Positions 1 through 64,000 of a DNA stretch of 64,000 bases are shown piece by piece. This stretch comes from Azolla caroliniana (taxonomy: Eukaryota > Plantae > Polypodiophyta). A program made the translations under genes and the position numbers. Positions within the stretch are counted from its first letter, which is position 1. Each line of letters starts with the position of its first letter. The stretch is from positions 23,312,001 to 23,376,000 of the forward strand of contig JBHGNT010000005.1 of assembly GCA_043228905.1 (NCBI GenBank), read 5' to 3'. Under the pieces are notes generated by a model. The model had not been told where the DNA came from and made no database searches. It worked only from the letters and a program-made list of their open reading frames with translations.

Positions 1-1011
1 AGAGTAGGAGGGGATGACTAGATTAGAATTTTAGGGTCTTCCATGGTAGTGTAGGGCCATTCATGTATAGGTCATGTCATAGTTTTGTATGGTCACTAAA
101 AATTGGGTCAATCTGAGGGCCATTTAAGTTATACATGGGCCACGTATGTACTACTACTCTCGTGGAAACATTATTATGCTAAAGTTAACCTTATCCTCAC
201 AATCATGGGAAATTGGATGCTTCTTATAGAAAAACCTCAATGATTTCCTTATTTCATCTTGTTTAGTCTAGAAATTCTATAAATAGTTTGAATGAAGCAC
301 ATTGAAGAATATTTGGATGTGCACATATTGGAAAAGAAAGGGACAAGATGACATGAGTCCATGTCTTACTTACCCACATTGGAGCCCTTCCACATGAAGC
401 GGAGGACAATCCAAAATAGATCTAACTTCTTGACCTATTGCACTCACATTAATTCTTCATATTAGACTTTTTTTTGAGGATATTTACTAGTGCCCAAGGT
501 CACATCCACACATTAATACCATAGTGCTACATGCCATCATATAAATGTGTACACACATTGAAAATAGAAACTAAAAGTTGTGTGAGAGTAGAGAGAGAAT
601 CTGTGGTCTATGTTGTCAACATACCTGAAACAAAAGAATATTCCACTTTGGAATGCTTTGTTATGAGGACATCATGCATTATTTTCAAATGATTTCTATA
701 ATGTTGTTCTAGCTTTCAAGAATTCCTAATGAGAACAAACACATAATCCATGACTCTTCTACATTGCCACCTAACCAAACTCATGGAAGATCCAAAGAAT
801 GAAAATAGGAAGCAACATAGTTTTTTTTAAAAGTTTTGCGTTTAGTTTTTCTTTCTATTCTACCATTTAACAATCTCTTGCTTGGACGGTGAGAGTGCTT
901 TGTAATGATCATTGTCTTGTGGGTCATGTTGGTCCCTCTTAGACACCAATATATCATCATTATCATTCTCTCTCATGATTGCACTGCTTAAAACCTAGGA
1001 GTTGAATATAT

Positions 1012-1324
1012 TGTTGTAAACAATGAACTTTGAGGAAACAATAAATCCATATATATTAAGGAAACAACTAGGGACTGCAAAGGGTTGGTTGGTCAATAGA
1101 ATGAGAGAACTATTGTACATTAAATTGCATCTACTATCGTCTATAATGAATATTGAAGCTCTTGTTCTTTTCATCGATCCATTGTTTCTTTTTGTCCTTG
1201 AGTGTTGTATATACCTATTATGTTCTTATCCATTTCTTACTATTCTTTCTTATCGTGATCTTATAGGGTCTTGAGCGATAGGTCAAGCATTGGATGTACC
1301 TAATTCTAACATGGGTATTAGAGA
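1012..1324 (+). repeat. Possible very old copia-type LTR remnant followed by a decayed tRNA-iMet PBS
   Basis: TGTTG at 1012 and ...TAACA at 1311, followed by TGGGTATTAGAG, which resembles TGGTATCAGAG. No partner LTR or coding domain recognisable. Confidence 0.2.
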
Positions 1325-2654
1325 AATGGTCATCTACAACAAGCTAAGGAGGAAAAGCTTTGCAAGGTTTGACAACAATAAGAAAATTATTAGGTACTAG
1401 AGATAAAAATAGTAGTGAGAGATTATTGAACAAATGAGAAAAGGGCAAGACTTTAGCTAAGATGGGTGCCTAGTCATACAACGACATCCACCATGTCTTC
1501 AATGTGGTGCCTAACTTTATAAAGATACAATTCTTTCTTTGCCTTGTCTATAGTAAGCATACCCAATACTAGTCCATGCATTAGAGGAAGATGGATAACC
1601 AATAGCTAATAACCTAATATAACTAGCTATTACTAATCCATCATTCATGACATGTAGTTATCATGTAGGTATTAGTCATGACTTAAATGATTGGTTGTTA
1701 GACTTGTAGCTAGTCAACTAGCCGATTATTCTTTGTTATTTAATAAGCTAAGATCATTTGCTACTATTCATCGTTTGGATGTGAGAGTTATTGTGAAATA
1801 GCTAAATTAACAATTTACTATCACACTTCAAGTTATCACTTAATTAATAGTCAAACATACTTAGCTAATTAAGTATCCACTAAATTAGTTACTTGACTTG
1901 TAGCAACTTATCTAACATCACTTGTTAGTACATAGCAATAAGCTATATTAACACTTATACTTATCAATAGGTATTATTGGTTGTCAAATTGTTGGAGTTA
2001 TAGTTAAATAACTATATCAAAAAGTTAAAGATCACTATATATCAAACTTCAAGTTGTCACTAAGAATAAGTGATTGCACAACTACTTAGTTAAAAAATAT
2101 TTGTAACTATTTGCTATCATCTTGATATTTGACATTACATTGATAATTAGGTATTACTTATCATAAAGCTATTAAGCTAATCTAATAATTGCTAGTGGTT
2201 TATCATTATTATCCATTTTTGTTTCAATGTAGGTGATTTATTTATTAGGTTTACGAGAATGTATCCCAAAGTGAAGTTCAATTACGAACATTTGAATATC
2301 TCAAACCATGTTTTATGAAATGTTGTCATGATGTGGCATTTATAGTGGAAGGAAAAGTGTCGAACCCTAATTTCATGAATGGTTAAAGGTTAGGTCAAAC
2401 ACATGAATAGAAGGATATGAGATAGGATGACACCTAAAACAAAAAGATATAACTGAAATTGCAAGAGCTAACTCTTGAAATCATAAGGTGTAAACGTTTG
2501 AATCTTCTAAAGGATGATGATCGTGAAATTGTGATTTAAAATGTACACCATGTAAGATTGAGGAATGTGGTAGAATGAAAGGGAAGAATTCACTTTTGCA
2601 AAAGTTGAGTCTCATGGATCAATGGTGACTTGTGCATCAAGTCTCATGGATCAA

Positions 2655-5600
2655 GAAGTGGTGCGTGCTTGAGTCCATACAACGGCTTTTTGAGTCGGCA
2701 AACTGCTTTCCGGTGTTTGCTCGATTCGAACCCGAGTGGTTGAATCATGAAGACCTCTCCTTCTAATTCGCCTTGCAGGAAGGCGTTCTTCACATCTATT
2801 TGGTGGAGGTGTCACCCTTTTGCAATTGCGAGAGTAATGATTGTCCGAACAGTCGTCATCTTTGCCACTAGGGCAAAGGTGTCCTCGTAATCAATGCTGT
2901 GTGTTTGAGCATATCCCTTGGCTACGAGTCCTGCTTTGTAGTGATTTATCGAACCATTGACATTGTATTTTACCATATATATCCACCTGCATTCGATCGC
3001 TTTCTTGTGTGGTGAACGGGGGACGAGATCCCATGTCTCGTTTTTGCATAGAGCCCGCATTTCTTCGTTCATGGCTTCGATCCATCGTCGATCCTTGGTT
3101 GCCTCAAAAAAGGTTTCCGATTCTCGGATAGTCACCACCTTCATCACAAAGGCATAATGATATGCCATATACTCATCGTAGCCGAATTGGCTAACTAGGT
3201 TTTTCTCTCGGGTGGAGCGAGGGAGCTTCTTGTGTGCAGAGACTAAGGTTTTCTTCGCTCCATTTGTCCAGATGATTGGGATGTCCATGCCTTCAAACTC
3301 ATTATCAAGGGAGTGAGTTGACTCGTTGTTGATTGGATCTTCGTATTCCGGCATTTTGGCCTTTCCTTCATCTAACCTCGGACTCGGTCGAGATGTGCTT
3401 TGGTCACTCGGGGGCTTTTGTGGTCCGCTCAGTCATGTTGTAATCAGACTTGCGTCATACATTTATCTGAGTCAATCTTCGTTCCCTAGCTCTTGGTCGG
3501 CCGAATTTGGGCGGATTGTTGTTGGAATCGGAGTCGTCTCTAGTTAGTACCACGATGCCAACTTGTCGAAAACAACATCTCGACTCACCCTAACTTTTCG
3601 GGTAGATGGGTCGTAACATTTGTACCCCTTTTCTTCGAGTGAGTATCCTATGAGGATACATTTCTCTGACTTCGGGTCGAGCTTGTGTCGCTTCTCGTTG
3701 GGAATGTGTACATATGCGATCGAGCTGAATATCCGGATATGTGATAGATCCGACTTCTTTCCGAAAAACTTCTCATGAGGTATTATGTCGTGTACCCCAA
3801 AGGTTATACATCTATTCATGAGATAGACGGATGTGTTAGCCGTTTTTGCCCATTATGATTTCGGCAAGTTCTTCTCGTTCATCATGGCCCTTGCCACCTC
3901 TACTATATGCCGATTCTTCTGTTTGGCTATTCTGTTTTACTGAGGTCTATGTTGGCATGAGAATTCTCATCGAATTCCTTCCTTTCGGAGATATGCTATA
4001 AAATCTTCTGAGAAATACTCCTTGCCTCCATCCGATCGGAGGCATCGAACATGCCGACTTGTGGCTTTTTTGACTTCGTTTTTAAACCTTTGGAAGTGTC
4101 TGAACACTTCACTCTTCTATCGCATAGGATAGATCAGGTATGCCTCGAGAAGTCATCGATGACCATGACATAATATCGGCAACCACCGAATGTTGCCGTC
4201 TGGGCTGCCCCCACACATATGAATGTACTACATCTAGGATCCCTTTGCTCACGTTCCTCTCTTTCGGGAATGGTTGCCGGTGTTGTTTGCCGAGTTGATA
4301 GGCTTCACATACACCGACAATCTCCTTTTCGGTAAATGTCGGGAGTCCGATTACGACTCCTTTTGACTGCATTCCTTTAAGCTTTAGGAAATTGATGTGG
4401 CCAATTCGCTTGTACCACAGGTTTAAGTTGGTTTCAACTTTGTGGCCTTTTGCGAACATGGTCGACTTCATCTCGTTCGATTCGAGGATGAACATCTGGC
4501 CTTCTCTTTGACCGTGAGCTATGAGTTTATCGTCTTTTTCAATGAAGCACCCGTCATTGTTGAATCGTACTTGATACCTTGTTCAACAATCTAGTCGACT
4601 GAGACCGGGTTTTTCGTGATGGTTGGAACATGCAAGACATTCTTGAGGTAGGTTTGTTTGCCATCAATCCCGAATGGGACATTTTTTATATGCCGAATCG
4701 AGTGAGTTGTGTCGTCTTCGATTTCAACATAGCCAGGTTGATCAGGCTTTCTCAACTCTTGGAACCAACCTTCATGAGATGTCATATGATTGGATGCTCC
4801 TGAATCGACAAACCATACATTATTTGAGGAGGAGGTGCTTGTCGGACCTTGTGACGACATCGAATGAGCTTTGTGCCTCATTACGAAAATTCCGCCATGA
4901 TCATCATAATCGGAATTCGTGGCATAATTTGTGAGTTGTCGGCTGGTAGAAGCCGACTCTTGCTTCTTCTTTCCACACTCTTCATAGTGGTCAAGCTTTC
5001 CACAGTATTCATATTCGATTTGGTTGTTGCGATGGCTTGGTTCGGCAGGATGGCTCCCCCTTCTGCCGTACTCCCTAGGATTGTTCCTATCGTCTTGCCA
5101 TTGGTGGGAGTTGCGTTCTCGGGTCGGCTGACCCTATCGCCCTCGGTCGAATCGACCTCTATTTCCTCCGCCCAGTCCTCTTCCATCATCCTTTTGGCAG
5201 TAGAGTATTTGACCATTTGGTGTGTTGCTCCTTTTTCAGACATGATTTTCTTCCACTAGTAATGTCTACTGAAGGTCGAAAAAGGAGGGAGGGTTCTCCC
5301 TTGCAAGAATGGCCGATTTGATCTTTTGCTGAATCGCGGTGCTAAACCGCCGAGGACCTCGAGCTCGTCTTAGTCTGACCGACTGATACACACTCTCAAG
5401 ACTCTCAGATTACCACTCTATATTATTGAGTATAACTCTGATTTCATCATATAAATATGTTAGACCTAATTGTATTTATGCTTATACACAGTATAGGCTA
5501 TTTACAAATATGGCCACTATGCGACCATGTCACAATCGGTTTCTAGATGCCTTTCGACTGATATGGAACCCTATCCAGATCCGGTTTCCAGATGTCTTCC

Positions 5601-5669
5601 GAATGATCTGACTCCTTGTCGAGATCTAGCTTGTTGCATGTTCCATTCAGAGGAACCTGTTCTCCAACA
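2655..5669 (-). mobile_element. Truncated, degenerate Ty1/copia LTR retrotransposon, related to the 52991-59642 element
   Basis: Minus-strand pieces: protease WFVDSGASNHMT (4591-4881), GAG-pre-integrase LWYKRIGHINF (4109-4495), integrase C-terminus KLDPKSEKCILIGY (3544-3819), RT N-terminus AMNEEM...[11 protein letters not shown] (2812-3354). Broken in RT near 2655; most of gag is deleted at about 5356. Confidence 0.92.
5357..5669 (-). repeat. Partial 5' LTR of the copia fragment
   Basis: Begins TGTTGGAGAACAGG on the minus strand at 5669 and resembles the ends of other copia LTRs here (GAGG.ACCTGT..TCCCAACA). It is joined directly to gag sequence. Confidence 0.6.
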
Positions 5670-5699
5670 ATTCTAAGATAGTCCTCCCACTTATCCAAT

Positions 5700-6186
5700 T
5701 TACATAGAAAATTGGTTTTGAATTTCTTTGGAAAATAGACGCCAACAAGGCATTTATTTATCTAAAATGTGCATTTACATCAACAATTTTATTACCGCAC
5801 ATGCTAATCCAGAGAAACCATTTATTATTGAAGCTGGTGCATCTGATTTTGCACTTGGGAGCATTCTTTCACAACCAAGAGAAGATGGTGAGCTTCATTT
5901 GATAGCTTTCCATTCATGGAAATTTACAGTTGTTGAGATTAATTATGATATCCATGATAAAGGACTTTTGGCTATTGCCGACTCTTTTGAGCAATGATGA
6001 CAATTTTTGGAAGGGACTCCTCATCAAGGTATCGTGTGTAATGATCATAAGAATCTCACATATTTCCAAACAGCTCAAGTACTTAATAGGCGACAAGCTT
6101 GTTGGGTGCAGTTTCTAATCTGATTTGATTTCAAAATTATATATCAGCGTGAATCTTTATAGGGAAATGTAGATGCTTTGTCACAA
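5700..6186 (+). pseudogene. Tcn1-like Ty3/gypsy pol fragment (RT connection/RNase H)
   Basis: PEKPFIIEAGASDFALGSILSQ...NYDIHDKGLLAI...DALSQ, homologous to 12450-13037. Confidence 0.85.
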
Positions 6187-9100
6187 CGTTCGCATTCACA
6201 AGTGGAAGGATTGCGCATTCCATTTATAGATTCCTTTTATAATCTTGCGATTTTAGACAATTTTCAAAAACTTGATACACCAGTATCACATGTTTTAAAT
6301 AGCATGTAAAATTTGCTAATTTTTTGAGATTTAACAAGTTTCAAAATGATAATTTCTAAAATTGAATAGTTTTTCAGTAAATGTTTAAATGTTGATGGTT
6401 TGCAGATATGAAATGTAGTTAACTTAATGAAAATCACAATGGTTAACTCAAGGCACAAGTTAAGATTAATGGTTTCACCATCTTGATGAGATTAAGATTA
6501 CATCTTTTGTTAGAATTGAAAATGTTTTAAGTATAAGAGGTAACATTGCAATCCTTAATATCATCATATATAAATTTAGTGCTCATTAACATCCATAAAT
6601 TCACAACTCAAGAAATGTAGACATTATTCATAAACAATTTTGATAAATCCACAACTCCAAAAATGTAGATGATATTCATAAACTGTTAAAACTGTCAAAC
6701 TTTAGATGTGAACATTAATATATCAATTTGAACATATCATATAGTTATCAGGGTATCTACAATGTTATCCTCTTCTTCCTTTTGAGAATTCCCCTACAAA
6801 ATTTGTGAAGTAAATGGCATTTGCGAAGTTCAATTACCATCAATACAATTATTAATGGTTTTTTGCTAATCAATGAAGCACATGTTCACCATAAGGTATC
6901 TTGTTGCGCAACATACATCTTTGCAGTATCGATATGCATCTTTTTCTCTTGTAAAAACATAGATTTCAGTATAATTTGAGTTCATGTTTAAAAAACCTCT
7001 TTTATTTGAAAAACAAGAAGTTTTTTAAACATGCACTCAGTATGTTGTATCGAGTTGATGTAAAAAACAGAGTTTTGATCATAATTCCATACAATGTATT
7101 GAATTCATGTTAAAAGGTTTTTTTACTGAATTTAAAAAAATTTAATAATAATACGTTGAGCTTGAGTTCATATAAAAACCAGATTTTTCATCACAATTTA
7201 ATATAATGTATCAAGTTCATGTTTAATATATATTTTTCTAATTTTTTTCTAATTTTTTTCTAATTTTTTTGATTTTTTTCAAATTTATTTATGGAAAAAA
7301 TAATTTAAAACATGAATTCGATACATTTTATCGACTTGTGATGAAAACTCTGTTTTTTTCATCATTTATTAAAGCTCAAAAAAAATTTCAAATTTTTTTT
7401 CAAAAAACCAAAATAAATAGAAAAAAAGCATTAAAAAAAAAAACCCAAATAAAGCTTTAAACATGAACTCGATACAATGTATCGAGTTCATGTAGAAAAG
7501 TTGACTTTTTGACACAAAATCGATGCAATGTATCGAGTTCGTATTGAAAACGTTTCAACACAAACTTGATACATTGTATTGAGTTTATGTTGAAAACTCT
7601 ATTTTTCAACACGAACTCGATACATTGTATCGAGTTCATGTTAAAAAGTCGACTTTTCTACATGTATCGAGTTCGTGTTGAAAAGCTAACTTGTTTAAAG
7701 CTTTTTTTTGGGGTTTTTTAAAAAAATTGCTTTTTTTTCTATTTATTTTGGTTTGTTGTTTTTTTTGAATTTTTTTTTTGAGCTTTAATAAATGATGAAA
7801 AAACCAGAGTTTTTATCAAAAGTCAATTCAATGTATCGAATTCATGTTAAAATTTTTTTTTTCCATAAATAAAATTGAAAAAAGAAAATCAAAAAAGTTG
7901 AAAAAAAATTAGAAAAATATACTTTAAACATGAACTCGATACATTGTATCAATTTATGATGAAAAATCTGGTTTTTATATGAACTCGAGCTCAACTTATT
8001 ATTATTAATTTTTTTTAAATCCAGTAAAAAAAACTTTAAACATGAATTCAATATATTTTATGGAATTATGATCAAAACTCTGTTTTTTACATCAACTTGA
8101 TACAACATATCGAATTCATGTTTAAAAATCTTCTTGTTTTTTAAATAAAAAGAGGGTTTTTAAACATGAACTTGAATCGTACTAAAATATTTGTTTTTAG
8201 AAGAGAAAAAGATGCATATCGATAGTGCAAAGAAGTGTGTTGCATAACAAAATACCTTATGGTGAACATGTACACCATTGATTAACACAAAACCATTAAT
8301 AATTGTGTTGATGGTAATTGAACCTTGCAAATGTCATTTACATGGTCTATAAAGTATTCTCGTGGTTCGCAATGACCATTTCAAGCACTTAATGTTGATC
8401 TTCATAGTTTGGTTCATCTACAACAGAGAAGCATTTATGTGGAACAAAGGATGACAACACGAGCATAACTCAGATGACAAGGAAACTTACAAGAACTCAA
8501 GGTGGGGATATTAATAACTACACATGTAGATGGCCATGAGCTAGGGTACCAATTCTGCATTGGTAAAGTTTTGGACGTGATGATGCATTAAACCTTTGTA
8601 ATACATCTATCATTGACATTAGTTAGGTGGATATCATTGTGTATGACTTTACACTGACTAAAGTTGGATGTTTAAGGACAACAACGATATACATAACAAA
8701 AGAGATATTACCAAGTCTAGAAGATATCTTAGATTGAAGGTGAAGATTTACTACACACAATTTGGAGACACCATTTGGTGAAGACAATGATTTGATTGGT
8801 ACATTTGAAAATGAGGAGGAAGAGTCACAATTGTATATTATCTATAGTAGTGATTCTCATGAAAAGAATGATGATATTTATGCAAATAACTCCCAAATGT
8901 ATTTGTTGTGCAACTATGCGTAACAAATTTAGACAACATTTTATTGAATGAAATAAAAATGTTCATTGTTTTGAAATCCTCAGCTTTTCATTTCTTTAAT
9001 ATCTAAAAACTTATTAGTTGTCATTTTTCTTTAAAAATACACAAACTTACTTTTCGTATTTGATCAAAGTTTGGCATTTTTCAATTTTACCAAATGGTGA

Positions 9101-9246
9101 AATTTTTAACTTTTTCATCAAGTTTTTGAGAACATGTGATACTAGTATCAAGGTGTTTTGTGAAATGGCAAAAAACTCCCAAAATCAAACGGAATATTCC
9201 TTATCCTTCCACTTGTGCGTGATCCTTTCACTTGTGAACGCGAACG
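6187..9246. mobile_element. Non-autonomous TIR DNA transposon-like insertion interrupting the gypsy pol
   Basis: Left end CGTTCGCATTCACAAGTGGAAGGAT is nearly the reverse complement of right end ATCCTTTCACTTGTGAACGCGAACG. A second inverted block lies at about 6268-6295 versus 9130-9155. Gypsy pol resumes at about 9250 (FDYKKQVLLGP). No clear TSD. Confidence 0.65.
6810..8341. repeat. ~1.5-kb foldback (long inverted repeat) built from palindromic subunits
   Basis: GTAAATGGCATTTGCGAAGTTCAATTACCATCAATACAATTATTAATGGTT (from 6810) mirrors AACCATTAATAATTGTGTTGATGGTAATTGAACCTTGCAAATGTCATTTAC (ending 8341). Colinear inverted similarity continues inward for more than 600 bp. Confidence 0.9.
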
Positions 9247-9980
9247 TGTTCGGACTTTGATTATAAAAAACAAGTTCTTTTGGGTCCTCACAATTACACA
9301 CAATTGAAGTATTTGTTATGTTATTAGATTCAAACATATTTGACATCATATGACATGATATCCATTCAGATATGTTTTCTCAACAAGTATTAGATCATAT
9401 TAATCTTAAACGCACTAGAAAACAACTTTCCGCACAACTTCATATAGATGATAAGAGTTCAAATGGCATGCTGGAATTTGATATTACAATGGACTTTTAT
9501 ATGTTCTAGAGAGGTATTCTCGCCTCTAAGTTTTATAGCGTTGTCATGATACTTACATTGTTGGACATTTCGAGATCCATAAAACATTAGAATTAGTTAC
9601 TCGATTGGTGGCCTTAGATTTGTAATTTTGTGAAAGATTATGCCCGCACATGTGACACTTGTTGTCAGACAAAGATACCTTGTCCTTGCCCCTATGGATT
9701 ATTGCATCTTTACTAATTACTAAACGACCTTGGCAATCTATTTCCATCGATTTTACTATAGATTTGCCACTTTCTAAAGATTTTCATGCTATTCTAACAG
9801 TAATTGTTGATTGATTTATGAAGATGGAAAATTTTATACCATGTCTTAAGAGCATCAATAGCGAATAAATAACTAATCTTGTTATGAGAGAAGTTTTTTG
9901 ACTTCATGATCTCCCAGAAAGCTTTATTAGTGAGGGTTTGTCTCAATTTGTGTCTATGTTCTTGAGGCATTTATTGTCGT
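9247..9980 (+). pseudogene. Continuation of the Tcn1-like pol (integrase zinc finger and start of core)
   Basis: Degenerate translation CHDTYIVGHF...ARTCDTCCQTK...PYGLL...PWQSISIDF, homologous to 11535-12020. Confidence 0.85.
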
Positions 9981-10630
9981 TGTCGTAGTGTATTTCGTAC
10001 ACTACGTGAAAATAATATAAAATAACCGATTGAATAAATATGAAGAAAAAAGAAGAAAATATCAAAATAAGCATTACATGCCTAGGGCAAGATTCAAACC
10101 TTGCACCTCCATGTTAATAATGTAATGTCTTACCATTGCACTAGCATTTCATTAGTTTAAAAAGTAGATGTTCCATATAGAAATGTTAGTTCACCTAGGA
10201 TAAACTTTAGTTAAAAGAAAACGCATGCTAAAAGAAAAAGCTACGCATGCACATCTAGCGTGCATGAACGCTATAGTTGATAAAAAACGCACAAGTTAGA
10301 AAAAACATGATTTACTTTAGATAAAGCATATAGTCTATCTATAGGAAAATCATGGAGTCTATAGTTAGAAAAAAAAGCATGGAGTCTATAGTTAGAGAAA
10401 AAGCATGGAGTCTATAGTTCGAGAAAAAGCATGGATTGTAAAGTCTCTCTCATCACTATATAAGGATGAGGAGCACAATGTAATAGAGGGGGTGAAATAT
10501 TTGGGAAATTGGATATATTTCCTAAAACACCAATTAATAAACTATACTCATGGGATTCACGAGATTTCTATATCTTTCTCTATCAATCTAAATACATATT
10601 CTTACGTAAATATTAATCAATAAAATACAT
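9981..10630 (+). repeat. LTR fragment of the Phygy-like gypsy lineage
   Basis: Starts TGTCGTAGTGTATTTCGTACACTACGTGAAAAT, similar to the 5' end of the LTR at 19989 (minus). Contains ~26-bp tandem repeats CATGGAGTCTATAGTTAGAGAAAAAG (10351-10434). Right end lost. Confidence 0.55.
10085..10150 (-). promoter_or_regulatory. tRNA-like Pol III A/B-box module inside an LTR
   Basis: A box TAGTGCAATGG (10143-10133) and B box GGTTTGAATC (10100-10091) at tRNA spacing; GCAAG/CTTGC T-arm-like stem. Confidence 0.55.
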
Positions 10631-10721
10631 TCTAGAATATGTTCAAGAGAAATCTGGAATATACATTAATTTTCTATATTAAAACTTAAATGAAAATAAT
10701 TTCTTTTGTATTATAATATAT

Positions 10722-10798
10722 AGTCATATAGACTAATGGTCAAGAGCTCGACCCATGTAACATAAGGTCATGGGTTCGAGTCTTACCATATTATGACA
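10722..10798 (+). promoter_or_regulatory. tRNA-like Pol III A/B-box module at the very start of the Tcn1-like LTR, antisense to the element
   Basis: A box TAGACTAATGG 10729-10739 and B box GGTTCGAGTC 10773-10782. A truncated copy (TAGTCTAATGG) is present in the other LTR at about 31842-31884. Confidence 0.65.
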
Positions 10799-13304
10799 CT
10801 ATCCCCCCTTTAAAACGACGAGTGTCATGAGTCGTTTTGGATTGAGGACCCGGTTTGTCTAGATATTGATGATGGAAGTCTTCAAGAAGAGAATGAGCAT
10901 TGGTCACATTCTCTATTGGTTCGCAAGTATGCTCACTGGGACTATATCCTAGCCAATCGACTAAATAGTAGAGCTTGTTGCGAACAATCTTGGAATCGAG
11001 GATGGTGGCAACCTCGTACTCAAGTCCATCTTTAAGTTCGATCGGGGGTGGAGGTTGTTTAATACGACCCGGGATGGTGCTATCTTGATAGGGTTCGAGG
11101 AGAGAACTATGAAACACCGGATGTATCTGAAGCTGTGGAGGTAGATCGAGACGAAAAGTGACATCATTAATTTTTCCGATAATACAGAAATGACCTAATC
11201 GTCAATAATCCAACTTCTCGCATGGGCGACTAGTCTTGATGTGTCGTCGTAGTAGCCATACCCGATCTCCAAAGTTAAAACTAGATGGAAGCCGATGACG
11301 ATTCACGTAAGCCTTATGTGTTTGTTGAGCTTGCTGTAGATGAGTAGATAAATCCGCTTGTATCTTGCGTAACTGCTCCAAACGATCCTCTGTGCAAGGA
11401 TTTGTGGGTAACTCTTGGGTTTCAAATACACACCACTAGGGGTGACAACCTGTATAAGCATAAAATGGTGTAACCTTTGTCGATGAGTGGACAGAGTTAT
11501 TATATGCAAATTCGGCGAAGTGGAGAATATCCGCCTAGTCATCTTGATGATAGCTTAGAAAGCACCGAAGATACTGCTCCAACGTTTGATTTGTTTGTTC
11601 TGCTTGGCTGTCTGTTTGCGGGTGGTAGCCGGAGGAGAGGTTACAAGTGAACTTGAGCATTTTAAAGAGGTGCTTCCAGAATTTTGAGACGAACTGGGGT
11701 ACACGATCGCTGATGATACTGTCGGGAAGGCCATGATGCCGACATATTTCATGCATGATAGTTTCGGCGGTTTCCTCACTAGAGATTTCCTTAGTACATG
11801 GCAGGAAAGGGGCCATCTTCGTATATCGATCTACTACTATTAAGATCGCATCGAATCCCTTAGAGATCGGAAGATTTGTGATGAAATCTAGAGCAATGGA
11901 TTGCCACGGCTTGCTTGGAATTGGTAATGGTTCTAATAAACCATATGGATGATGCCTTGGCATTTTTGTTCTGCAACATGTATCACAAGTCCGAACAAAA
12001 TCTTCGACAAATTGTCGCATATGGGGCCACCAGAATGATCATTGTACTAAATCTAATGTTTTAGTACTACCAAAATGCCCAACTGTATATGTGTCATGAA
12101 AGTTTTAAACTACTTGAAGGAGACAAGAACCATTAGGAACATACAAGAGTTTCTTAAAGAATAGTAATCCATCATGACATTGGAATTGTCGATAGTCGGT
12201 ACCTGGTTGTTGCGATTGTGAACAGGATGCTCGAGAGGGATCAATTTGTGCTAGAATGGCTTGGGTGAAACCATCTGTCTTCAAGTCCTCACGTATGGTA
12301 TCGATAACGTGGGAATCCAAGGGCATACCGAAGACCTACGTTGCTTGCAGTCGTGCTGGTCCCAAGATTACTTGCTTTTTGTTATCGAAAGTTGGCTCGC
12401 CAGGACGCGGTGGTAGATACGAGCGCCATGATAATACATTTGCCTTCCCTCATTGCTTTCCCGGATGATATGTAATTTTGAAGTCGAAATGAAGGAGGAA
12501 TTGGGCCCACCGAGCTTGACCTTGATCTAACACACGAGCATTCTGAAAGTAGGCAAGGTTTTTGTGATCACTGAATATGGTGACTTGATGAGAAGATCCC
12601 TCTAGAAATTGCCTCCATTGTGTAAAAGATTCCACTATTGCTAATTGCTCCTTATCATGAATTTCATAGTTGATTTCGGTGGCGTCAAACTTGCGTGAGT
12701 GGAAAGCCACAAGATGGAGCTTTTCATCATCACCTTGTTGTGACAGAATGCTACCCAACGCGTTTGCTTCGATGATGAATGGTTTTTCCGGATCAACATG
12801 AGTCAGAACAAGAGCTGATGTAAATGCCTTCTTAAGACTCTCAAAAGCCACGTCTGCTCCTTCAGAACAAATGAACGATTGTCCCTTCTTGGTGACCTGT
12901 GTGAGAGGTAGAACAAGCTTTGAGTAATCCTGTATAAACTTGCGGTAGAAATTTGCAAATCCTAAAAAGCATTGCACATCTCGCAACGAACACAGAGTCT
13001 GCCACTCTACCACCGTTTTGACCTTAGCTAGATCCATGGAGATGCCTTCCGAGGAAATGACATAGCCCAGAAATTCTACTTGGTTGCACTCAAAGCTACA
13101 TTTTTCCAGCTTTGCATAAAGACCATGTTCTCGAAGTCATTTTAGTACTAACAATACATGAGAATCGTGCTCTTCTTGGGTCTTCGAATAAACCAGTAGA
13201 TCGTCCAAATAGATGATCAAACAAACATCCAAGAGATCTTGGAATATATCATTTGCCATGTGTTGGAAGACAGCTGGCGCATTAATGAGGCCAAATGGCA
13301 TGAC
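10791..13304 (-). pseudogene. pol 3' part: RT (YLDD), RNase H, integrase, chromodomain; contains stops and frameshifts
   Basis: VMPFGL..APAVFQ...[10 protein letters not shown]; CFLGFANFYRKFI; PWQSIALDFIT...YHPQTD; chromodomain EYEVATILDSK...YYLVDWLGY. Confidence 0.93.
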
Positions 13305-13309
13305 CGTAT

Positions 13310-13493
13310 TTTCGAATACGAGTGTATAATGGCCGTATTCACACAGTCCTTTTGGACAGCCCAAGTTTGGGTTATTTCTGTAAATAGCATAAAGGGTAGT
13401 TGCCCTAAGATAGTCACTATATAAAGTGACTTTGTAACATTTAGTTAAGGTTTGTGGTTATTTTGTAACTGTTGCTATAACGTTTCTTTTGTG

Positions 13494-13536
<43 letters not shown>

Positions 13537-16500
13537 ATTGCTCATTCGCATACGCAAGTTCTTCACCATCACAAATGTTGTTTGTTCTTCCGCACTGATG
13601 ACCTTGTTCACAACATTTGGTATCAGGGCATTGGAGGTTCTTCAACCCGCTTCCGGCCATCATCGTACACCACAACATTCTGTTTTTGTAACTTCTTGAA
13701 GAACAGAGAAGAGAGAAGACAAACAAGAAGTTTGCATCTCACTGTGTTAAATCAGTAATTGGAATAAGCTAGCCGGCTGTACTCTGTTGCTGTGATTGTA
13801 ACTACTTCAGGCGAGCTCCCTATGCAACACTCGACCCAATCGTGCTTCATTCGGTTAAACGACATCCGAATAGGTCACCAGATGCTATTCACCCGCTTGT
13901 TGTAACCACCCGCTGCAGATTGGTCTCCTGGCAACAACCAAATTCGTGCTTCATTCGGCTGATCGACATTTGGGAGGATCAGTTGGATCCGTCCCTCTCA
14001 TCGCTGCAGTCATCCGATGCCAAATCGGCCCAAACAATTAGTTTCTCGTAATCGGTATTCGGCATACAATCGGAAGCTAACCGGGCTCACTCCGACTCGG
14101 AAACATTCGGGAAGATCAGCCGGTTCTGTCCCTCAAGTTACCGGAGTCACTCCGAGCAAGTTCAACAACAAGTATCCGAAACCAAACCGACTCGAGTTCA
14201 AAATTGACTAGAACGATATTGGGTGAGCCGACCGACTGCATCTCACTAAGGTTCGTAGTCAACTCCGAACCGAGTCTTACCAACCAAAACCGAAGCAGAT
14301 GGCATCAACATCCGGCTCATCGGAGATGAGTCTAAGGAAGTTCGACGGCTCGAACTTCAACTTCTAGAAGGAACAAATGCAGGACTATCTCATAGTCAAA
14401 GGTCCGATAGACCCGATTGAGAATGAAAATCCTCCAGAAGCATACAAGGCAAACGAGTGGCTAAAGCTGGATAGAATCGTCCGCGCCACGATTTGGATGC
14501 ACTTGTCGGAGTCAGTGTACTTCAAAATGCAATCATGCACGACAACTTTTGAACTTTGGAAAACACTATCGGAAACTTATGAAAAGAAGGTCGCCGCAAC
14601 GAAGATGTATTTGATCTGGTGCCTGTACAACTTGTGGGTGAAAGAATCCGATTCGGTTCAGGCACACCTCAACAAGTACGAAAGCATAAGCTCCCAAATC
14701 TCGTCTCAGGGGACGACAATCGAGGATGAACTCAGAGCACTGATACTCATGAGTAGTCTCCCCTCTTCATGGGAAACTTTCGTTACAACCGTGTGCAATG
14801 CTTCAACAACTGTCGTTAAGTACTCCGAAGTCACGAGCGCAATCCTGACTGAAGCAGCTCGGAGAAAGTCTTTCGCCAAAGACTCGGCAGATGAAGCTTA
14901 CGTAGTACAAGGTTCGATTGACCGATCGAACAACTGGGGAAGAAGTTCTTCCCGACTGCCGAACAATCATTGAAGCCGGAGCAAGTCTCGGGACAACTGA
15001 ATCTGCAACTACTGGAAGAAATTGGAACACATCAAAGCCGACTGCCAGGCACTCAAAGCAAAAACCGACAAAGCTCAGAGAGCGGATCAGAAGATTAACC
15101 GGCATGAGGAAGTCAACTACATCGGCTCTTCAGCCGAAATTTGGACGACCGACCCGAACATATTGTCCATAGAGAACCTAGTCGAATTAGAAGTTCTGCT
15201 TACGACTGAGGAATCGAGCACATGGCTCCTAGACTCGGGCCCATCGTATCATGTGACACCTCACCGATCTTAGTTTCGGCAATACTCGGACCGGCACTCC
15301 GACTCAGTTCGAGTCGGAAACTCGCAACACTGTGTTATAATCGGAATCGGCACCGTAGAGCTCAACCTTCCGGGTGGCTCTACACTCGTACTACACAACG
15401 TCCGACACGTTCCTAAGCTCTCAAGACCCTTAATCTCAGTCGGACAACTTGACGAAGCTGGCATTCGTGCTGGATTCTCATCAGGAGGGTGGACACTCCA
15501 CAAAGGGAACCTCCTGCTTGCCCGAGGACCAAAGGTACATTCCTTGTACCCTTTATATGTCACACTCAAAGAGGGTGACTTGTGTTTGGTTGATATCCCT
15601 GTGTCATCATTATGGCACATACGACTTGGCCACCTCAGCAAGGCCGGCATAACGCACCTATCTAGAGCTGATTACATCCCCAAACTCTCCTTCTCGGATC
15701 ACCAATTCTCTGAGCATTGCCAGTACAGAAAACAGGTAGCCACATCACACCTGACATCAGCACCAAGAGAATCGAGTCCCCTCGATTTGGTCCACTCGGA
15801 CGTCTATGGCCCGATGCCACATCAGTCTCTTGGTAGTGCTTCATACTTCGTTAGTTTTATTGACGACTCGACTCGAAAGGTGTGGGCTTACCCCATCAAA
15901 ACCAAAGATGGGGTGTTCTTGATCTTCTCCGAATGGCTTGCAATGGTCGAAAACCAGACCGGTCGGAAACTGAAATGTCTCCGAACCGACACCAGAGGAG
16001 AATTCAAGTTTGAAGAATTCGTCAAACTTTGCCGGGGACGCGACATTCGACGTGAATACACGGCACCTTATAGTCCGGAGCAGAACGCATGAATTGGACG
16101 ATTCAAGAATGCGTAGTCTCCATGCTCCAACACTCTGGACTGTCGGATGGCTTCTGGGCGGAGGCTCTACTTACGGCAGTACACATAATCAATATGTTGC
16201 CAAGTAGACCTCTAGGACTTAAAATACCTCAGGAAATATGGACTGACAGTAAGCCGAGTTATGACAAGCTGAGGATCTTCGGTTGCGAGGCATATGCCCT
16301 CATGCCAAAAGACGACCGCCGCAAACTCGAACCAATATCAAGGAAATGCGTTTTCCTTGGATATGGACCCGATGACGAGATCGGATAACGACTCTGGGAC
16401 CTCGAGCATTGACAAATTGTCTGAAGTTCGGACGTTGTGCTCAACAAGTCGGCTATGCATAAAATGGATGAAAGGCCTATTGAAGTCCGAAGGGTAATAT

Positions 16501-18698
16501 TTTCCGAAGTGCCAACCCTTCATGAAGGCCCAACCCACAACACGAGATCGGTTTCACGGGTAACCGACACCTCCCGCACTGAATCCACCGATTCAGCACA
16601 ACCGAGTGGCTCGGCTTCCGACCATCCGACACCTATACCCGGTGGACCAGTCCAGTCATACCTCGCAGATCCGAGAGACTGTTGCAACCTCCGGAAAGGT
16701 ACTCTCCCGGAATTTTCTTTACCGACGCCGGCGAACCGATGTCTTACGAAGAAGCATCGGCATCTGTTGACTCAGCCACCTGACATTTGGCGATGGAGTC
16801 GGAAATGCACTCCATTCGCACAAACAAAACTTGGGACTTGGTCAAATTACCGACAAATCGACGCGATCTTCCGTGCAAATGGGTCTATCGACTAAACGAG
16901 ACGTCTGACTCGACCAACCCAAAGTACAAGGCCAGATTAGTGGCGAAGGGATTTCGACAAGAATATGGCGTCGACGTCGATGAAATCTTTTCACCAGTGG
17001 TGAAGATGACAACCCTTCGTTTCATGCTCGGCGTTGTGGCTGCCGACAAGTTGGAGTTGATTCAGCTAGATGTAAAAACGACATTCCTCCACGGTGACCT
17101 ATAGGGGGAAATCTATATGGAGCAGCCGAAAGGCTTTGTGGCATCCGGCCAGGAACATCTAGTCTGCCGACTCAGGAAGAGTTTATACGGTTTGAAACAG
17201 GCACTGCGACAGTAGTACAAGAAGTTCGACGACTTCATCTAGTCGGTTGGCTTCTCCAAGAGCGATGAGGACCACTGTCTCTTCACCAAAACAGCTCAAG
17301 ATGGGTCTCCCGTCTTCCTCATCATTTACGTGGACGACATGCTCCTCTCCGATCGACATGCCGAAGAGCTCACTACGCTCGTTCGAAAATTGCGGTTGAA
17401 GTTTGCCATGAAGGACCTCGGTCCGGCAAGACACATACTTGGTATGAAGATTAGTCGGCATCGCGATAAACGACAACTTTTCTTGTCTCAAACCGACTAC
17501 ATCGGATGTGTCTTGGAACGCTTCAACATGCACTCAGCCAAGTTTGCTTTGTCCCCACTCCCCATTAACCTTCGGCTGTCTCAGCGAGACTACTCGACAT
17601 CCGGTCCGGAGGGGGAAGATATGAAGTCGGTACCATATGCACCGGCAGTCGGCTCCCTTATGTATGCGATGGTCGTGACACGACCTGATATTTCTCATGT
17701 CGTAGGAGTCGTCAGAATATTCATGCACAACCCAGGCCAATCGCACTGGAACGCAGTCAAGCATGTGTTCAGATATCTAGCTGGCACAAAAGACTACGAC
17801 ATCCTTTTTGGCCCGAACTCAATCCATGCGTAGTCGATTACACCGGCTCGGACTTTGTCGGCTGCGTGGACAGTCGGAAATCAACAACCGGATATTGCTT
17901 CAAATTCGGCAATGGAGCAATCTCATGGAAGTCAAAACTCCAAGAGTGCACAACCACCTCAACGATCGAAGCAGAATATGTAGCCGCGTCCGACGCGGCA
18001 AAAGAAGCGTTATGGCTCGGTCTGCTGGCGCACACGTTTCAACAAGTCAACTTCGACTCGGCTCCGGTTGTCTACAACGACAGTCAGGGTGTTGTTGCTT
18101 TGTTAAAGAATCCGGTTCACCATAACGCCTCCAAGCATATCGACGTTCGATATCACTTCGTTCGGGACTACATCATTTCAGGGAAAATTGGTCTCGAGAA
18201 GATATCCACAACCGATAATGTCGCAGATGGAATGACCAAGTGTCTTTCGGCGGATCGCTTCCGGTCCCTCTGGCACAAGATGGGCGTAACAAAAAATCGG
18301 TCCGGTTAAAGTCGGACACACAACACAAGATGGTTTCAGACAACAGACATCGGTTCTTTGAGGATCGACTTTAGCTCTTCCGACTCGACTGGTTCGAGCT
18401 TCAGTCTTCGGATCTTGCTGACTCGAACAAAACCGATTTGTCCGACCACCTTGTATATACTTGTAACTTTAGTATACCCCATGTATACGCCCATTACGGG
18501 GGAGTGTCGAATATGAGTTTATAATGGCCGTATTCACACTGTCCTTTTGGACAGCCCAAGTTTGGGCTATTTCTATAAATAACATAAAGGGCAGTTGCCC
18601 TAAGATAGTCACTATATAAAGTGACTTTGTAACCTTTAGTTAAGGTTGGTGGTTATTTTGTAACTGTTGCTATTGAGAAATATAACGTTTCTTTTGTG

Positions 18699-18737
<39 letters not shown>

Positions 18738-18816
18738 ATTGCTCATTCGCATACGCAGGTTCTTCACCATCACAAATGTTGTTTGTTCTTCTGCATTGAC
18801 GACCTTGTTCACAACA
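13310..18816 (+). mobile_element. Full-length but decayed Ty1/copia element (Tnt1/Tork-like)
   Basis: LTRs 13310-13615 and 18505-18816; TSD CGTAT (13305-13309 and 18817-18821); PBS TGGTATCAGGGC 13618-13629; PPT GGGGGAG before 18505. Inserted in the host RT motif GHFEY|TVMPFG. Confidence 0.95.
14299..18309 (+). pseudogene. copia gag-pol with multiple stops and frameshifts
   Basis: Gag (14377-14973), protease WLLDSG, integrase LVHSDVYGP...[18 protein letters not shown]...YVDDML, RNase H ISWKSKLQ...KHIDVRYHF. Confidence 0.93.
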
Positions 18817-18974
18817 CGTATACTCGAAGTGCCCATATCTGGCGCGAAACGCGGTCTTCCATTCATCTCCTGGTCGGATCTGTACGAGGTTATATGCTCC
18901 TCGTAAGTCGATCTTTGTGAAGAACCTTGCACCATTGATCCGTTCTAAAAGACTTGAGATAAGGGGAAGTGCGT
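18817..18974 (-). pseudogene. Host Tcn1-like RT segment lying between two insertions
   Basis: [51 protein letters not shown]. Confidence 0.9.
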
Positions 18975-19437
18975 TGTCGTGAAGATCCGACACTACGCGC
19001 GGATCGTGAGGCGGAACCGCCGGGGTTCTGGACCGAAAGGATTCAAAGTCGGTACAAGCTTTGGCGCAAGCTTTAGCGAGAAAGTACTTAAGATAGATTG
19101 GGAAAGAGAGAAGTTGAGATTAAACGATTGAGAGAGATTGATTGAACTTTTATGTTTGGATTTTAGAAACAAGTTACACGATCAATTTGATAACGAATTT
19201 CTTCTTCTTAATTTCATAACAAAAAAAAAACGCGTTTTTTCTCCTCCCCCTCCCTTCTTTTATAGATGCTCTCATGCATATGATGCATGTGAGGGTAGAA
19301 GACATGCATAAAATGCATGTTTGCCATTTGGCGCTTATGTATTACATGTGGTGCATGATAACCATGTCACTCATTTTAGCTCTCATGTATGAGAATTTAC
19401 ATGTAAAAGTACAATGATAGAAATATAAATTCAATTA

Positions 19438-19508
19438 AATGGCATGGCTTAATGGTAAGCCAATTGACTCCTAACTTGAAGGTGCAAGGTTCGAATCTTT
19501 ACTTGCCC
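19438..19508 (+). promoter_or_regulatory. tRNA-like Pol III module inside the LTR, antisense to the element
   Basis: A box TGGCTTAATGG 19445-19455 with GCTT/AAGC D-stem, loop CTCCTAA, B box GGTTCGAATC 19488-19497. Confidence 0.7.
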
Positions 19509-22500
19509 TTCTTGTATATGTATATATGTATATATATTTATTCGGATGTTGTCGGTTACCGGTGCCTCGCCTGGTGCCGGATCACCGGCTCCATCGCCGG
19601 TCCAGTTTTGGTTGGCCAAAACCCTTTACGAGTAGCTAGCCCACCTCCACTCTTAGTTCAAGTTACCTTGAACTCTCTATGCTCCACACATAGACACAAA
19701 GATAATATCTTTTGCTCTACCTTATATATGATGAGAGCCGTATTTGTCGTGCCTATGTGGAATATCTCACAATTTTCTCTTTCCCTTGCACAAACTTTAT
19801 ACCCTCATATCTTGACATTTAGTTGTCCGTTTCTCGTGTAATAAAGTGCATTCGAAACCTCCATCATTTTGTACTTAGATATTAAATTTATTTAAAATGT
19901 TATCTTCACAATTATTGTATTATGTGATTCATACTCAATTTTGTACGTTTTATGAGATTTTCACACTATTGCCGAAAATCTTTACGACATCCACCCCCAC
20001 CAAACCGCACGTCCTCCGGTACGTGCCAAGAAGAGAGAAAGTGAGATTTCGGCTACGGTGATCAATTAGATTCCTCCATGTCTTTAGTTACATCCGCCCT
20101 ATTATGTTCATCGTCGAGGTAATCAAGGTTAGGATCCTTGTCTTGTCTTTTTTTGAAAATCTTTACTCTTTTTCCCGCAATGGGTACAACCAACCTTGAT
20201 CCGTCTAGTTCCCAAGGTGGTATGTGGCATTATCGTTGGCACTTGTCACCACATATGGCCCGAGCCATCTTCTTGGGAACTTCCTTGTTGTACTGTGTTT
20301 ATTGTCAAGGGTGCTGCCGTAAACCAAAACCCAATCCCCTTCTTCAATCTTCTTGGGACGAAGTCGATGCGTGTTGTCGAACCGAACTTTGTTCTTTACT
20401 CGGGCTGCCTCCATCATCTTTCACGCTTTTTCTAAATCTTCAGGTCTTCTTTCAAGTTGCCTTATCCGCGCCGCTAATAATTCTTCTCGGCTCATCTCGT
20501 TCTCCCACGGTATCGCTACCCATGAGGCGATCGTCGGCATATACATAAGCTCCGTCGGCATATACCCTGTCACCGAGCTATGTGTCGTTCTATCGGCCCA
20601 CAAGGCATAGGGTAATAGTCGTGGCCAATTCCCGACTCGACCGTTGCATGCCCGTACGATGGCTTTAACGATAGGTCCATGCCCTTGCTCGATCTTCCCA
20701 TTCGCTTCTGGATTGTAGGCAGTCGTGAGGGAGAGCTTCACGCCTAGTCTTTCGAAGAGCTCCGTCGCTTCGTGCGCGTCCAACTCCCCTCGGTCGGCCA
20801 CTATCTTCCCTACACATCCATATTGGCAAACAACCTCTTCAAGCAAAAATTTGCAAACGGCTGAAGTCGTCTTATTTGTCAAGGCTCGTCCTTCCACTTG
20901 ATTTGTCAAGTCTTCCCTTGCCAGCGCTAAGTACTTCATTTGTGCCACTCCCATTGGCATTGAGACCAGATCCACCATCCATTTGAAGTGTATGGTGAGT
21001 GGGTATGTCGGCTGTAACTCATCACGATGATGTATATTTGAATATATTTGGCAAGTTTCGCATGTGGACACGAAATGGATTACATCTTTGTACATGCCGT
21101 TCCACCAGTACTTCTCCTTCAACTTTTTGAACGTTGCCCATGTTCCTCTATGACCTGCCCAAGCACTCTCGTGGAATTCGGTCATCAGCGTCTCTTGCTC
21201 TTCTTTCTTTACCACCACTCGACGTGGTATTCCTGTCCTTCTTTTTGGATGTCGCCAAAGGAATCCTCCCTTCAAGAAGTATCGGTAAGCTTTCTTTCGG
21301 ATTCGTAGGGCCTCCTCCTTTGTCAATGAAGCATCTGTCGTCAATGTTCTTAGGAATCTACCGATGAGTAACCACTCTCCTTCGTACTCGTTCTCGTTGA
21401 AGGCGTGGAGGGTTTGCCGACAATCGAGCCATCTTGAAGAAGTCGAGGGCGACATCTTCATCTTCCGAAACCATGTTACTTCCATTTGAAAATCTTGCCC
21501 TCGACAACATGTCAGCCATGGCGTTCTTCTTCCCTGCAATGTGACGGATCTCTGGGTTTAAAGACTTGATGTAGGCGATCCATCTTAGCATAGCAAGATC
21601 TGGGGTTGCACATCCCGAGACCATTCTGAGAATTGGGAGACAATCTGTCTCTATTATCACTTTTGACCCGATCAGGTAATCTTTGTCCGTCTTCACTACC
21701 GACACAATACCCCAAAGTTCCCGCTTGACTTGGGCATATCTTTGTTGCCGTTCGCTGAGAACCTTTGCTCTGAACCGGACGGCATATCGCGCATTATCTT
21801 CACCTTCTTGATTGATGACCCACCCGATTCCGGTTGGGCTCGTATCTACAGTCACGTAAATTGGTTTCCCTTCGGCATAGTCGGCCTTCCTTAGTGCCGG
21901 AGCTTCAAGAAGTAGTTTCTTTAATCTTCGCATCGCATTTGTGTGCTCGTCTCACCATTCGAACTTCATTCTTTTCTTTAGTAGTCCATATAATGGTTCG
22001 GCGACATGAGCGTAGTGAGGAATCTATATATGATAAAACGCGCACGCTCCAAGGAACCTTCGAACCTCCGTTTGGTTTTCGCATTCTTCTTTCATGTCTT
22101 GGATTGCGTTCACTTTGGATGGCGAGGGCTTCCGGTCATATGCTCCACACAAGTGACCTACCACCAAGATCTCCGGTTGCCTGAATGCGGATTTTTCTCC
22201 CGAAAATGTCAAATTCGCATCTTCGAGCCTTTGAAGCACCTTCTCGCAATCTTTCATATGATCCGCAACGAACTTTCTACAACCTTCCTTATCTTTCGAT
22301 TCATCTTTCTCCTCATCCGAACATCCTTTTATTGGAATATCATCCAAGAATGGCATCGTGATGTCCGGGATGCAATCCTTCAAGACTTTATTCATGGCGT
22401 TCACCATATGAGCCACCGAGTTTGTTGCGCCTTGGGGTAAGGTACACATCTGCACAAGCCCGATCAGAGTCCTCATGGTTGTAATGTCCCGACTGTCGAT

Positions 22501-23684
22501 CGCCAATTGGAATTGGTCATATCTGGAGTAGAGATCGCCAATGGAGTAGATGGACCGGCCCGCAAATGCTTCGGCAAATTCGTCCACGCTCGGACCGATT
22601 CCGGCATTTCGAATTGTCACCTTGTTGACGGGTTGAAGATCTTGGATGAATCGCAATGATCCATTCTTCTTCGGCACCGTGAACCACCTATTGGAATAAG
22701 GAGCATTCGACGGTTCTAGAATTCCCATACTCACCTTCTCCTTTAAGAGCTCGATCAGCTTCGGAAGGTGTGCTCTTGGAACCGGTATCAGTTTCAAATT
22801 CCAACGCACATGAGGCACCGTGAAGATCACCATTGGCTCTATAACCTTTGGGTCGGCGCATCCGATTTCTCATGGGAAGAATGCGAAAGCCTTCCCATGT
22901 CTCTCAAGCATATCGCGAAAAATTCGCTCCTCTTCAGGGAGAAGGAAATCCTCCTTTCCAACTCGTAGCTTCCCCTTCGTCTCTTTGGTGAAGACATGAC
23001 CTATCTTCTTCGGATCTCTTAAGCTTGGATCGTTAGCTACTTCCTTCATCTTTTGCCAGCTATCAATTGATGGAAATAATCGACACTTTCCAAACTTCAC
23101 CTCTCGGCCACAACCAAGGAAACACACGAATCGTTGTTGCAGAAAATGGGAAATGCAAAAGTAAGTAAGTGGACACGTGATTTAACGTGGAAAACCCTGT
23201 ACGGGAAAAACCACGGGAGTACAAGACTCCGAACCAAAACTATGCACAGAGAAATATACAATGGCGAGCTGCAAGGCGACGACCTTGAGCTCGCTGTCCT
23301 CGCCACAGGCGGCGGGATTACACAGAGGCGTCGACCTCTTCCTCTCTCACGCTCTATCTCTCTCACGGCTGCTCTCTCTTCACTCCTCTTGAGTGGAAAA
23401 ACAGAAAAATGAGTAGCAACTGAAAACTGTTTGCCCTAAGTCATATTTATACACATATGACTTAGGGCTATTTACAACTATAGCCTCAAGGGCCCTTGGC
23501 AAACATATTCACAGATATGTCCCCGCATCCGGGTCTCTCTCCGGGTACATTCGTCATCTGGCTCCGAAGCCGGGGTCTTCATCATCCGGCTCCGCAGCCG
23601 GGACCGTAACCGTAACCGTAATTGCCGTCATTCATCTCCGGACATCCCATCCGGAGGGACCGAAAATCCCAACAAACTCCCCCT

Positions 23685-24332
23685 TCACTTCGGCATGGGA
23701 TGTCTCTCCAATCCGATCCTCTTCCGGCATGCTTCCAGCTTGTCGGGTGTAAGTACCTTGGTCAGCATATCCGACCCGTTCTCGTCCGTGTGGATCTTCG
23801 TCAGCACGAACTCCTTGTCTTCTATACTTTCCCGGATCCAGTGGTATCTACGCTGGATGTGCTTCGTCCGGGAGTGATAGGCCGCATTCTTCGCAAGGTG
23901 GATGGCACTCTGACTGTCGCAGTAGAGTCGGTACTCCTCCTGCCGGATACCGAGCTCTCTAATGAAGTCCTTCATCCATATTATTTCCTTGCCGGCTTCA
24001 ACGGCTGCCATGTACTCCGCCTCCTTGGTTGACAACGCAACCGTCTTCTGCAGCCTCGACTGCCACGAAACAGCTCCCCCTGCATACGTCATCACATACC
24101 CTGATGTGGACCGGCTGGTATCTGCATCGGCCGACATATCCGAATCGGTAAAGCCGTCGAGTTCGGGCTTACCGGAGCCGAATCGGAGGCATACGTTTGC
24201 CGTGCCCTTCAGGTATCGGAGTATCCACTTGGCCGCGTTCCAGTGCTCTTTGCCGGGATTGCTCATGTACCGGCTCACCACTCCGACTGCATATCCTATG
24301 TCCGGTCTTGTACACACCATTGCGTACATCAA
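23685..24332 (-). pseudogene. copia RT C-terminus/RNase H, out of frame after the deletion
   Basis: MYAMVCTRPDI...FTDSD...VSWQSRLQ...TKHIQRRYHWIRE. Confidence 0.9.
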
Positions 24333-24334
24333 GC

Positions 24335-27300
24335 TTCCGGTCCCGGATGATGTGCATCCCTAGTATTTGCCTCGCCGGACCCAGGTCCTTCATTGAGAAG
24401 GTTCGGTGAAGAGCCTTCTTCAGCATCCGTATCTTGACCTGGTCTCGTCCGACGATCAACATGTCGTCCACGTACAGGAGGAGTATTAGAAAGTCTCCTC
24501 CTTCGAACTTCTTCACAAACACGCAGTGATCGGACTGCGTTTTGTGGTAGCCTTCGTCGGTCATGAAAGAGTCGAACTTCCGGTACCACTGCCGGGGAGC
24601 CTGCTTCAGTCCGTAAAGGCTCTTCTTCAACCGGCATACCAGGTGCTCCTTTCCTTTCTTCTCGAATCCTTCCGGTTGCTGCATGTAGATCTCTTCTTCG
24701 AGGTCACCGTGAAGGAATGCCGTCTTCACGTCCATCTGTTCTACCTCGAGGTCCATGCTTGCCGCTATGCTCAGCACCGTCCGGATGGAGGTCATCTTCA
24801 CTACCGGGGCAAATATCTCGTCGAAGTCGACGCCCTTCTTCTGCTGAAACCCCTTCACCACGATCCTGGCTTTGTATCTCGGGGGGTTTCCGGCATCTCC
24901 CGGTTTCAGCTTGAACACCCACTTGTTTCGAAGTGCCCGCTTTCCTTTCGGCAACTCCACAAGTTTATATGTGTGGTTCTCATGCAGGGAATCCATCTCC
25001 TCCTGCATGGCACTTAACCACCTGCGGCTATGAGTGTCAAGCTTTGCTTCTTCAAAACTCTCCGGCTCCCCCTCGTCGGTTAGCAGCACGTGCTCTGGTT
25101 CCGGAAATCTCCGGGGGGCCCTTCTCTCTCTTAGAGGATATCTCCGTTCCGGAACTTCGGTAACCGGCTCCTCCGTTTCCTCTTCATCCGAATCCATTTC
25201 GGGATCGGGGCCGGTTCCGGTATCAATTTCATCTTCCTCGGCTGGTTCTGTTTCTTCACCGTCTTCGGCCGGATCCTCGAGTGCTAACCGGTCCCTTGCC
25301 GGTCGGGACTGCTCTTCGTAGAGTTTATCCTCACCGGTCGACTTGGAGCTCTTCATCTTCTTCTCCGACTCCCAGTCGGCGAGTGTCTTGTCCTCCATGA
25401 AGATGATATCTCGACTCCTGAATATCTTCTTGTCGACCGGGTCCCATACTCGGTAGCCGAACTCGTCGTCGCCGTAACCGAGGAATATGCATGGCCGGGT
25501 CTTTGGTTCTAGCTTTCCTCTCCGGTCCTTTGCCACATGCACATATGCGAGACACCCGAACACCTTCAGATGCCGGTAGGATACTTCCCTACCGGTCCAC
25601 ACTCTCTGCGGCGTGTCTCCGTCCAAAGGTACTGAGGGTGATCTGTTTATCACGTATGTCGCCGTCGACATTGCCTCAGCCCAAAACCCCTTGGGTAATT
25701 TCGCATGCGCCAGCATACTCCGGACCCTCTCCATTATGGTCCGGTTCATCCTCTCGGCCAGCTTGTTCAGTTCCGGCGTCTTCGGCACAGTAAACTCGAG
25801 CCGGATTCTCTTCGAGCGACAGTACTCCGCGAACTGCCCCCGGTATTCCCCTCTGTTATCCGCTCGTATCGCTTTCAGCTTCTTGCCGGATTCCCTTTCC
25901 ACTCTCGCGTGGAGTTCTTTGAAGACGCACAACACTTGGTCCTTTGTCTTCAACGGTGCCGTCCACAGCTTCCGGCTGTGATCATCAATGAATGTTACGA
26001 AGTACTGGGCTCCGCCATGTGACTTCGTTTCTACCTGACACACATCAGTGTGCACCAACTCCAATGGTGCGCTACGTCTCGTCGGTGGCCTTGAGTGGAA
26101 GGAGGTTCGGTTCTGCTTACCGGCCAGGCAATCAGTGCACTTCTCCAGGTGCACACGCTTCACAGGAATAAGGTTGTCTTCTGCAAGCCTCTTCATCCCC
26201 TTCTCACTCATGTGGCACAGTCTCTTGTGCCACAGCTCACCGGCAGTGTCGGCTGCCACGTTCAACTCTTCCGGACACAACCAGGCATTCATAAGGTACA
26301 GTGTGTTGACTTTCCGGGCCCGAGCCACTATCAGGCTCCCCTTGCTGAACTTCATTACGCCGTTCCGGATGCTACCTGTGTAGCCTTCATCGTCTAGCCT
26401 CCCGGCCGAAATCAGGTTCAATCGAACCTCCGGAACGTGTCGGACATCCTTCAGCAGCATTTTGCATCCGATCGAGGTTGTCAACCACACGTCTCCTATG
26501 CTGGCAATCCGGCACGTACCTTCGTTTCCCATCCGAACACAGCCATGCTCACCGACTGTGTAGGATGAGAAGTATCTTCTCTCCGGGGTCAGGTGGAACG
26601 ATGCTCCGGAATCGACCACCCAGGTCGTCTCATCGCCGGCAATGTTTAGTTCACCTTCTTCGGTGATGAGCATGATTTCTTCCTCACTTGCCGCGAGTGC
26701 CGTCATTCCTTTCCGGTCCTGCCCTCGCCGATCCGGACCTCTCCGGCCCGTGGCTCCTCGGTATGCACGGTTTCTCTCCGGTGACTTCTTCGAATCGGTG
26801 TCGTCGGCTCCGTTGTCCTTTCGGTAATGCCGACAATTCTTCCGGAAGTGCCCCGGCTTCCCACAGTGGAAGCATGTGGGTCTTCCTCTTGACTGCGACC
26901 GGGTCCCCGACTTCTCCCGTCTTTGCGGACTCCGGTTCCATTGTCTTCCCCGTTCCGATTCGGTAAGCAGCGCCTTCGAGTCGGAGGCCGGTTCTTTATC
27001 TCTCCGACGCGCTTCTTCGTTCAAAATACTTGTCTTTACCGTTTGTAGGGACAAGTTATCTTCCGTGCAGGAGGTGCTGAGAGTCACCACCAAGTTCTCC
27101 CAGCTTTCCGGCAATGTACACATCAGAATGATGGCTTGCATTGCATCCTCCAGCGGGAACTTGATCGCCGCAAGCTGGTTCACGAATCCCATGAACGTGC
27201 TTACGTGTTCCACCATACTCTCGTCGTCCCGGTACTTGAGGTTCACTATCTTCCTCATCAGGGAGGTCCGGTTCAACGCATTCTTCCTCTCGTAGAGGCC

Positions 27301-27570
27301 CGACAGCTTCCGCCACATCTCATATGCGTTGATGTCGTTCGCCACATGTTGTAGAACGCTCACGTCGACGTATTGCCGAATGGTTGCAACGGCTTTCCGG
27401 TTCAGAAGCCTCCATTCTGACTCAAGTACCCCCTTCGGTATTTCCGACCTATCAATCGGTTCGTACAGGTCCCGAACAATCAGAAGATCCTCCATCTTGA
27501 TCTTCCAGTCGGCGTAATTCTGCGCATTCAGCACCATCATCCCCGGCTGCCCGCTGCCGCCGCCTTCCAT
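24335..27570 (-). CDS. copia Gag-PR-IN-RT polyprotein, open from ATG 27570 to an internal RT deletion at about 24335
   Basis: Part of the 1152-aa ORF: zinc knuckle CFHCGKPGHFRKNC, WVVDSGAS, HHCC and DDE integrase, LYVDDML. Frameshifted after GMHIIRDR. Confidence 0.9.
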
Positions 27571-28599
27571 TTTCTGCAGCAGCCTCGCTCTGATACCAAA
27601 TTGATGGAAATAATCGACACTTTCCAAACTTCACCTCTCGGCCACAACCAAGGAAACACACGAATCGTTGTTGCAGAAAATGGGAAATGCAAAAGTAAGT
27701 AAGTGGACACGTGATTTAACGTGGAAAACCCTGTACGGGAAAAACCACGGGAGTACAAGACTCCGAACCAAAACTATGCACAGAGAAATATACAATGGCG
27801 AGCTGCAAGGCGACGACCTTGAGCTCGCTGTCCTCGCCACAGGCGGCGGGATTACACAGAGGCGTCGACCTCTTCCTCTCTCACGCTCTATCTCTCTCAC
27901 GGCTGCTCTCTCTTCACTCCTCTTGAGTGGAAAAACAGAAAAATGAGTAGCAACTGAAAACTGTTTGCCCTAAGTCATATTTATACACATATGACTTAGG
28001 GCTATTTACAACTATAGCCTCAAGGGCCCTTGGCAAACATATTCACAGATATGTCCCCGCATCCGGGTCTCTCTCCGGGTACATTCGTCATCTGGCTCCG
28101 AAGCCGGGGTCTTCATCATCCGGCTCCGCAGCCGGGACCGTAACCGTAACCGTAATTGCCGTCATTCATCTCCGGACATCCCATCCGGAGGGACCGAAAA
28201 TCCCAACACTATCTTCCGGTAGCGTAACCACAACTGGCTTGATCTTCTTATCCACCATTTTATATTTCGTGTTGATGTCAGCTTCCTTCATCGAGATGCC
28301 ACGACGGTATTCATCGATGATAGCGTACATGTTGACGGAGTTAACCGAAATCACGCGTTGGTTGTGAAGATAGCTCAAGTCCACGACGTCCTCGATTTCA
28401 CCGATGGTGTCGTTAAATGAGGCTTCTTCCATAATATGAGTCACGAACTCTCCTTCTTCTATTATGTTTTCTTCTTTTAGCATCTTCTCGAATTCTTGTA
28501 TCCGGTGCTTGTGCTTCTTGTCGGGTAGTACTAGTTTACATGCGCCACTAGGTGTGACACATGTTGCTTCTACTCGCAATCCACGCACTCTTCTTTCTT

Positions 28600-28663
28600 G
28601 TGGGGTCTTGTGATTGCTCGGACTATTTGTGCCCCATGCTTCAATAGTCCGCTCTAAAAATCC
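28600..28663 (-). promoter_or_regulatory. Putative -1 ribosomal frameshift signal (G_GAU_UUU plus pseudoknot)
   Basis: GGATTTT-TAGAG-CGGACTATT..TGGGG..AATAGTCCG..CCCCA. Confidence 0.7.
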
Positions 28664-29283
28664 AAGGATTCGCCTCCGAGACTATCTCGATTCCTTTCAT
28701 GATTGGCTCACACCATTAGGAATTGGACCGATCTTTGGTTGTCAAGACTCTTTATTCGTGCGAAGGCTGCTCCATTATCGAACACTTTGGTCTCCATCCG
28801 AGATGATGTGATATAAGGTTGCCCTAGGATGACAGGATGCGACGCCGATTCTTTTACGAAGAAGTGTTGTTCCATCTCCACATCCCCGATCGTGACTTCG
28901 ATATTGGGACAAGCTCCGTACAAGTCCTCCGTAGACTTTGTTGCCGCGCGAATCTTCCATCCGTGGTTTGTATTGATTGGCCATCTTCCTTTTTTGTAGA
29001 AGTCGGTTGACATGAGGTTGATCTCCGAGCCGTGGTCGATCAAGGCTACCACAGTCTCTTTCTTCTCCCCAATCTTCCCTTTCACAAACTTTATACCCTC
29101 ATATCTTGACATTTAGTTGTCTATTTCTCGTGTAATAAAGTGCATTCGAAACCTCCATCATTTTGTACTTAGATATTAAATTTATTTAAAATGTTATCTT
29201 CACAATTATTGTATTATGTGATTCATACTCGATTTTGTACATTTTATGAGATTTTCACACTATTGCCGAAAATCTTCACGACA

Positions 29284-30160
29284 GCGTACCTATTCCTGAT
29301 GGTGACCTTATTCAAGCCACGGTAATCTATGACGAGACGAAGTGATCCATCCTTTTTCTTGACGAAGAAAATGGGTGCGCCGACTGGAGATTTCGAATGT
29401 TGAATGAAACCATTTGCCAAATTCTCCTCTATATAGGCTCGAATGACTTCTAGTTCGATTGGTGACAAATTGTAGATCGGTCCCAATGCTAGCTCTTTTC
29501 CCGGTTGTAAATCGATGGGGCAATCATACGGTCGATGGTGAGGAAGCGTATTGAATTGTACTTTATCGAACACATCGGCATAATGACAATACTTCTCTAG
29601 AAGTTGAACGGTGGACTCCTCTTTAGTGGTGTTGGAGGGTTTTACTGATACTGCAAGAGAAACATTTCTTCCTTGCGTCCTTGCTCATGCTACTGATGTA
29701 GCGAAATGGTTGCAATCTTATGAGTAGATCCTCGGGTTTGTCAATACCAGATTTCTCTTGTTCTCCAATCTATGTCTAGGTTATGTAATTCGAACCATGG
29801 TAATCCCAAAACAATGGGATGTTCTGGGATACTAATTATATTAAAGGATACTACACACGCTAAATTATCTAGGACAATATTAACAGGCTCTGAGACTTCT
29901 ATGATATTTCCGGAAGCAATGGGACGACCATCAATGACTACTACAGAGGCTGGACATGGGAGTTTTCTTAGGGATATCTGATGAGCTTGGGCAAAATTCC
30001 TATCCATGAAGCAAGAATTAGCTCCAGAATCTAGGAGTGTTGAGATATGTACTGGAGAGATACTTTTAGTACTAATTGTTACTTGGGCTAAAAACACATT
30101 GCTAACTTTCTTAGAGGGAATGGAACCACTAATAGGTTGCACAGATCTAGGGTTGTCCAA
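29284..30160 (-). pseudogene. Host Tcn1-like protease and RT N-terminus
   Basis: LLDSGANSCF...LGLPWF; [13 protein letters not shown]...[25 protein letters not shown]. Confidence 0.92.
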
Positions 30161-30199
30161 CCAAACGGCTCCTATTTTGGTTGGACTTAGTCGTTTAAC
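30155..30199 (-). promoter_or_regulatory. Putative gag/pol -1 frameshift signal (G_UUA_AAC plus 11-bp hairpin)
   Basis: The heptamer is in the gag frame one codon before TAA, with a 6-nt spacer and a GTCCAACCAAA/TTTGGTTGGAC stem. The -1 frame runs into protease. Confidence 0.7.
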
Positions 30200-31310
30200 T
30201 CTTCTTCCGATAGATTTGGGCTATTAGTACTATTAGGACTATCAGATATTCCTACTGAAATAGACTCGGGTTTAGTACAATTAGAACTAGCAGCTATTTG
30301 GTTCACCTGTCTTCTTGGCCTACGGGGATAGTTCACTGCAATATGCCCTGGTCCACTGCAATAAAGACATAGTCGATTTGCTCGGTGTCGCTGCTTTTCT
30401 TCTTCCGATAATGGTCCGTGACGACGTGTAGTATCAATTTCCATCGGAGTTGGAGTATTCACTGGAGACGCATTATATGAATCCCTTGGAAAAGATTTTG
30501 CTACCACTGAGGCGTAGGTGGGCTCTGATCTTGCCCTTGGCATCTGGAACTGATGTTTCGAACGTTGTTCGAAAAGAAGGTTGTCGCATCTCACCGCGTG
30601 ACTGATTGCTTCTGTCAATGACTTTGGTTCTTCGGGGAAGGTCAAGAGTAGATCCTTGACATCGTTATGTAGACCATAACGAAATTGCTCCATAAGTGCT
30701 TGGTCATTCCAAGGGATATCGGAGGTGAGTAGGTAGAAATCTGCAGCGTATGCGGAGGCTGGACGATCACCTTTATGTAATCGTCGGGTTTTGTTGATTG
30801 TTGTCCTTATGCTGTCAGTATCTACAAAACAGGCTTTAAACTCACTTAAAAACTCTTCAAAATTGTTTAGTAAAGGAGATTCCTTTTCTAACAACGGAGC
30901 GAACCATGCCAAAGCTGAGCCACTTAACAACGTGCCTACTAAACCCACTCGTGATGCATTCGTGAGATATCGAGAAGGATGCATTTGAATGACTAATTGT
31001 ACTTGATTAAGGAATCCTCTAAACTATGATCGCGTTCCATCGAATTTCATGGGAAGGCCGATCTTGAGTTCTTTATGAACCCCTTGCGTACTAGGTCCTT
31101 GTTGTTGCATCGCGACTATGGTTGCTTCGAGTTGTTGCACGCGTAACGCTAGTTCCCCATGTTGTTATTGCGTTTGTAGCTTCTCTAAGGAGATTTGTTG
31201 AAGCTCCCCCAACAGTCGTTGATTTTCTTGTTCCAATGCGAGAAACTTCTCTTTCAAGCATTGCAACTCCGAAAAAATGGATTGATATTCTTGAGCGCTA
31301 ATAGTGGCTA
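30187..31310 (-). pseudogene. Tcn1-like gag (PEG10/Sushi-like capsid plus zinc knuckle)
   Basis: LLSGSALAWF...FRYGL...PMEID...CLYCSGPGHIAVNYP; the 5' part is degenerate. Confidence 0.88.
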
Positions 31311-31408
31311 TAGTATGAGAGAAAAGCGGAATAAGAGATTAGTATGAAGGGAGGGAGAAGTAAGAAGATAAAGGAAGAGAAGGAAGGAGACCAAAAATTG
31401 GTTCAAAT

Positions 31409-31546
31409 TGTCACGAACAGTACTAAGACAAAGAAGTACTGTTAGGAACAGTACTAAGATAGAGAAGTAATTAGTACTAAAAGATGAGGATTATTACTAA
31501 GGGAGGTGTAGAACTCTCGAGAGAAGGAAAGAGTGAGTGAGTGAGT

Positions 31547-31614
<68 letters not shown>

Positions 31615-31884
31615 TGATAACAAAAGATATATATTATGTTAAGAGAATATACAATAGTAGTTAGGAGGCTTAAGATTGGTGTTGAACCGATTTGGTTCGA
31701 AATAATGCCTTGTGCCTCCTTTTATAGTGTTCTCAGGAGTACTCTTGAAGTTTCTAGAATGTTCAAGAGAAATCTGGAATATACACCAATTTTCTATAGT
31801 AAAACTTAAATGAAAATAATATCATTTGTATTATAACACATAGTTATATAGTCTAATGGTCAAGAGCTCGACCCATGTAACATA
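31409..31884 (-). repeat. 5' LTR of the Tcn1-like element (outer ~35 bp missing) with (CT)n tract
   Basis: Ends ...CGTGACA on the minus strand; TATAAAA at 31726-31720; matches the 10631-10798 remnant. Confidence 0.85.
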
Positions 31885-33821
31885 TATCACAGTTGTGAAC
31901 ATACTCCTCAACAAAATGACGAAGGCGGGGCCACCAATAGTGTCGAGAAATTAATTCTAGAGTTTTGCGAACTCCAAAATGACCAACCATTGGTGAGTCA
32001 TGGCAATGTTGTAAAACTTGTAGTCATGGGGGACCATCATGAACATACAATAGGTTTTGCCGAAACAGAAAATCACCATGCCAATAGAACTGACGATTGT
32101 CGTTACAAGAGTTTTTCGGCTGTGAGCAAGAAGCACGATCCGGGACGATATGATCCAAAACATCCTTGGCGAATTCATCAGTGGCCATATGATCTCGAAT
32201 GGAATCAAGAAGAGTGGAATCTTCAAGCATTGTTATGGCATTAACTACCATTAATCGTAGGTGATTAGGACCCAAAAGGATTTGTTTTTGACGCTCGAAT
32301 GTAGGTTCCCCTGGACGAAGATCCATATAAGAGCGCTGACAAAGAGCATCTGCTTTGGCTTGCTACATCCCAAGGCGATATATGATGACAAAGTCGAAGT
32401 GAGTCAAAAATTGCGCCCACCAGACTTGTCGCCGACTCAAGACTCGAGCATGTTGAAAATATGTCAGGTTCTTATGATCGTTGTAAACAATGATCTGCTG
32501 AGAAGAACCTTCTAGAAAATGTCGCCATTGTTGAAAAGAATCCACAATTGCAAGAGTTCTTTGTCATGGATCTCGTGGTTAATCTCTGCAGCTTCAAACT
32601 TTCGGGAATGAAAGGCGACAGGGTGTAGTTGTCCATCATCTCCAGTTTGCTATAGGACACTCCCTAGTGCAAAATCGGATACATCGGCTTCAAGGATGAA
32701 GCGTTTTGTTGGGTTGACATGTACTAAGATAAGTGTCGTTATAAACACTCATTTTAATCTTTCGAATGCCTCGATTGCATCTGAACTCCATATAAATGGC
32801 TGATTCTTGTGTGTGAGTTGAGTGAGCGGAAGCACGACCTTGGAATAATCTTTAATAAATTTTCGATACAAATTTGCAAACTTGAGAAAACACTGCATAT
32901 TGCACACTGAAAGGGGTGTTTGCCACTCTAAAATTGCTTGTACCTTCATGGGGTCCATAACAATACCATCTGATGATACAACATACCCCAAAAATTCCAC
33001 TTGATCCTGGCCGAAACTACACTTTTCTAATTTTGCGTAGAGACCATATTCTCAGGGTCGACGCAGTACCTGACGAACATGTTCATCATGCTCCTCCTGG
33101 GTGTTTGAGTAGATTAGAATATCATCCAGGTAAACTATAGTGAAGATATCGAGAAAATCTCGAAAAATATCATTCGTCATATGTTGGAAAATTGCAGGTG
33201 CATTCGTGAGACCGAATGGCATCACAATATACTCAAAATGGCCATAGAGAGTGCGAAAAGTTGTCTTCCATTCATCCCCCGGGCGAATCCGAACTAGATT
33301 ATATGCACCACGAAGGTCTAACTTTGTGATATATTTTGCTCCATTGAGACATCCCAAAAGATTCAGGATTAACGATAGAGCATATCTATTCCGGATAGTC
33401 ACTTTGTTTAGCTCTCGATAATCCACGACAAACCGAAGAGTCCCATTCTTTTTCTTGACGAAGAAGATAGGTGCGCCCGCAGGGGATCTAGAATGTCAAA
33501 TGAATCCATTTGCCATATTCTCATCAATATATTCCCGCAAAGTCTCTAGCTCTATAGGGGAGAGATTATAAATCGGGCCCCATGTAGGTTCTTTCCCTGG
33601 TTGTAAGTCAATAGGGCAGTCATATGGCCGATGCTCTGGCAATGTATTGGCCTTCACCTTATCAAAGACATCTGAGAACTCTTTGTATTTCTCTGGTAGT
33701 TTAATGTCCGCTTCATGTAAAGTGGATGATAGAGTTGCTACTATTGCGAAGACGAACATGGCCTTGTTCCCCCTTCCTCATGCAACTGTCGTAGAGAGAT
33801 GGTCGATAACTCAGGGGATCT
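31885..33821 (-). pseudogene. Second Tcn1-like element: RT, RNase H and integrase N-terminus; host of nest 2
   Basis: [13 protein letters not shown]; [10 protein letters not shown]...[10 protein letters not shown]...[10 protein letters not shown]; DHKNLTYF; GEPTFERQKQILLGP. Confidence 0.92.
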
Positions 33822-33832
33822 AGAACACTGTG

Positions 33833-33880
<48 letters not shown>

Positions 33881-35090
33881 CAGAACAATTTGATTATAAC
33901 ACCAATAACGATTACAACCGGCACACCGGCAACGGACCCAACACGGGAGCCCACACACACACACATAGATGTCACACGCCAAGTACAGAAACGCGAAGGG
34001 AGAGCCTCTGATGGAAGCGCACGGGCTGTCCACGAAGCAAAGGCTACGATCTCCAAAACCCGCAAAGAATGACAACCAAAGGAGGAGAGAGAGAGCTTGG
34101 TACACGGTCCGGCAACAGTTCGTCCTCGCTAATGCACGATATCTTCTGTTCTTCCTTCTCTACTTCCTTATATAGGTTGTTGGGGAGAGTCTGTTCTCCT
34201 TCACTCATAGTCAGATTACTTTATTCTCTGTCCCTTCAGATAGAGATACACATTGATTTCCTAATAAATGTGCCGCGCCTAGTATATTTACATTAGCTGC
34301 CCTACACATAATTATGTACAAGTTATCAATTCACACGCCCACACATGGAAGGGCCGGTTCGTGCACGGTTTCTCTCGTTTCCTCCTAGGGATGGTTTTCT
34401 CCACGACATCCATCCCCCCCAAACGCGCTGTCATGAAGAAAACCGGGCATAGGCGGAATCAGACAAAAAGGCGCATGAACCGGCTCTTACATGAATGGAC
34501 GCGTGAATTGATATCTTGATATTGATTCCTAAATGGATCGGCGGATGTAAATACCAAGTAGTACACATTTATTAGGGGATTGTACGTATCTCTGTCAAGA
34601 ATGGACAGGGAATAAAGCGATTTGACTAGGGAAAAAGGGGCACCCCCTTTTGGGAACTATTTAAGGAGAGGTAAGTGGGAGAAGGAGATATCGCGCGTTG
34701 GCGAGGACGAAGTGCTGCTGCAGAACTGAGTGCCGAGCTCTCTCTTCTCCTCCTCCGGTCGTTGGTCTCTGTGTGTGTCGGGAGTTCGTTGCCTCTGCTT
34801 CGTTGACAGCCCGTGTGCTTCAAGCAGAGGTTCTCCCCTTTTTGTTTCCTGGAGTCGTGTGGTTGTCGTCTGTGTGCGTGAGTAGGACCCCGTGTCAGGT
34901 CCATTACCGGGTTGCCGGTTGTAACTGTTCGAGTTGTAAGCTATTGATTATAGTAATCGGATTCCTGTTTTCTTGCTCTTAATTTCTCTCTGTCTCTGTC
35001 TCTGTCTGTCTGTCTGTCTCTCTCTCCTTGGTCCAAGACCCTCGTGGTCCCGCCTCTTCCTACACGCGAACGCAAACTTTGCGACATCTT

Positions 35091-35108
35091 TGGTGAACCC
35101 GACGTGAA
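35091..35108 (+). promoter_or_regulatory. Primer-binding site, probably tRNA-Trp
   Basis: TGGTGAACCCGACGTGAA is complementary to ...TTCACGTCGGGTTCA(CCA), the plant cytosolic tRNA-Trp 3' end as recalled. One-mismatch copies at 51949-51932 and 60351-60334. Confidence 0.8.
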
Positions 35109-37222
35109 AAGGCGGCAAAGGAGTCGAAAGATGAGGGGATCGGAGCTAGTAGAGGCAATGGCGGTAGCTGTCGACCGGCTAGTAAGCGCTCGCGAGGGGA
35201 CGAGTACCCTCGACAGAGCCATCGAATGGATCATCGGCACTATAGGCCGGTTCGGAGGGAAAGACGCCACAAGTTATTTGGAGGCTTACCGGGCCGAAAT
35301 GATCATGAGGGATATCCAGGAGGACAAGCGGCTGTCCGGATTCCCTCGGGTGGTGACGCCGAGCATCCATATGGAGGTGCTCGAGGTGTTGGCCGGATGC
35401 CAGACTTAGGAGGAGTTCGAGCTGCAGCTCCTCGAGAAGTACGGGTTTGATGACTCGCTTCGGCTGTCGAGGCGGGATTTCATGGCGTGGGTGGAAAGCT
35501 CCGGAAAAGGGAGGAACACGTCGGCGCTCCTCCAGGAGTTCGAAAAACAGTTCGCGCGGCTATCGACGCTAGACCGAACCGTGCTCGAAACGAGTCGAGT
35601 ACTACTGTTTGTCAAGTCGGTAGACGCGCTCGATAGGGAAAAGGTGGGTCCCCTATTGGAAACGGACGAAGGGCTCACGGTAGACTGGGCCGTGGTAAAA
35701 CGGGTCTGCAGCCGTTTCGACAAACGGCGCGATTGGAGCGATGGAAGCTCGTCGGGGTCAGGGCCAGTCCCGGTGGGGAGGCTCGAGGAGCTGGTATCGG
35801 TGCTAGCCGGTAGGAAGGAAGAGACCCGAATATGGCTGGAGTCGGGGTCAGCATCGAATGAAGTAGTCAGAGGCCCATCCGGAGGAGCGGCTCTGGAGGA
35901 GCTGACACAGATGGTGCGCGATCTGCAGATCGCACAAGCACGAAGAGACAGCGGCGAACAACCTCGCGACCGGAGGCCGCCAGCTGGGCAGCGGTGCATG
36001 TAGTGTGACGTGATCGGTCACATTCGGAAGGATTGCGCGGATTTCGCCGACGCGCTCAGGTCCAACGTGGTGTACCTCTGGAACGGGCGTGTGCACGCGA
36101 GCGAGACCCGGAGAGCCCTAGAACTAAATACGGGGCGCGGTGGAATGAAGAGGTTGATGGAAGAGGCCGCAGCACGACATGTTGAAGCTGTTAACTACTC
36201 TGTGTCGGCGGGAATTCGGGTTGGGGGCGACGAGTCCCAAAAGGTAAAGGACTCTGGATTCTGGCCGCTAGTGCTAGAAGGCTTCTTCGGAGTTCGGCTG
36301 AAAAAGGAAGAGGCGGACCGCGCGGAACAACGGGTCCAGGAGGTCACCGGTTGGGACGATCCGGTCAGAGAGAAAACGGGCTTCGTAGAAGCCGCTTGCC
36401 AGAACTACGAGGTTCTGGTGGAAGAAAACCGGGCAGGAAAGGCCAGGGGGGTGGGCCCCCCGCAGAGGTTTGAGACCCGGTTCGAACCGAAACCGACTAG
36501 TGCTGGCAACCCAGGTGCGCCGGACGAAAAGAAGCAGGCGGGGTTTCGGTTGAGCACCGAAATCGAAAGGACCACAGACCTGTGAAAGGTCCTGGAGGAA
36601 CGTATCCTCGACAGCAAAGTGGAGTTGTCGCTGAGGGAAAAGCTCGGGATCACCAAGGAGTTCCACGACTCCATCGTAGACTTGGTGAAGAGGAAAAGGC
36701 TGTCGACAGAGCCAAAGCCGGAGAAGCCGATGGAAGTGCAAACGACACACATAGAGGACGTGGCCGTAGAAGACGAGTTGGCGGAAAGCCACTACACGAA
36801 GCCGCACTGGGCCAGGGCAACTACGGAAACCCCTATGCGGATCGGCGACATGGATCCGAAATCAACCTGATATCCATGGATTTCTACAAGAGGGGTAAAT
36901 GGCCGATCAACACCAAGCACGGGTGGAAGATACGCGCGGCAACGCGTGCTACAGAGGAGTTGCATGGGGCGTGCCCGAATATACGCGTAAAGGTCAGTGA
37001 CGTCGAGATAGATCAACATTTCTTCATGCAGGAAACATCCTCGCACCCGGCGATTCTCGGCGAACCATACATTACGGCAGCACGCATGGAGACGAAAGTG
37101 CTGGACAACGGTTTGGCGTACGCGCGCATCAAGAGCCAGGACGGTCGGCATTCCATCTAATTCATGACCATACGACCGAACCATGAGAGGAATCGCGAGA
37201 CCCTCGGCGGCGGCAACCGAGG

Positions 37223-37290
37223 GGATTTTTAGAGAGGGCTATCAAGGTGTGGGGCCGCGGTAGCCCGGACGTACCGGAAGAACCCCACAC
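37223..37290 (+). promoter_or_regulatory. Putative -1 frameshift signal between protease and RT
   Basis: G_GAT_TTT then TAG; stem 1 GGGCTATC/GGTAGCCC; loop GTGTGGGG pairs with CCCCACAC 37283-37290. Confidence 0.75.
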
Positions 37291-37785
37291 ATGTACAGTA
37301 GATAGGAAGTTTTGGTTCTCCGAAAACGGAGGTTGTACTATAACCAACGTCAGTGGCCGGGAGAGGAAGCGAGCGGAGCAGCAGCTCAGGGGATGCGAAG
37401 TCCTCTTCCTCGACGACACCTTGGGCGAACTGCCAAAGGTGATCGGTGAAGACCTTAGAGAACACCGGACCGTTCCGGTAGGGTCAATGGGAATGTACGA
37501 AGTCATCGCGGACTTTGGGGAAAGGATCGGGTCGGATTGGACGGCCCGCGTGGATACAAAGCACAAGACTGTGGACCGGAAGGTGAGGCCAGTAGCGGCA
37601 CCCTTCCGGAGGGCAGCGAGGAGCGGATAAAAGGGGTCACGTCGGACCCGAGTTTACGGAATCCGGCTGGCATAGGGCACCAGTTCATCGACATAACGCT
37701 ACGAGAGCTCAAGGTTGGTGGGGGTGGCTTTCTACTGCGGCGGAGGAGGACAGGTTTCGGAGAATGCTCGGAAGGCATAGGAAAG

Positions 37786-37946
37786 TTCACATCCTCACAA
37801 CTTTTGTAGAACCTTTCAAATATATTGCTTATGCTATTTTGGAGTCTTTTTTACGCCAAGACTTGCAATTGTTATGCATCATGAATGTGCAATATCCCCA
37901 AAATAACTCTAGGTTTTATGACAGTGGAATCCGTGTCTTTAGTATT
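37786..37946. other. 161-bp AT-rich foreign insertion flanked by a GGAAAG duplication
   Basis: GGAAAG at 37780-37785 and 37947-37952; absent from sister copies (about 44130 and 49165). Confidence 0.8.
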
Positions 37947-40900
37947 GGAAAGCCTTCGCGTTCTCGCCGGAGGAGATCGGGTGCGTGGACCCGACGATCG
38001 TCGAACCGATAGTGATCTTCACGGAACCGCATGTACCGTGGAATCTGAAACCGATTCTAGTGCCGAGAGCTCACATCCCAAAGTTGATGGAGCTTCTGAA
38101 GCAAAAGGTGGAGATGGGCATCCTCGAACCGTCGAGTGCCCCGTATTCGAATCGGTGGTTTACGATGCCGAAGAAGAACAGCACACTGCGCTTCATTCAG
38201 GACCTGCAACCAGTCAACAAGGTGACCATCCGTAACGCAGGAATCAGACCGACCATAGATGAGTTCGCGGAGGCCTTCGCCTGAAGGTCGATTTACTCTG
38301 TTGTTGATCTATACTCGGGGTACGATCAGTTCCAACTAGCCGTGGAGAGCAGAGACATTACGACGATGTGGACTCCTCTCGGCCTAGTGCGGATGTGTAC
38401 CCTACCACAAGGAGAGACAAACTTAGTGGCTCACATGGTGAACACGATGAACAAAGTGCTCAGGGATTGTATCCCGGACATCACCATGTCATTCTTAGAT
38501 GACATCCCGATCAGGGGATGGCCGATGGAGGAAAAGGACGAGGCAATCGGGCCTGACAGCTGTCGGAATTTCGTGATGACTCACATCGATGACTGCGAGA
38601 AGGTGCTGCAGAGACTAGAAGGCGCGAGGCTCACCTTCTCCAGGGAAAAATCGGCCTTCGGGCAATCAGAGATCATGGTCGTCGGGCACCTACGCAGACC
38701 ATACAGTCAGAAACCGTCTCCGGCCAAGGTGGAAGCCATCTCCGCGATGAAGCAAGACTGCAATTCGGTCACGGAGGTCCGCAGATTCTTGGGAGCATGC
38801 GCGTTCTACCACATCTGGATCCCGCACTACGCACATGTCGCTGAACCCCTCTACGAACTATTGAAAAAGGGGCGTAGCTTTGAGTGGAGGACGGAGCACA
38901 TGGAGTCGGTACAGAGACTAAAGGAGGCGCTTACGGTAGCGTTGGCTCTCCGTAAAGCGGTTTACGGCAAGGACGTTCCCATTTGCGTGACGGTGAACAC
39001 CAGCCCGACCGGGATCGGGTGGATAATCAGTCAGGAGGACAAGGACGACGTACGATTCCCGATCCGGTTCGGGGCGAAGGTATTGAGCGAGCAGCAGCGA
39101 GGATACGCCCAAGTTAAGCGCGAGCTTTGGGGTGTCGTTTCGGCAGTCAAGGCCGACAAGGACTATCTGATCGGGACAGAGGTGATCATCAAGGCGGACT
39201 GCCTGCCGATACTCGGAATGGTTTTCGGATGCGTGACGCCGGACCTAGCAATGCTCCGGTGGATAGCGTACACTAAGTCCCTGAACCCAGAGATATGGCA
39301 CATCTCCGAAAAGAATAACGCCATGGCCGACATGCTTTCGAGTGCAAGGTTCAACGACGAAGACGTGGTTTCGGATGACGAAGAAGTCGGCGAGGACTTC
39401 TTCGGGTCGGCTAACGTAGCGACGAGGGAAAGGGACACTCTGGCGCTTAACGAATTTGACGAAAGCAGGTACGACGGGGAGTGGCTCCAAATCGGGAGGT
39501 TCCTACGGACGATGACACCGGACGCAGCATGGACGAGAGAAGAGGTGAGCCACGTACGGAAGAAGGCGTGCCGATTCTTCCTACGGGACAAGTGCATATG
39601 GAGGCACCCAAAGAAGAGAAACGGCATCCCGCTTCGAGTAGTGACAAAGAAAGAAGAACAAGAGGAACTACTGGCGGCATTTCACGAGAGTCCCTAGGCC
39701 GGGCACCGCGGAACGTGGGCCACGTTCGAGAAGCTGAAGGAGAAGTACTGGTGGTCGGGGCTGTACCAGGACGTGCATCGGTTTGTAACGACTTGCGAAA
39801 GCTGCCAGATGAACTCCATAGTCCGACACCGGGACGAGCTACACCCGACCTACCCGCCTACAGTCCATTTCAAGTGGATGGTGGACCTGGTGACGATGCC
39901 GATGGGAGTAGGACAGATGCGGTACCTGGTGCTTGCACGGGAAGACTTAACGAAGCAGGTGGAAGGCCGTGCACTGCAGAGCAAGACAACCGCGGCGATA
40001 TGCCGGTTCCTGATCAAAGAAGTAGTGTGTCCGTACGAGTGCGTCGAGAGGATCGTGGCGGACCGGGGAGAGCTGGATGCGCGGGAGGCTGAGGAGCTGT
40101 TCGATCGGCTAGGCGTCAAACTCTCCCTCACTACGGCGTACAATCCGAAGGCGAACGGAAAGGTAGAACGTGGGCACGGGCCGATCGTAAAGGCGTTGGT
40201 GCGTGCATGCGGAGGGCAGGTCGGGAATTGGCCGTGACTCCTTCCTTACGCACTATGGGTGGACCGAACTACGCACAGTTCGGTGACAGGGTTTATGCTG
40301 GCTGAGCTGATGTACGGATAGAAGCCGATCATGCCGGTGGAACGGACGGTTTCTTCATGGGGGGCGGTAGATTGGAAGGATGAAATGAGCCGGGAGGAGT
40401 TGTTGGCGGCACGGATTCAGCAACTCGAGCGGAGGCCGGAGGACGTGAAACGGGGGAAGGAAAAGTTGCGAGCGGCAAGGGAATAGAACAAGAACCTGTT
40501 CAACCGGATGCACCGGTTGCGACCAAAGAAGATCGAGGAAGGCGACTGGGTCTTGGTATACGACAGTAGCCTCGACAATCAGCACAAGGCGATGCGAAAG
40601 TTCGCTAGAAGATGGTTCGGGCCCTACACGGTGACGAGCGCGAACAACAACGGCACGTACCACCTCGCGGAGCTTGACGGGACACAGTTAGCAGTGCCGA
40701 TGTCCGGGAAGCGGATCAAAGCGTTCAAGAAGCGGTTCGAAGACGAGCTGGAGCCTGCGAGCGGGATCGACAACGACGATCAGTTTGGGCCCGGCGGAGA
40801 ATCGGAGAACGACGAGTGACGCTGGTTTTCTTCGGTATCTACCCGTCTCTGGCGCATGTCGGTGGATGCGCGGTTTGGTGGGGGTGGATGTCGTGAAGAA

Positions 40901-41454
40901 AACCGGCCATAGGCGGAATCATACAAAAAGGCGCATGAACCGGCTCTTACACGGATGGACGCGTGAATTGATATCTTGATATTGATTCCTAAATGGATCG
41001 GCGGATGTAAATACCAAGTAGTACACATTTATTAGGGGATTGTGCGTATCTCTGTCAGGAAGGGACAGGGAATAAAGCGATTTGACAAGGGAAAAAGGGG
41101 CACCCCCTTTTGGGAACTATTTAAGGAGAGGTAAGTGGGAGAAGGAGATATCGCGCGTTGGCGAGGACGAAGTGCTGATGCAGAACCGAGTGTCGAGCTC
41201 TCTCTTCTCCTCCTCCGATCGTCCTTCTCTGTGGGTGTCGGGAGTTCGCTGCCTCTGCTTCGTTGACAGCCCGTGTGCTTCAAGCAGAGGTTCTCCCCTT
41301 TTTGTTTCATGCAGTCGTGTGGTTGTCGTCTGTGTGCGTGAGTAGGACCTCGTGTCAGGTCCATTACCGGGTTGCCGGTTATAACTGTTCGAGTTGTAAG
41401 CTATTGATTATAGTAATCAGATTCCTGTTTTCTTGCCCTTAATTTCTCTCTGTG

Positions 41455-41507
<53 letters not shown>

Positions 41508-44500
41508 TTGGTCCAAGACCCCCGTGGTCCCGCGTCTTCCTACACGCGAACGCAAACTTCGTGACAACGCGTCCACCGGTACGTGCCAGATACAACACTT
41601 GCCAGAGAAAACCGGCCCGCTATCACCCGTCGCTGCCCGAATCATCATTCGTTTCGAGCCGGTTGTCGTCGTCAATTGCGCATTCCGGGTTTGGCTCTTC
41701 CTCTTGCCGCTTCTTGAATACCTTGACCCTTTTCCCTACTACCGGCACCACCATCCGTGTCCCGTCGAGGTCCGCGAGATGGTACGTGCCGTTGTCGTTC
41801 GCACTCGTTACCGCATAGGGCCCGAACCACCTCCTCACAAACTTACGCACCACCTTGTGCTGATTGTTGAGGCTGATGTCGTACACTAGCACCCAGTCAC
41901 CTTCCTCGATCTTCTTCGGCCTCAGTCGGTGAGTACGGTCGAACTGACCTTTGTTCTTTTCTCGTGTTGTACGTAGCCTTTCCTTCGCCCACTCCACGTC
42001 TTCCGATCTTCGCTCGAGTTGTCGGATTCTTGCTGCCAGCAACTCTTCCCGGCTCATCTCATCCTTCCAGTCCATCGCGGCCGACGAAATGATTGTTTTC
42101 TCCGCCGGCATGATTGGCTTCTGCCCGTACATCAGCTCCGCTGGCATGAACCCCGTCACCAAACTGTGCGTAGTTCGATCCGCCCATAGTGCGTAAGGAA
42201 GGAGCCGCGGCCAATTCCCGGCTTGTCCTTCGGATGCACGTACTAACGCCTTCACAATGGGCCCGTGACCACGCTCTACCTTCCTGTTAGCCTCCGGATT
42301 GTACGCCATAGTAAGGGAGAGTTTGACCCCCAGTTGGTCAAACAGCTCTTCAGCCTCTTGCGCGTCTAGTTCTCCGCGGTCGGCCACGATCTTTCCCACG
42401 CACCCGTACCGGCACACCACTTCTTCGATTAGAAATCGGCACACGGCCGCTGTCATTTTGTTCTACAACGCTCGGCCTTCCACCTGGTTCGTCAGGTCCT
42501 CCCAAGCCAGCACAAGATATCACATCTGCCCTACCCCCATCGGCATAGTCAATAAATCCACCATCCATTTGAAGTGGACGGTCAGTGGATAGGTTGGATG
42601 AAGCGTGTCTCAATGCTAGACTGTAGAGTGCATCTGGCAATTCTTACAGGTTGTCACAAAATGATGCACGTCCCGGTACAGCCCCGGCCACCAATACTTA
42701 CCCTTGAGCTTCTTGAATGTGGCCCATGTCCCGTGGTGTCGGGCCTAGGGACTCTCGTGATATGCCGTAAGCAACGCTTTCTGCTCGTCTTCCCTCGCCA
42801 CTACGTGGAGTGGCGTGCCGCTATGCTTCTTCGGATGCCTCCATATGCGTCCTCCTCGTAGGAAGAATCGGTACGCCTTCTTCCGCACCCGATTGGCCTC
42901 TTCTCTAGTCCACTCCGTATTCGGCATCATCATCCGCAGGAACCTTCCTATTTGGAGCCACTCCTCGTCGTATTCGCTCTCGTCGAACTCGATAAGCGTC
43001 GGAGTGCTCCTCGTCCTAGTTGCCACGTTAGCTAACCCGAAGAAGTCCTCGCCAACTTCTTCGTTATCCACCTGAGCATCGCCAGGTCCGGAGTCGCACA
43101 TTCAGAAACCATACCTAGAATCGGTAGGCAGTCCATCTCGATGATCACTTCCGTCCCGATCAGATAGCCCTTGTCGGCCTTGGCTGCCAAAACGATACCC
43201 CATAGCTCGCGCTTAATTTGGGCGTATCCTCGCTACCACTCGCTCAATACCTTTGCCCCGAACTGGATCGGGAACCGTACGTCGTCCTTGTCTTCTTGAT
43301 TGATCACCCACACGATCCCGGTCGGGCTCGTGTCCACCGTCACGTAAATGGGTTCTACCTTCCCCGGGGACGGCTTCCGGCCGTAAGGCCCGCATAGGTG
43401 TCTGACTACCAGGATCTCCGGTTGTCCGAAGGCTAATTTTTCTCTGGAGAAGATGAGCCGTGCGCTCTCAAGTCTATGTAGCACCTTCTCGCAATCGCGG
43501 ATGTGATCCGTCACGAACCTCCGGCAACCATTAGGCCCGACCGACTCGTCCTTGTCCTCCACCGGACATCCTTTGATCGGGATGTCGTCTAGAAACAGCA
43601 TGGTGATGTTCGGGATGCAGTCCCTCAACACCTTGTTCATCGCATTCACCATGTGCGCCACCGAGTTCGTCCCCCCTTGCGGTAGGGTATACATCCAAAC
43701 AAGGCCGAGAGGAGTCTGCATCGTCATGACATCCCTGCTCTCTACGGCTTGTTGGAACTGATCGTACCCTAAGTACAGATCCCCAACCGAGTAGATCGAC
43801 CTCCCTGCGAAGGCCTCCGCGAACTCATCAATGGTCGGTCCGATACCTGTGTTTCGAATGGTCACCTTGTTGATCAGTTGCAGGTCCTGTATGAAGCGCA
43901 GTGTGTCGTTCTTCTTTGGCACCGTAAACCACCGATTCGAATATGGGGCACTCGACGGTTCGAGGATGCCCATCTCCACCTTTTGTTTCAACAGCTTCAT
44001 CAACTCCGGAATGTGAACTCTAGGCACCGGAATCGGTTTGAGATTCCACGGTACGTGCGGTACCGTGAAGATCACCATCGGTACGATCGTCGGGTCTACG
44101 CACCCGATCTCCTCCGGCGAGAATGCGACGGCTTTCCCGTGCCTTCCGAGCATTCTCCGAAACCGGTCCTCCTCCGCCGGCAGTAGAAACCCACCCCCAC
44201 CAACCTTGAGCTCCCGTAGCGTTATATCGGTGAACCGGTGTCCTATGCCGACAGGATTCCGTAAACTTGGGTCCGACGCGACCCCCTTTATACGCTTCTC
44301 GCTGCCCTTCGGCAAGGGTGCAGTCTTGTACTTCGTACTTATGCAGGCCGTCCAATCCGACCTGATCCGTTCCCCAAAGTCCGCGATGACTTCATACATT
44401 TCCACTGAGCTGACCGGAATCATCCGGTCTCCGCTAAGGCCCTCATGGACTACACCGCATAGCTCTCCCAAGGTGTCGTCAAACGAGACCACCTCCACAG

Positions 44501-44640
44501 CGCCACTAATTCGTTCATCGGGGTGGAGAGCCCCGCATGACCTGAGCCGCTCCTCCACCTTCTTCTTCTCCCTGCTACTGATGCCAGTTAATGTACAACC
44601 TCCGTTGTCGGAGAGCCAAAATTTCCTACCTATGGTACAA

Positions 44641-44708
44641 GTGTGGGGTTCCTCTGACGTGTCCGGACTATCGTAGCCCCACGCCTTGATAGCCCACTTT
44701 AAAAATCC
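44641..44708 (-). promoter_or_regulatory. Putative -1 frameshift signal (element A)
   Basis: GGATTTT-TAAAGT-GGGCTATC..GTGGGG..GATAGTCC..CCCCAC; the protease ORF ends RGDF*. Confidence 0.72.
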
Positions 44709-45684
44709 CCTCGGCTGTCGCCACCGAGAGTCTCACAGTTACGCTCATGATTCGGCCTCACGGTCAGAAATTGGATGGAGTGTCGTTCGTCTTGACTCTT
44801 CACACGCGCGTATGCCGAGCCATTGTTGAGCACTTTTGTCTCCATGCGTGCTGCCGTGATGTACGGTTCGCCGAGTATCATTGGGTGTGAGGCCGTGTGT
44901 CGGTCTATCTCGACGTCGCCGATCTTCACGCGTACATTCGGGCACGCCCCGTGCAGCTCCTCCGTAGCGCGGGTCACCGCGCGTATCTTCCAGCCGTGTT
45001 TGGTGTTGATTGGCCATTTCCCCTTCCTGTAAAAGTCCATGGACATCAGGTTGATCTCGGATCCATGGTCTATTAGCGCCAGGTTCGGCTCTTGCACATC
45101 CCCCATCCGGACAGGGGTCTCGGTAGTGGCTCTGGCCTAGTGTAATTTAGAATAATGGCTTTCCGCCAACTCGTCCTCCAAGGCCGCATCCTCTAAGTGC
45201 GTAATCCACACCTCTACGGGCTTCTCCGGTTCCAGTTCCGCGAAGAGCCGTTTGCGCTTCACCAAGTCCACAATGGAGTTGTGGAACTCCTTCTTCAGTG
45301 ACAGCTCCACCTTGTTATTGAGGATCCACTCTTCGAGGACCTTCCGTAGGTCCGTCGTTCTTTCTATCCGGTATGCCGGAATTGCCGGAATTGCCGGCGT
45401 CACTCTTTTTCGGGCCGGACCGAGTGTCGTACCGTTGCGAGGGACCGGCCCCTCCAGCCTTTCCCACGCACTTGTCTTCCACCAGAACCTTGTAGTTCTG
45501 GCATGCAGCTTCTACGAAGCTAGACTTTTCTTCGACCGGGTTGTCCCACCCGGTGTCTTCTCGGATTCACTGCTCCGCACGGTCTGCTTCTTCCTTCTTC
45601 AACCGGACTCCGGAGAGGCCTTCTAGCACCAATGGCCAAAACCCGGAGTGGCTTGCCTTCTATCCTTCATTGCCCCCGACCCGG

Positions 45685-48600
45685 TGTCGCGTTACTACGC
45701 GCGTGCGTGGAGAAACGAGGCGGAACCACCGGGGTCTTGAACCGAAGAGTAGGTGATAGAAGGGGAAAGAGAAAGAGAGAGACGCTCGGTTACGTATGAG
45801 CAAAGTAACACAGGGACACGGCCCATCAACGCAGAAGACACGAATGGACACAGAGACAGAGAGACACGAATGTTTGTATATTAAAGAATGACAAAAAAAA
45901 AACAACAGAGCGCGCGAGCGGTTACAACCGAACAGGCCGGCGAACAGATGTCGATGCCTGTTCGTCTGTGCACGAAAGGGGATAGGATGGAGGTGCTGCC
46001 AGAAGCACACGGGCGTTCCTCGAAGCAACGCGAGCCTCCCGAAAACCTGCAGAGAAGAGCGATGGAGAACCAATCAGAGGAGAAGCGTTCGGTTTCGGTC
46101 CGACAGCACTTCGTCCTCCTCAATGCGCGATCCCCCTCTGCCCGCGTCTCCCTCTCTTTTATAGCTTCCAGAAGGGAGCCGTTTCCCTCATTAACTTCCT
46201 ACCTACCGAATCTAACTACCCAAGATATACCTTTGTACCTAATTCTCTATTATTTACATTAAAGGGCGCGCACGCGTGAAGAGCCGGTTCACGCGCGCTA
46301 TGCACTGATTGCGCTAAGGGACGGTTTTCTTCACGACATCCGCCCCCACCTAACCGCGCATCCACCGGTATGCGCCAAAATTGGGTTCTGGTTGGAGAAA
46401 ACCTGTCCAGGTTCCAGTTCCTCATCCATCGGTTCGTCCTCCATTTCAGACTGTTCGTCGTCACTGTCCAGGCCTCTTAGATCCGGTTCACCGTCGTGGC
46501 GCTTCTTGAACGCTTTGATCTGCTTCCCTGCTACCGGTATCGCCATCCTCGTACCGTCGAGTTCCGCCAGGTGATACGTCCCGTTGTCGTTGGCGCTCGT
46601 TACCACGTAAGGCCCGAACCACCGCTTTGCAAACTTCCGTGTTGCTCAGTGCTGGTTGTCGAGTCTGCTGTCGTAGACTAGCACCCAGTCGCCTTCCTCG
46701 ATTTTCTTTGGTCGGAGCCGGTGCGTTCGGTCGAACAGGGCTTTGTTCCTCATCCTCGTCGTCCGAAGTCTCTCCGCCGCTCGTTCCACGTCCTCTAGCC
46801 TCCGCTCGAGTTGCCGTATACGCGCCGATAGCAGTTCTTCCCGGCTCATCTCGTCTCTCCAGTCCACTGTCGCCCAAGAGGAGATCGTCCGTTCCATCGG
46901 CATGATCGGCTTCTGTCCGAACATGAGCTCTGACGGCATGAACCCGGTTACCGAACTGTGCGTTGTCCGGTCCGCCCACAAGGCATAAGGTAACAATCGT
47001 GACCAATTCCCGACCTGGCCTCCGCACGCCCGGACTAGCGCTTTGACGATCGGTCCGTGTCCGCGCTCCACCTTCCCGTTCGCCTCCGGATTGTACACTG
47101 TGGTGAGCGAGAGCTTGACCTCTAACCGGTCGAACAGCTCCTCGGCCTCTTCGGCGTCCAACTCCTCGCGGTCAGCCACGATCTTCCCGACGCACCCGTA
47201 CCGGCATATCACGTCCTCGATCAGGAACCGACACATGGCCGCGGTCATTTTGTTCTACAGGGCTCGGCCTTCCACCTGGTTCGTCAGGTCCTCCCGGGCC
47301 AGCAACAGATATCGCATCTGCCCTACGCCCATCGGCATCGTCACCAAATCTATCATCCATTTGAAGTGGATGGCCGGAGGGTATGTAGGGTGAAGCTCGT
47401 CCGATGTCGGACTGTGGAGTGTATCTGACAGCTCTCACAAGTTGTCATGAACCGATGCACGTCCCAATACAGTCCCGGCCACCAGTACTTCCCCTTTAGT
47501 TTCTCGAACGTGGCCCACGTCCCACGGTGTCCAGCCCAGGGGCTGTCGTGGTAGGCCTTCAGCAACTCCTCCTGTTCCTCCTCCATCGCTACTACTCGGA
47601 GGGGATGCCGTTTCTCTTCTTCGGGTGCTTCCACAAGTATCCGTCCCAGAGAAAGAATCAATATGCTTTCTTCCGGATCCGGTTGGCCTCGTTCTTTGTC
47701 CATGACGCGTCCGGCGTCATCGTCCTCAAGAATCCCCCAATTTGCAGCCACTCCCTGTCGTACTTGCTCTCGTTGAAATCGTTAAGCGCCAGAGTGCTCC
47801 CCCCCTCGGTTGTTACGTAAGCCGCCTCGAAGAACTCCACGCGGACTTCCTCGTCCTCCGAAACCATGCCGCCCTCGTCGTCGAATCGCGCCCTCAAAAG
47901 CATGTCGGCCATGGCATTGTCTTTCCCGGAAATGTGTCGTGTTTCCGGATCCAAGGACTTGATGTACGCTATCCACCTGAGCATTGCCAAATCCGGGGTT
48001 GCGCATCCGGAAACCATGCCGAGAATCGGCAGGCAGTCCGTCTCGATAATCACCTCTTTCCCGATCAGATAGTCTTTATCGGCCTTCACCGCCGAAACGA
48101 TACCCCAGAGTTCGCGTTTAACCGTTATGTAGATGGGAGTGCCTTTCTCGTAGACAGCCTTCCGGAGTGCCGAAGCTGCAGCAAGAGCCTCCTTCATCTT
48201 TCATACCAACTCCGTATGCTCGTCTCGCCACTCGAATTTTCGCCCCTTTTTTAGCAACCCGTATAGCGGCTCGGCAACGTGGGCGTAATGCGGGATCCAT
48301 ATGTGGTAGAACGCGCATGCTCCCAAGAACCTCCGTACCTTCGTGACCGAGTTACAGTCGGGCTTCATTGCGGAGATGGTTTTCACCTTAGCCGGAGACG
48401 GTTTCCGGCCATACGGTCCGCATAGATGTCCGACGACCATGATCTCTGATTGCCCGAAGGCCGATTTCTCCCCGAAGAAGGTGAGCCTCGCGTCCTCTAG
48501 CCTCTGCAGCACCCTCTCGCAGTCGTCAATGTGTGTCGCCACGAATTTCCGGCATCCGTCCGGTCTGATCGTTTCGTCCCTTTCCTCCACCGGACATCCC

Positions 48601-51600
48601 TTGATCGGGATGTCATCCAAGAATGGCATGGTGATGTCCGGGATACAGTCCCTCAGCACCTTGTTCATCGCATTCACCATGTGGGCCACCGAGTTCGTCC
48701 CTCCTTGTGGCAGGGTACACATCCGCACTAGGCCGAGAGGAGTCCGCATCGTCGTAATGTCTCTGCTCTCCACGGCTAGATGGAACTGATCGTACCCCGA
48801 GTACAGATCACTGACCGAGTAGATCGACCTTCCGGCGAAGGCCTCTGCGAACTCGTCTATCGTTGGTCCGATTCCTGCGTTCCGAATGGTCACTCTGTTG
48901 ACCGGTTGCAGGTCTTGAATAAAGCGCAATGTCCCGTTCTTCTTCGGCACGGTAAACCACCGGTTCGAGTACGGGGCACTCGACGGTTCGAGGATGCCCA
49001 TATCGACTTTCTGCCTCAACAGCTCCATCAGCTCCGGGATGTGAGCTCTCGGTACCGGAATTGGTTTGAGGTTCCACGGCACATGCGGTACAGTGAATAT
49101 CACCATCGGCTTCACGACTGTCGGGTCTACGCACCCGATCTATTCCGGTGAGAACGCGAAGGCTTTCTCGTGCCTTCCGAGCATTCTCCGAAACCGTTCT
49201 TCTTCCGCCGGCAGTAGGAACCCGCCCCCACCGATTTTGAGCTCCCGTAGCGTTCTGTCGGTGAAGGCGTGTCCTATGCAGGCCGGATCTCGTAAACTGG
49301 GGTCCGACGCGACCCCCTTTATTCGCAACTCGTTGCCCTCCGGTAAGGGTGCCGCGACTGGCCTTACCTTCCGGTCCATAGTCTTGTACTTCGTGTTAAC
49401 CCAGGCCGTCCGATCCGACTCGAGCCCTCGACTGAAGTCCGCGATGACTTCGTACATCTCTTCTGAACAAACCGGTATCGTCCGGTCCTCTTTAAGGCCC
49501 TCTTCGACCACCTCTTGCAGTATTCCCAAGGTATCGTCGAAGGAGACCGCCTCCACGGCTCCGTTGATTTCCTCGCTGGGCCCGAGAACTCCGCACGCCC
49601 GAAGTCGCTCTTCCGCCCTTGTCTTTTCTCAGCCAACAACGCCAACTATCGTACACCCTCCGTTGTCGGAGAAACAAAACTTCCTACTTATGGTACAAGG
49701 TTTCTTCGGTTTTGCCTCTATCGTACATTTGTGGGGTTTTCCCGGAGTGTCCGGACTATCGTGCCCCCACGCCTTGACAGCCCTCTCTAAAAATCCTCTC
49801 AGTTCTCGCCACCGAGGGACTCGCCGTTTCGCTCGTGGTTCGGTCGCACCGTCAGGAACTAGACCGAATGACGCCCGTCCTGACTCTTGACCCTCGCGTA
49901 AGCCGACCCGTTGTCCAACAACTTGGTCTCCATCCGTGCTGCCGTAATGTACGGTTCTCCCAGTATGACCGGGTGCGAGGACGTCTCCTGCACAAAGAAG
50001 TGTTGGTCTACCTCGACGTCGTTGATCTTGACTCGCACGTTTGGGCAGGCCCCGTGTAGTTCCTCAGTGGCGCGCGTCGCAACCCGTATCTTCCACCCGT
50101 GCTTGGTGTTGATCGGCCATTTCCCCTTCTTGTAGAAGTCCATGGACATCAGGTTTATTTCCGAAGCGTGGTCCACCAGCGCCACCACCGGTTCCCGAAC
50201 ATCTCCGATCTTCACCGGGGTTTCAGTGGTCGCTCGGGCCCAGTGTAGCCTCGAATAGTGGCTCTCCGCCCACTCGTCTTCCAGTGCCATGTCCTCTATG
50301 TGCGTCGTTCGCACCTCCACCGGCCTTTCCGGTTCTGTCTCCATCAACAACCTCTTCCTCTTCACCAAGTCTACGATGGAGTCATGGAACTCCTTCTTGG
50401 CGATTCCGAGCACCTCTCGCAACGACAGTTCCACCTTGCTGTCGAGGACTCGTTCTTCCAGGACCTTTCGTAGCTCCGTGGTCCTTTCGATCTCCGTGCC
50501 CAACCGGTATCCGCCCTTCTTGTAGTTATCCCGAGCACTGGTCTCACCGACCTCGTTCTGTTTCGGCCCGAATCGGGTTTCGTATCTCTATGACGGTCTG
50601 GCCGGTTTTACCTACACGTTTGTCTTCAACCAGAGCCTCGTAGTTCTGGCAAGCTGCTTCGACGAAACCCGTCTTTTCTTCGACCGAGTCACTCCACCCG
50701 GTTACCTCCTGGACCCGCTTCTCCGCGCGGTCCGCCTTGTCTTTCCTTAGTCGGGCACCGGCGAGGCCTTCCAGGATCATCGGCCAGAACCCGGCTTTGC
50801 TCTCCTTCCGGGCCTCGCTGCGTCCGACCCGAATACCGGCTGACGCCGAGTAGTGGACGGTTTCCGCGTGCCGGGCCGTCGCCTCTTCCATTAGCCTTTT
50901 CATTCCTCCTCGCCCGTCGTTTCGGTTCCGGGCCCTCCGGGTATCGCTGGCGTGCACCCGACCTTCCCACAGGTACACTACCCGGCTTCTCAACGCCTCC
51001 GCAAACTCCCCGCAGTCTTTCCGGATGTGGCCGACCTCGTCGCACCACATGCACCTATTTCCTGCCGGAGGCCGTCGGTCACGAGCCTGTTTGCTGCCTT
51101 CCCTCCGAGCCTGGGCGATCTAGAGATCCTTTACCGCCCGTGTCAACTCTTCCAAAGTTGTTCCCACGGACGAGCCTCTGACCACGCCGGTCAAAGCCGA
51201 ACCGGTTTTGAGCCACTCCCGGTTCTCATCCCTTCACGCCTGTGGTATCGGTTCGAGCTTCCCTACTGTAACAGGACCCGCCCCGGTCGCCCCTGTATCA
51301 GCTCACTCCCACCGTTTGTCAAAACGGCCTCAAACTCTTTTTACCGCGGCCCAGTCGGCTGTCAGCCCGTCTTTGGTTTCCAGTAAGGAGCCCACTTGCT
51401 CCCGATCCCGTGCGTCAACCGATTTGACAAACAGTAGGACATGACTTGTGTCTAGAACGGTCCGATCGAGCGCCGAAAGGCGCGCAAAGCGTTCCTCAAA
51501 CTCCCGGAGGAGTACTGACGCATTTCTTCCTTTGTTGGGGGACTCCACCCACTCCATGAAGCCCCGCTTCGAAAGCTGAAGCGCGTCATCCAGCCCGTAT

Positions 51601-52592
51601 TTCTCCAGGACCCGTACTTCGAACTCCTCCCAGGTCCGGCTCTTCGCCCGGACCTCGAGCACCTCCGCATGGATGCCCGGCATCGCCACTCGAGGGAATC
51701 CGGCAAGACGCCTCTCTTTCGGAATATCCCTCATCAACATCTCCGCCCGGTAGGACGCCAAATAACTCGTGGCATCCTTTCCACTGAACCGGCCAATCGT
51801 ACCGACGATCACCTCAATAGCCCTGTCAAGGGCGCCGGTGCCCTCGCGCGCGCTCACTATCCGGTCCACGGCCGAAGCCATGGCCTCTGCAAGATCCGAC
51901 CCCCTCATCTTCTGCTCCTCTACCGCCTTGTTTCACATCGGGTTCACCAAAGATGTCATGCGTGGAGAAACGAGGCGGGACCACCGAGGTCTTGAACCAA
52001 AGAGCAGGTGATAGAAGGGGAAAGAGAAAGAGAGAGACGCTCGGTTACGTATGAGCAAAGTAACACAGGGACACAACCCATCAACGCAGAAGACACGAAT
52101 GGACACAGAGACAGAGAGACACGAATGTTTGTATATTAAAGAATGACAAAAAAAAACAACAGAGCGCGCGAGCGGTTACAACCGAACAGGCCGGCGAACA
52201 GATGTCGATGCCTGTTCGTCTGCGCACGAAAGGGGATAGGATGGAGGTGTTGCCGGAAGCACACAGGCGTTCCTCGAAGCAGCGCGAGCCTCCCGAAAAC
52301 CTGCAGAGAAGATCGATGGAGAACGAATCAGAGGAGAAGCGTTCGGTTTCGGTCCGACAACACTTCGTCCTCCTCAATGCGCGATCCCCCTCTGCCCGCG
52401 TCTCCCTCTCTTTTATAGCTTCCAGAAGGGAGTCGTTTCCCTCATTAACTTCCTACCTACCGAATCTAACTACCCAGGATATACCTTTGTACCTAATTCT
52501 CTATTATTTACATTAAAGGGCGCGCACGCGTGAAGAGCCGGTTCACGCGCACTATGCACCGATTGCACTAAGGGACGGTTTTCTTCACGTCA
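45685..52592 (-). mobile_element. Phygy-like gypsy element C, full-length and decayed
   Basis: LTRs 45685-46338 and 51954-52592; TSD CCGG (45681-45684 and 52593-52596); PBS 51949-51932; gag from 51908, CDEVGHIRKDC knuckle, protease, RT PFLDDIP (48201-49115), integrase. Confidence 0.95.
49731..49796 (-). promoter_or_regulatory. Putative -1 frameshift signal (element C)
   Basis: GGATTTT-TAGAGA-GGGCTGTC..GTGGGG..GATAGTCC..CCCCAC. Confidence 0.72.
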
Positions 52593-55074
52593 CCGGATTC
52601 CTGCCGACACCGCATAATTCACGGCCTCAGTGTGTCGCGTGGCGGCCTCATCCATCAGACTCTTCATTCCACTTTGAGGGCTCTCCGAGTCTCGCTGGAG
52701 TGCACCCGGCCACCCCAGAGGTACACCGTGTTAGTTCTAAGCGCATCTGCGAAATCCGCGCAGTCTCTACGGGCATGGCCGAATGCGTCGCACCCTATGC
52801 ATTGCTGCCCTGCCGGTGGCCTTCGGTCGCGAGACTGGTCACCGTTGTCCCGTCGTGCCTGCACGATCTGGAGGTCGCGCACCATTTGTGTCTATTCTTC
52901 CAGGCCGCACCTCCGGAGGGACCTTTGACCACGCCGCTTGACGCCGACACCGTCTCAAGCAAGTTTCGGTTTTCTTCTTTTCATGACGGCTGTTGAGAGA
53001 CAAGCTCAACATCGGCCGGATCGGCTGAAGAAGCCGAGGACCGGATCGGTTGGGACCGATCGGTTAGGCCGAGTGCGTAAACCGGTACGCAGACCGGTGT
53101 GTAGGTAGGGCCGGATCGGTGCAGAAACCAGGAGGCCATTAGGAAAGATATTCCGTGAGGAATACGTTTGGGAGTTAGTGTAGGAGCTCTTAATGAGCAT
53201 TGAAGTATTGTCAGTACTTCGGTCAGTCCTTCTAGGACTTGTATAAAAGTGTTCACTGAACACACATATGTATAGAGTGTGTGTTGAATATAGCAGTATG
53301 TGTGTTTTTTCTCTCACTCTCTGTCTCTCCCGAGTATATTGCGTAAGCTCAAGCTCTCCATTAAACCTGAGTTTTCTTCCTTCTGTTCAGTCTTCATACT
53401 TGCTTCCGCACGTTACTTTTTACATGGTATCAGAGCGCGAGGGTTCAGAACCTCTCTGCAGCCGACACAGCTTGACGAAGAAGAACCAGAAGTACGATGG
53501 ATAGAGGCATGGCGAGCTCGCTTCCAACAGAGAAGCTCGACAGAACTAACTACGCGTCTTGGTCCTACAAGATGCACCAGTACCTACTCGGGCACGGCTA
53601 CTGGAGTTATGTCGAAGGAGCTAATGACGCGACACCCGAATCGACACACAAAGACTTCCCGTCGTGGGAGCAATCGTGTGTGGGCGAACAGCTATTGAGC
53701 TATGTTCGGTATGCAAAGACGCCGAAGGGTGCGTGGGAAAATCTGAAGAAGATTTTCGCCGCGAGCACCATAGCCAGGAAGCTTCAACTCCGACAGGAGT
53801 TGAGCAACCTACGACAACGCGACTTGTCGGTGGCAGACTCACTCTGGAAGATCAAGGATATCTGCGACTCCCTCGCCTCCATAGAGGTGAACATCGAGGA
53901 GAGCGAGATGGTCCAGATCTATCTCGGAGGTTTGGTGTCGAAGTTCGGAGCATTCCGAACGGCTGTGTGTACCCGGGAGAATACGTCGTCCTTTTTCGAC
54001 TTACAGTCAATGCTCCTGGTAGAGGAGAACCACGCGGGTGCGTCTGCAAGCACGCACACCGACAGCAGAATGTTGTACACGGAGGGAGATAGGCCCCGTG
54101 GATGTGGAGGACGAGGCGAGTCGGTGCGCAATGGAGGCGGCCGACGAGATCAAGGAAGAAGGCACCGAAGTGATGTCGACAGCAACTCCGGACCCTCCGG
54201 AAACAGGGGGAGTCGAAGCGATGAGAACCGGCAAGGGAAGGCCATCGCGGAGTGCTGGTACTGTGGCAAGAAAGGCCACAGGGAAAGTGAGTGCTGGAAG
54301 AAGCGCGCCGATTCGAAGAGAACCGGTTCTGGAAACGGCTCCGCACATACCGACAAGGGAAATCGGCAGCGATCGCTCTACGCCGAAGACTCCGGGAGAG
54401 CCGGAGAAGGTTCTGCCTTCGTGACGAGACACGAAGCAAACTCAATGAAACAGACCACCCCGAGATCGGATGAGGTGTGGTACGTAGACTCCGGCGCGTC
54501 AAACCACATGACAAGCCATAAGGAGTGGTTCTCGTACCTTGAAAAACCGATACAACCTGGAGTAGTCGCAACTGGAGACGACACTCCGCATCCGATCGCG
54601 AATGTCGGAGAAGTTCCCCTTAGCCATGTCGAGCAGAAAGGGAAACTCATGAACGTGATGCACGTTCCGACAATCACGAAGAACTTGGTCTCGGTCGGAC
54701 AGATCGTCGTCCAAGGGATGGAGGTTCGGTTTACACACCTCGGGTGCTTCATTGAGGAAGAAGGCCGTGTGATTGCGCAAGGGCGCAGAGACGGGAGGAT
54801 GTTCATCCTCGATTCCACTGACAGCGGCACCGCAATGTTTGCGAAGGGACAAAAAGCCGAGTCGGACATCGACTTGTGGCACAAGCGGATAGGCCACGTC
54901 AACTACCAGCGGCTTCAAGATCTGCAATCGAAACAGGTAGTGTTCGGATTGCCCAAATTTAGTGGCCGAAAGGCACAAATTTGTGAAGCCTGCCAGCTCG
55001 GGAAGCAACACCGACTTCCTTTCCCCAACGAGCGAAACCGGAGCCGGAACAAGCTCGACCTTATACACTCCGAT

Positions 55075-55900
55075 TGACAGGAACTCAACGCTCCTTATGT
55101 CCAACACTCGGCCACAACCGAGCGTCTTTTCATACACAGAAAAACGGGAAACAAATGCACGACACAAAGGAGAGAAATTACACAGGAGGTTTACGTGGAA
55201 AACCCCAAACTAGGGGAAAAACCACGGCACCCCACAGGCTGCAAACTGTCACTATGTAGTAATGTACAAAACAGTGAGTTCACGGAGGCAACGACCTCGT
55301 GCTCACGATCTTCGCCACAGGCGACGGTTACAACAGAGGCAGCAACCTCTTTCTCTCTCTCTCTCTCTGTACACTGTTACGTGCTTACTCTTCTTCTTGC
55401 ACCAACAAGAAAAATAATGACAACTAACTCTCTAAAAGTTTGCCCTAAGTCATATTTATACTAATATGACTTTTCAGCTATTTACAAATATAGCCTCGAT
55501 GAACTCTCAGAAAACATATTACGAATATGTCTCTTCATCCGGTTCATACCGGGTCTGCACCATCCGGCTCTCCGTAGCCAGGTACTCCTTATCCGGTCTT
55601 CACCGGGTCTGTATCATCCGGCTCTCCGTAGCCGGGTACTCCTCATCCGGTCTTCACCGGGTCTACACCATCTGGCTCTCCGTAGCCGGGTACTCCTCAT
55701 CCGGTCTTCACCAGGTCTGCACCATCCGGCTCTCCGTAGCCGGGTTCTCCTCATCCGGTCTTCACCGGGTCTGCACCATCCGGCTCTCCGTAGCCGGGTT
55801 CTCCTCATACCGTTTCGGCCTCATCCTATCGGCCTCGGCCGAGTTTGTTCATCGGCACTGTTCTTCTCCCTTCCCATCCGGAGGGACCTGTCTCCCAACA
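55075..55900 (-). mobile_element. Solo LTR of the Tnt1/Tork-like copia group
   Basis: TG...CA ends; TSD CCGAT (55070-55074 and 55901-55905); homologous to 61309-62019 and 23068-23674. Confidence 0.93.
55549..55808. repeat. 54-bp CCGG-rich tandem repeat, about 5 copies, in U3
   Basis: Unit CCGGGTCTGCACCATCCGGCTCTCCGTAGCCGGGTACTCCTCATCCGGTCTTCA; about 3 copies at 61790-61945. Confidence 0.92.
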
Positions 55901-58787
55901 CCGATGTATGGGGGCCGGCACAAAACGTTAGTCTTGGCGGGAGCCGATATTTCGTCTCCTTTATCGACGACCACACGCGGCACACATGGATCTACCTCAT
56001 TGAGAGGAAGAGCGAAGTCTTCGACTGTTTCCGGGACCTCAAAGGGTTCGTGGAAACGGAAACGGGACAAAAGATCAAGTGCCTGCGGTCGGATGGCGGG
56101 AAAGAGTACTTTTCCGGTCAATTCAACGGTTATCTACAACAAATGGGAATTCGGCGCGAATTCAGTTGTAGATACACGTCGGAGCAGAACGGCGTGGCCG
56201 AGAGGAAGAATCGGTCAGTTGTGGAAGCGGCACGGGCAATGTTGGAGGAGAAGAGCTTGCCCAAGTTTTACTGGGCCGAGGCGGTAAGGACTGCGGTATA
56301 CATCCAGAACCGGATCGGAGAGAAAGTGTCGGCGCACGAGCTATATTTCGGAACGAAACCGAACTTGCGACACTTGAGGGTGTTCGGTAGCATTGCGTAT
56401 GTGCATGTACCGAAGGAGAAAAGGAGGAAGTTGGACGCAAAGGCTGAGAAATGCATCTTGGTCGGTTACTCGGATGAGCAGAAGGGTTATAAATGCTATA
56501 ACCCTCGCACCAAACAAGCGCGTGTTAGCCGCAATGTTGTGTTTGATGAGTCCGCGTCCTGGTACCAGCCCCCGACTACGAACCCCGACTCCAATCCGAG
56601 TTCTGAGGATGAAGTCAACGAGGCCGAGGTGCCTTCGTATGAGCCTGAAATCGAGACCCGCGAAGAGAGTCCGATTTCACTCCGCTTAAGTGGACCGATT
56701 GGACGACTGAGTCGGTACGATCAGTCCGATGAAGAGTCGGCGAGTAGTGGAGACTCGGCCGTGCATTCCCCGCGCAGGAAGCCGAGGAGATGGCTTACGC
56801 GCAAGGAGAAAGGGAAGAAGAAGGTGTCGGATTCCGGCACGGATAGGAACGAGTCAGACCGACGCGAGTCCGACTCTGAGGGAACCGGTGACGGGTCTTT
56901 AAAGGTCAAGTCCGCGTCGACCGAGAAGGCCTCGACATCGGCTAATGCGAGATTACGCCGATCTACCCACCAGAAGAATCTTGTTTTGTGGTTCGGATAC
57001 AACGAGTACATGGCGCATCATTATGCGTACATGACCCGTGTAGCGGAAGTGCGTGAGCCGGAGAGCTACACAGAAGCGGCTAAAGACGCGAATTGGCGTG
57101 CCGCGATGGAGGAAGAGATGCACGCATTGGCGGAGAACGAGACCTGGGACCTGGTTGACGCACCAAAAGGGGTAAAACCAATCGGGTGTAGGTGGGTGTA
57201 CAAGGTTAAGTACAACACCGATGGCTCGGTCAACCGGTACAAGGCTCGGCTGGTGGCAAAGGGCTACGCGCAGAAACACGGCATCGACTACGATGAGACG
57301 TTTGCGCCGGTCGCGAAAGTGACGACCGTTCGTGTTTTGTTCACAGTAGCTGCGGCGAAGGGGTGGCACTTACATCAGATGGATGTAAAGAATGCGTTCC
57401 TACAAGGTGACCTTGAGGAACAGGTGTACATGGTACAGCCCCCCCGATTTCACTCTGGAACGAACTCCTCGGCAGTATGCCGACTGAAGAAGTCCCTTTA
57501 CGGACTGAAGCAAGCCTCGCGTGCCTAGAACGCGAAGATCACGCAACAACTGCGTCGGATGGGCTTCGTCACGTCAAAATCGGACTCTTCCCTGTTCATC
57601 CGGAAAGGTCGACTCGGACCGGTTAGTATTTTACTATATGTTGATGATTTGGTCATCACCGGCGCCGACCTAGGTGAAATCGACCGCATAAAGCTCCAGC
57701 TTGCGGCATCGTTCGACATGAAGGATCTGGGGGACCTTCATTACTTCCTCGGGATCGAAGTGATCCGGACCCCCGAAGGCATATTGATCAGCCAACGTCA
57801 TTACGTGCTGAGTATGCTCTTCAAATTCGGGATGGCTGACTGTAAGTTCGTCTCGACTCCTCTGGATAGAACCGTTAAGCTTCGTCCCGATACGGGAAAG
57901 GTATGCAACCCGACAAGGTTCCGACAAATTGTCGGAAGCCTCATATACTTGACCATCACCCGACCCGACCTCAGTTATCCAGTCGGAGTGATCAGTCAGT
58001 TCATGGCGCGACCTACCGAGGAGCACCTCCAGTGTGCGCAACGCATACTTCGGTATGTCAACGGCACTAAGGACTGGGGACTGCTATATCGGACCGGTGC
58101 AGCCGCGCAGTTAGTCGGCTACACCGATGCTGATTGGGCTGGCAACGCCGCCGATCGCCGATCCACGTCCGGATACGCGTTCTCCCTCGGAAGTGCCGCG
58201 GTCGCGTGGAGCAGTAAGAAGCAGCCGACAGTTGCATTGTCGAGCACCGAAGCTGAGTACCGAGGAGCAGCTGTCGCGACATGCGAAGCCATATGGTTGA
58301 AGCGGCTACTTAAGGACCTGCAAGAGGAGGTGTCAGATCCGACGACGATCTACTACAACAACCTCAGCAGCATCCAGCTCGCGAAAAACCCCGTTTTCCA
58401 CGCACGGACCAAGCACATTGAGGTGCACTACCATTTTGTCCGTAAGCGTGTCCTTTCCGGTGAAGTCGAACTTCAGTACATTCCGACGGATCGGCAGACT
58501 GCCGACATCTTCACCAAGCCTCTTGGTCTGGACAAGTTGCGGCAATTCTCAGGTGCGCTCCGATTGCGTCACCTCGACGTGCCAAACTTGAGGGGGAGAA
58601 CAGTCCCGAACAACCAAGCAAGGTAGCAGGAAAGGAGCGGAGACCGCGACACCGAGTCGGTTGACTCGATTGTCGAGTTCGACTTCGGATCGGCTGAAGA
58701 AGCTGAGGGCAGCCCTGTGGAAAAGTCCGGAAGCAGACTGAAGGGGAGCAGCCGAAGGAGAGAGCCGAAGCCAACCACGCATGGGGA

Positions 58788-58947
58788 AGATGATGTCATC
58801 GAGGGCGAGAAGACCGAAGACAAGTTGGAGACAGCCAACTCGAACGAGAGCGAAAACCGATCGGAGGAGATGATGTCATCGAGGGCGAGAAGACCGAAGA
58901 CAAGTTGGAGACAGCCAACTCGAACGAGAGCGAAAACCGATCGGAGG
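58788..58947. repeat. Perfect 80-bp tandem duplication
   Basis: AGATGATGTCATCGAGGGCG...AACCGATCGGAGG occurs twice, period 80. Confidence 0.95.
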
Positions 58948-60358
58948 TAGCCGAGTCAGTTCGGATGTTTGATTCAGATACGTTGAATCAACCGAGGCCC
59001 AAGCGGAAGAAAAGGCAGCAGGAGAAGCGTCAACATCGCAACAGCAGAAGAGCTGATAAGGGCCACATGAGCAGACAAGCCGACCGGAAGGGTCGAAGCG
59101 AGCGGAGACGAACAGGTCGTGGAGCGCGAGCGAGGCGTGAAGCCAGGAGGAACCGGAGTTGTGAGCCCAAAGATCCCGAAGAGCCTCAAGTTGAGCTTGA
59201 GGGGGAGTGTTGAGAGACAAGCTCAACATTGGCCGGATTGGCTGAAGAAGCCGAGGACCGGATCGGTTGGGACCAATTGGTTTATGCTGAGTGTGTAAAC
59301 CGGTACGCAGACCGGTATGTAGGTAGGGCCGGATCGGTGCGGAAATCGGGAGGCCGTTAGGAAAGATATTCCGTGAGGAATACATTTGGGAGTTAGTGTA
59401 GGAGCTCTAAATGAGCATTGAAGTACTGTTTGTACTTCGGTCAGTCCTTCTAGGACTTGTATAAAAGTGTTCACTGAACACACATATGTACAGAGTGTGT
59501 GTTGAATATAGTAGTGTGTGTGTTTTTTCTCTCACTCTCTATCTCTCCCAAGTATACTGCGTAAGCTCAAGCTCTCCATTAAACCTGAGTTTTCTTCCTT
59601 CTGTTCGGTCTTCAAACTTGCTTCCGCACGTTACTTTTTACACCGGCGAAGGCTCCTCGAACTGCCTTGCCGGGACGGGCCTTGCTGTCGACGACCCTTC
59701 ATCACTCCATTCCCGCCGTTTGTCGAAACGGCTGCAGACTCCTTTAACCACGGCCCAGTCAGTCGTGAGCCCTTCATCGGTCTCCAACAAGAGACCCACC
59801 TTCTCTGTGTCCAATGCGTCCACCGCTTTGACGAACAGTAGTACCCGACTCGTATCAAGCACAGTCCGGTCTAACGCCGACAACCGCGTGAACCGCGTTT
59901 CAAATTCCTGGAGGAGCGCCAATGTGCTCCTCCCCTTCCCAAGGCTTTCGACCCATGCCATGAAGTCCCGCTTCGACAGTCGAAGCGAGTTGTTGAACCC
60001 ATACCTTTCGAGGAGCCGCTCCCCGAAAACCTCCCACGTCTAGCATCCGGCCAGCACCTCGAGCACCTCTGCATGAATGCTCAGCATCACCACTCGAGGG
60101 AATCCGGCCAGCCGCCTGTCTTCAGGGATGTCTCTCATGATCATCTCAGCCCGATAGGCCTCCAAATAGCTCGTGGCATTCTTACCACCAAATCGGCTTA
60201 CGGTGCTAACGATCGATTTTATGGCTCTGTCGAAGTACCTGTTCCCTCACGAGCGCTCACTAGCCGATCAACGGCTACTGCTATAGCTTCAGCAAGCTCA
60301 GATCCCCTCATCTTCCACTCCTTTGCCGCCTCCTTCACATCGGGTTCACCAAATATGT

Positions 60359-60425
60359 CGTGTTACTACGCTTTCGTGGATCAAAAGAGACGGGACCGCG
60401 GGGGCCCTGAACCAAGGAGCGTGAC

Positions 60426-60504
<79 letters not shown>

Positions 60505-60772
60505 TTTGCTGAACACTATGAACGAGAGAGAGAGAGAGAGAACAAAACAGTTTGATTATAACACTAATAACGATTACAACCGGCACACTGGCAACAGACC
60601 CAACACGGGAGCCCACACACACACACACAGATGTCACACGCCAAGCACAGAAACGCGAAGGGAGAGCCTCTGATGGAAGCGCACGGGTTGTCCACGAAGC
60701 AGAGGCGTATTACTATGCTTTCGTGGATCAAAAGAGACGGGACTGCGGGGGCCCTGAACCAAGGAGCGTGAT

Positions 60773-60835
<63 letters not shown>

Positions 60836-61037
60836 TTTGCTGAACACTATGAACGAGAGAGAGAGAGAAAACAGAACAGTTTGATTATAACACCAATAAC
60901 GATTACAACCGGCACACTGGCAACAGACCCAACACGGGAGCCCACACACACACACACAGATGTCACACGCCAAGCACAGAAACGCGAAGGGAGAGCCTCT
61001 GATGGAAGCGCACGGGTTGTCCACGAAGCAGAGGCGA
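60359..61037. repeat. ~340-bp tandem duplication within the LTR of element A, including (GA)n tracts
   Basis: TTACTA(C/T)GCTTTCGTGGATCAAAAGAGACGGG...CACGAAGCAGAGGCG repeated at about 60360 and about 60707. Confidence 0.9.
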
Positions 61038-61308
61038 CGATCTCCAAAACCCGCAGAGAATGACAACCGAAGGAGGAGAGAAAGAGAGCTCGGTACACAG
61101 TCCGGTAGCACTTCGTCCTCGCTAATGCACGATATCTTCTGTTCTTCCTTCACTTCTTCCTTATATAGGTTGTTGGGGAGATTCTGTTCTCCTTCACTCA
61201 CAGTCACATTGCTTTATTCTCTGTCCCTTCGGGCAGAGATACACATTGATTTCCTAATAAATGTGTCGCACCTAGCATATTTACATCACCCGCCCTACAC
61301 ATAATTAT

Positions 61309-63300
61309 TGACAGGAACTGCACACTCCCTATGCGCAACGCTCGGCCACAACCGAGCATAGAATCATACACAGAAAACAGGAAATGAAACACACGACTCA
61401 AAGGCGAGAAGAGTACATAGGATGTTTAACGTGGAAAACCTTGAGAGGGAAAAAAAACCACGGGAGTCCACAGACTCCAAACTATCAGTATATAAGAATG
61501 TACAATGGTGGAGCACCGAGGCAACGACCTCGAGCTTGCTATCTTCGCCATAGTCGGCGATTACAACAGAGATACGAAACCTTCGTCTCTCTCTCTCTCT
61601 CACTCACTCTGTACACTGTTACGCGCTCTCTCTTCTTGCACCAACAAGAATGACAACAACTACAACAATAAGTTTGCCCTAAGTCATATTTATACTAATA
61701 TGACTTTTCGGCTATTTACAAATATAGCCACGATGGACTCTCAGAAACATATTTACGAATATGTCTCTTCATCCGATGAGCACTCCTCACCGGGTCTGCA
61801 CCATCCGGCTCTCCGTAGCCGGGTACTCCTCATCCGGTTCTCACCGGGCCTGCACCATCCGGCTCTCCATAGCCGGGTACTCCTCATCCGGTTCTCACCG
61901 GGTCTGCACCATCCGGCTCTCCATAGCCGGGTACTCCTCATCCGGTTTCGGCCTCGGCCGAGTTTGCTCATCAGCACTGTTCTTCTCCCTTCCCATCCGG
62001 AGGGACCTGTCTCCCAATAAACTCCCCCTTCACTCCGGCATGGGGTGTCTTACTAGTCCGATCCGCTTCCGGCATGCATCCAGCATGTTGGGTATCAGCA
62101 CTTTGGTCAGCATATCTGACTCGTTCTCGGCCGTGTGGATCTTCGTCAGCGCGAACTCCTGGTCATATACTCTTTCCCGGATCCAGTGAAATCTTCGCTA
62201 GATATGCTTCGTTCGGGAATGGTAGGCCGCATTCTTAGCAAGATGGATGGCACTTTGACTGTCGCAATAGAGCCGGTATTCATCTTGCCGAATACCGAGC
62301 TCTCCGATTAAGTCCTTCATCCATAATATTTCCTTGTCGGCTTCCACAGCCGCCATGTACTCCGCCTCCGTGGTTGACAACGCAACCGTCTTCTGCAGCC
62401 TCGACTGCCACGAAACAACTTCCCCTGCATATGTCATTATATACCCAGATGTAGACCGGCTGGTATCCACATCAGCCGACATGTCCGAATCGGTAAAACC
62501 GTCAAGTTGAGGTTTTCTGGAGCCGAATCGGAGACACGTATTTGAAGTGCCCTTCAAGTACCGGAGTATCCATTTTGACCACGTTCTAGTGCTCCTTGCC
62601 GGGATTGCTCATAAACCGGCTTACCACTTCGACTGCGTATCCTATATCCGGTTGGTTACACACCATTGCGTACATTAAGCTCCCGACGGCAGAGGCATAT
62701 GGAACCTTCATCATATCAGCCTTCTCTACTTTCGTCTTCGGGCTTTGCTTACCGGATAGCCTGCAGTTTGCCGGAAGTGTCGATCCGACCGGTTTCGCAT
62801 CTGACATGTTGAACCGCTGAAGCACCTTTGTCACGTATTTCTCCTGTGACAGCCACAGTTGCTTCATTGGCCGGTTCCGGATGATATGCATCCCCAACAT
62901 CTGTCTTGCCGGACCCAAGTCTTTCATTGAGAAGGTTTGGTTGAGAGCTTTCTTCAGCATCCGGATTCTGGCTTGGTCTCGTCCGACAATCAACATGTCG
63001 TCCACGTACAGAAGGAGTATCAGGAAGTCGCCTCCTTCGAACTTCTTCACAAACACGCAGTGATCGGCTTGCGTCTTGTGGTATCCTTGATCAGTCATGA
63101 AGGAGTCGAACTTCCGGTACCATTGTCAGGGAGCCTGCTTCAGTCCGTACAAGCTCTTCTTCAACCGGCAAACCAAGTGCTCCTTCCCTTTCTCCACAAA
63201 TCCTTCCGGTTGTTGCATGTAGATCTCCTCTTCGAGGTCACCATTTGCTCATCAGCATTATTCTTCTCCCTTCCCATCCGGAGGGACCTGTCTCCCAATA
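61309..63300 (-). mobile_element. Internally deleted Tnt1/Tork-like copia inserted in the LTR of element A
   Basis: 3' LTR 61309-62019; RT/RNase H about 62030-63243; only about 57 bp of the 5' LTR left; TSD ATTAT. The empty site is visible at 34301-34320. Confidence 0.93.
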
Positions 63301-63398
63301 ATTATGTACAAGTTATCAATTCACACGCCCACACATGGAAGGGCCGGTTCATGCACGATTTCTCTCGTTTCCTCCTAGGGACGGTTTTCTGCACGACA

Positions 63399-63957
63399 AC
63401 GGCTCGACTAATGGCCTCTGTTAAGTGTAAGCGACTTCAGACCTTCAGGGAAAGTAAGAAGAAGATCTTTGACATCATTTCTCAAACTTTGACAGAATTG
63501 ATCCATTAAGGCCGCCTCATCCCAAGGGATATCACATGTCAAGAGACGAAAATCAGTTGCGTAAGCCGACGCAGGACGATCTCCTTGTCGGAGCCTTCAA
63601 ATCTTGTTTATCGATGTCCTAGTGTTGTTAGTGTCTCCGAAACTAGCTTGAAACTCCTTAACAAATGCCTTGAAATCCTCCAGCAACGGCGATTTCTTCT
63701 CGAGAAGTGGTGCGAACAATGCTAACATTGTACCGCATAGCAAAGTTCCCACTAATCCCACACGAGCAGTGTCAGTTGGATACCGATTGGGATGTAGCTG
63801 AATAACTAGACAAACTTGATTCAAAAAACCTCGAAATAAAGACCTTGTACCATCAAACTTGGTGGGGAGGTTAATCTTTGGTTCTTTAAGGGAATTTTGA
63901 ACCCCTAACGCTTGTTCTCGTAATGATAATATAGTTGCCTCGAGTTGGTGAACCCGT
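63399..63957 (-). pseudogene. gag fragment of the second Tcn1-like element
   Basis: QLHPNRYPTDTARVGLVGTLL...FGDTNNTRTSINKI, homologous to 30187-30984. Confidence 0.85.
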
Positions 63958-64000
63958 TGTCGTGCCTTTCGGCTCCGGATCGTTGCGTGAGTCGGGTGGG
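63958..64000. repeat. Probable terminus of another gypsy LTR at the window edge
   Basis: TGTCGTG start, with an abrupt switch from gag to GC-rich sequence. Confidence 0.45.

What the first reader, a model, noticed from the sequence alone, without database searches (positions are those of the whole stretch)
19438..19508. tRNA-like Pol III cassette inside a gypsy LTR, resembling the lineage's own primer tRNA-Trp
Seen: TGGCTTAATGGTAAGCCAATTGACTCCTAACTTGAAGGTGCAAGGTTCGAATC has A and B boxes at tRNA spacing (T8 to T54 = 45 nt) and a paired D-stem, antisense to the element. It shares TGGC..AATGGTA, TGACTCC, GAAGGT and GTTCGA.TC with plant tRNA-Trp as I recall it, and sister elements have a tRNA-Trp PBS. 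Acceptor and anticodon stems are poor, so it is not a functional tRNA. Established analogy: Cassandra TRIMs carry 5S Pol III promoters in their LTRs, and TFIIIC-bound boxes act as chromatin barriers. Inference: a captured tRNA retained as an insulator against silencing or as an antisense promoter.
Basis: partly seen in the sequence, partly recalled or inferred. Interest (0 to 1): 0.72.

Follow-up and report, generated by a model that had tools for sequence, protein, structure and literature searches.

The report
Backward tRNA promoter in retrotransposon LTRs
The end repeats of several protein-coding jumping-gene families, likely from a moss, carry a worn, backward-facing tRNA-like stretch whose two promoter boxes stay conserved while the tRNA shape is lost, so the element likely keeps it as a landing site for the RNA polymerase III machinery near its own promoter; no binding or RNA data test this yet.

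Summary
A and B boxes sit 45 nt apart, antisense, inside a 1015-bp LTR of a Phygy-like gypsy element (4-bp NCGN target duplication). It is the best A+B match in 64 kb; the top three all lie in LTRs (shuffles: 0.15).

It is not a private SINE insertion. Hundreds of contigs from three organism labels carry it in this LTR. A sister gag-encoding family has the homologous module in 10 copies, in U3, and the two LTRs align almost only there. A chromovirus LTR has a separate tRNA-like module, also antisense.

Substitutions spare the box cores (0 of 5 versus 22 of 30 other positions) while the cloverleaf is lost. The tRNA-Trp identity is not supported: no in-register CCA anticodon, and the T-stem does not fit the primer.

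Best reading (0.45): a captured tRNA or SINE head kept as an outward-facing TFIIIC/Pol III element. Against it: C56 is T in 6 of 10 sister copies, four related LTRs lack the module, and there are no RNA data.

Closest known: Helenus, but that is non-coding and short. This scan earlier noted Helenus-type elements in other genomes; the notes returned showed none in coding elements.

The parts
19438..19510 (+). Module A: worn tRNA-like cassette, antisense to the element; not a foldable tRNA
19445..19455 (+). A box (T8-G19); listed variants only at degenerate positions 13 and 15
19488..19497 (+). B box (T54 = 19490), inside an 18-nt block 19480-19497 shared with family B
18975..19989 (-). 3' LTR (1015 bp, TGTCGT..ACGACA) of Phygy-like gypsy element A; high-copy family
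19990..20004 (-). Polypurine tract of element A, abutting the LTR; fixes the orientation
18971..18974 (.). Target-site duplication GCGT (partner 29284-29287), 4 bp, NCGN type; the target is the RT gene of another gypsy element
29075..29283 (-). Remnant of the 5' LTR (209 bp, 97% identical); the rest, the PBS and gag are deleted, so it cannot test the module
19256..19265 (-). TATA-like site 2, 291 bp from the LTR 3' end, about 190 bp on the far side of the A box; likely Pol II promoter by analogy with family B (inferred)
19720..19729 (-). TATA-like site 1, context like the family B TATA; if this is the promoter, the module lies in R/U5 rather than U3
19270..19420 (.). CATG-rich block between the module and TATA-like site 2; same order in family B
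20208..22869 (-). Broken pol of element A: RT, RNase H, integrase; no chromodomain found; RT 75% identical to a sister element
10091..10143 (-). Module B: homologue of module A, 45-nt spacing, C56 read as T, antisense in U3
9981..10629 (+). Truncated LTR of family B (TGTCGT start, flank TCGT); TATA-like site near 10459
10729..10782 (+). Module C: separate tRNA-like A+B pair, 46-nt spacing, antisense, B box ending about 16 nt from the LTR 5' tip; lies in a strong hairpin (z = -5.1)
10630..10798 (-). 5' part of the 3' LTR of a chromodomain-bearing, Tcn1-like gypsy element
31849..31883 (+). Second, truncated copy of module C (perfect A box, B box cut off) in the element's other LTR, 92% identical over 135 bp

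Best explanation
A tRNA-like stretch, likely a captured tRNA gene or SINE head, is a fixed, backward-facing part of the LTRs of two related protein-coding gypsy families, and it is likely kept because its A and B boxes would bind TFIIIC next to the element's own Pol II promoter. Shown: position, orientation, family-wide presence, loss of the cloverleaf, conservation of two blocks around the boxes at fixed spacing. Inferred: (1) one insertion into an ancestral LTR, copied to both LTRs at the next round of reverse transcription; (2) in young, unmethylated copies TFIIIC binds and would place TFIIIB on the TATA-facing side, keeping U3 nucleosome-poor and resisting the spread of silencing from flanking heterochromatin; (3) any Pol III transcript would run outward, away from the Pol II start, about 90 nt in family B, and cannot be the replicating RNA; (4) the site decays at its CpG once a copy is methylated.
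For: Family-wide in A: 315, 612 and 55 contigs from three organism labels lie on 19370-19507, two X3 contigs span it whole, and its depth bins fall within the range of the other LTR bins. No 7-12 nt direct repeat flanks it. Family B: 9 of 11 collection hits are copies of LTR 9981-10629, with the module at one fixed place about 105 bp from the 5' end; L010 shows a whole 723-bp LTR, a Trp-type PBS and a gag-like frame. LTR A and full B LTRs align only at the module (E 1e-7 to 6e-4) and at a 21-bp U5 motif. Variable positions over three comparisons: 1 of 9 at 14-23, 17 of 20 at 24-43, 1 of 18 at 44-61; 0 of 5 A-box core positions versus 22 of 30 others, p = 0.004, post hoc. In organism C the A box moves to a canonical form by changes at 13 and 15 only, and subfamilies with unlike upstream DNA converge at T8. 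C56 is kept on separate branches, with C and T interleaved on the tree, as repeated decay after insertion predicts. A T4 run 24 nt after the B box is invariant in 9 of 9 B rows. A third module with the same orientation sits in a chromovirus LTR whose element lacks a tRNA-type PBS. tRNA genes lie in nucleosome-poor DNA and have insulator activity (PMC11346459, passages).
Against: C56, a core B-box base, is T in 6 of 10 family B copies against 17 of 77 at other CpG sites (p = 0.019). G10 is A in L006. The whole A box is only modestly better kept than its flanks in B (0.81 versus 0.73-0.78; rank 122 of 405). In family A, 19370-19408 also shows no listed variant, so the module is not the only conserved block, and missing rows near the ends of the laid stretch prove little. 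The B-box block in the nine collection copies was fixed by my search pattern. Conservation extends past the boxes into a 13-pair hairpin that TFIIIC binding does not explain. Four related GC-rich LTR families in the window have no module. Module A has no T4 run until 19606. LTR A has two TATA-like sites, so U3 placement is inferred from family B. TFIIIC is excluded by CpG methylation (PMC11346459), which limits a barrier role to unmethylated copies.
Confidence: 0.45

Rival explanations
1. An old SINE or tRNA relic that is now kept for something other than Pol III, such as a Pol II factor site overlapping the boxes, or that merely decays slowly.
For: High C56-to-T rate; modest A-box rank within family B; absent from four related LTR families; other conserved blocks exist in the same LTRs; conserved CATG motifs flank the B block.
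Against: Two separate blocks survive at exactly 45 nt between LTRs that otherwise do not align; substitutions fall at degenerate A-box positions; a second lineage shows a similar cassette.
Confidence: 0.22
2. A Ty3-like second primer-binding site: because the module is antisense, the genomic RNA carries the complement of a tRNA's D and T arms near its 3' end and would anneal them to help start reverse transcription.
For: Orientation and U3 position fit in all three families. Ty3 uses a bipartite PBS with the T and D arms binding U3 (PMC5371799, passages); Drosophila gypsy has a 3' PBS (PMC1635307, abstract). Family B has a Trp-type PBS.
Against: The best-kept block fits the primer's T-stem 5' strand, as implied by the window's PBS, at 1 of 5 positions. 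The A15-to-G change, the majority form in organism C, keeps the box. Trp-primed sisters lack the module. Element C has no TGG-type PBS and instead an 11-nt match to its own LTR, as in self-priming (Tcn1 self-priming in PMC6317226). The primer's D arm could not be compared, and family A's own PBS was not seen.
Confidence: 0.15
3. An RNA structure signal in the 3' end of the genomic RNA: a hairpin with the palindrome TTCGAA in its loop would act in dimerisation, packaging or strand transfer.
For: A 13-pair hairpin is 96% paired in the alignment, against 22-56% when slid; both strands fold it, and module A folds a related stem; module C lies in a hairpin with z = -5.1.
Against: No pair changes on both sides, so pairing is not shown to be selected; nine of ten rows are one family selected by the pattern; it does not explain the A-box block or the fixed spacing; C56-to-T breaks the palindrome in 6 of 10 copies.
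Confidence: 0.13
4. A SINE inserted in this one LTR copy, or a chance resemblance.
For: The partner LTR does not cover the site; single contigs skip stretches that include the module (19407-19624 and 19450-19991); Rfam and ARAGORN see nothing.
Against: Hundreds of contigs carry it joined to LTR flank; no target duplication; the skips are not clean empty sites; the homologue is fixed in family B; 0 of 150 shuffles match the count.
Confidence: 0.03

Closest known systems
Helenus / TRIMp3 (Kojima 2024, PMC10886601; main text parts 1-4 of 6, passages, and a supplement search)
   Same: A tRNA-like sequence inside an LTR, with conservation around boxes A (TRGCY, YGG) and B (GGTTC) and no functional tRNA; proposed origin by SINE insertion into an LTR.
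   Different: Helenus elements are non-coding, 311-1263 bp, and are thought to be transcribed from the cassette. Here the LTRs are 723-1015 bp, the elements encode gag and pol, and the cassette faces away from the element. The only plant Helenus is from Selaginella; no moss appears in the supplement. The paper says that 'not a few LTRs' in Repbase resemble part of a tRNA but analysed only TRIMs under 1000 bp, so coding cases may have been seen and not described.
Cassandra TRIM (as described in PMC10886601)
   Same: Pol III promoter inside a plant LTR.
   Different: 5S-derived, non-coding, and drives the element's own RNA; here tRNA-type, antisense, in coding elements.
Phygy non-chromovirus lineage (Neumann 2019, PMC6317226; passages and one supplement row)
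   Same: 4-bp NCGN target duplication, Trp-type PBS, no chromodomain found, short non-coding regions.
   Different: No LTR cassette is mentioned in the passages read; lineage was not confirmed on a reference tree.
Ty3 bipartite PBS (PMC5371799, passages) and Drosophila gypsy 3' PBS (PMC1635307, abstract)
   Same: tRNA-complementary sequence in U3 of a Ty3/gypsy RNA.
   Different: Those are matches to the primer tRNA; here a whole-tRNA-length trace keeps promoter spacing and does not fit the primer's T stem.
tDNA insulators and extra-TFIIIC sites (PMC11346459, passages)
   Same: Box-bearing DNA acting on chromatin with or without a transcript.
   Different: Host chromosomal sites in yeast and mammals; binding is not shown here, and the passages read give no plant LTR case.

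Membership tests
Helenus (TRIMp3) | tRNA-like sequence with boxes A and B inside the LTR | tested here: met
Helenus (TRIMp3) | Short (up to about 1.3 kb), non-coding element | tested here: not met
   element A has RT, RNase H and integrase frames; family B has a gag-like frame after the PBS
Helenus (TRIMp3) | Cassette placed to transcribe the element's own RNA | tested here: not met
   antisense to PPT, PBS and pol in families A, B and C; sense orientation in Helenus is implied, not stated, in the passages read
Functional tRNA gene | Cloverleaf with acceptor, D, anticodon and T stems | tested here: not met
   31%, 70%, 60%, 62% of cells paired; 52.9% overall versus 55.2% when slid by one
Copy of the primer tRNA-Trp | CCA anticodon, and T arm and 3' end matching the PBS complement | tested here: not met
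   0 of 9 copies have CCA; 5 of 15 (A) and 6-7 of 15 (B) at positions 59-73; 1 of 5 in the implied T-stem strand
Copy of the primer tRNA-Trp | D arm and anticodon arm closer to tRNA-Trp than to other tRNAs | not testable with these tools
   no plant tRNA set could be fetched
SINE insertion (single copy) | Own target-site duplication and empty sites in sister LTRs | tested here: not met
Type 2 Pol III promoter | A and B box cores at tRNA spacing, kept across copies | tested here: met
   exceptions: C56 is T in 6 of 10 B copies, G10 is A in 1 of 8
Type 2 Pol III promoter | T4 or longer terminator downstream | tested here: inconclusive
   B: invariant T4 24 nt after the B box, in AT-rich DNA; A: first T4 at 19606; C: none inside the LTR
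Type 2 Pol III promoter | TFIIIC binding or a Pol III transcript | not testable with these tools
   no run on record as RNA; contigs give no strand or start
Phygy lineage (host elements A and B) | 4-bp NCGN target duplication | tested here: met
   A: GCGT; B flanks: NCGN in 5 of 9, CpG-decayed forms in 3, a PPT in 1; definition
Phygy lineage (host elements A and B) | tRNA-Trp PBS | tested here: inconclusive
   present in B (L010) and three sisters; deleted in A. Trp label rests on the lineage table and recall
Phygy lineage (host elements A and B) | RT groups with REXdb Phygy on a tree | not testable with these tools
   no reference set held; RT 75% identical to a sister element
Ty3-type bipartite PBS | U3 segments complementary to the primer's T and D arms | tested here: inconclusive
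   T-stem strand does not fit; D arm untested

The most novel reading that the evidence does not exclude
Protein-coding LTR retrotransposons of two distant gypsy lineages (Phygy-like and Tcn1-like) independently captured tRNA-type promoters, always facing outward in U3, and use host TFIIIC/Pol III as a portable anti-silencing barrier that lets them stay expressed inside the transposon islands they insert into.
Probability: 0.22. Interest if true: 0.78.

Novelty: new variant of a known kind. Interest (0 to 1): 0.5.

Why it matters
Pol III cassettes in LTRs are described only for short non-coding elements that use them as their own promoter, and Kojima argues that autonomous elements must rely on Pol II. 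A conserved cassette facing backwards in coding elements cannot do that job, so it points to another use. If it is a TFIIIC barrier, it would be a self-protection device of a plant retrotransposon and a direct handle on whether tRNA-type insulators work in plants, testable by gene editing and reporters in a moss. If it proves to be a tRNA-annealing or packaging signal, it extends Ty3-type RNA architecture to a plant lineage.

Tried and rejected
No genome is held for this window, so copy counts come from contigs and 11 fetched loci.

ARAGORN and Rfam found no tRNA at any of the settings tried. Relaxed ARAGORN gives 37-230 calls, which is noise.

blastn of the module against phages gave 12 records, best E 0.6; five rows lie on a tRNA-Trp at E 8 over 26 nt. 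I give this no weight.

Pattern scans with no hit: viral contigs and prokaryote genomes. Two of the 11 metagenome hits (L003, L011) share only the 20-27 nt around the pattern, have no A box, and were dropped. L007 was dropped from column statistics as a 99% twin of L008; L009 is cut before the A box.

Expression: no RNA holder listed. One 360-nt contig of a run only guessed to be RNA spans the module; this is no evidence either way.

An Arabidopsis tRNA paper's supplement held none of five motifs (PMC11658184, one file searched), so the source tRNA stays open. From recall alone the D arm and loop of module A look more like an arginine tRNA than Trp; this is untested.

My automatic search for a self-primer in element C found nothing at two mismatches because it began at the wrong offset; the 11-nt, one-mismatch match is read by eye from the strings printed.

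Literature searches that found no description of such a cassette in coding LTRs: (open-licence PMC and bioRxiv only; most hits seen as listings). Repbase reports and subscription papers were not searchable. Supplements of PMC7466625 and the per-element table of PMC6317226 were not read and may bear on family names.

Full report
OBSERVATION. The flagged sequence is at 19445-19497 on the + strand. With the textbook patterns TRGYNNARN(N)GG and GGTTCRANYC (recalled consensus) it is the only perfect pair in the window, with T8 to T54 = 45 nt. Three pairs have at most one mismatch in all: 19445+, 10143- and 10729+, spaced 45, 45 and 46 nt. Shuffles give 0.15 on average and never three in 150 trials. 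All three lie in LTRs, which cover about 15% of the window. None is a tRNA by ARAGORN or Rfam.

HOST ELEMENT. The module is in a 1015-bp LTR, 18975-19989, with inverted TGTCGT..ACGACA ends and a purine tract at 19990-20004, so the element reads on the - strand and the module is antisense. The other end is at 29283, with a 4-bp GCGT duplication; the target is the RT gene of another gypsy element. RT, RNase H and integrase frames are present but broken, a copia element interrupts them, and a deletion removed gag, the PBS and all but 209 bp of the 5' LTR. A 4-bp NCGN duplication and a tRNA-Trp PBS define Phygy in the lineage table of Neumann 2019 (186 elements, 100% and 81%). Three sister elements in the window have that PBS type, and the RT of element A is 75% identical to a sister's. 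Phygy was named from a moss and Tcn1 occurs in mosses and club mosses, so the host is likely a moss; this is inference.

FIXED IN THE FAMILY. In four DNA runs 1,365 to 7,887 contigs lie on 18900-20100. The two module bins (83,078 and 68,960 in X1) fall within the range of other LTR bins, leaving aside the dip at the TA repeat and the bin after it; depth is not a copy number. On 19370-19507, 315 (organism A), 612 (B) and 55 (C) contigs were laid, and two span the stretch whole. A few single contigs skip larger pieces that include the module, but none is a clean empty site, and no 7-12 nt direct repeat flanks it. A private SINE insertion is rejected.

A SISTER FAMILY. blastn of the LTR against the window gave a second copy at 10089-10137 (80% over 49 nt, E 2e-6), inside another LTR that starts at 9981. 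A collection scan with the shared 20-mer gave 11 loci, of which 9 are copies of that LTR, family B, and 2 are unrelated. In all nine the module sits at one fixed place, about 105 bp from the 5' end (L007 is cut before that end), antisense, and upstream of a CATG-rich block and a TATA-like site where those are covered. L010 holds a whole 723-bp LTR followed by a Trp-type PBS and a frame like the sister gag (27% identity, E 5e-11). LTR A aligns with three long B LTRs only at the module and, in one, at a 21-bp U5 motif. A profile of the module finds nothing in four GC-rich sister LTR families or three copia LTRs. LTR A has the same order, module then CATG block then TATA-like site 291 bp from the 3' end, but also a second TATA-like site upstream, so U3 placement is clear for B and inferred for A.

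CONSERVATION. At 4% or more in any run, one search lists 19 variable positions: 10 in the 36 nt before T8, 2 in the A box (positions 13 and 15, both degenerate), 7 between the boxes, and none from 19478 on. Subfamilies with unlike upstream DNA converge at T8. None is listed at 19370-19408 either, and the ends of a laid stretch are weakly tested. Pooling A versus B, variation within B (two or more rows): 1 of 9 positions vary at 14-23, 17 of 20 at 24-43, 1 of 18 at 44-61; 0 of 5 A-box core positions vary against 22 of 30 others (p = 0.004, post hoc). alone gives p = 0.10. Against this: the 11-nt A box in family B has mean identity 0.81 against 0.73-0.78 for flanks, rank 122 of 405; G10 is A in one copy; C56 is T in 6 of 10 copies against 17 of 77 at other CpGs (p = 0.019), though C and T interleave on the tree and two 99% identical copies differ there, which points to repeated decay after insertion. 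The B block in the nine fetched copies was fixed by the search pattern.

NOT A tRNA, NOT SHOWN TO BE Trp. In tRNA register the stems pair in 31% (acceptor), 70% (D), 60% (anticodon) and 62% (T) of cells, overall no better than when slid by one column. Two D-stem pairs show changes on both sides, but the control is weak (67 of 500 shuffles reach the count of pairs). In-register anticodons are CCT in A and ATT, ATA, GTT or GTA in B. The window's PBS gives the primer's last 18 bases: module A matches positions 59-73 at 5 of 15, and the T-stem strand that those bases imply matches at 1 of 5. The source tRNA is unresolved because no plant tRNA set could be fetched.

A THIRD MODULE. At 10729-10782 a different A+B pair lies at the 5' tip of the 3' LTR of a chromodomain-bearing element (Chromo E 2e-11), again antisense. 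A truncated second copy with a perfect A box is in that family's other LTR at 31849-31883. This element has no TGG-type PBS; the bases after its 5' LTR complement an 11-nt stretch 33-43 nt after its TATA with one mismatch (read), as in the self-priming Tcn1 group. The module lies in a strong hairpin (z = -5.1) and scores only E 1.6 against the A/B profile, so it is either an independent capture or a hairpin that mimics one. Only one whole copy was seen.

MECHANISM. An antisense cassette cannot make the element's RNA, which is the role proposed for Helenus and shown for Cassandra (PMC10886601). What survives is two blocks centred on the boxes at fixed spacing, with changes at degenerate positions. 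I therefore put 0.45 on a TFIIIC/Pol III DNA element facing outward near the Pol II promoter, keeping it open in young copies; tRNA genes are nucleosome-poor and can insulate, and methylation excludes TFIIIC (PMC11346459). Rivals are a relic kept for other reasons (0.22), a Ty3-like U3 annealing site for the primer (0.15), and a hairpin signal with a palindromic loop (0.13; 96% paired but with no two-sided change). No binding, methylation or RNA data were available.

COMPARISON AND VERDICT. It resembles Helenus in content but fails membership on size, coding capacity and orientation. Five searches of open papers found no description of such a cassette in coding LTRs, and Kojima's supplement lists no moss, but that paper notes tRNA-like pieces in many Repbase LTRs and studied only short ones. 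Earlier notes of this scan returned nothing by place or sequence and several Helenus-type short elements in other genomes by words. Verdict: a real, family-wide, selectively kept feature; new variant of a known kind; function inferred. Interest 0.5.

Noticed in passing
window 10709-10798 and 31849-31883: The first 90 bp of the chromovirus LTR form a long imperfect inverted repeat (z = -5.1 for 10722-10795), so both strands carry A-box-like sequence; module C would read out of the LTR into flanking DNA from a 5' LTR.
   Followed up: partly
window 19256-19265 and 19720-19729: LTR A has two TATA-like sites; loose ends at 19641 and 19787 show subfamilies with other sequence there, so this LTR may be a composite.
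   Followed up: partly
family B alignment, positions 11-12 and 56-57: The two CpGs inside the module are often TG on the module strand (5 of 9 and 6 of 10; CA once at 11-12, excluded by the pattern at 56-57), whereas the other CpGs give TG 12 and CA 11. Unexplained.
   Followed up: partly
window 6810-8341: A 1.5-kb AT-rich foldback with 84-87% complementary arms and a roughly 50-bp internal repeat, likely a non-autonomous DNA transposon.
   Followed up: no
window 23065-28208: Copia element with identical 610-bp LTRs and a 1153-residue open frame, a recent insertion inside element A.
   Followed up: no
window 55489-55876 and 61730-62009: Arrays of a 54-bp unit inside copia pol between integrase and RT.
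   Followed up: no
window 60359-61036: Tandem duplication of about 349 bp inside the U5 part of a GC-rich gypsy LTR (93% identical).
   Followed up: no
window 63955-64000: The 3' end of another family B LTR followed by a Trp-type PBS lies at the window's edge; the next window should hold another module.
   Followed up: no
L004:1395-1449, L010, L008, window 10536-10590: Family B LTRs carry two or three copies of a conserved GTGGGATTCACGAG-like motif after the TATA site.
   Followed up: no
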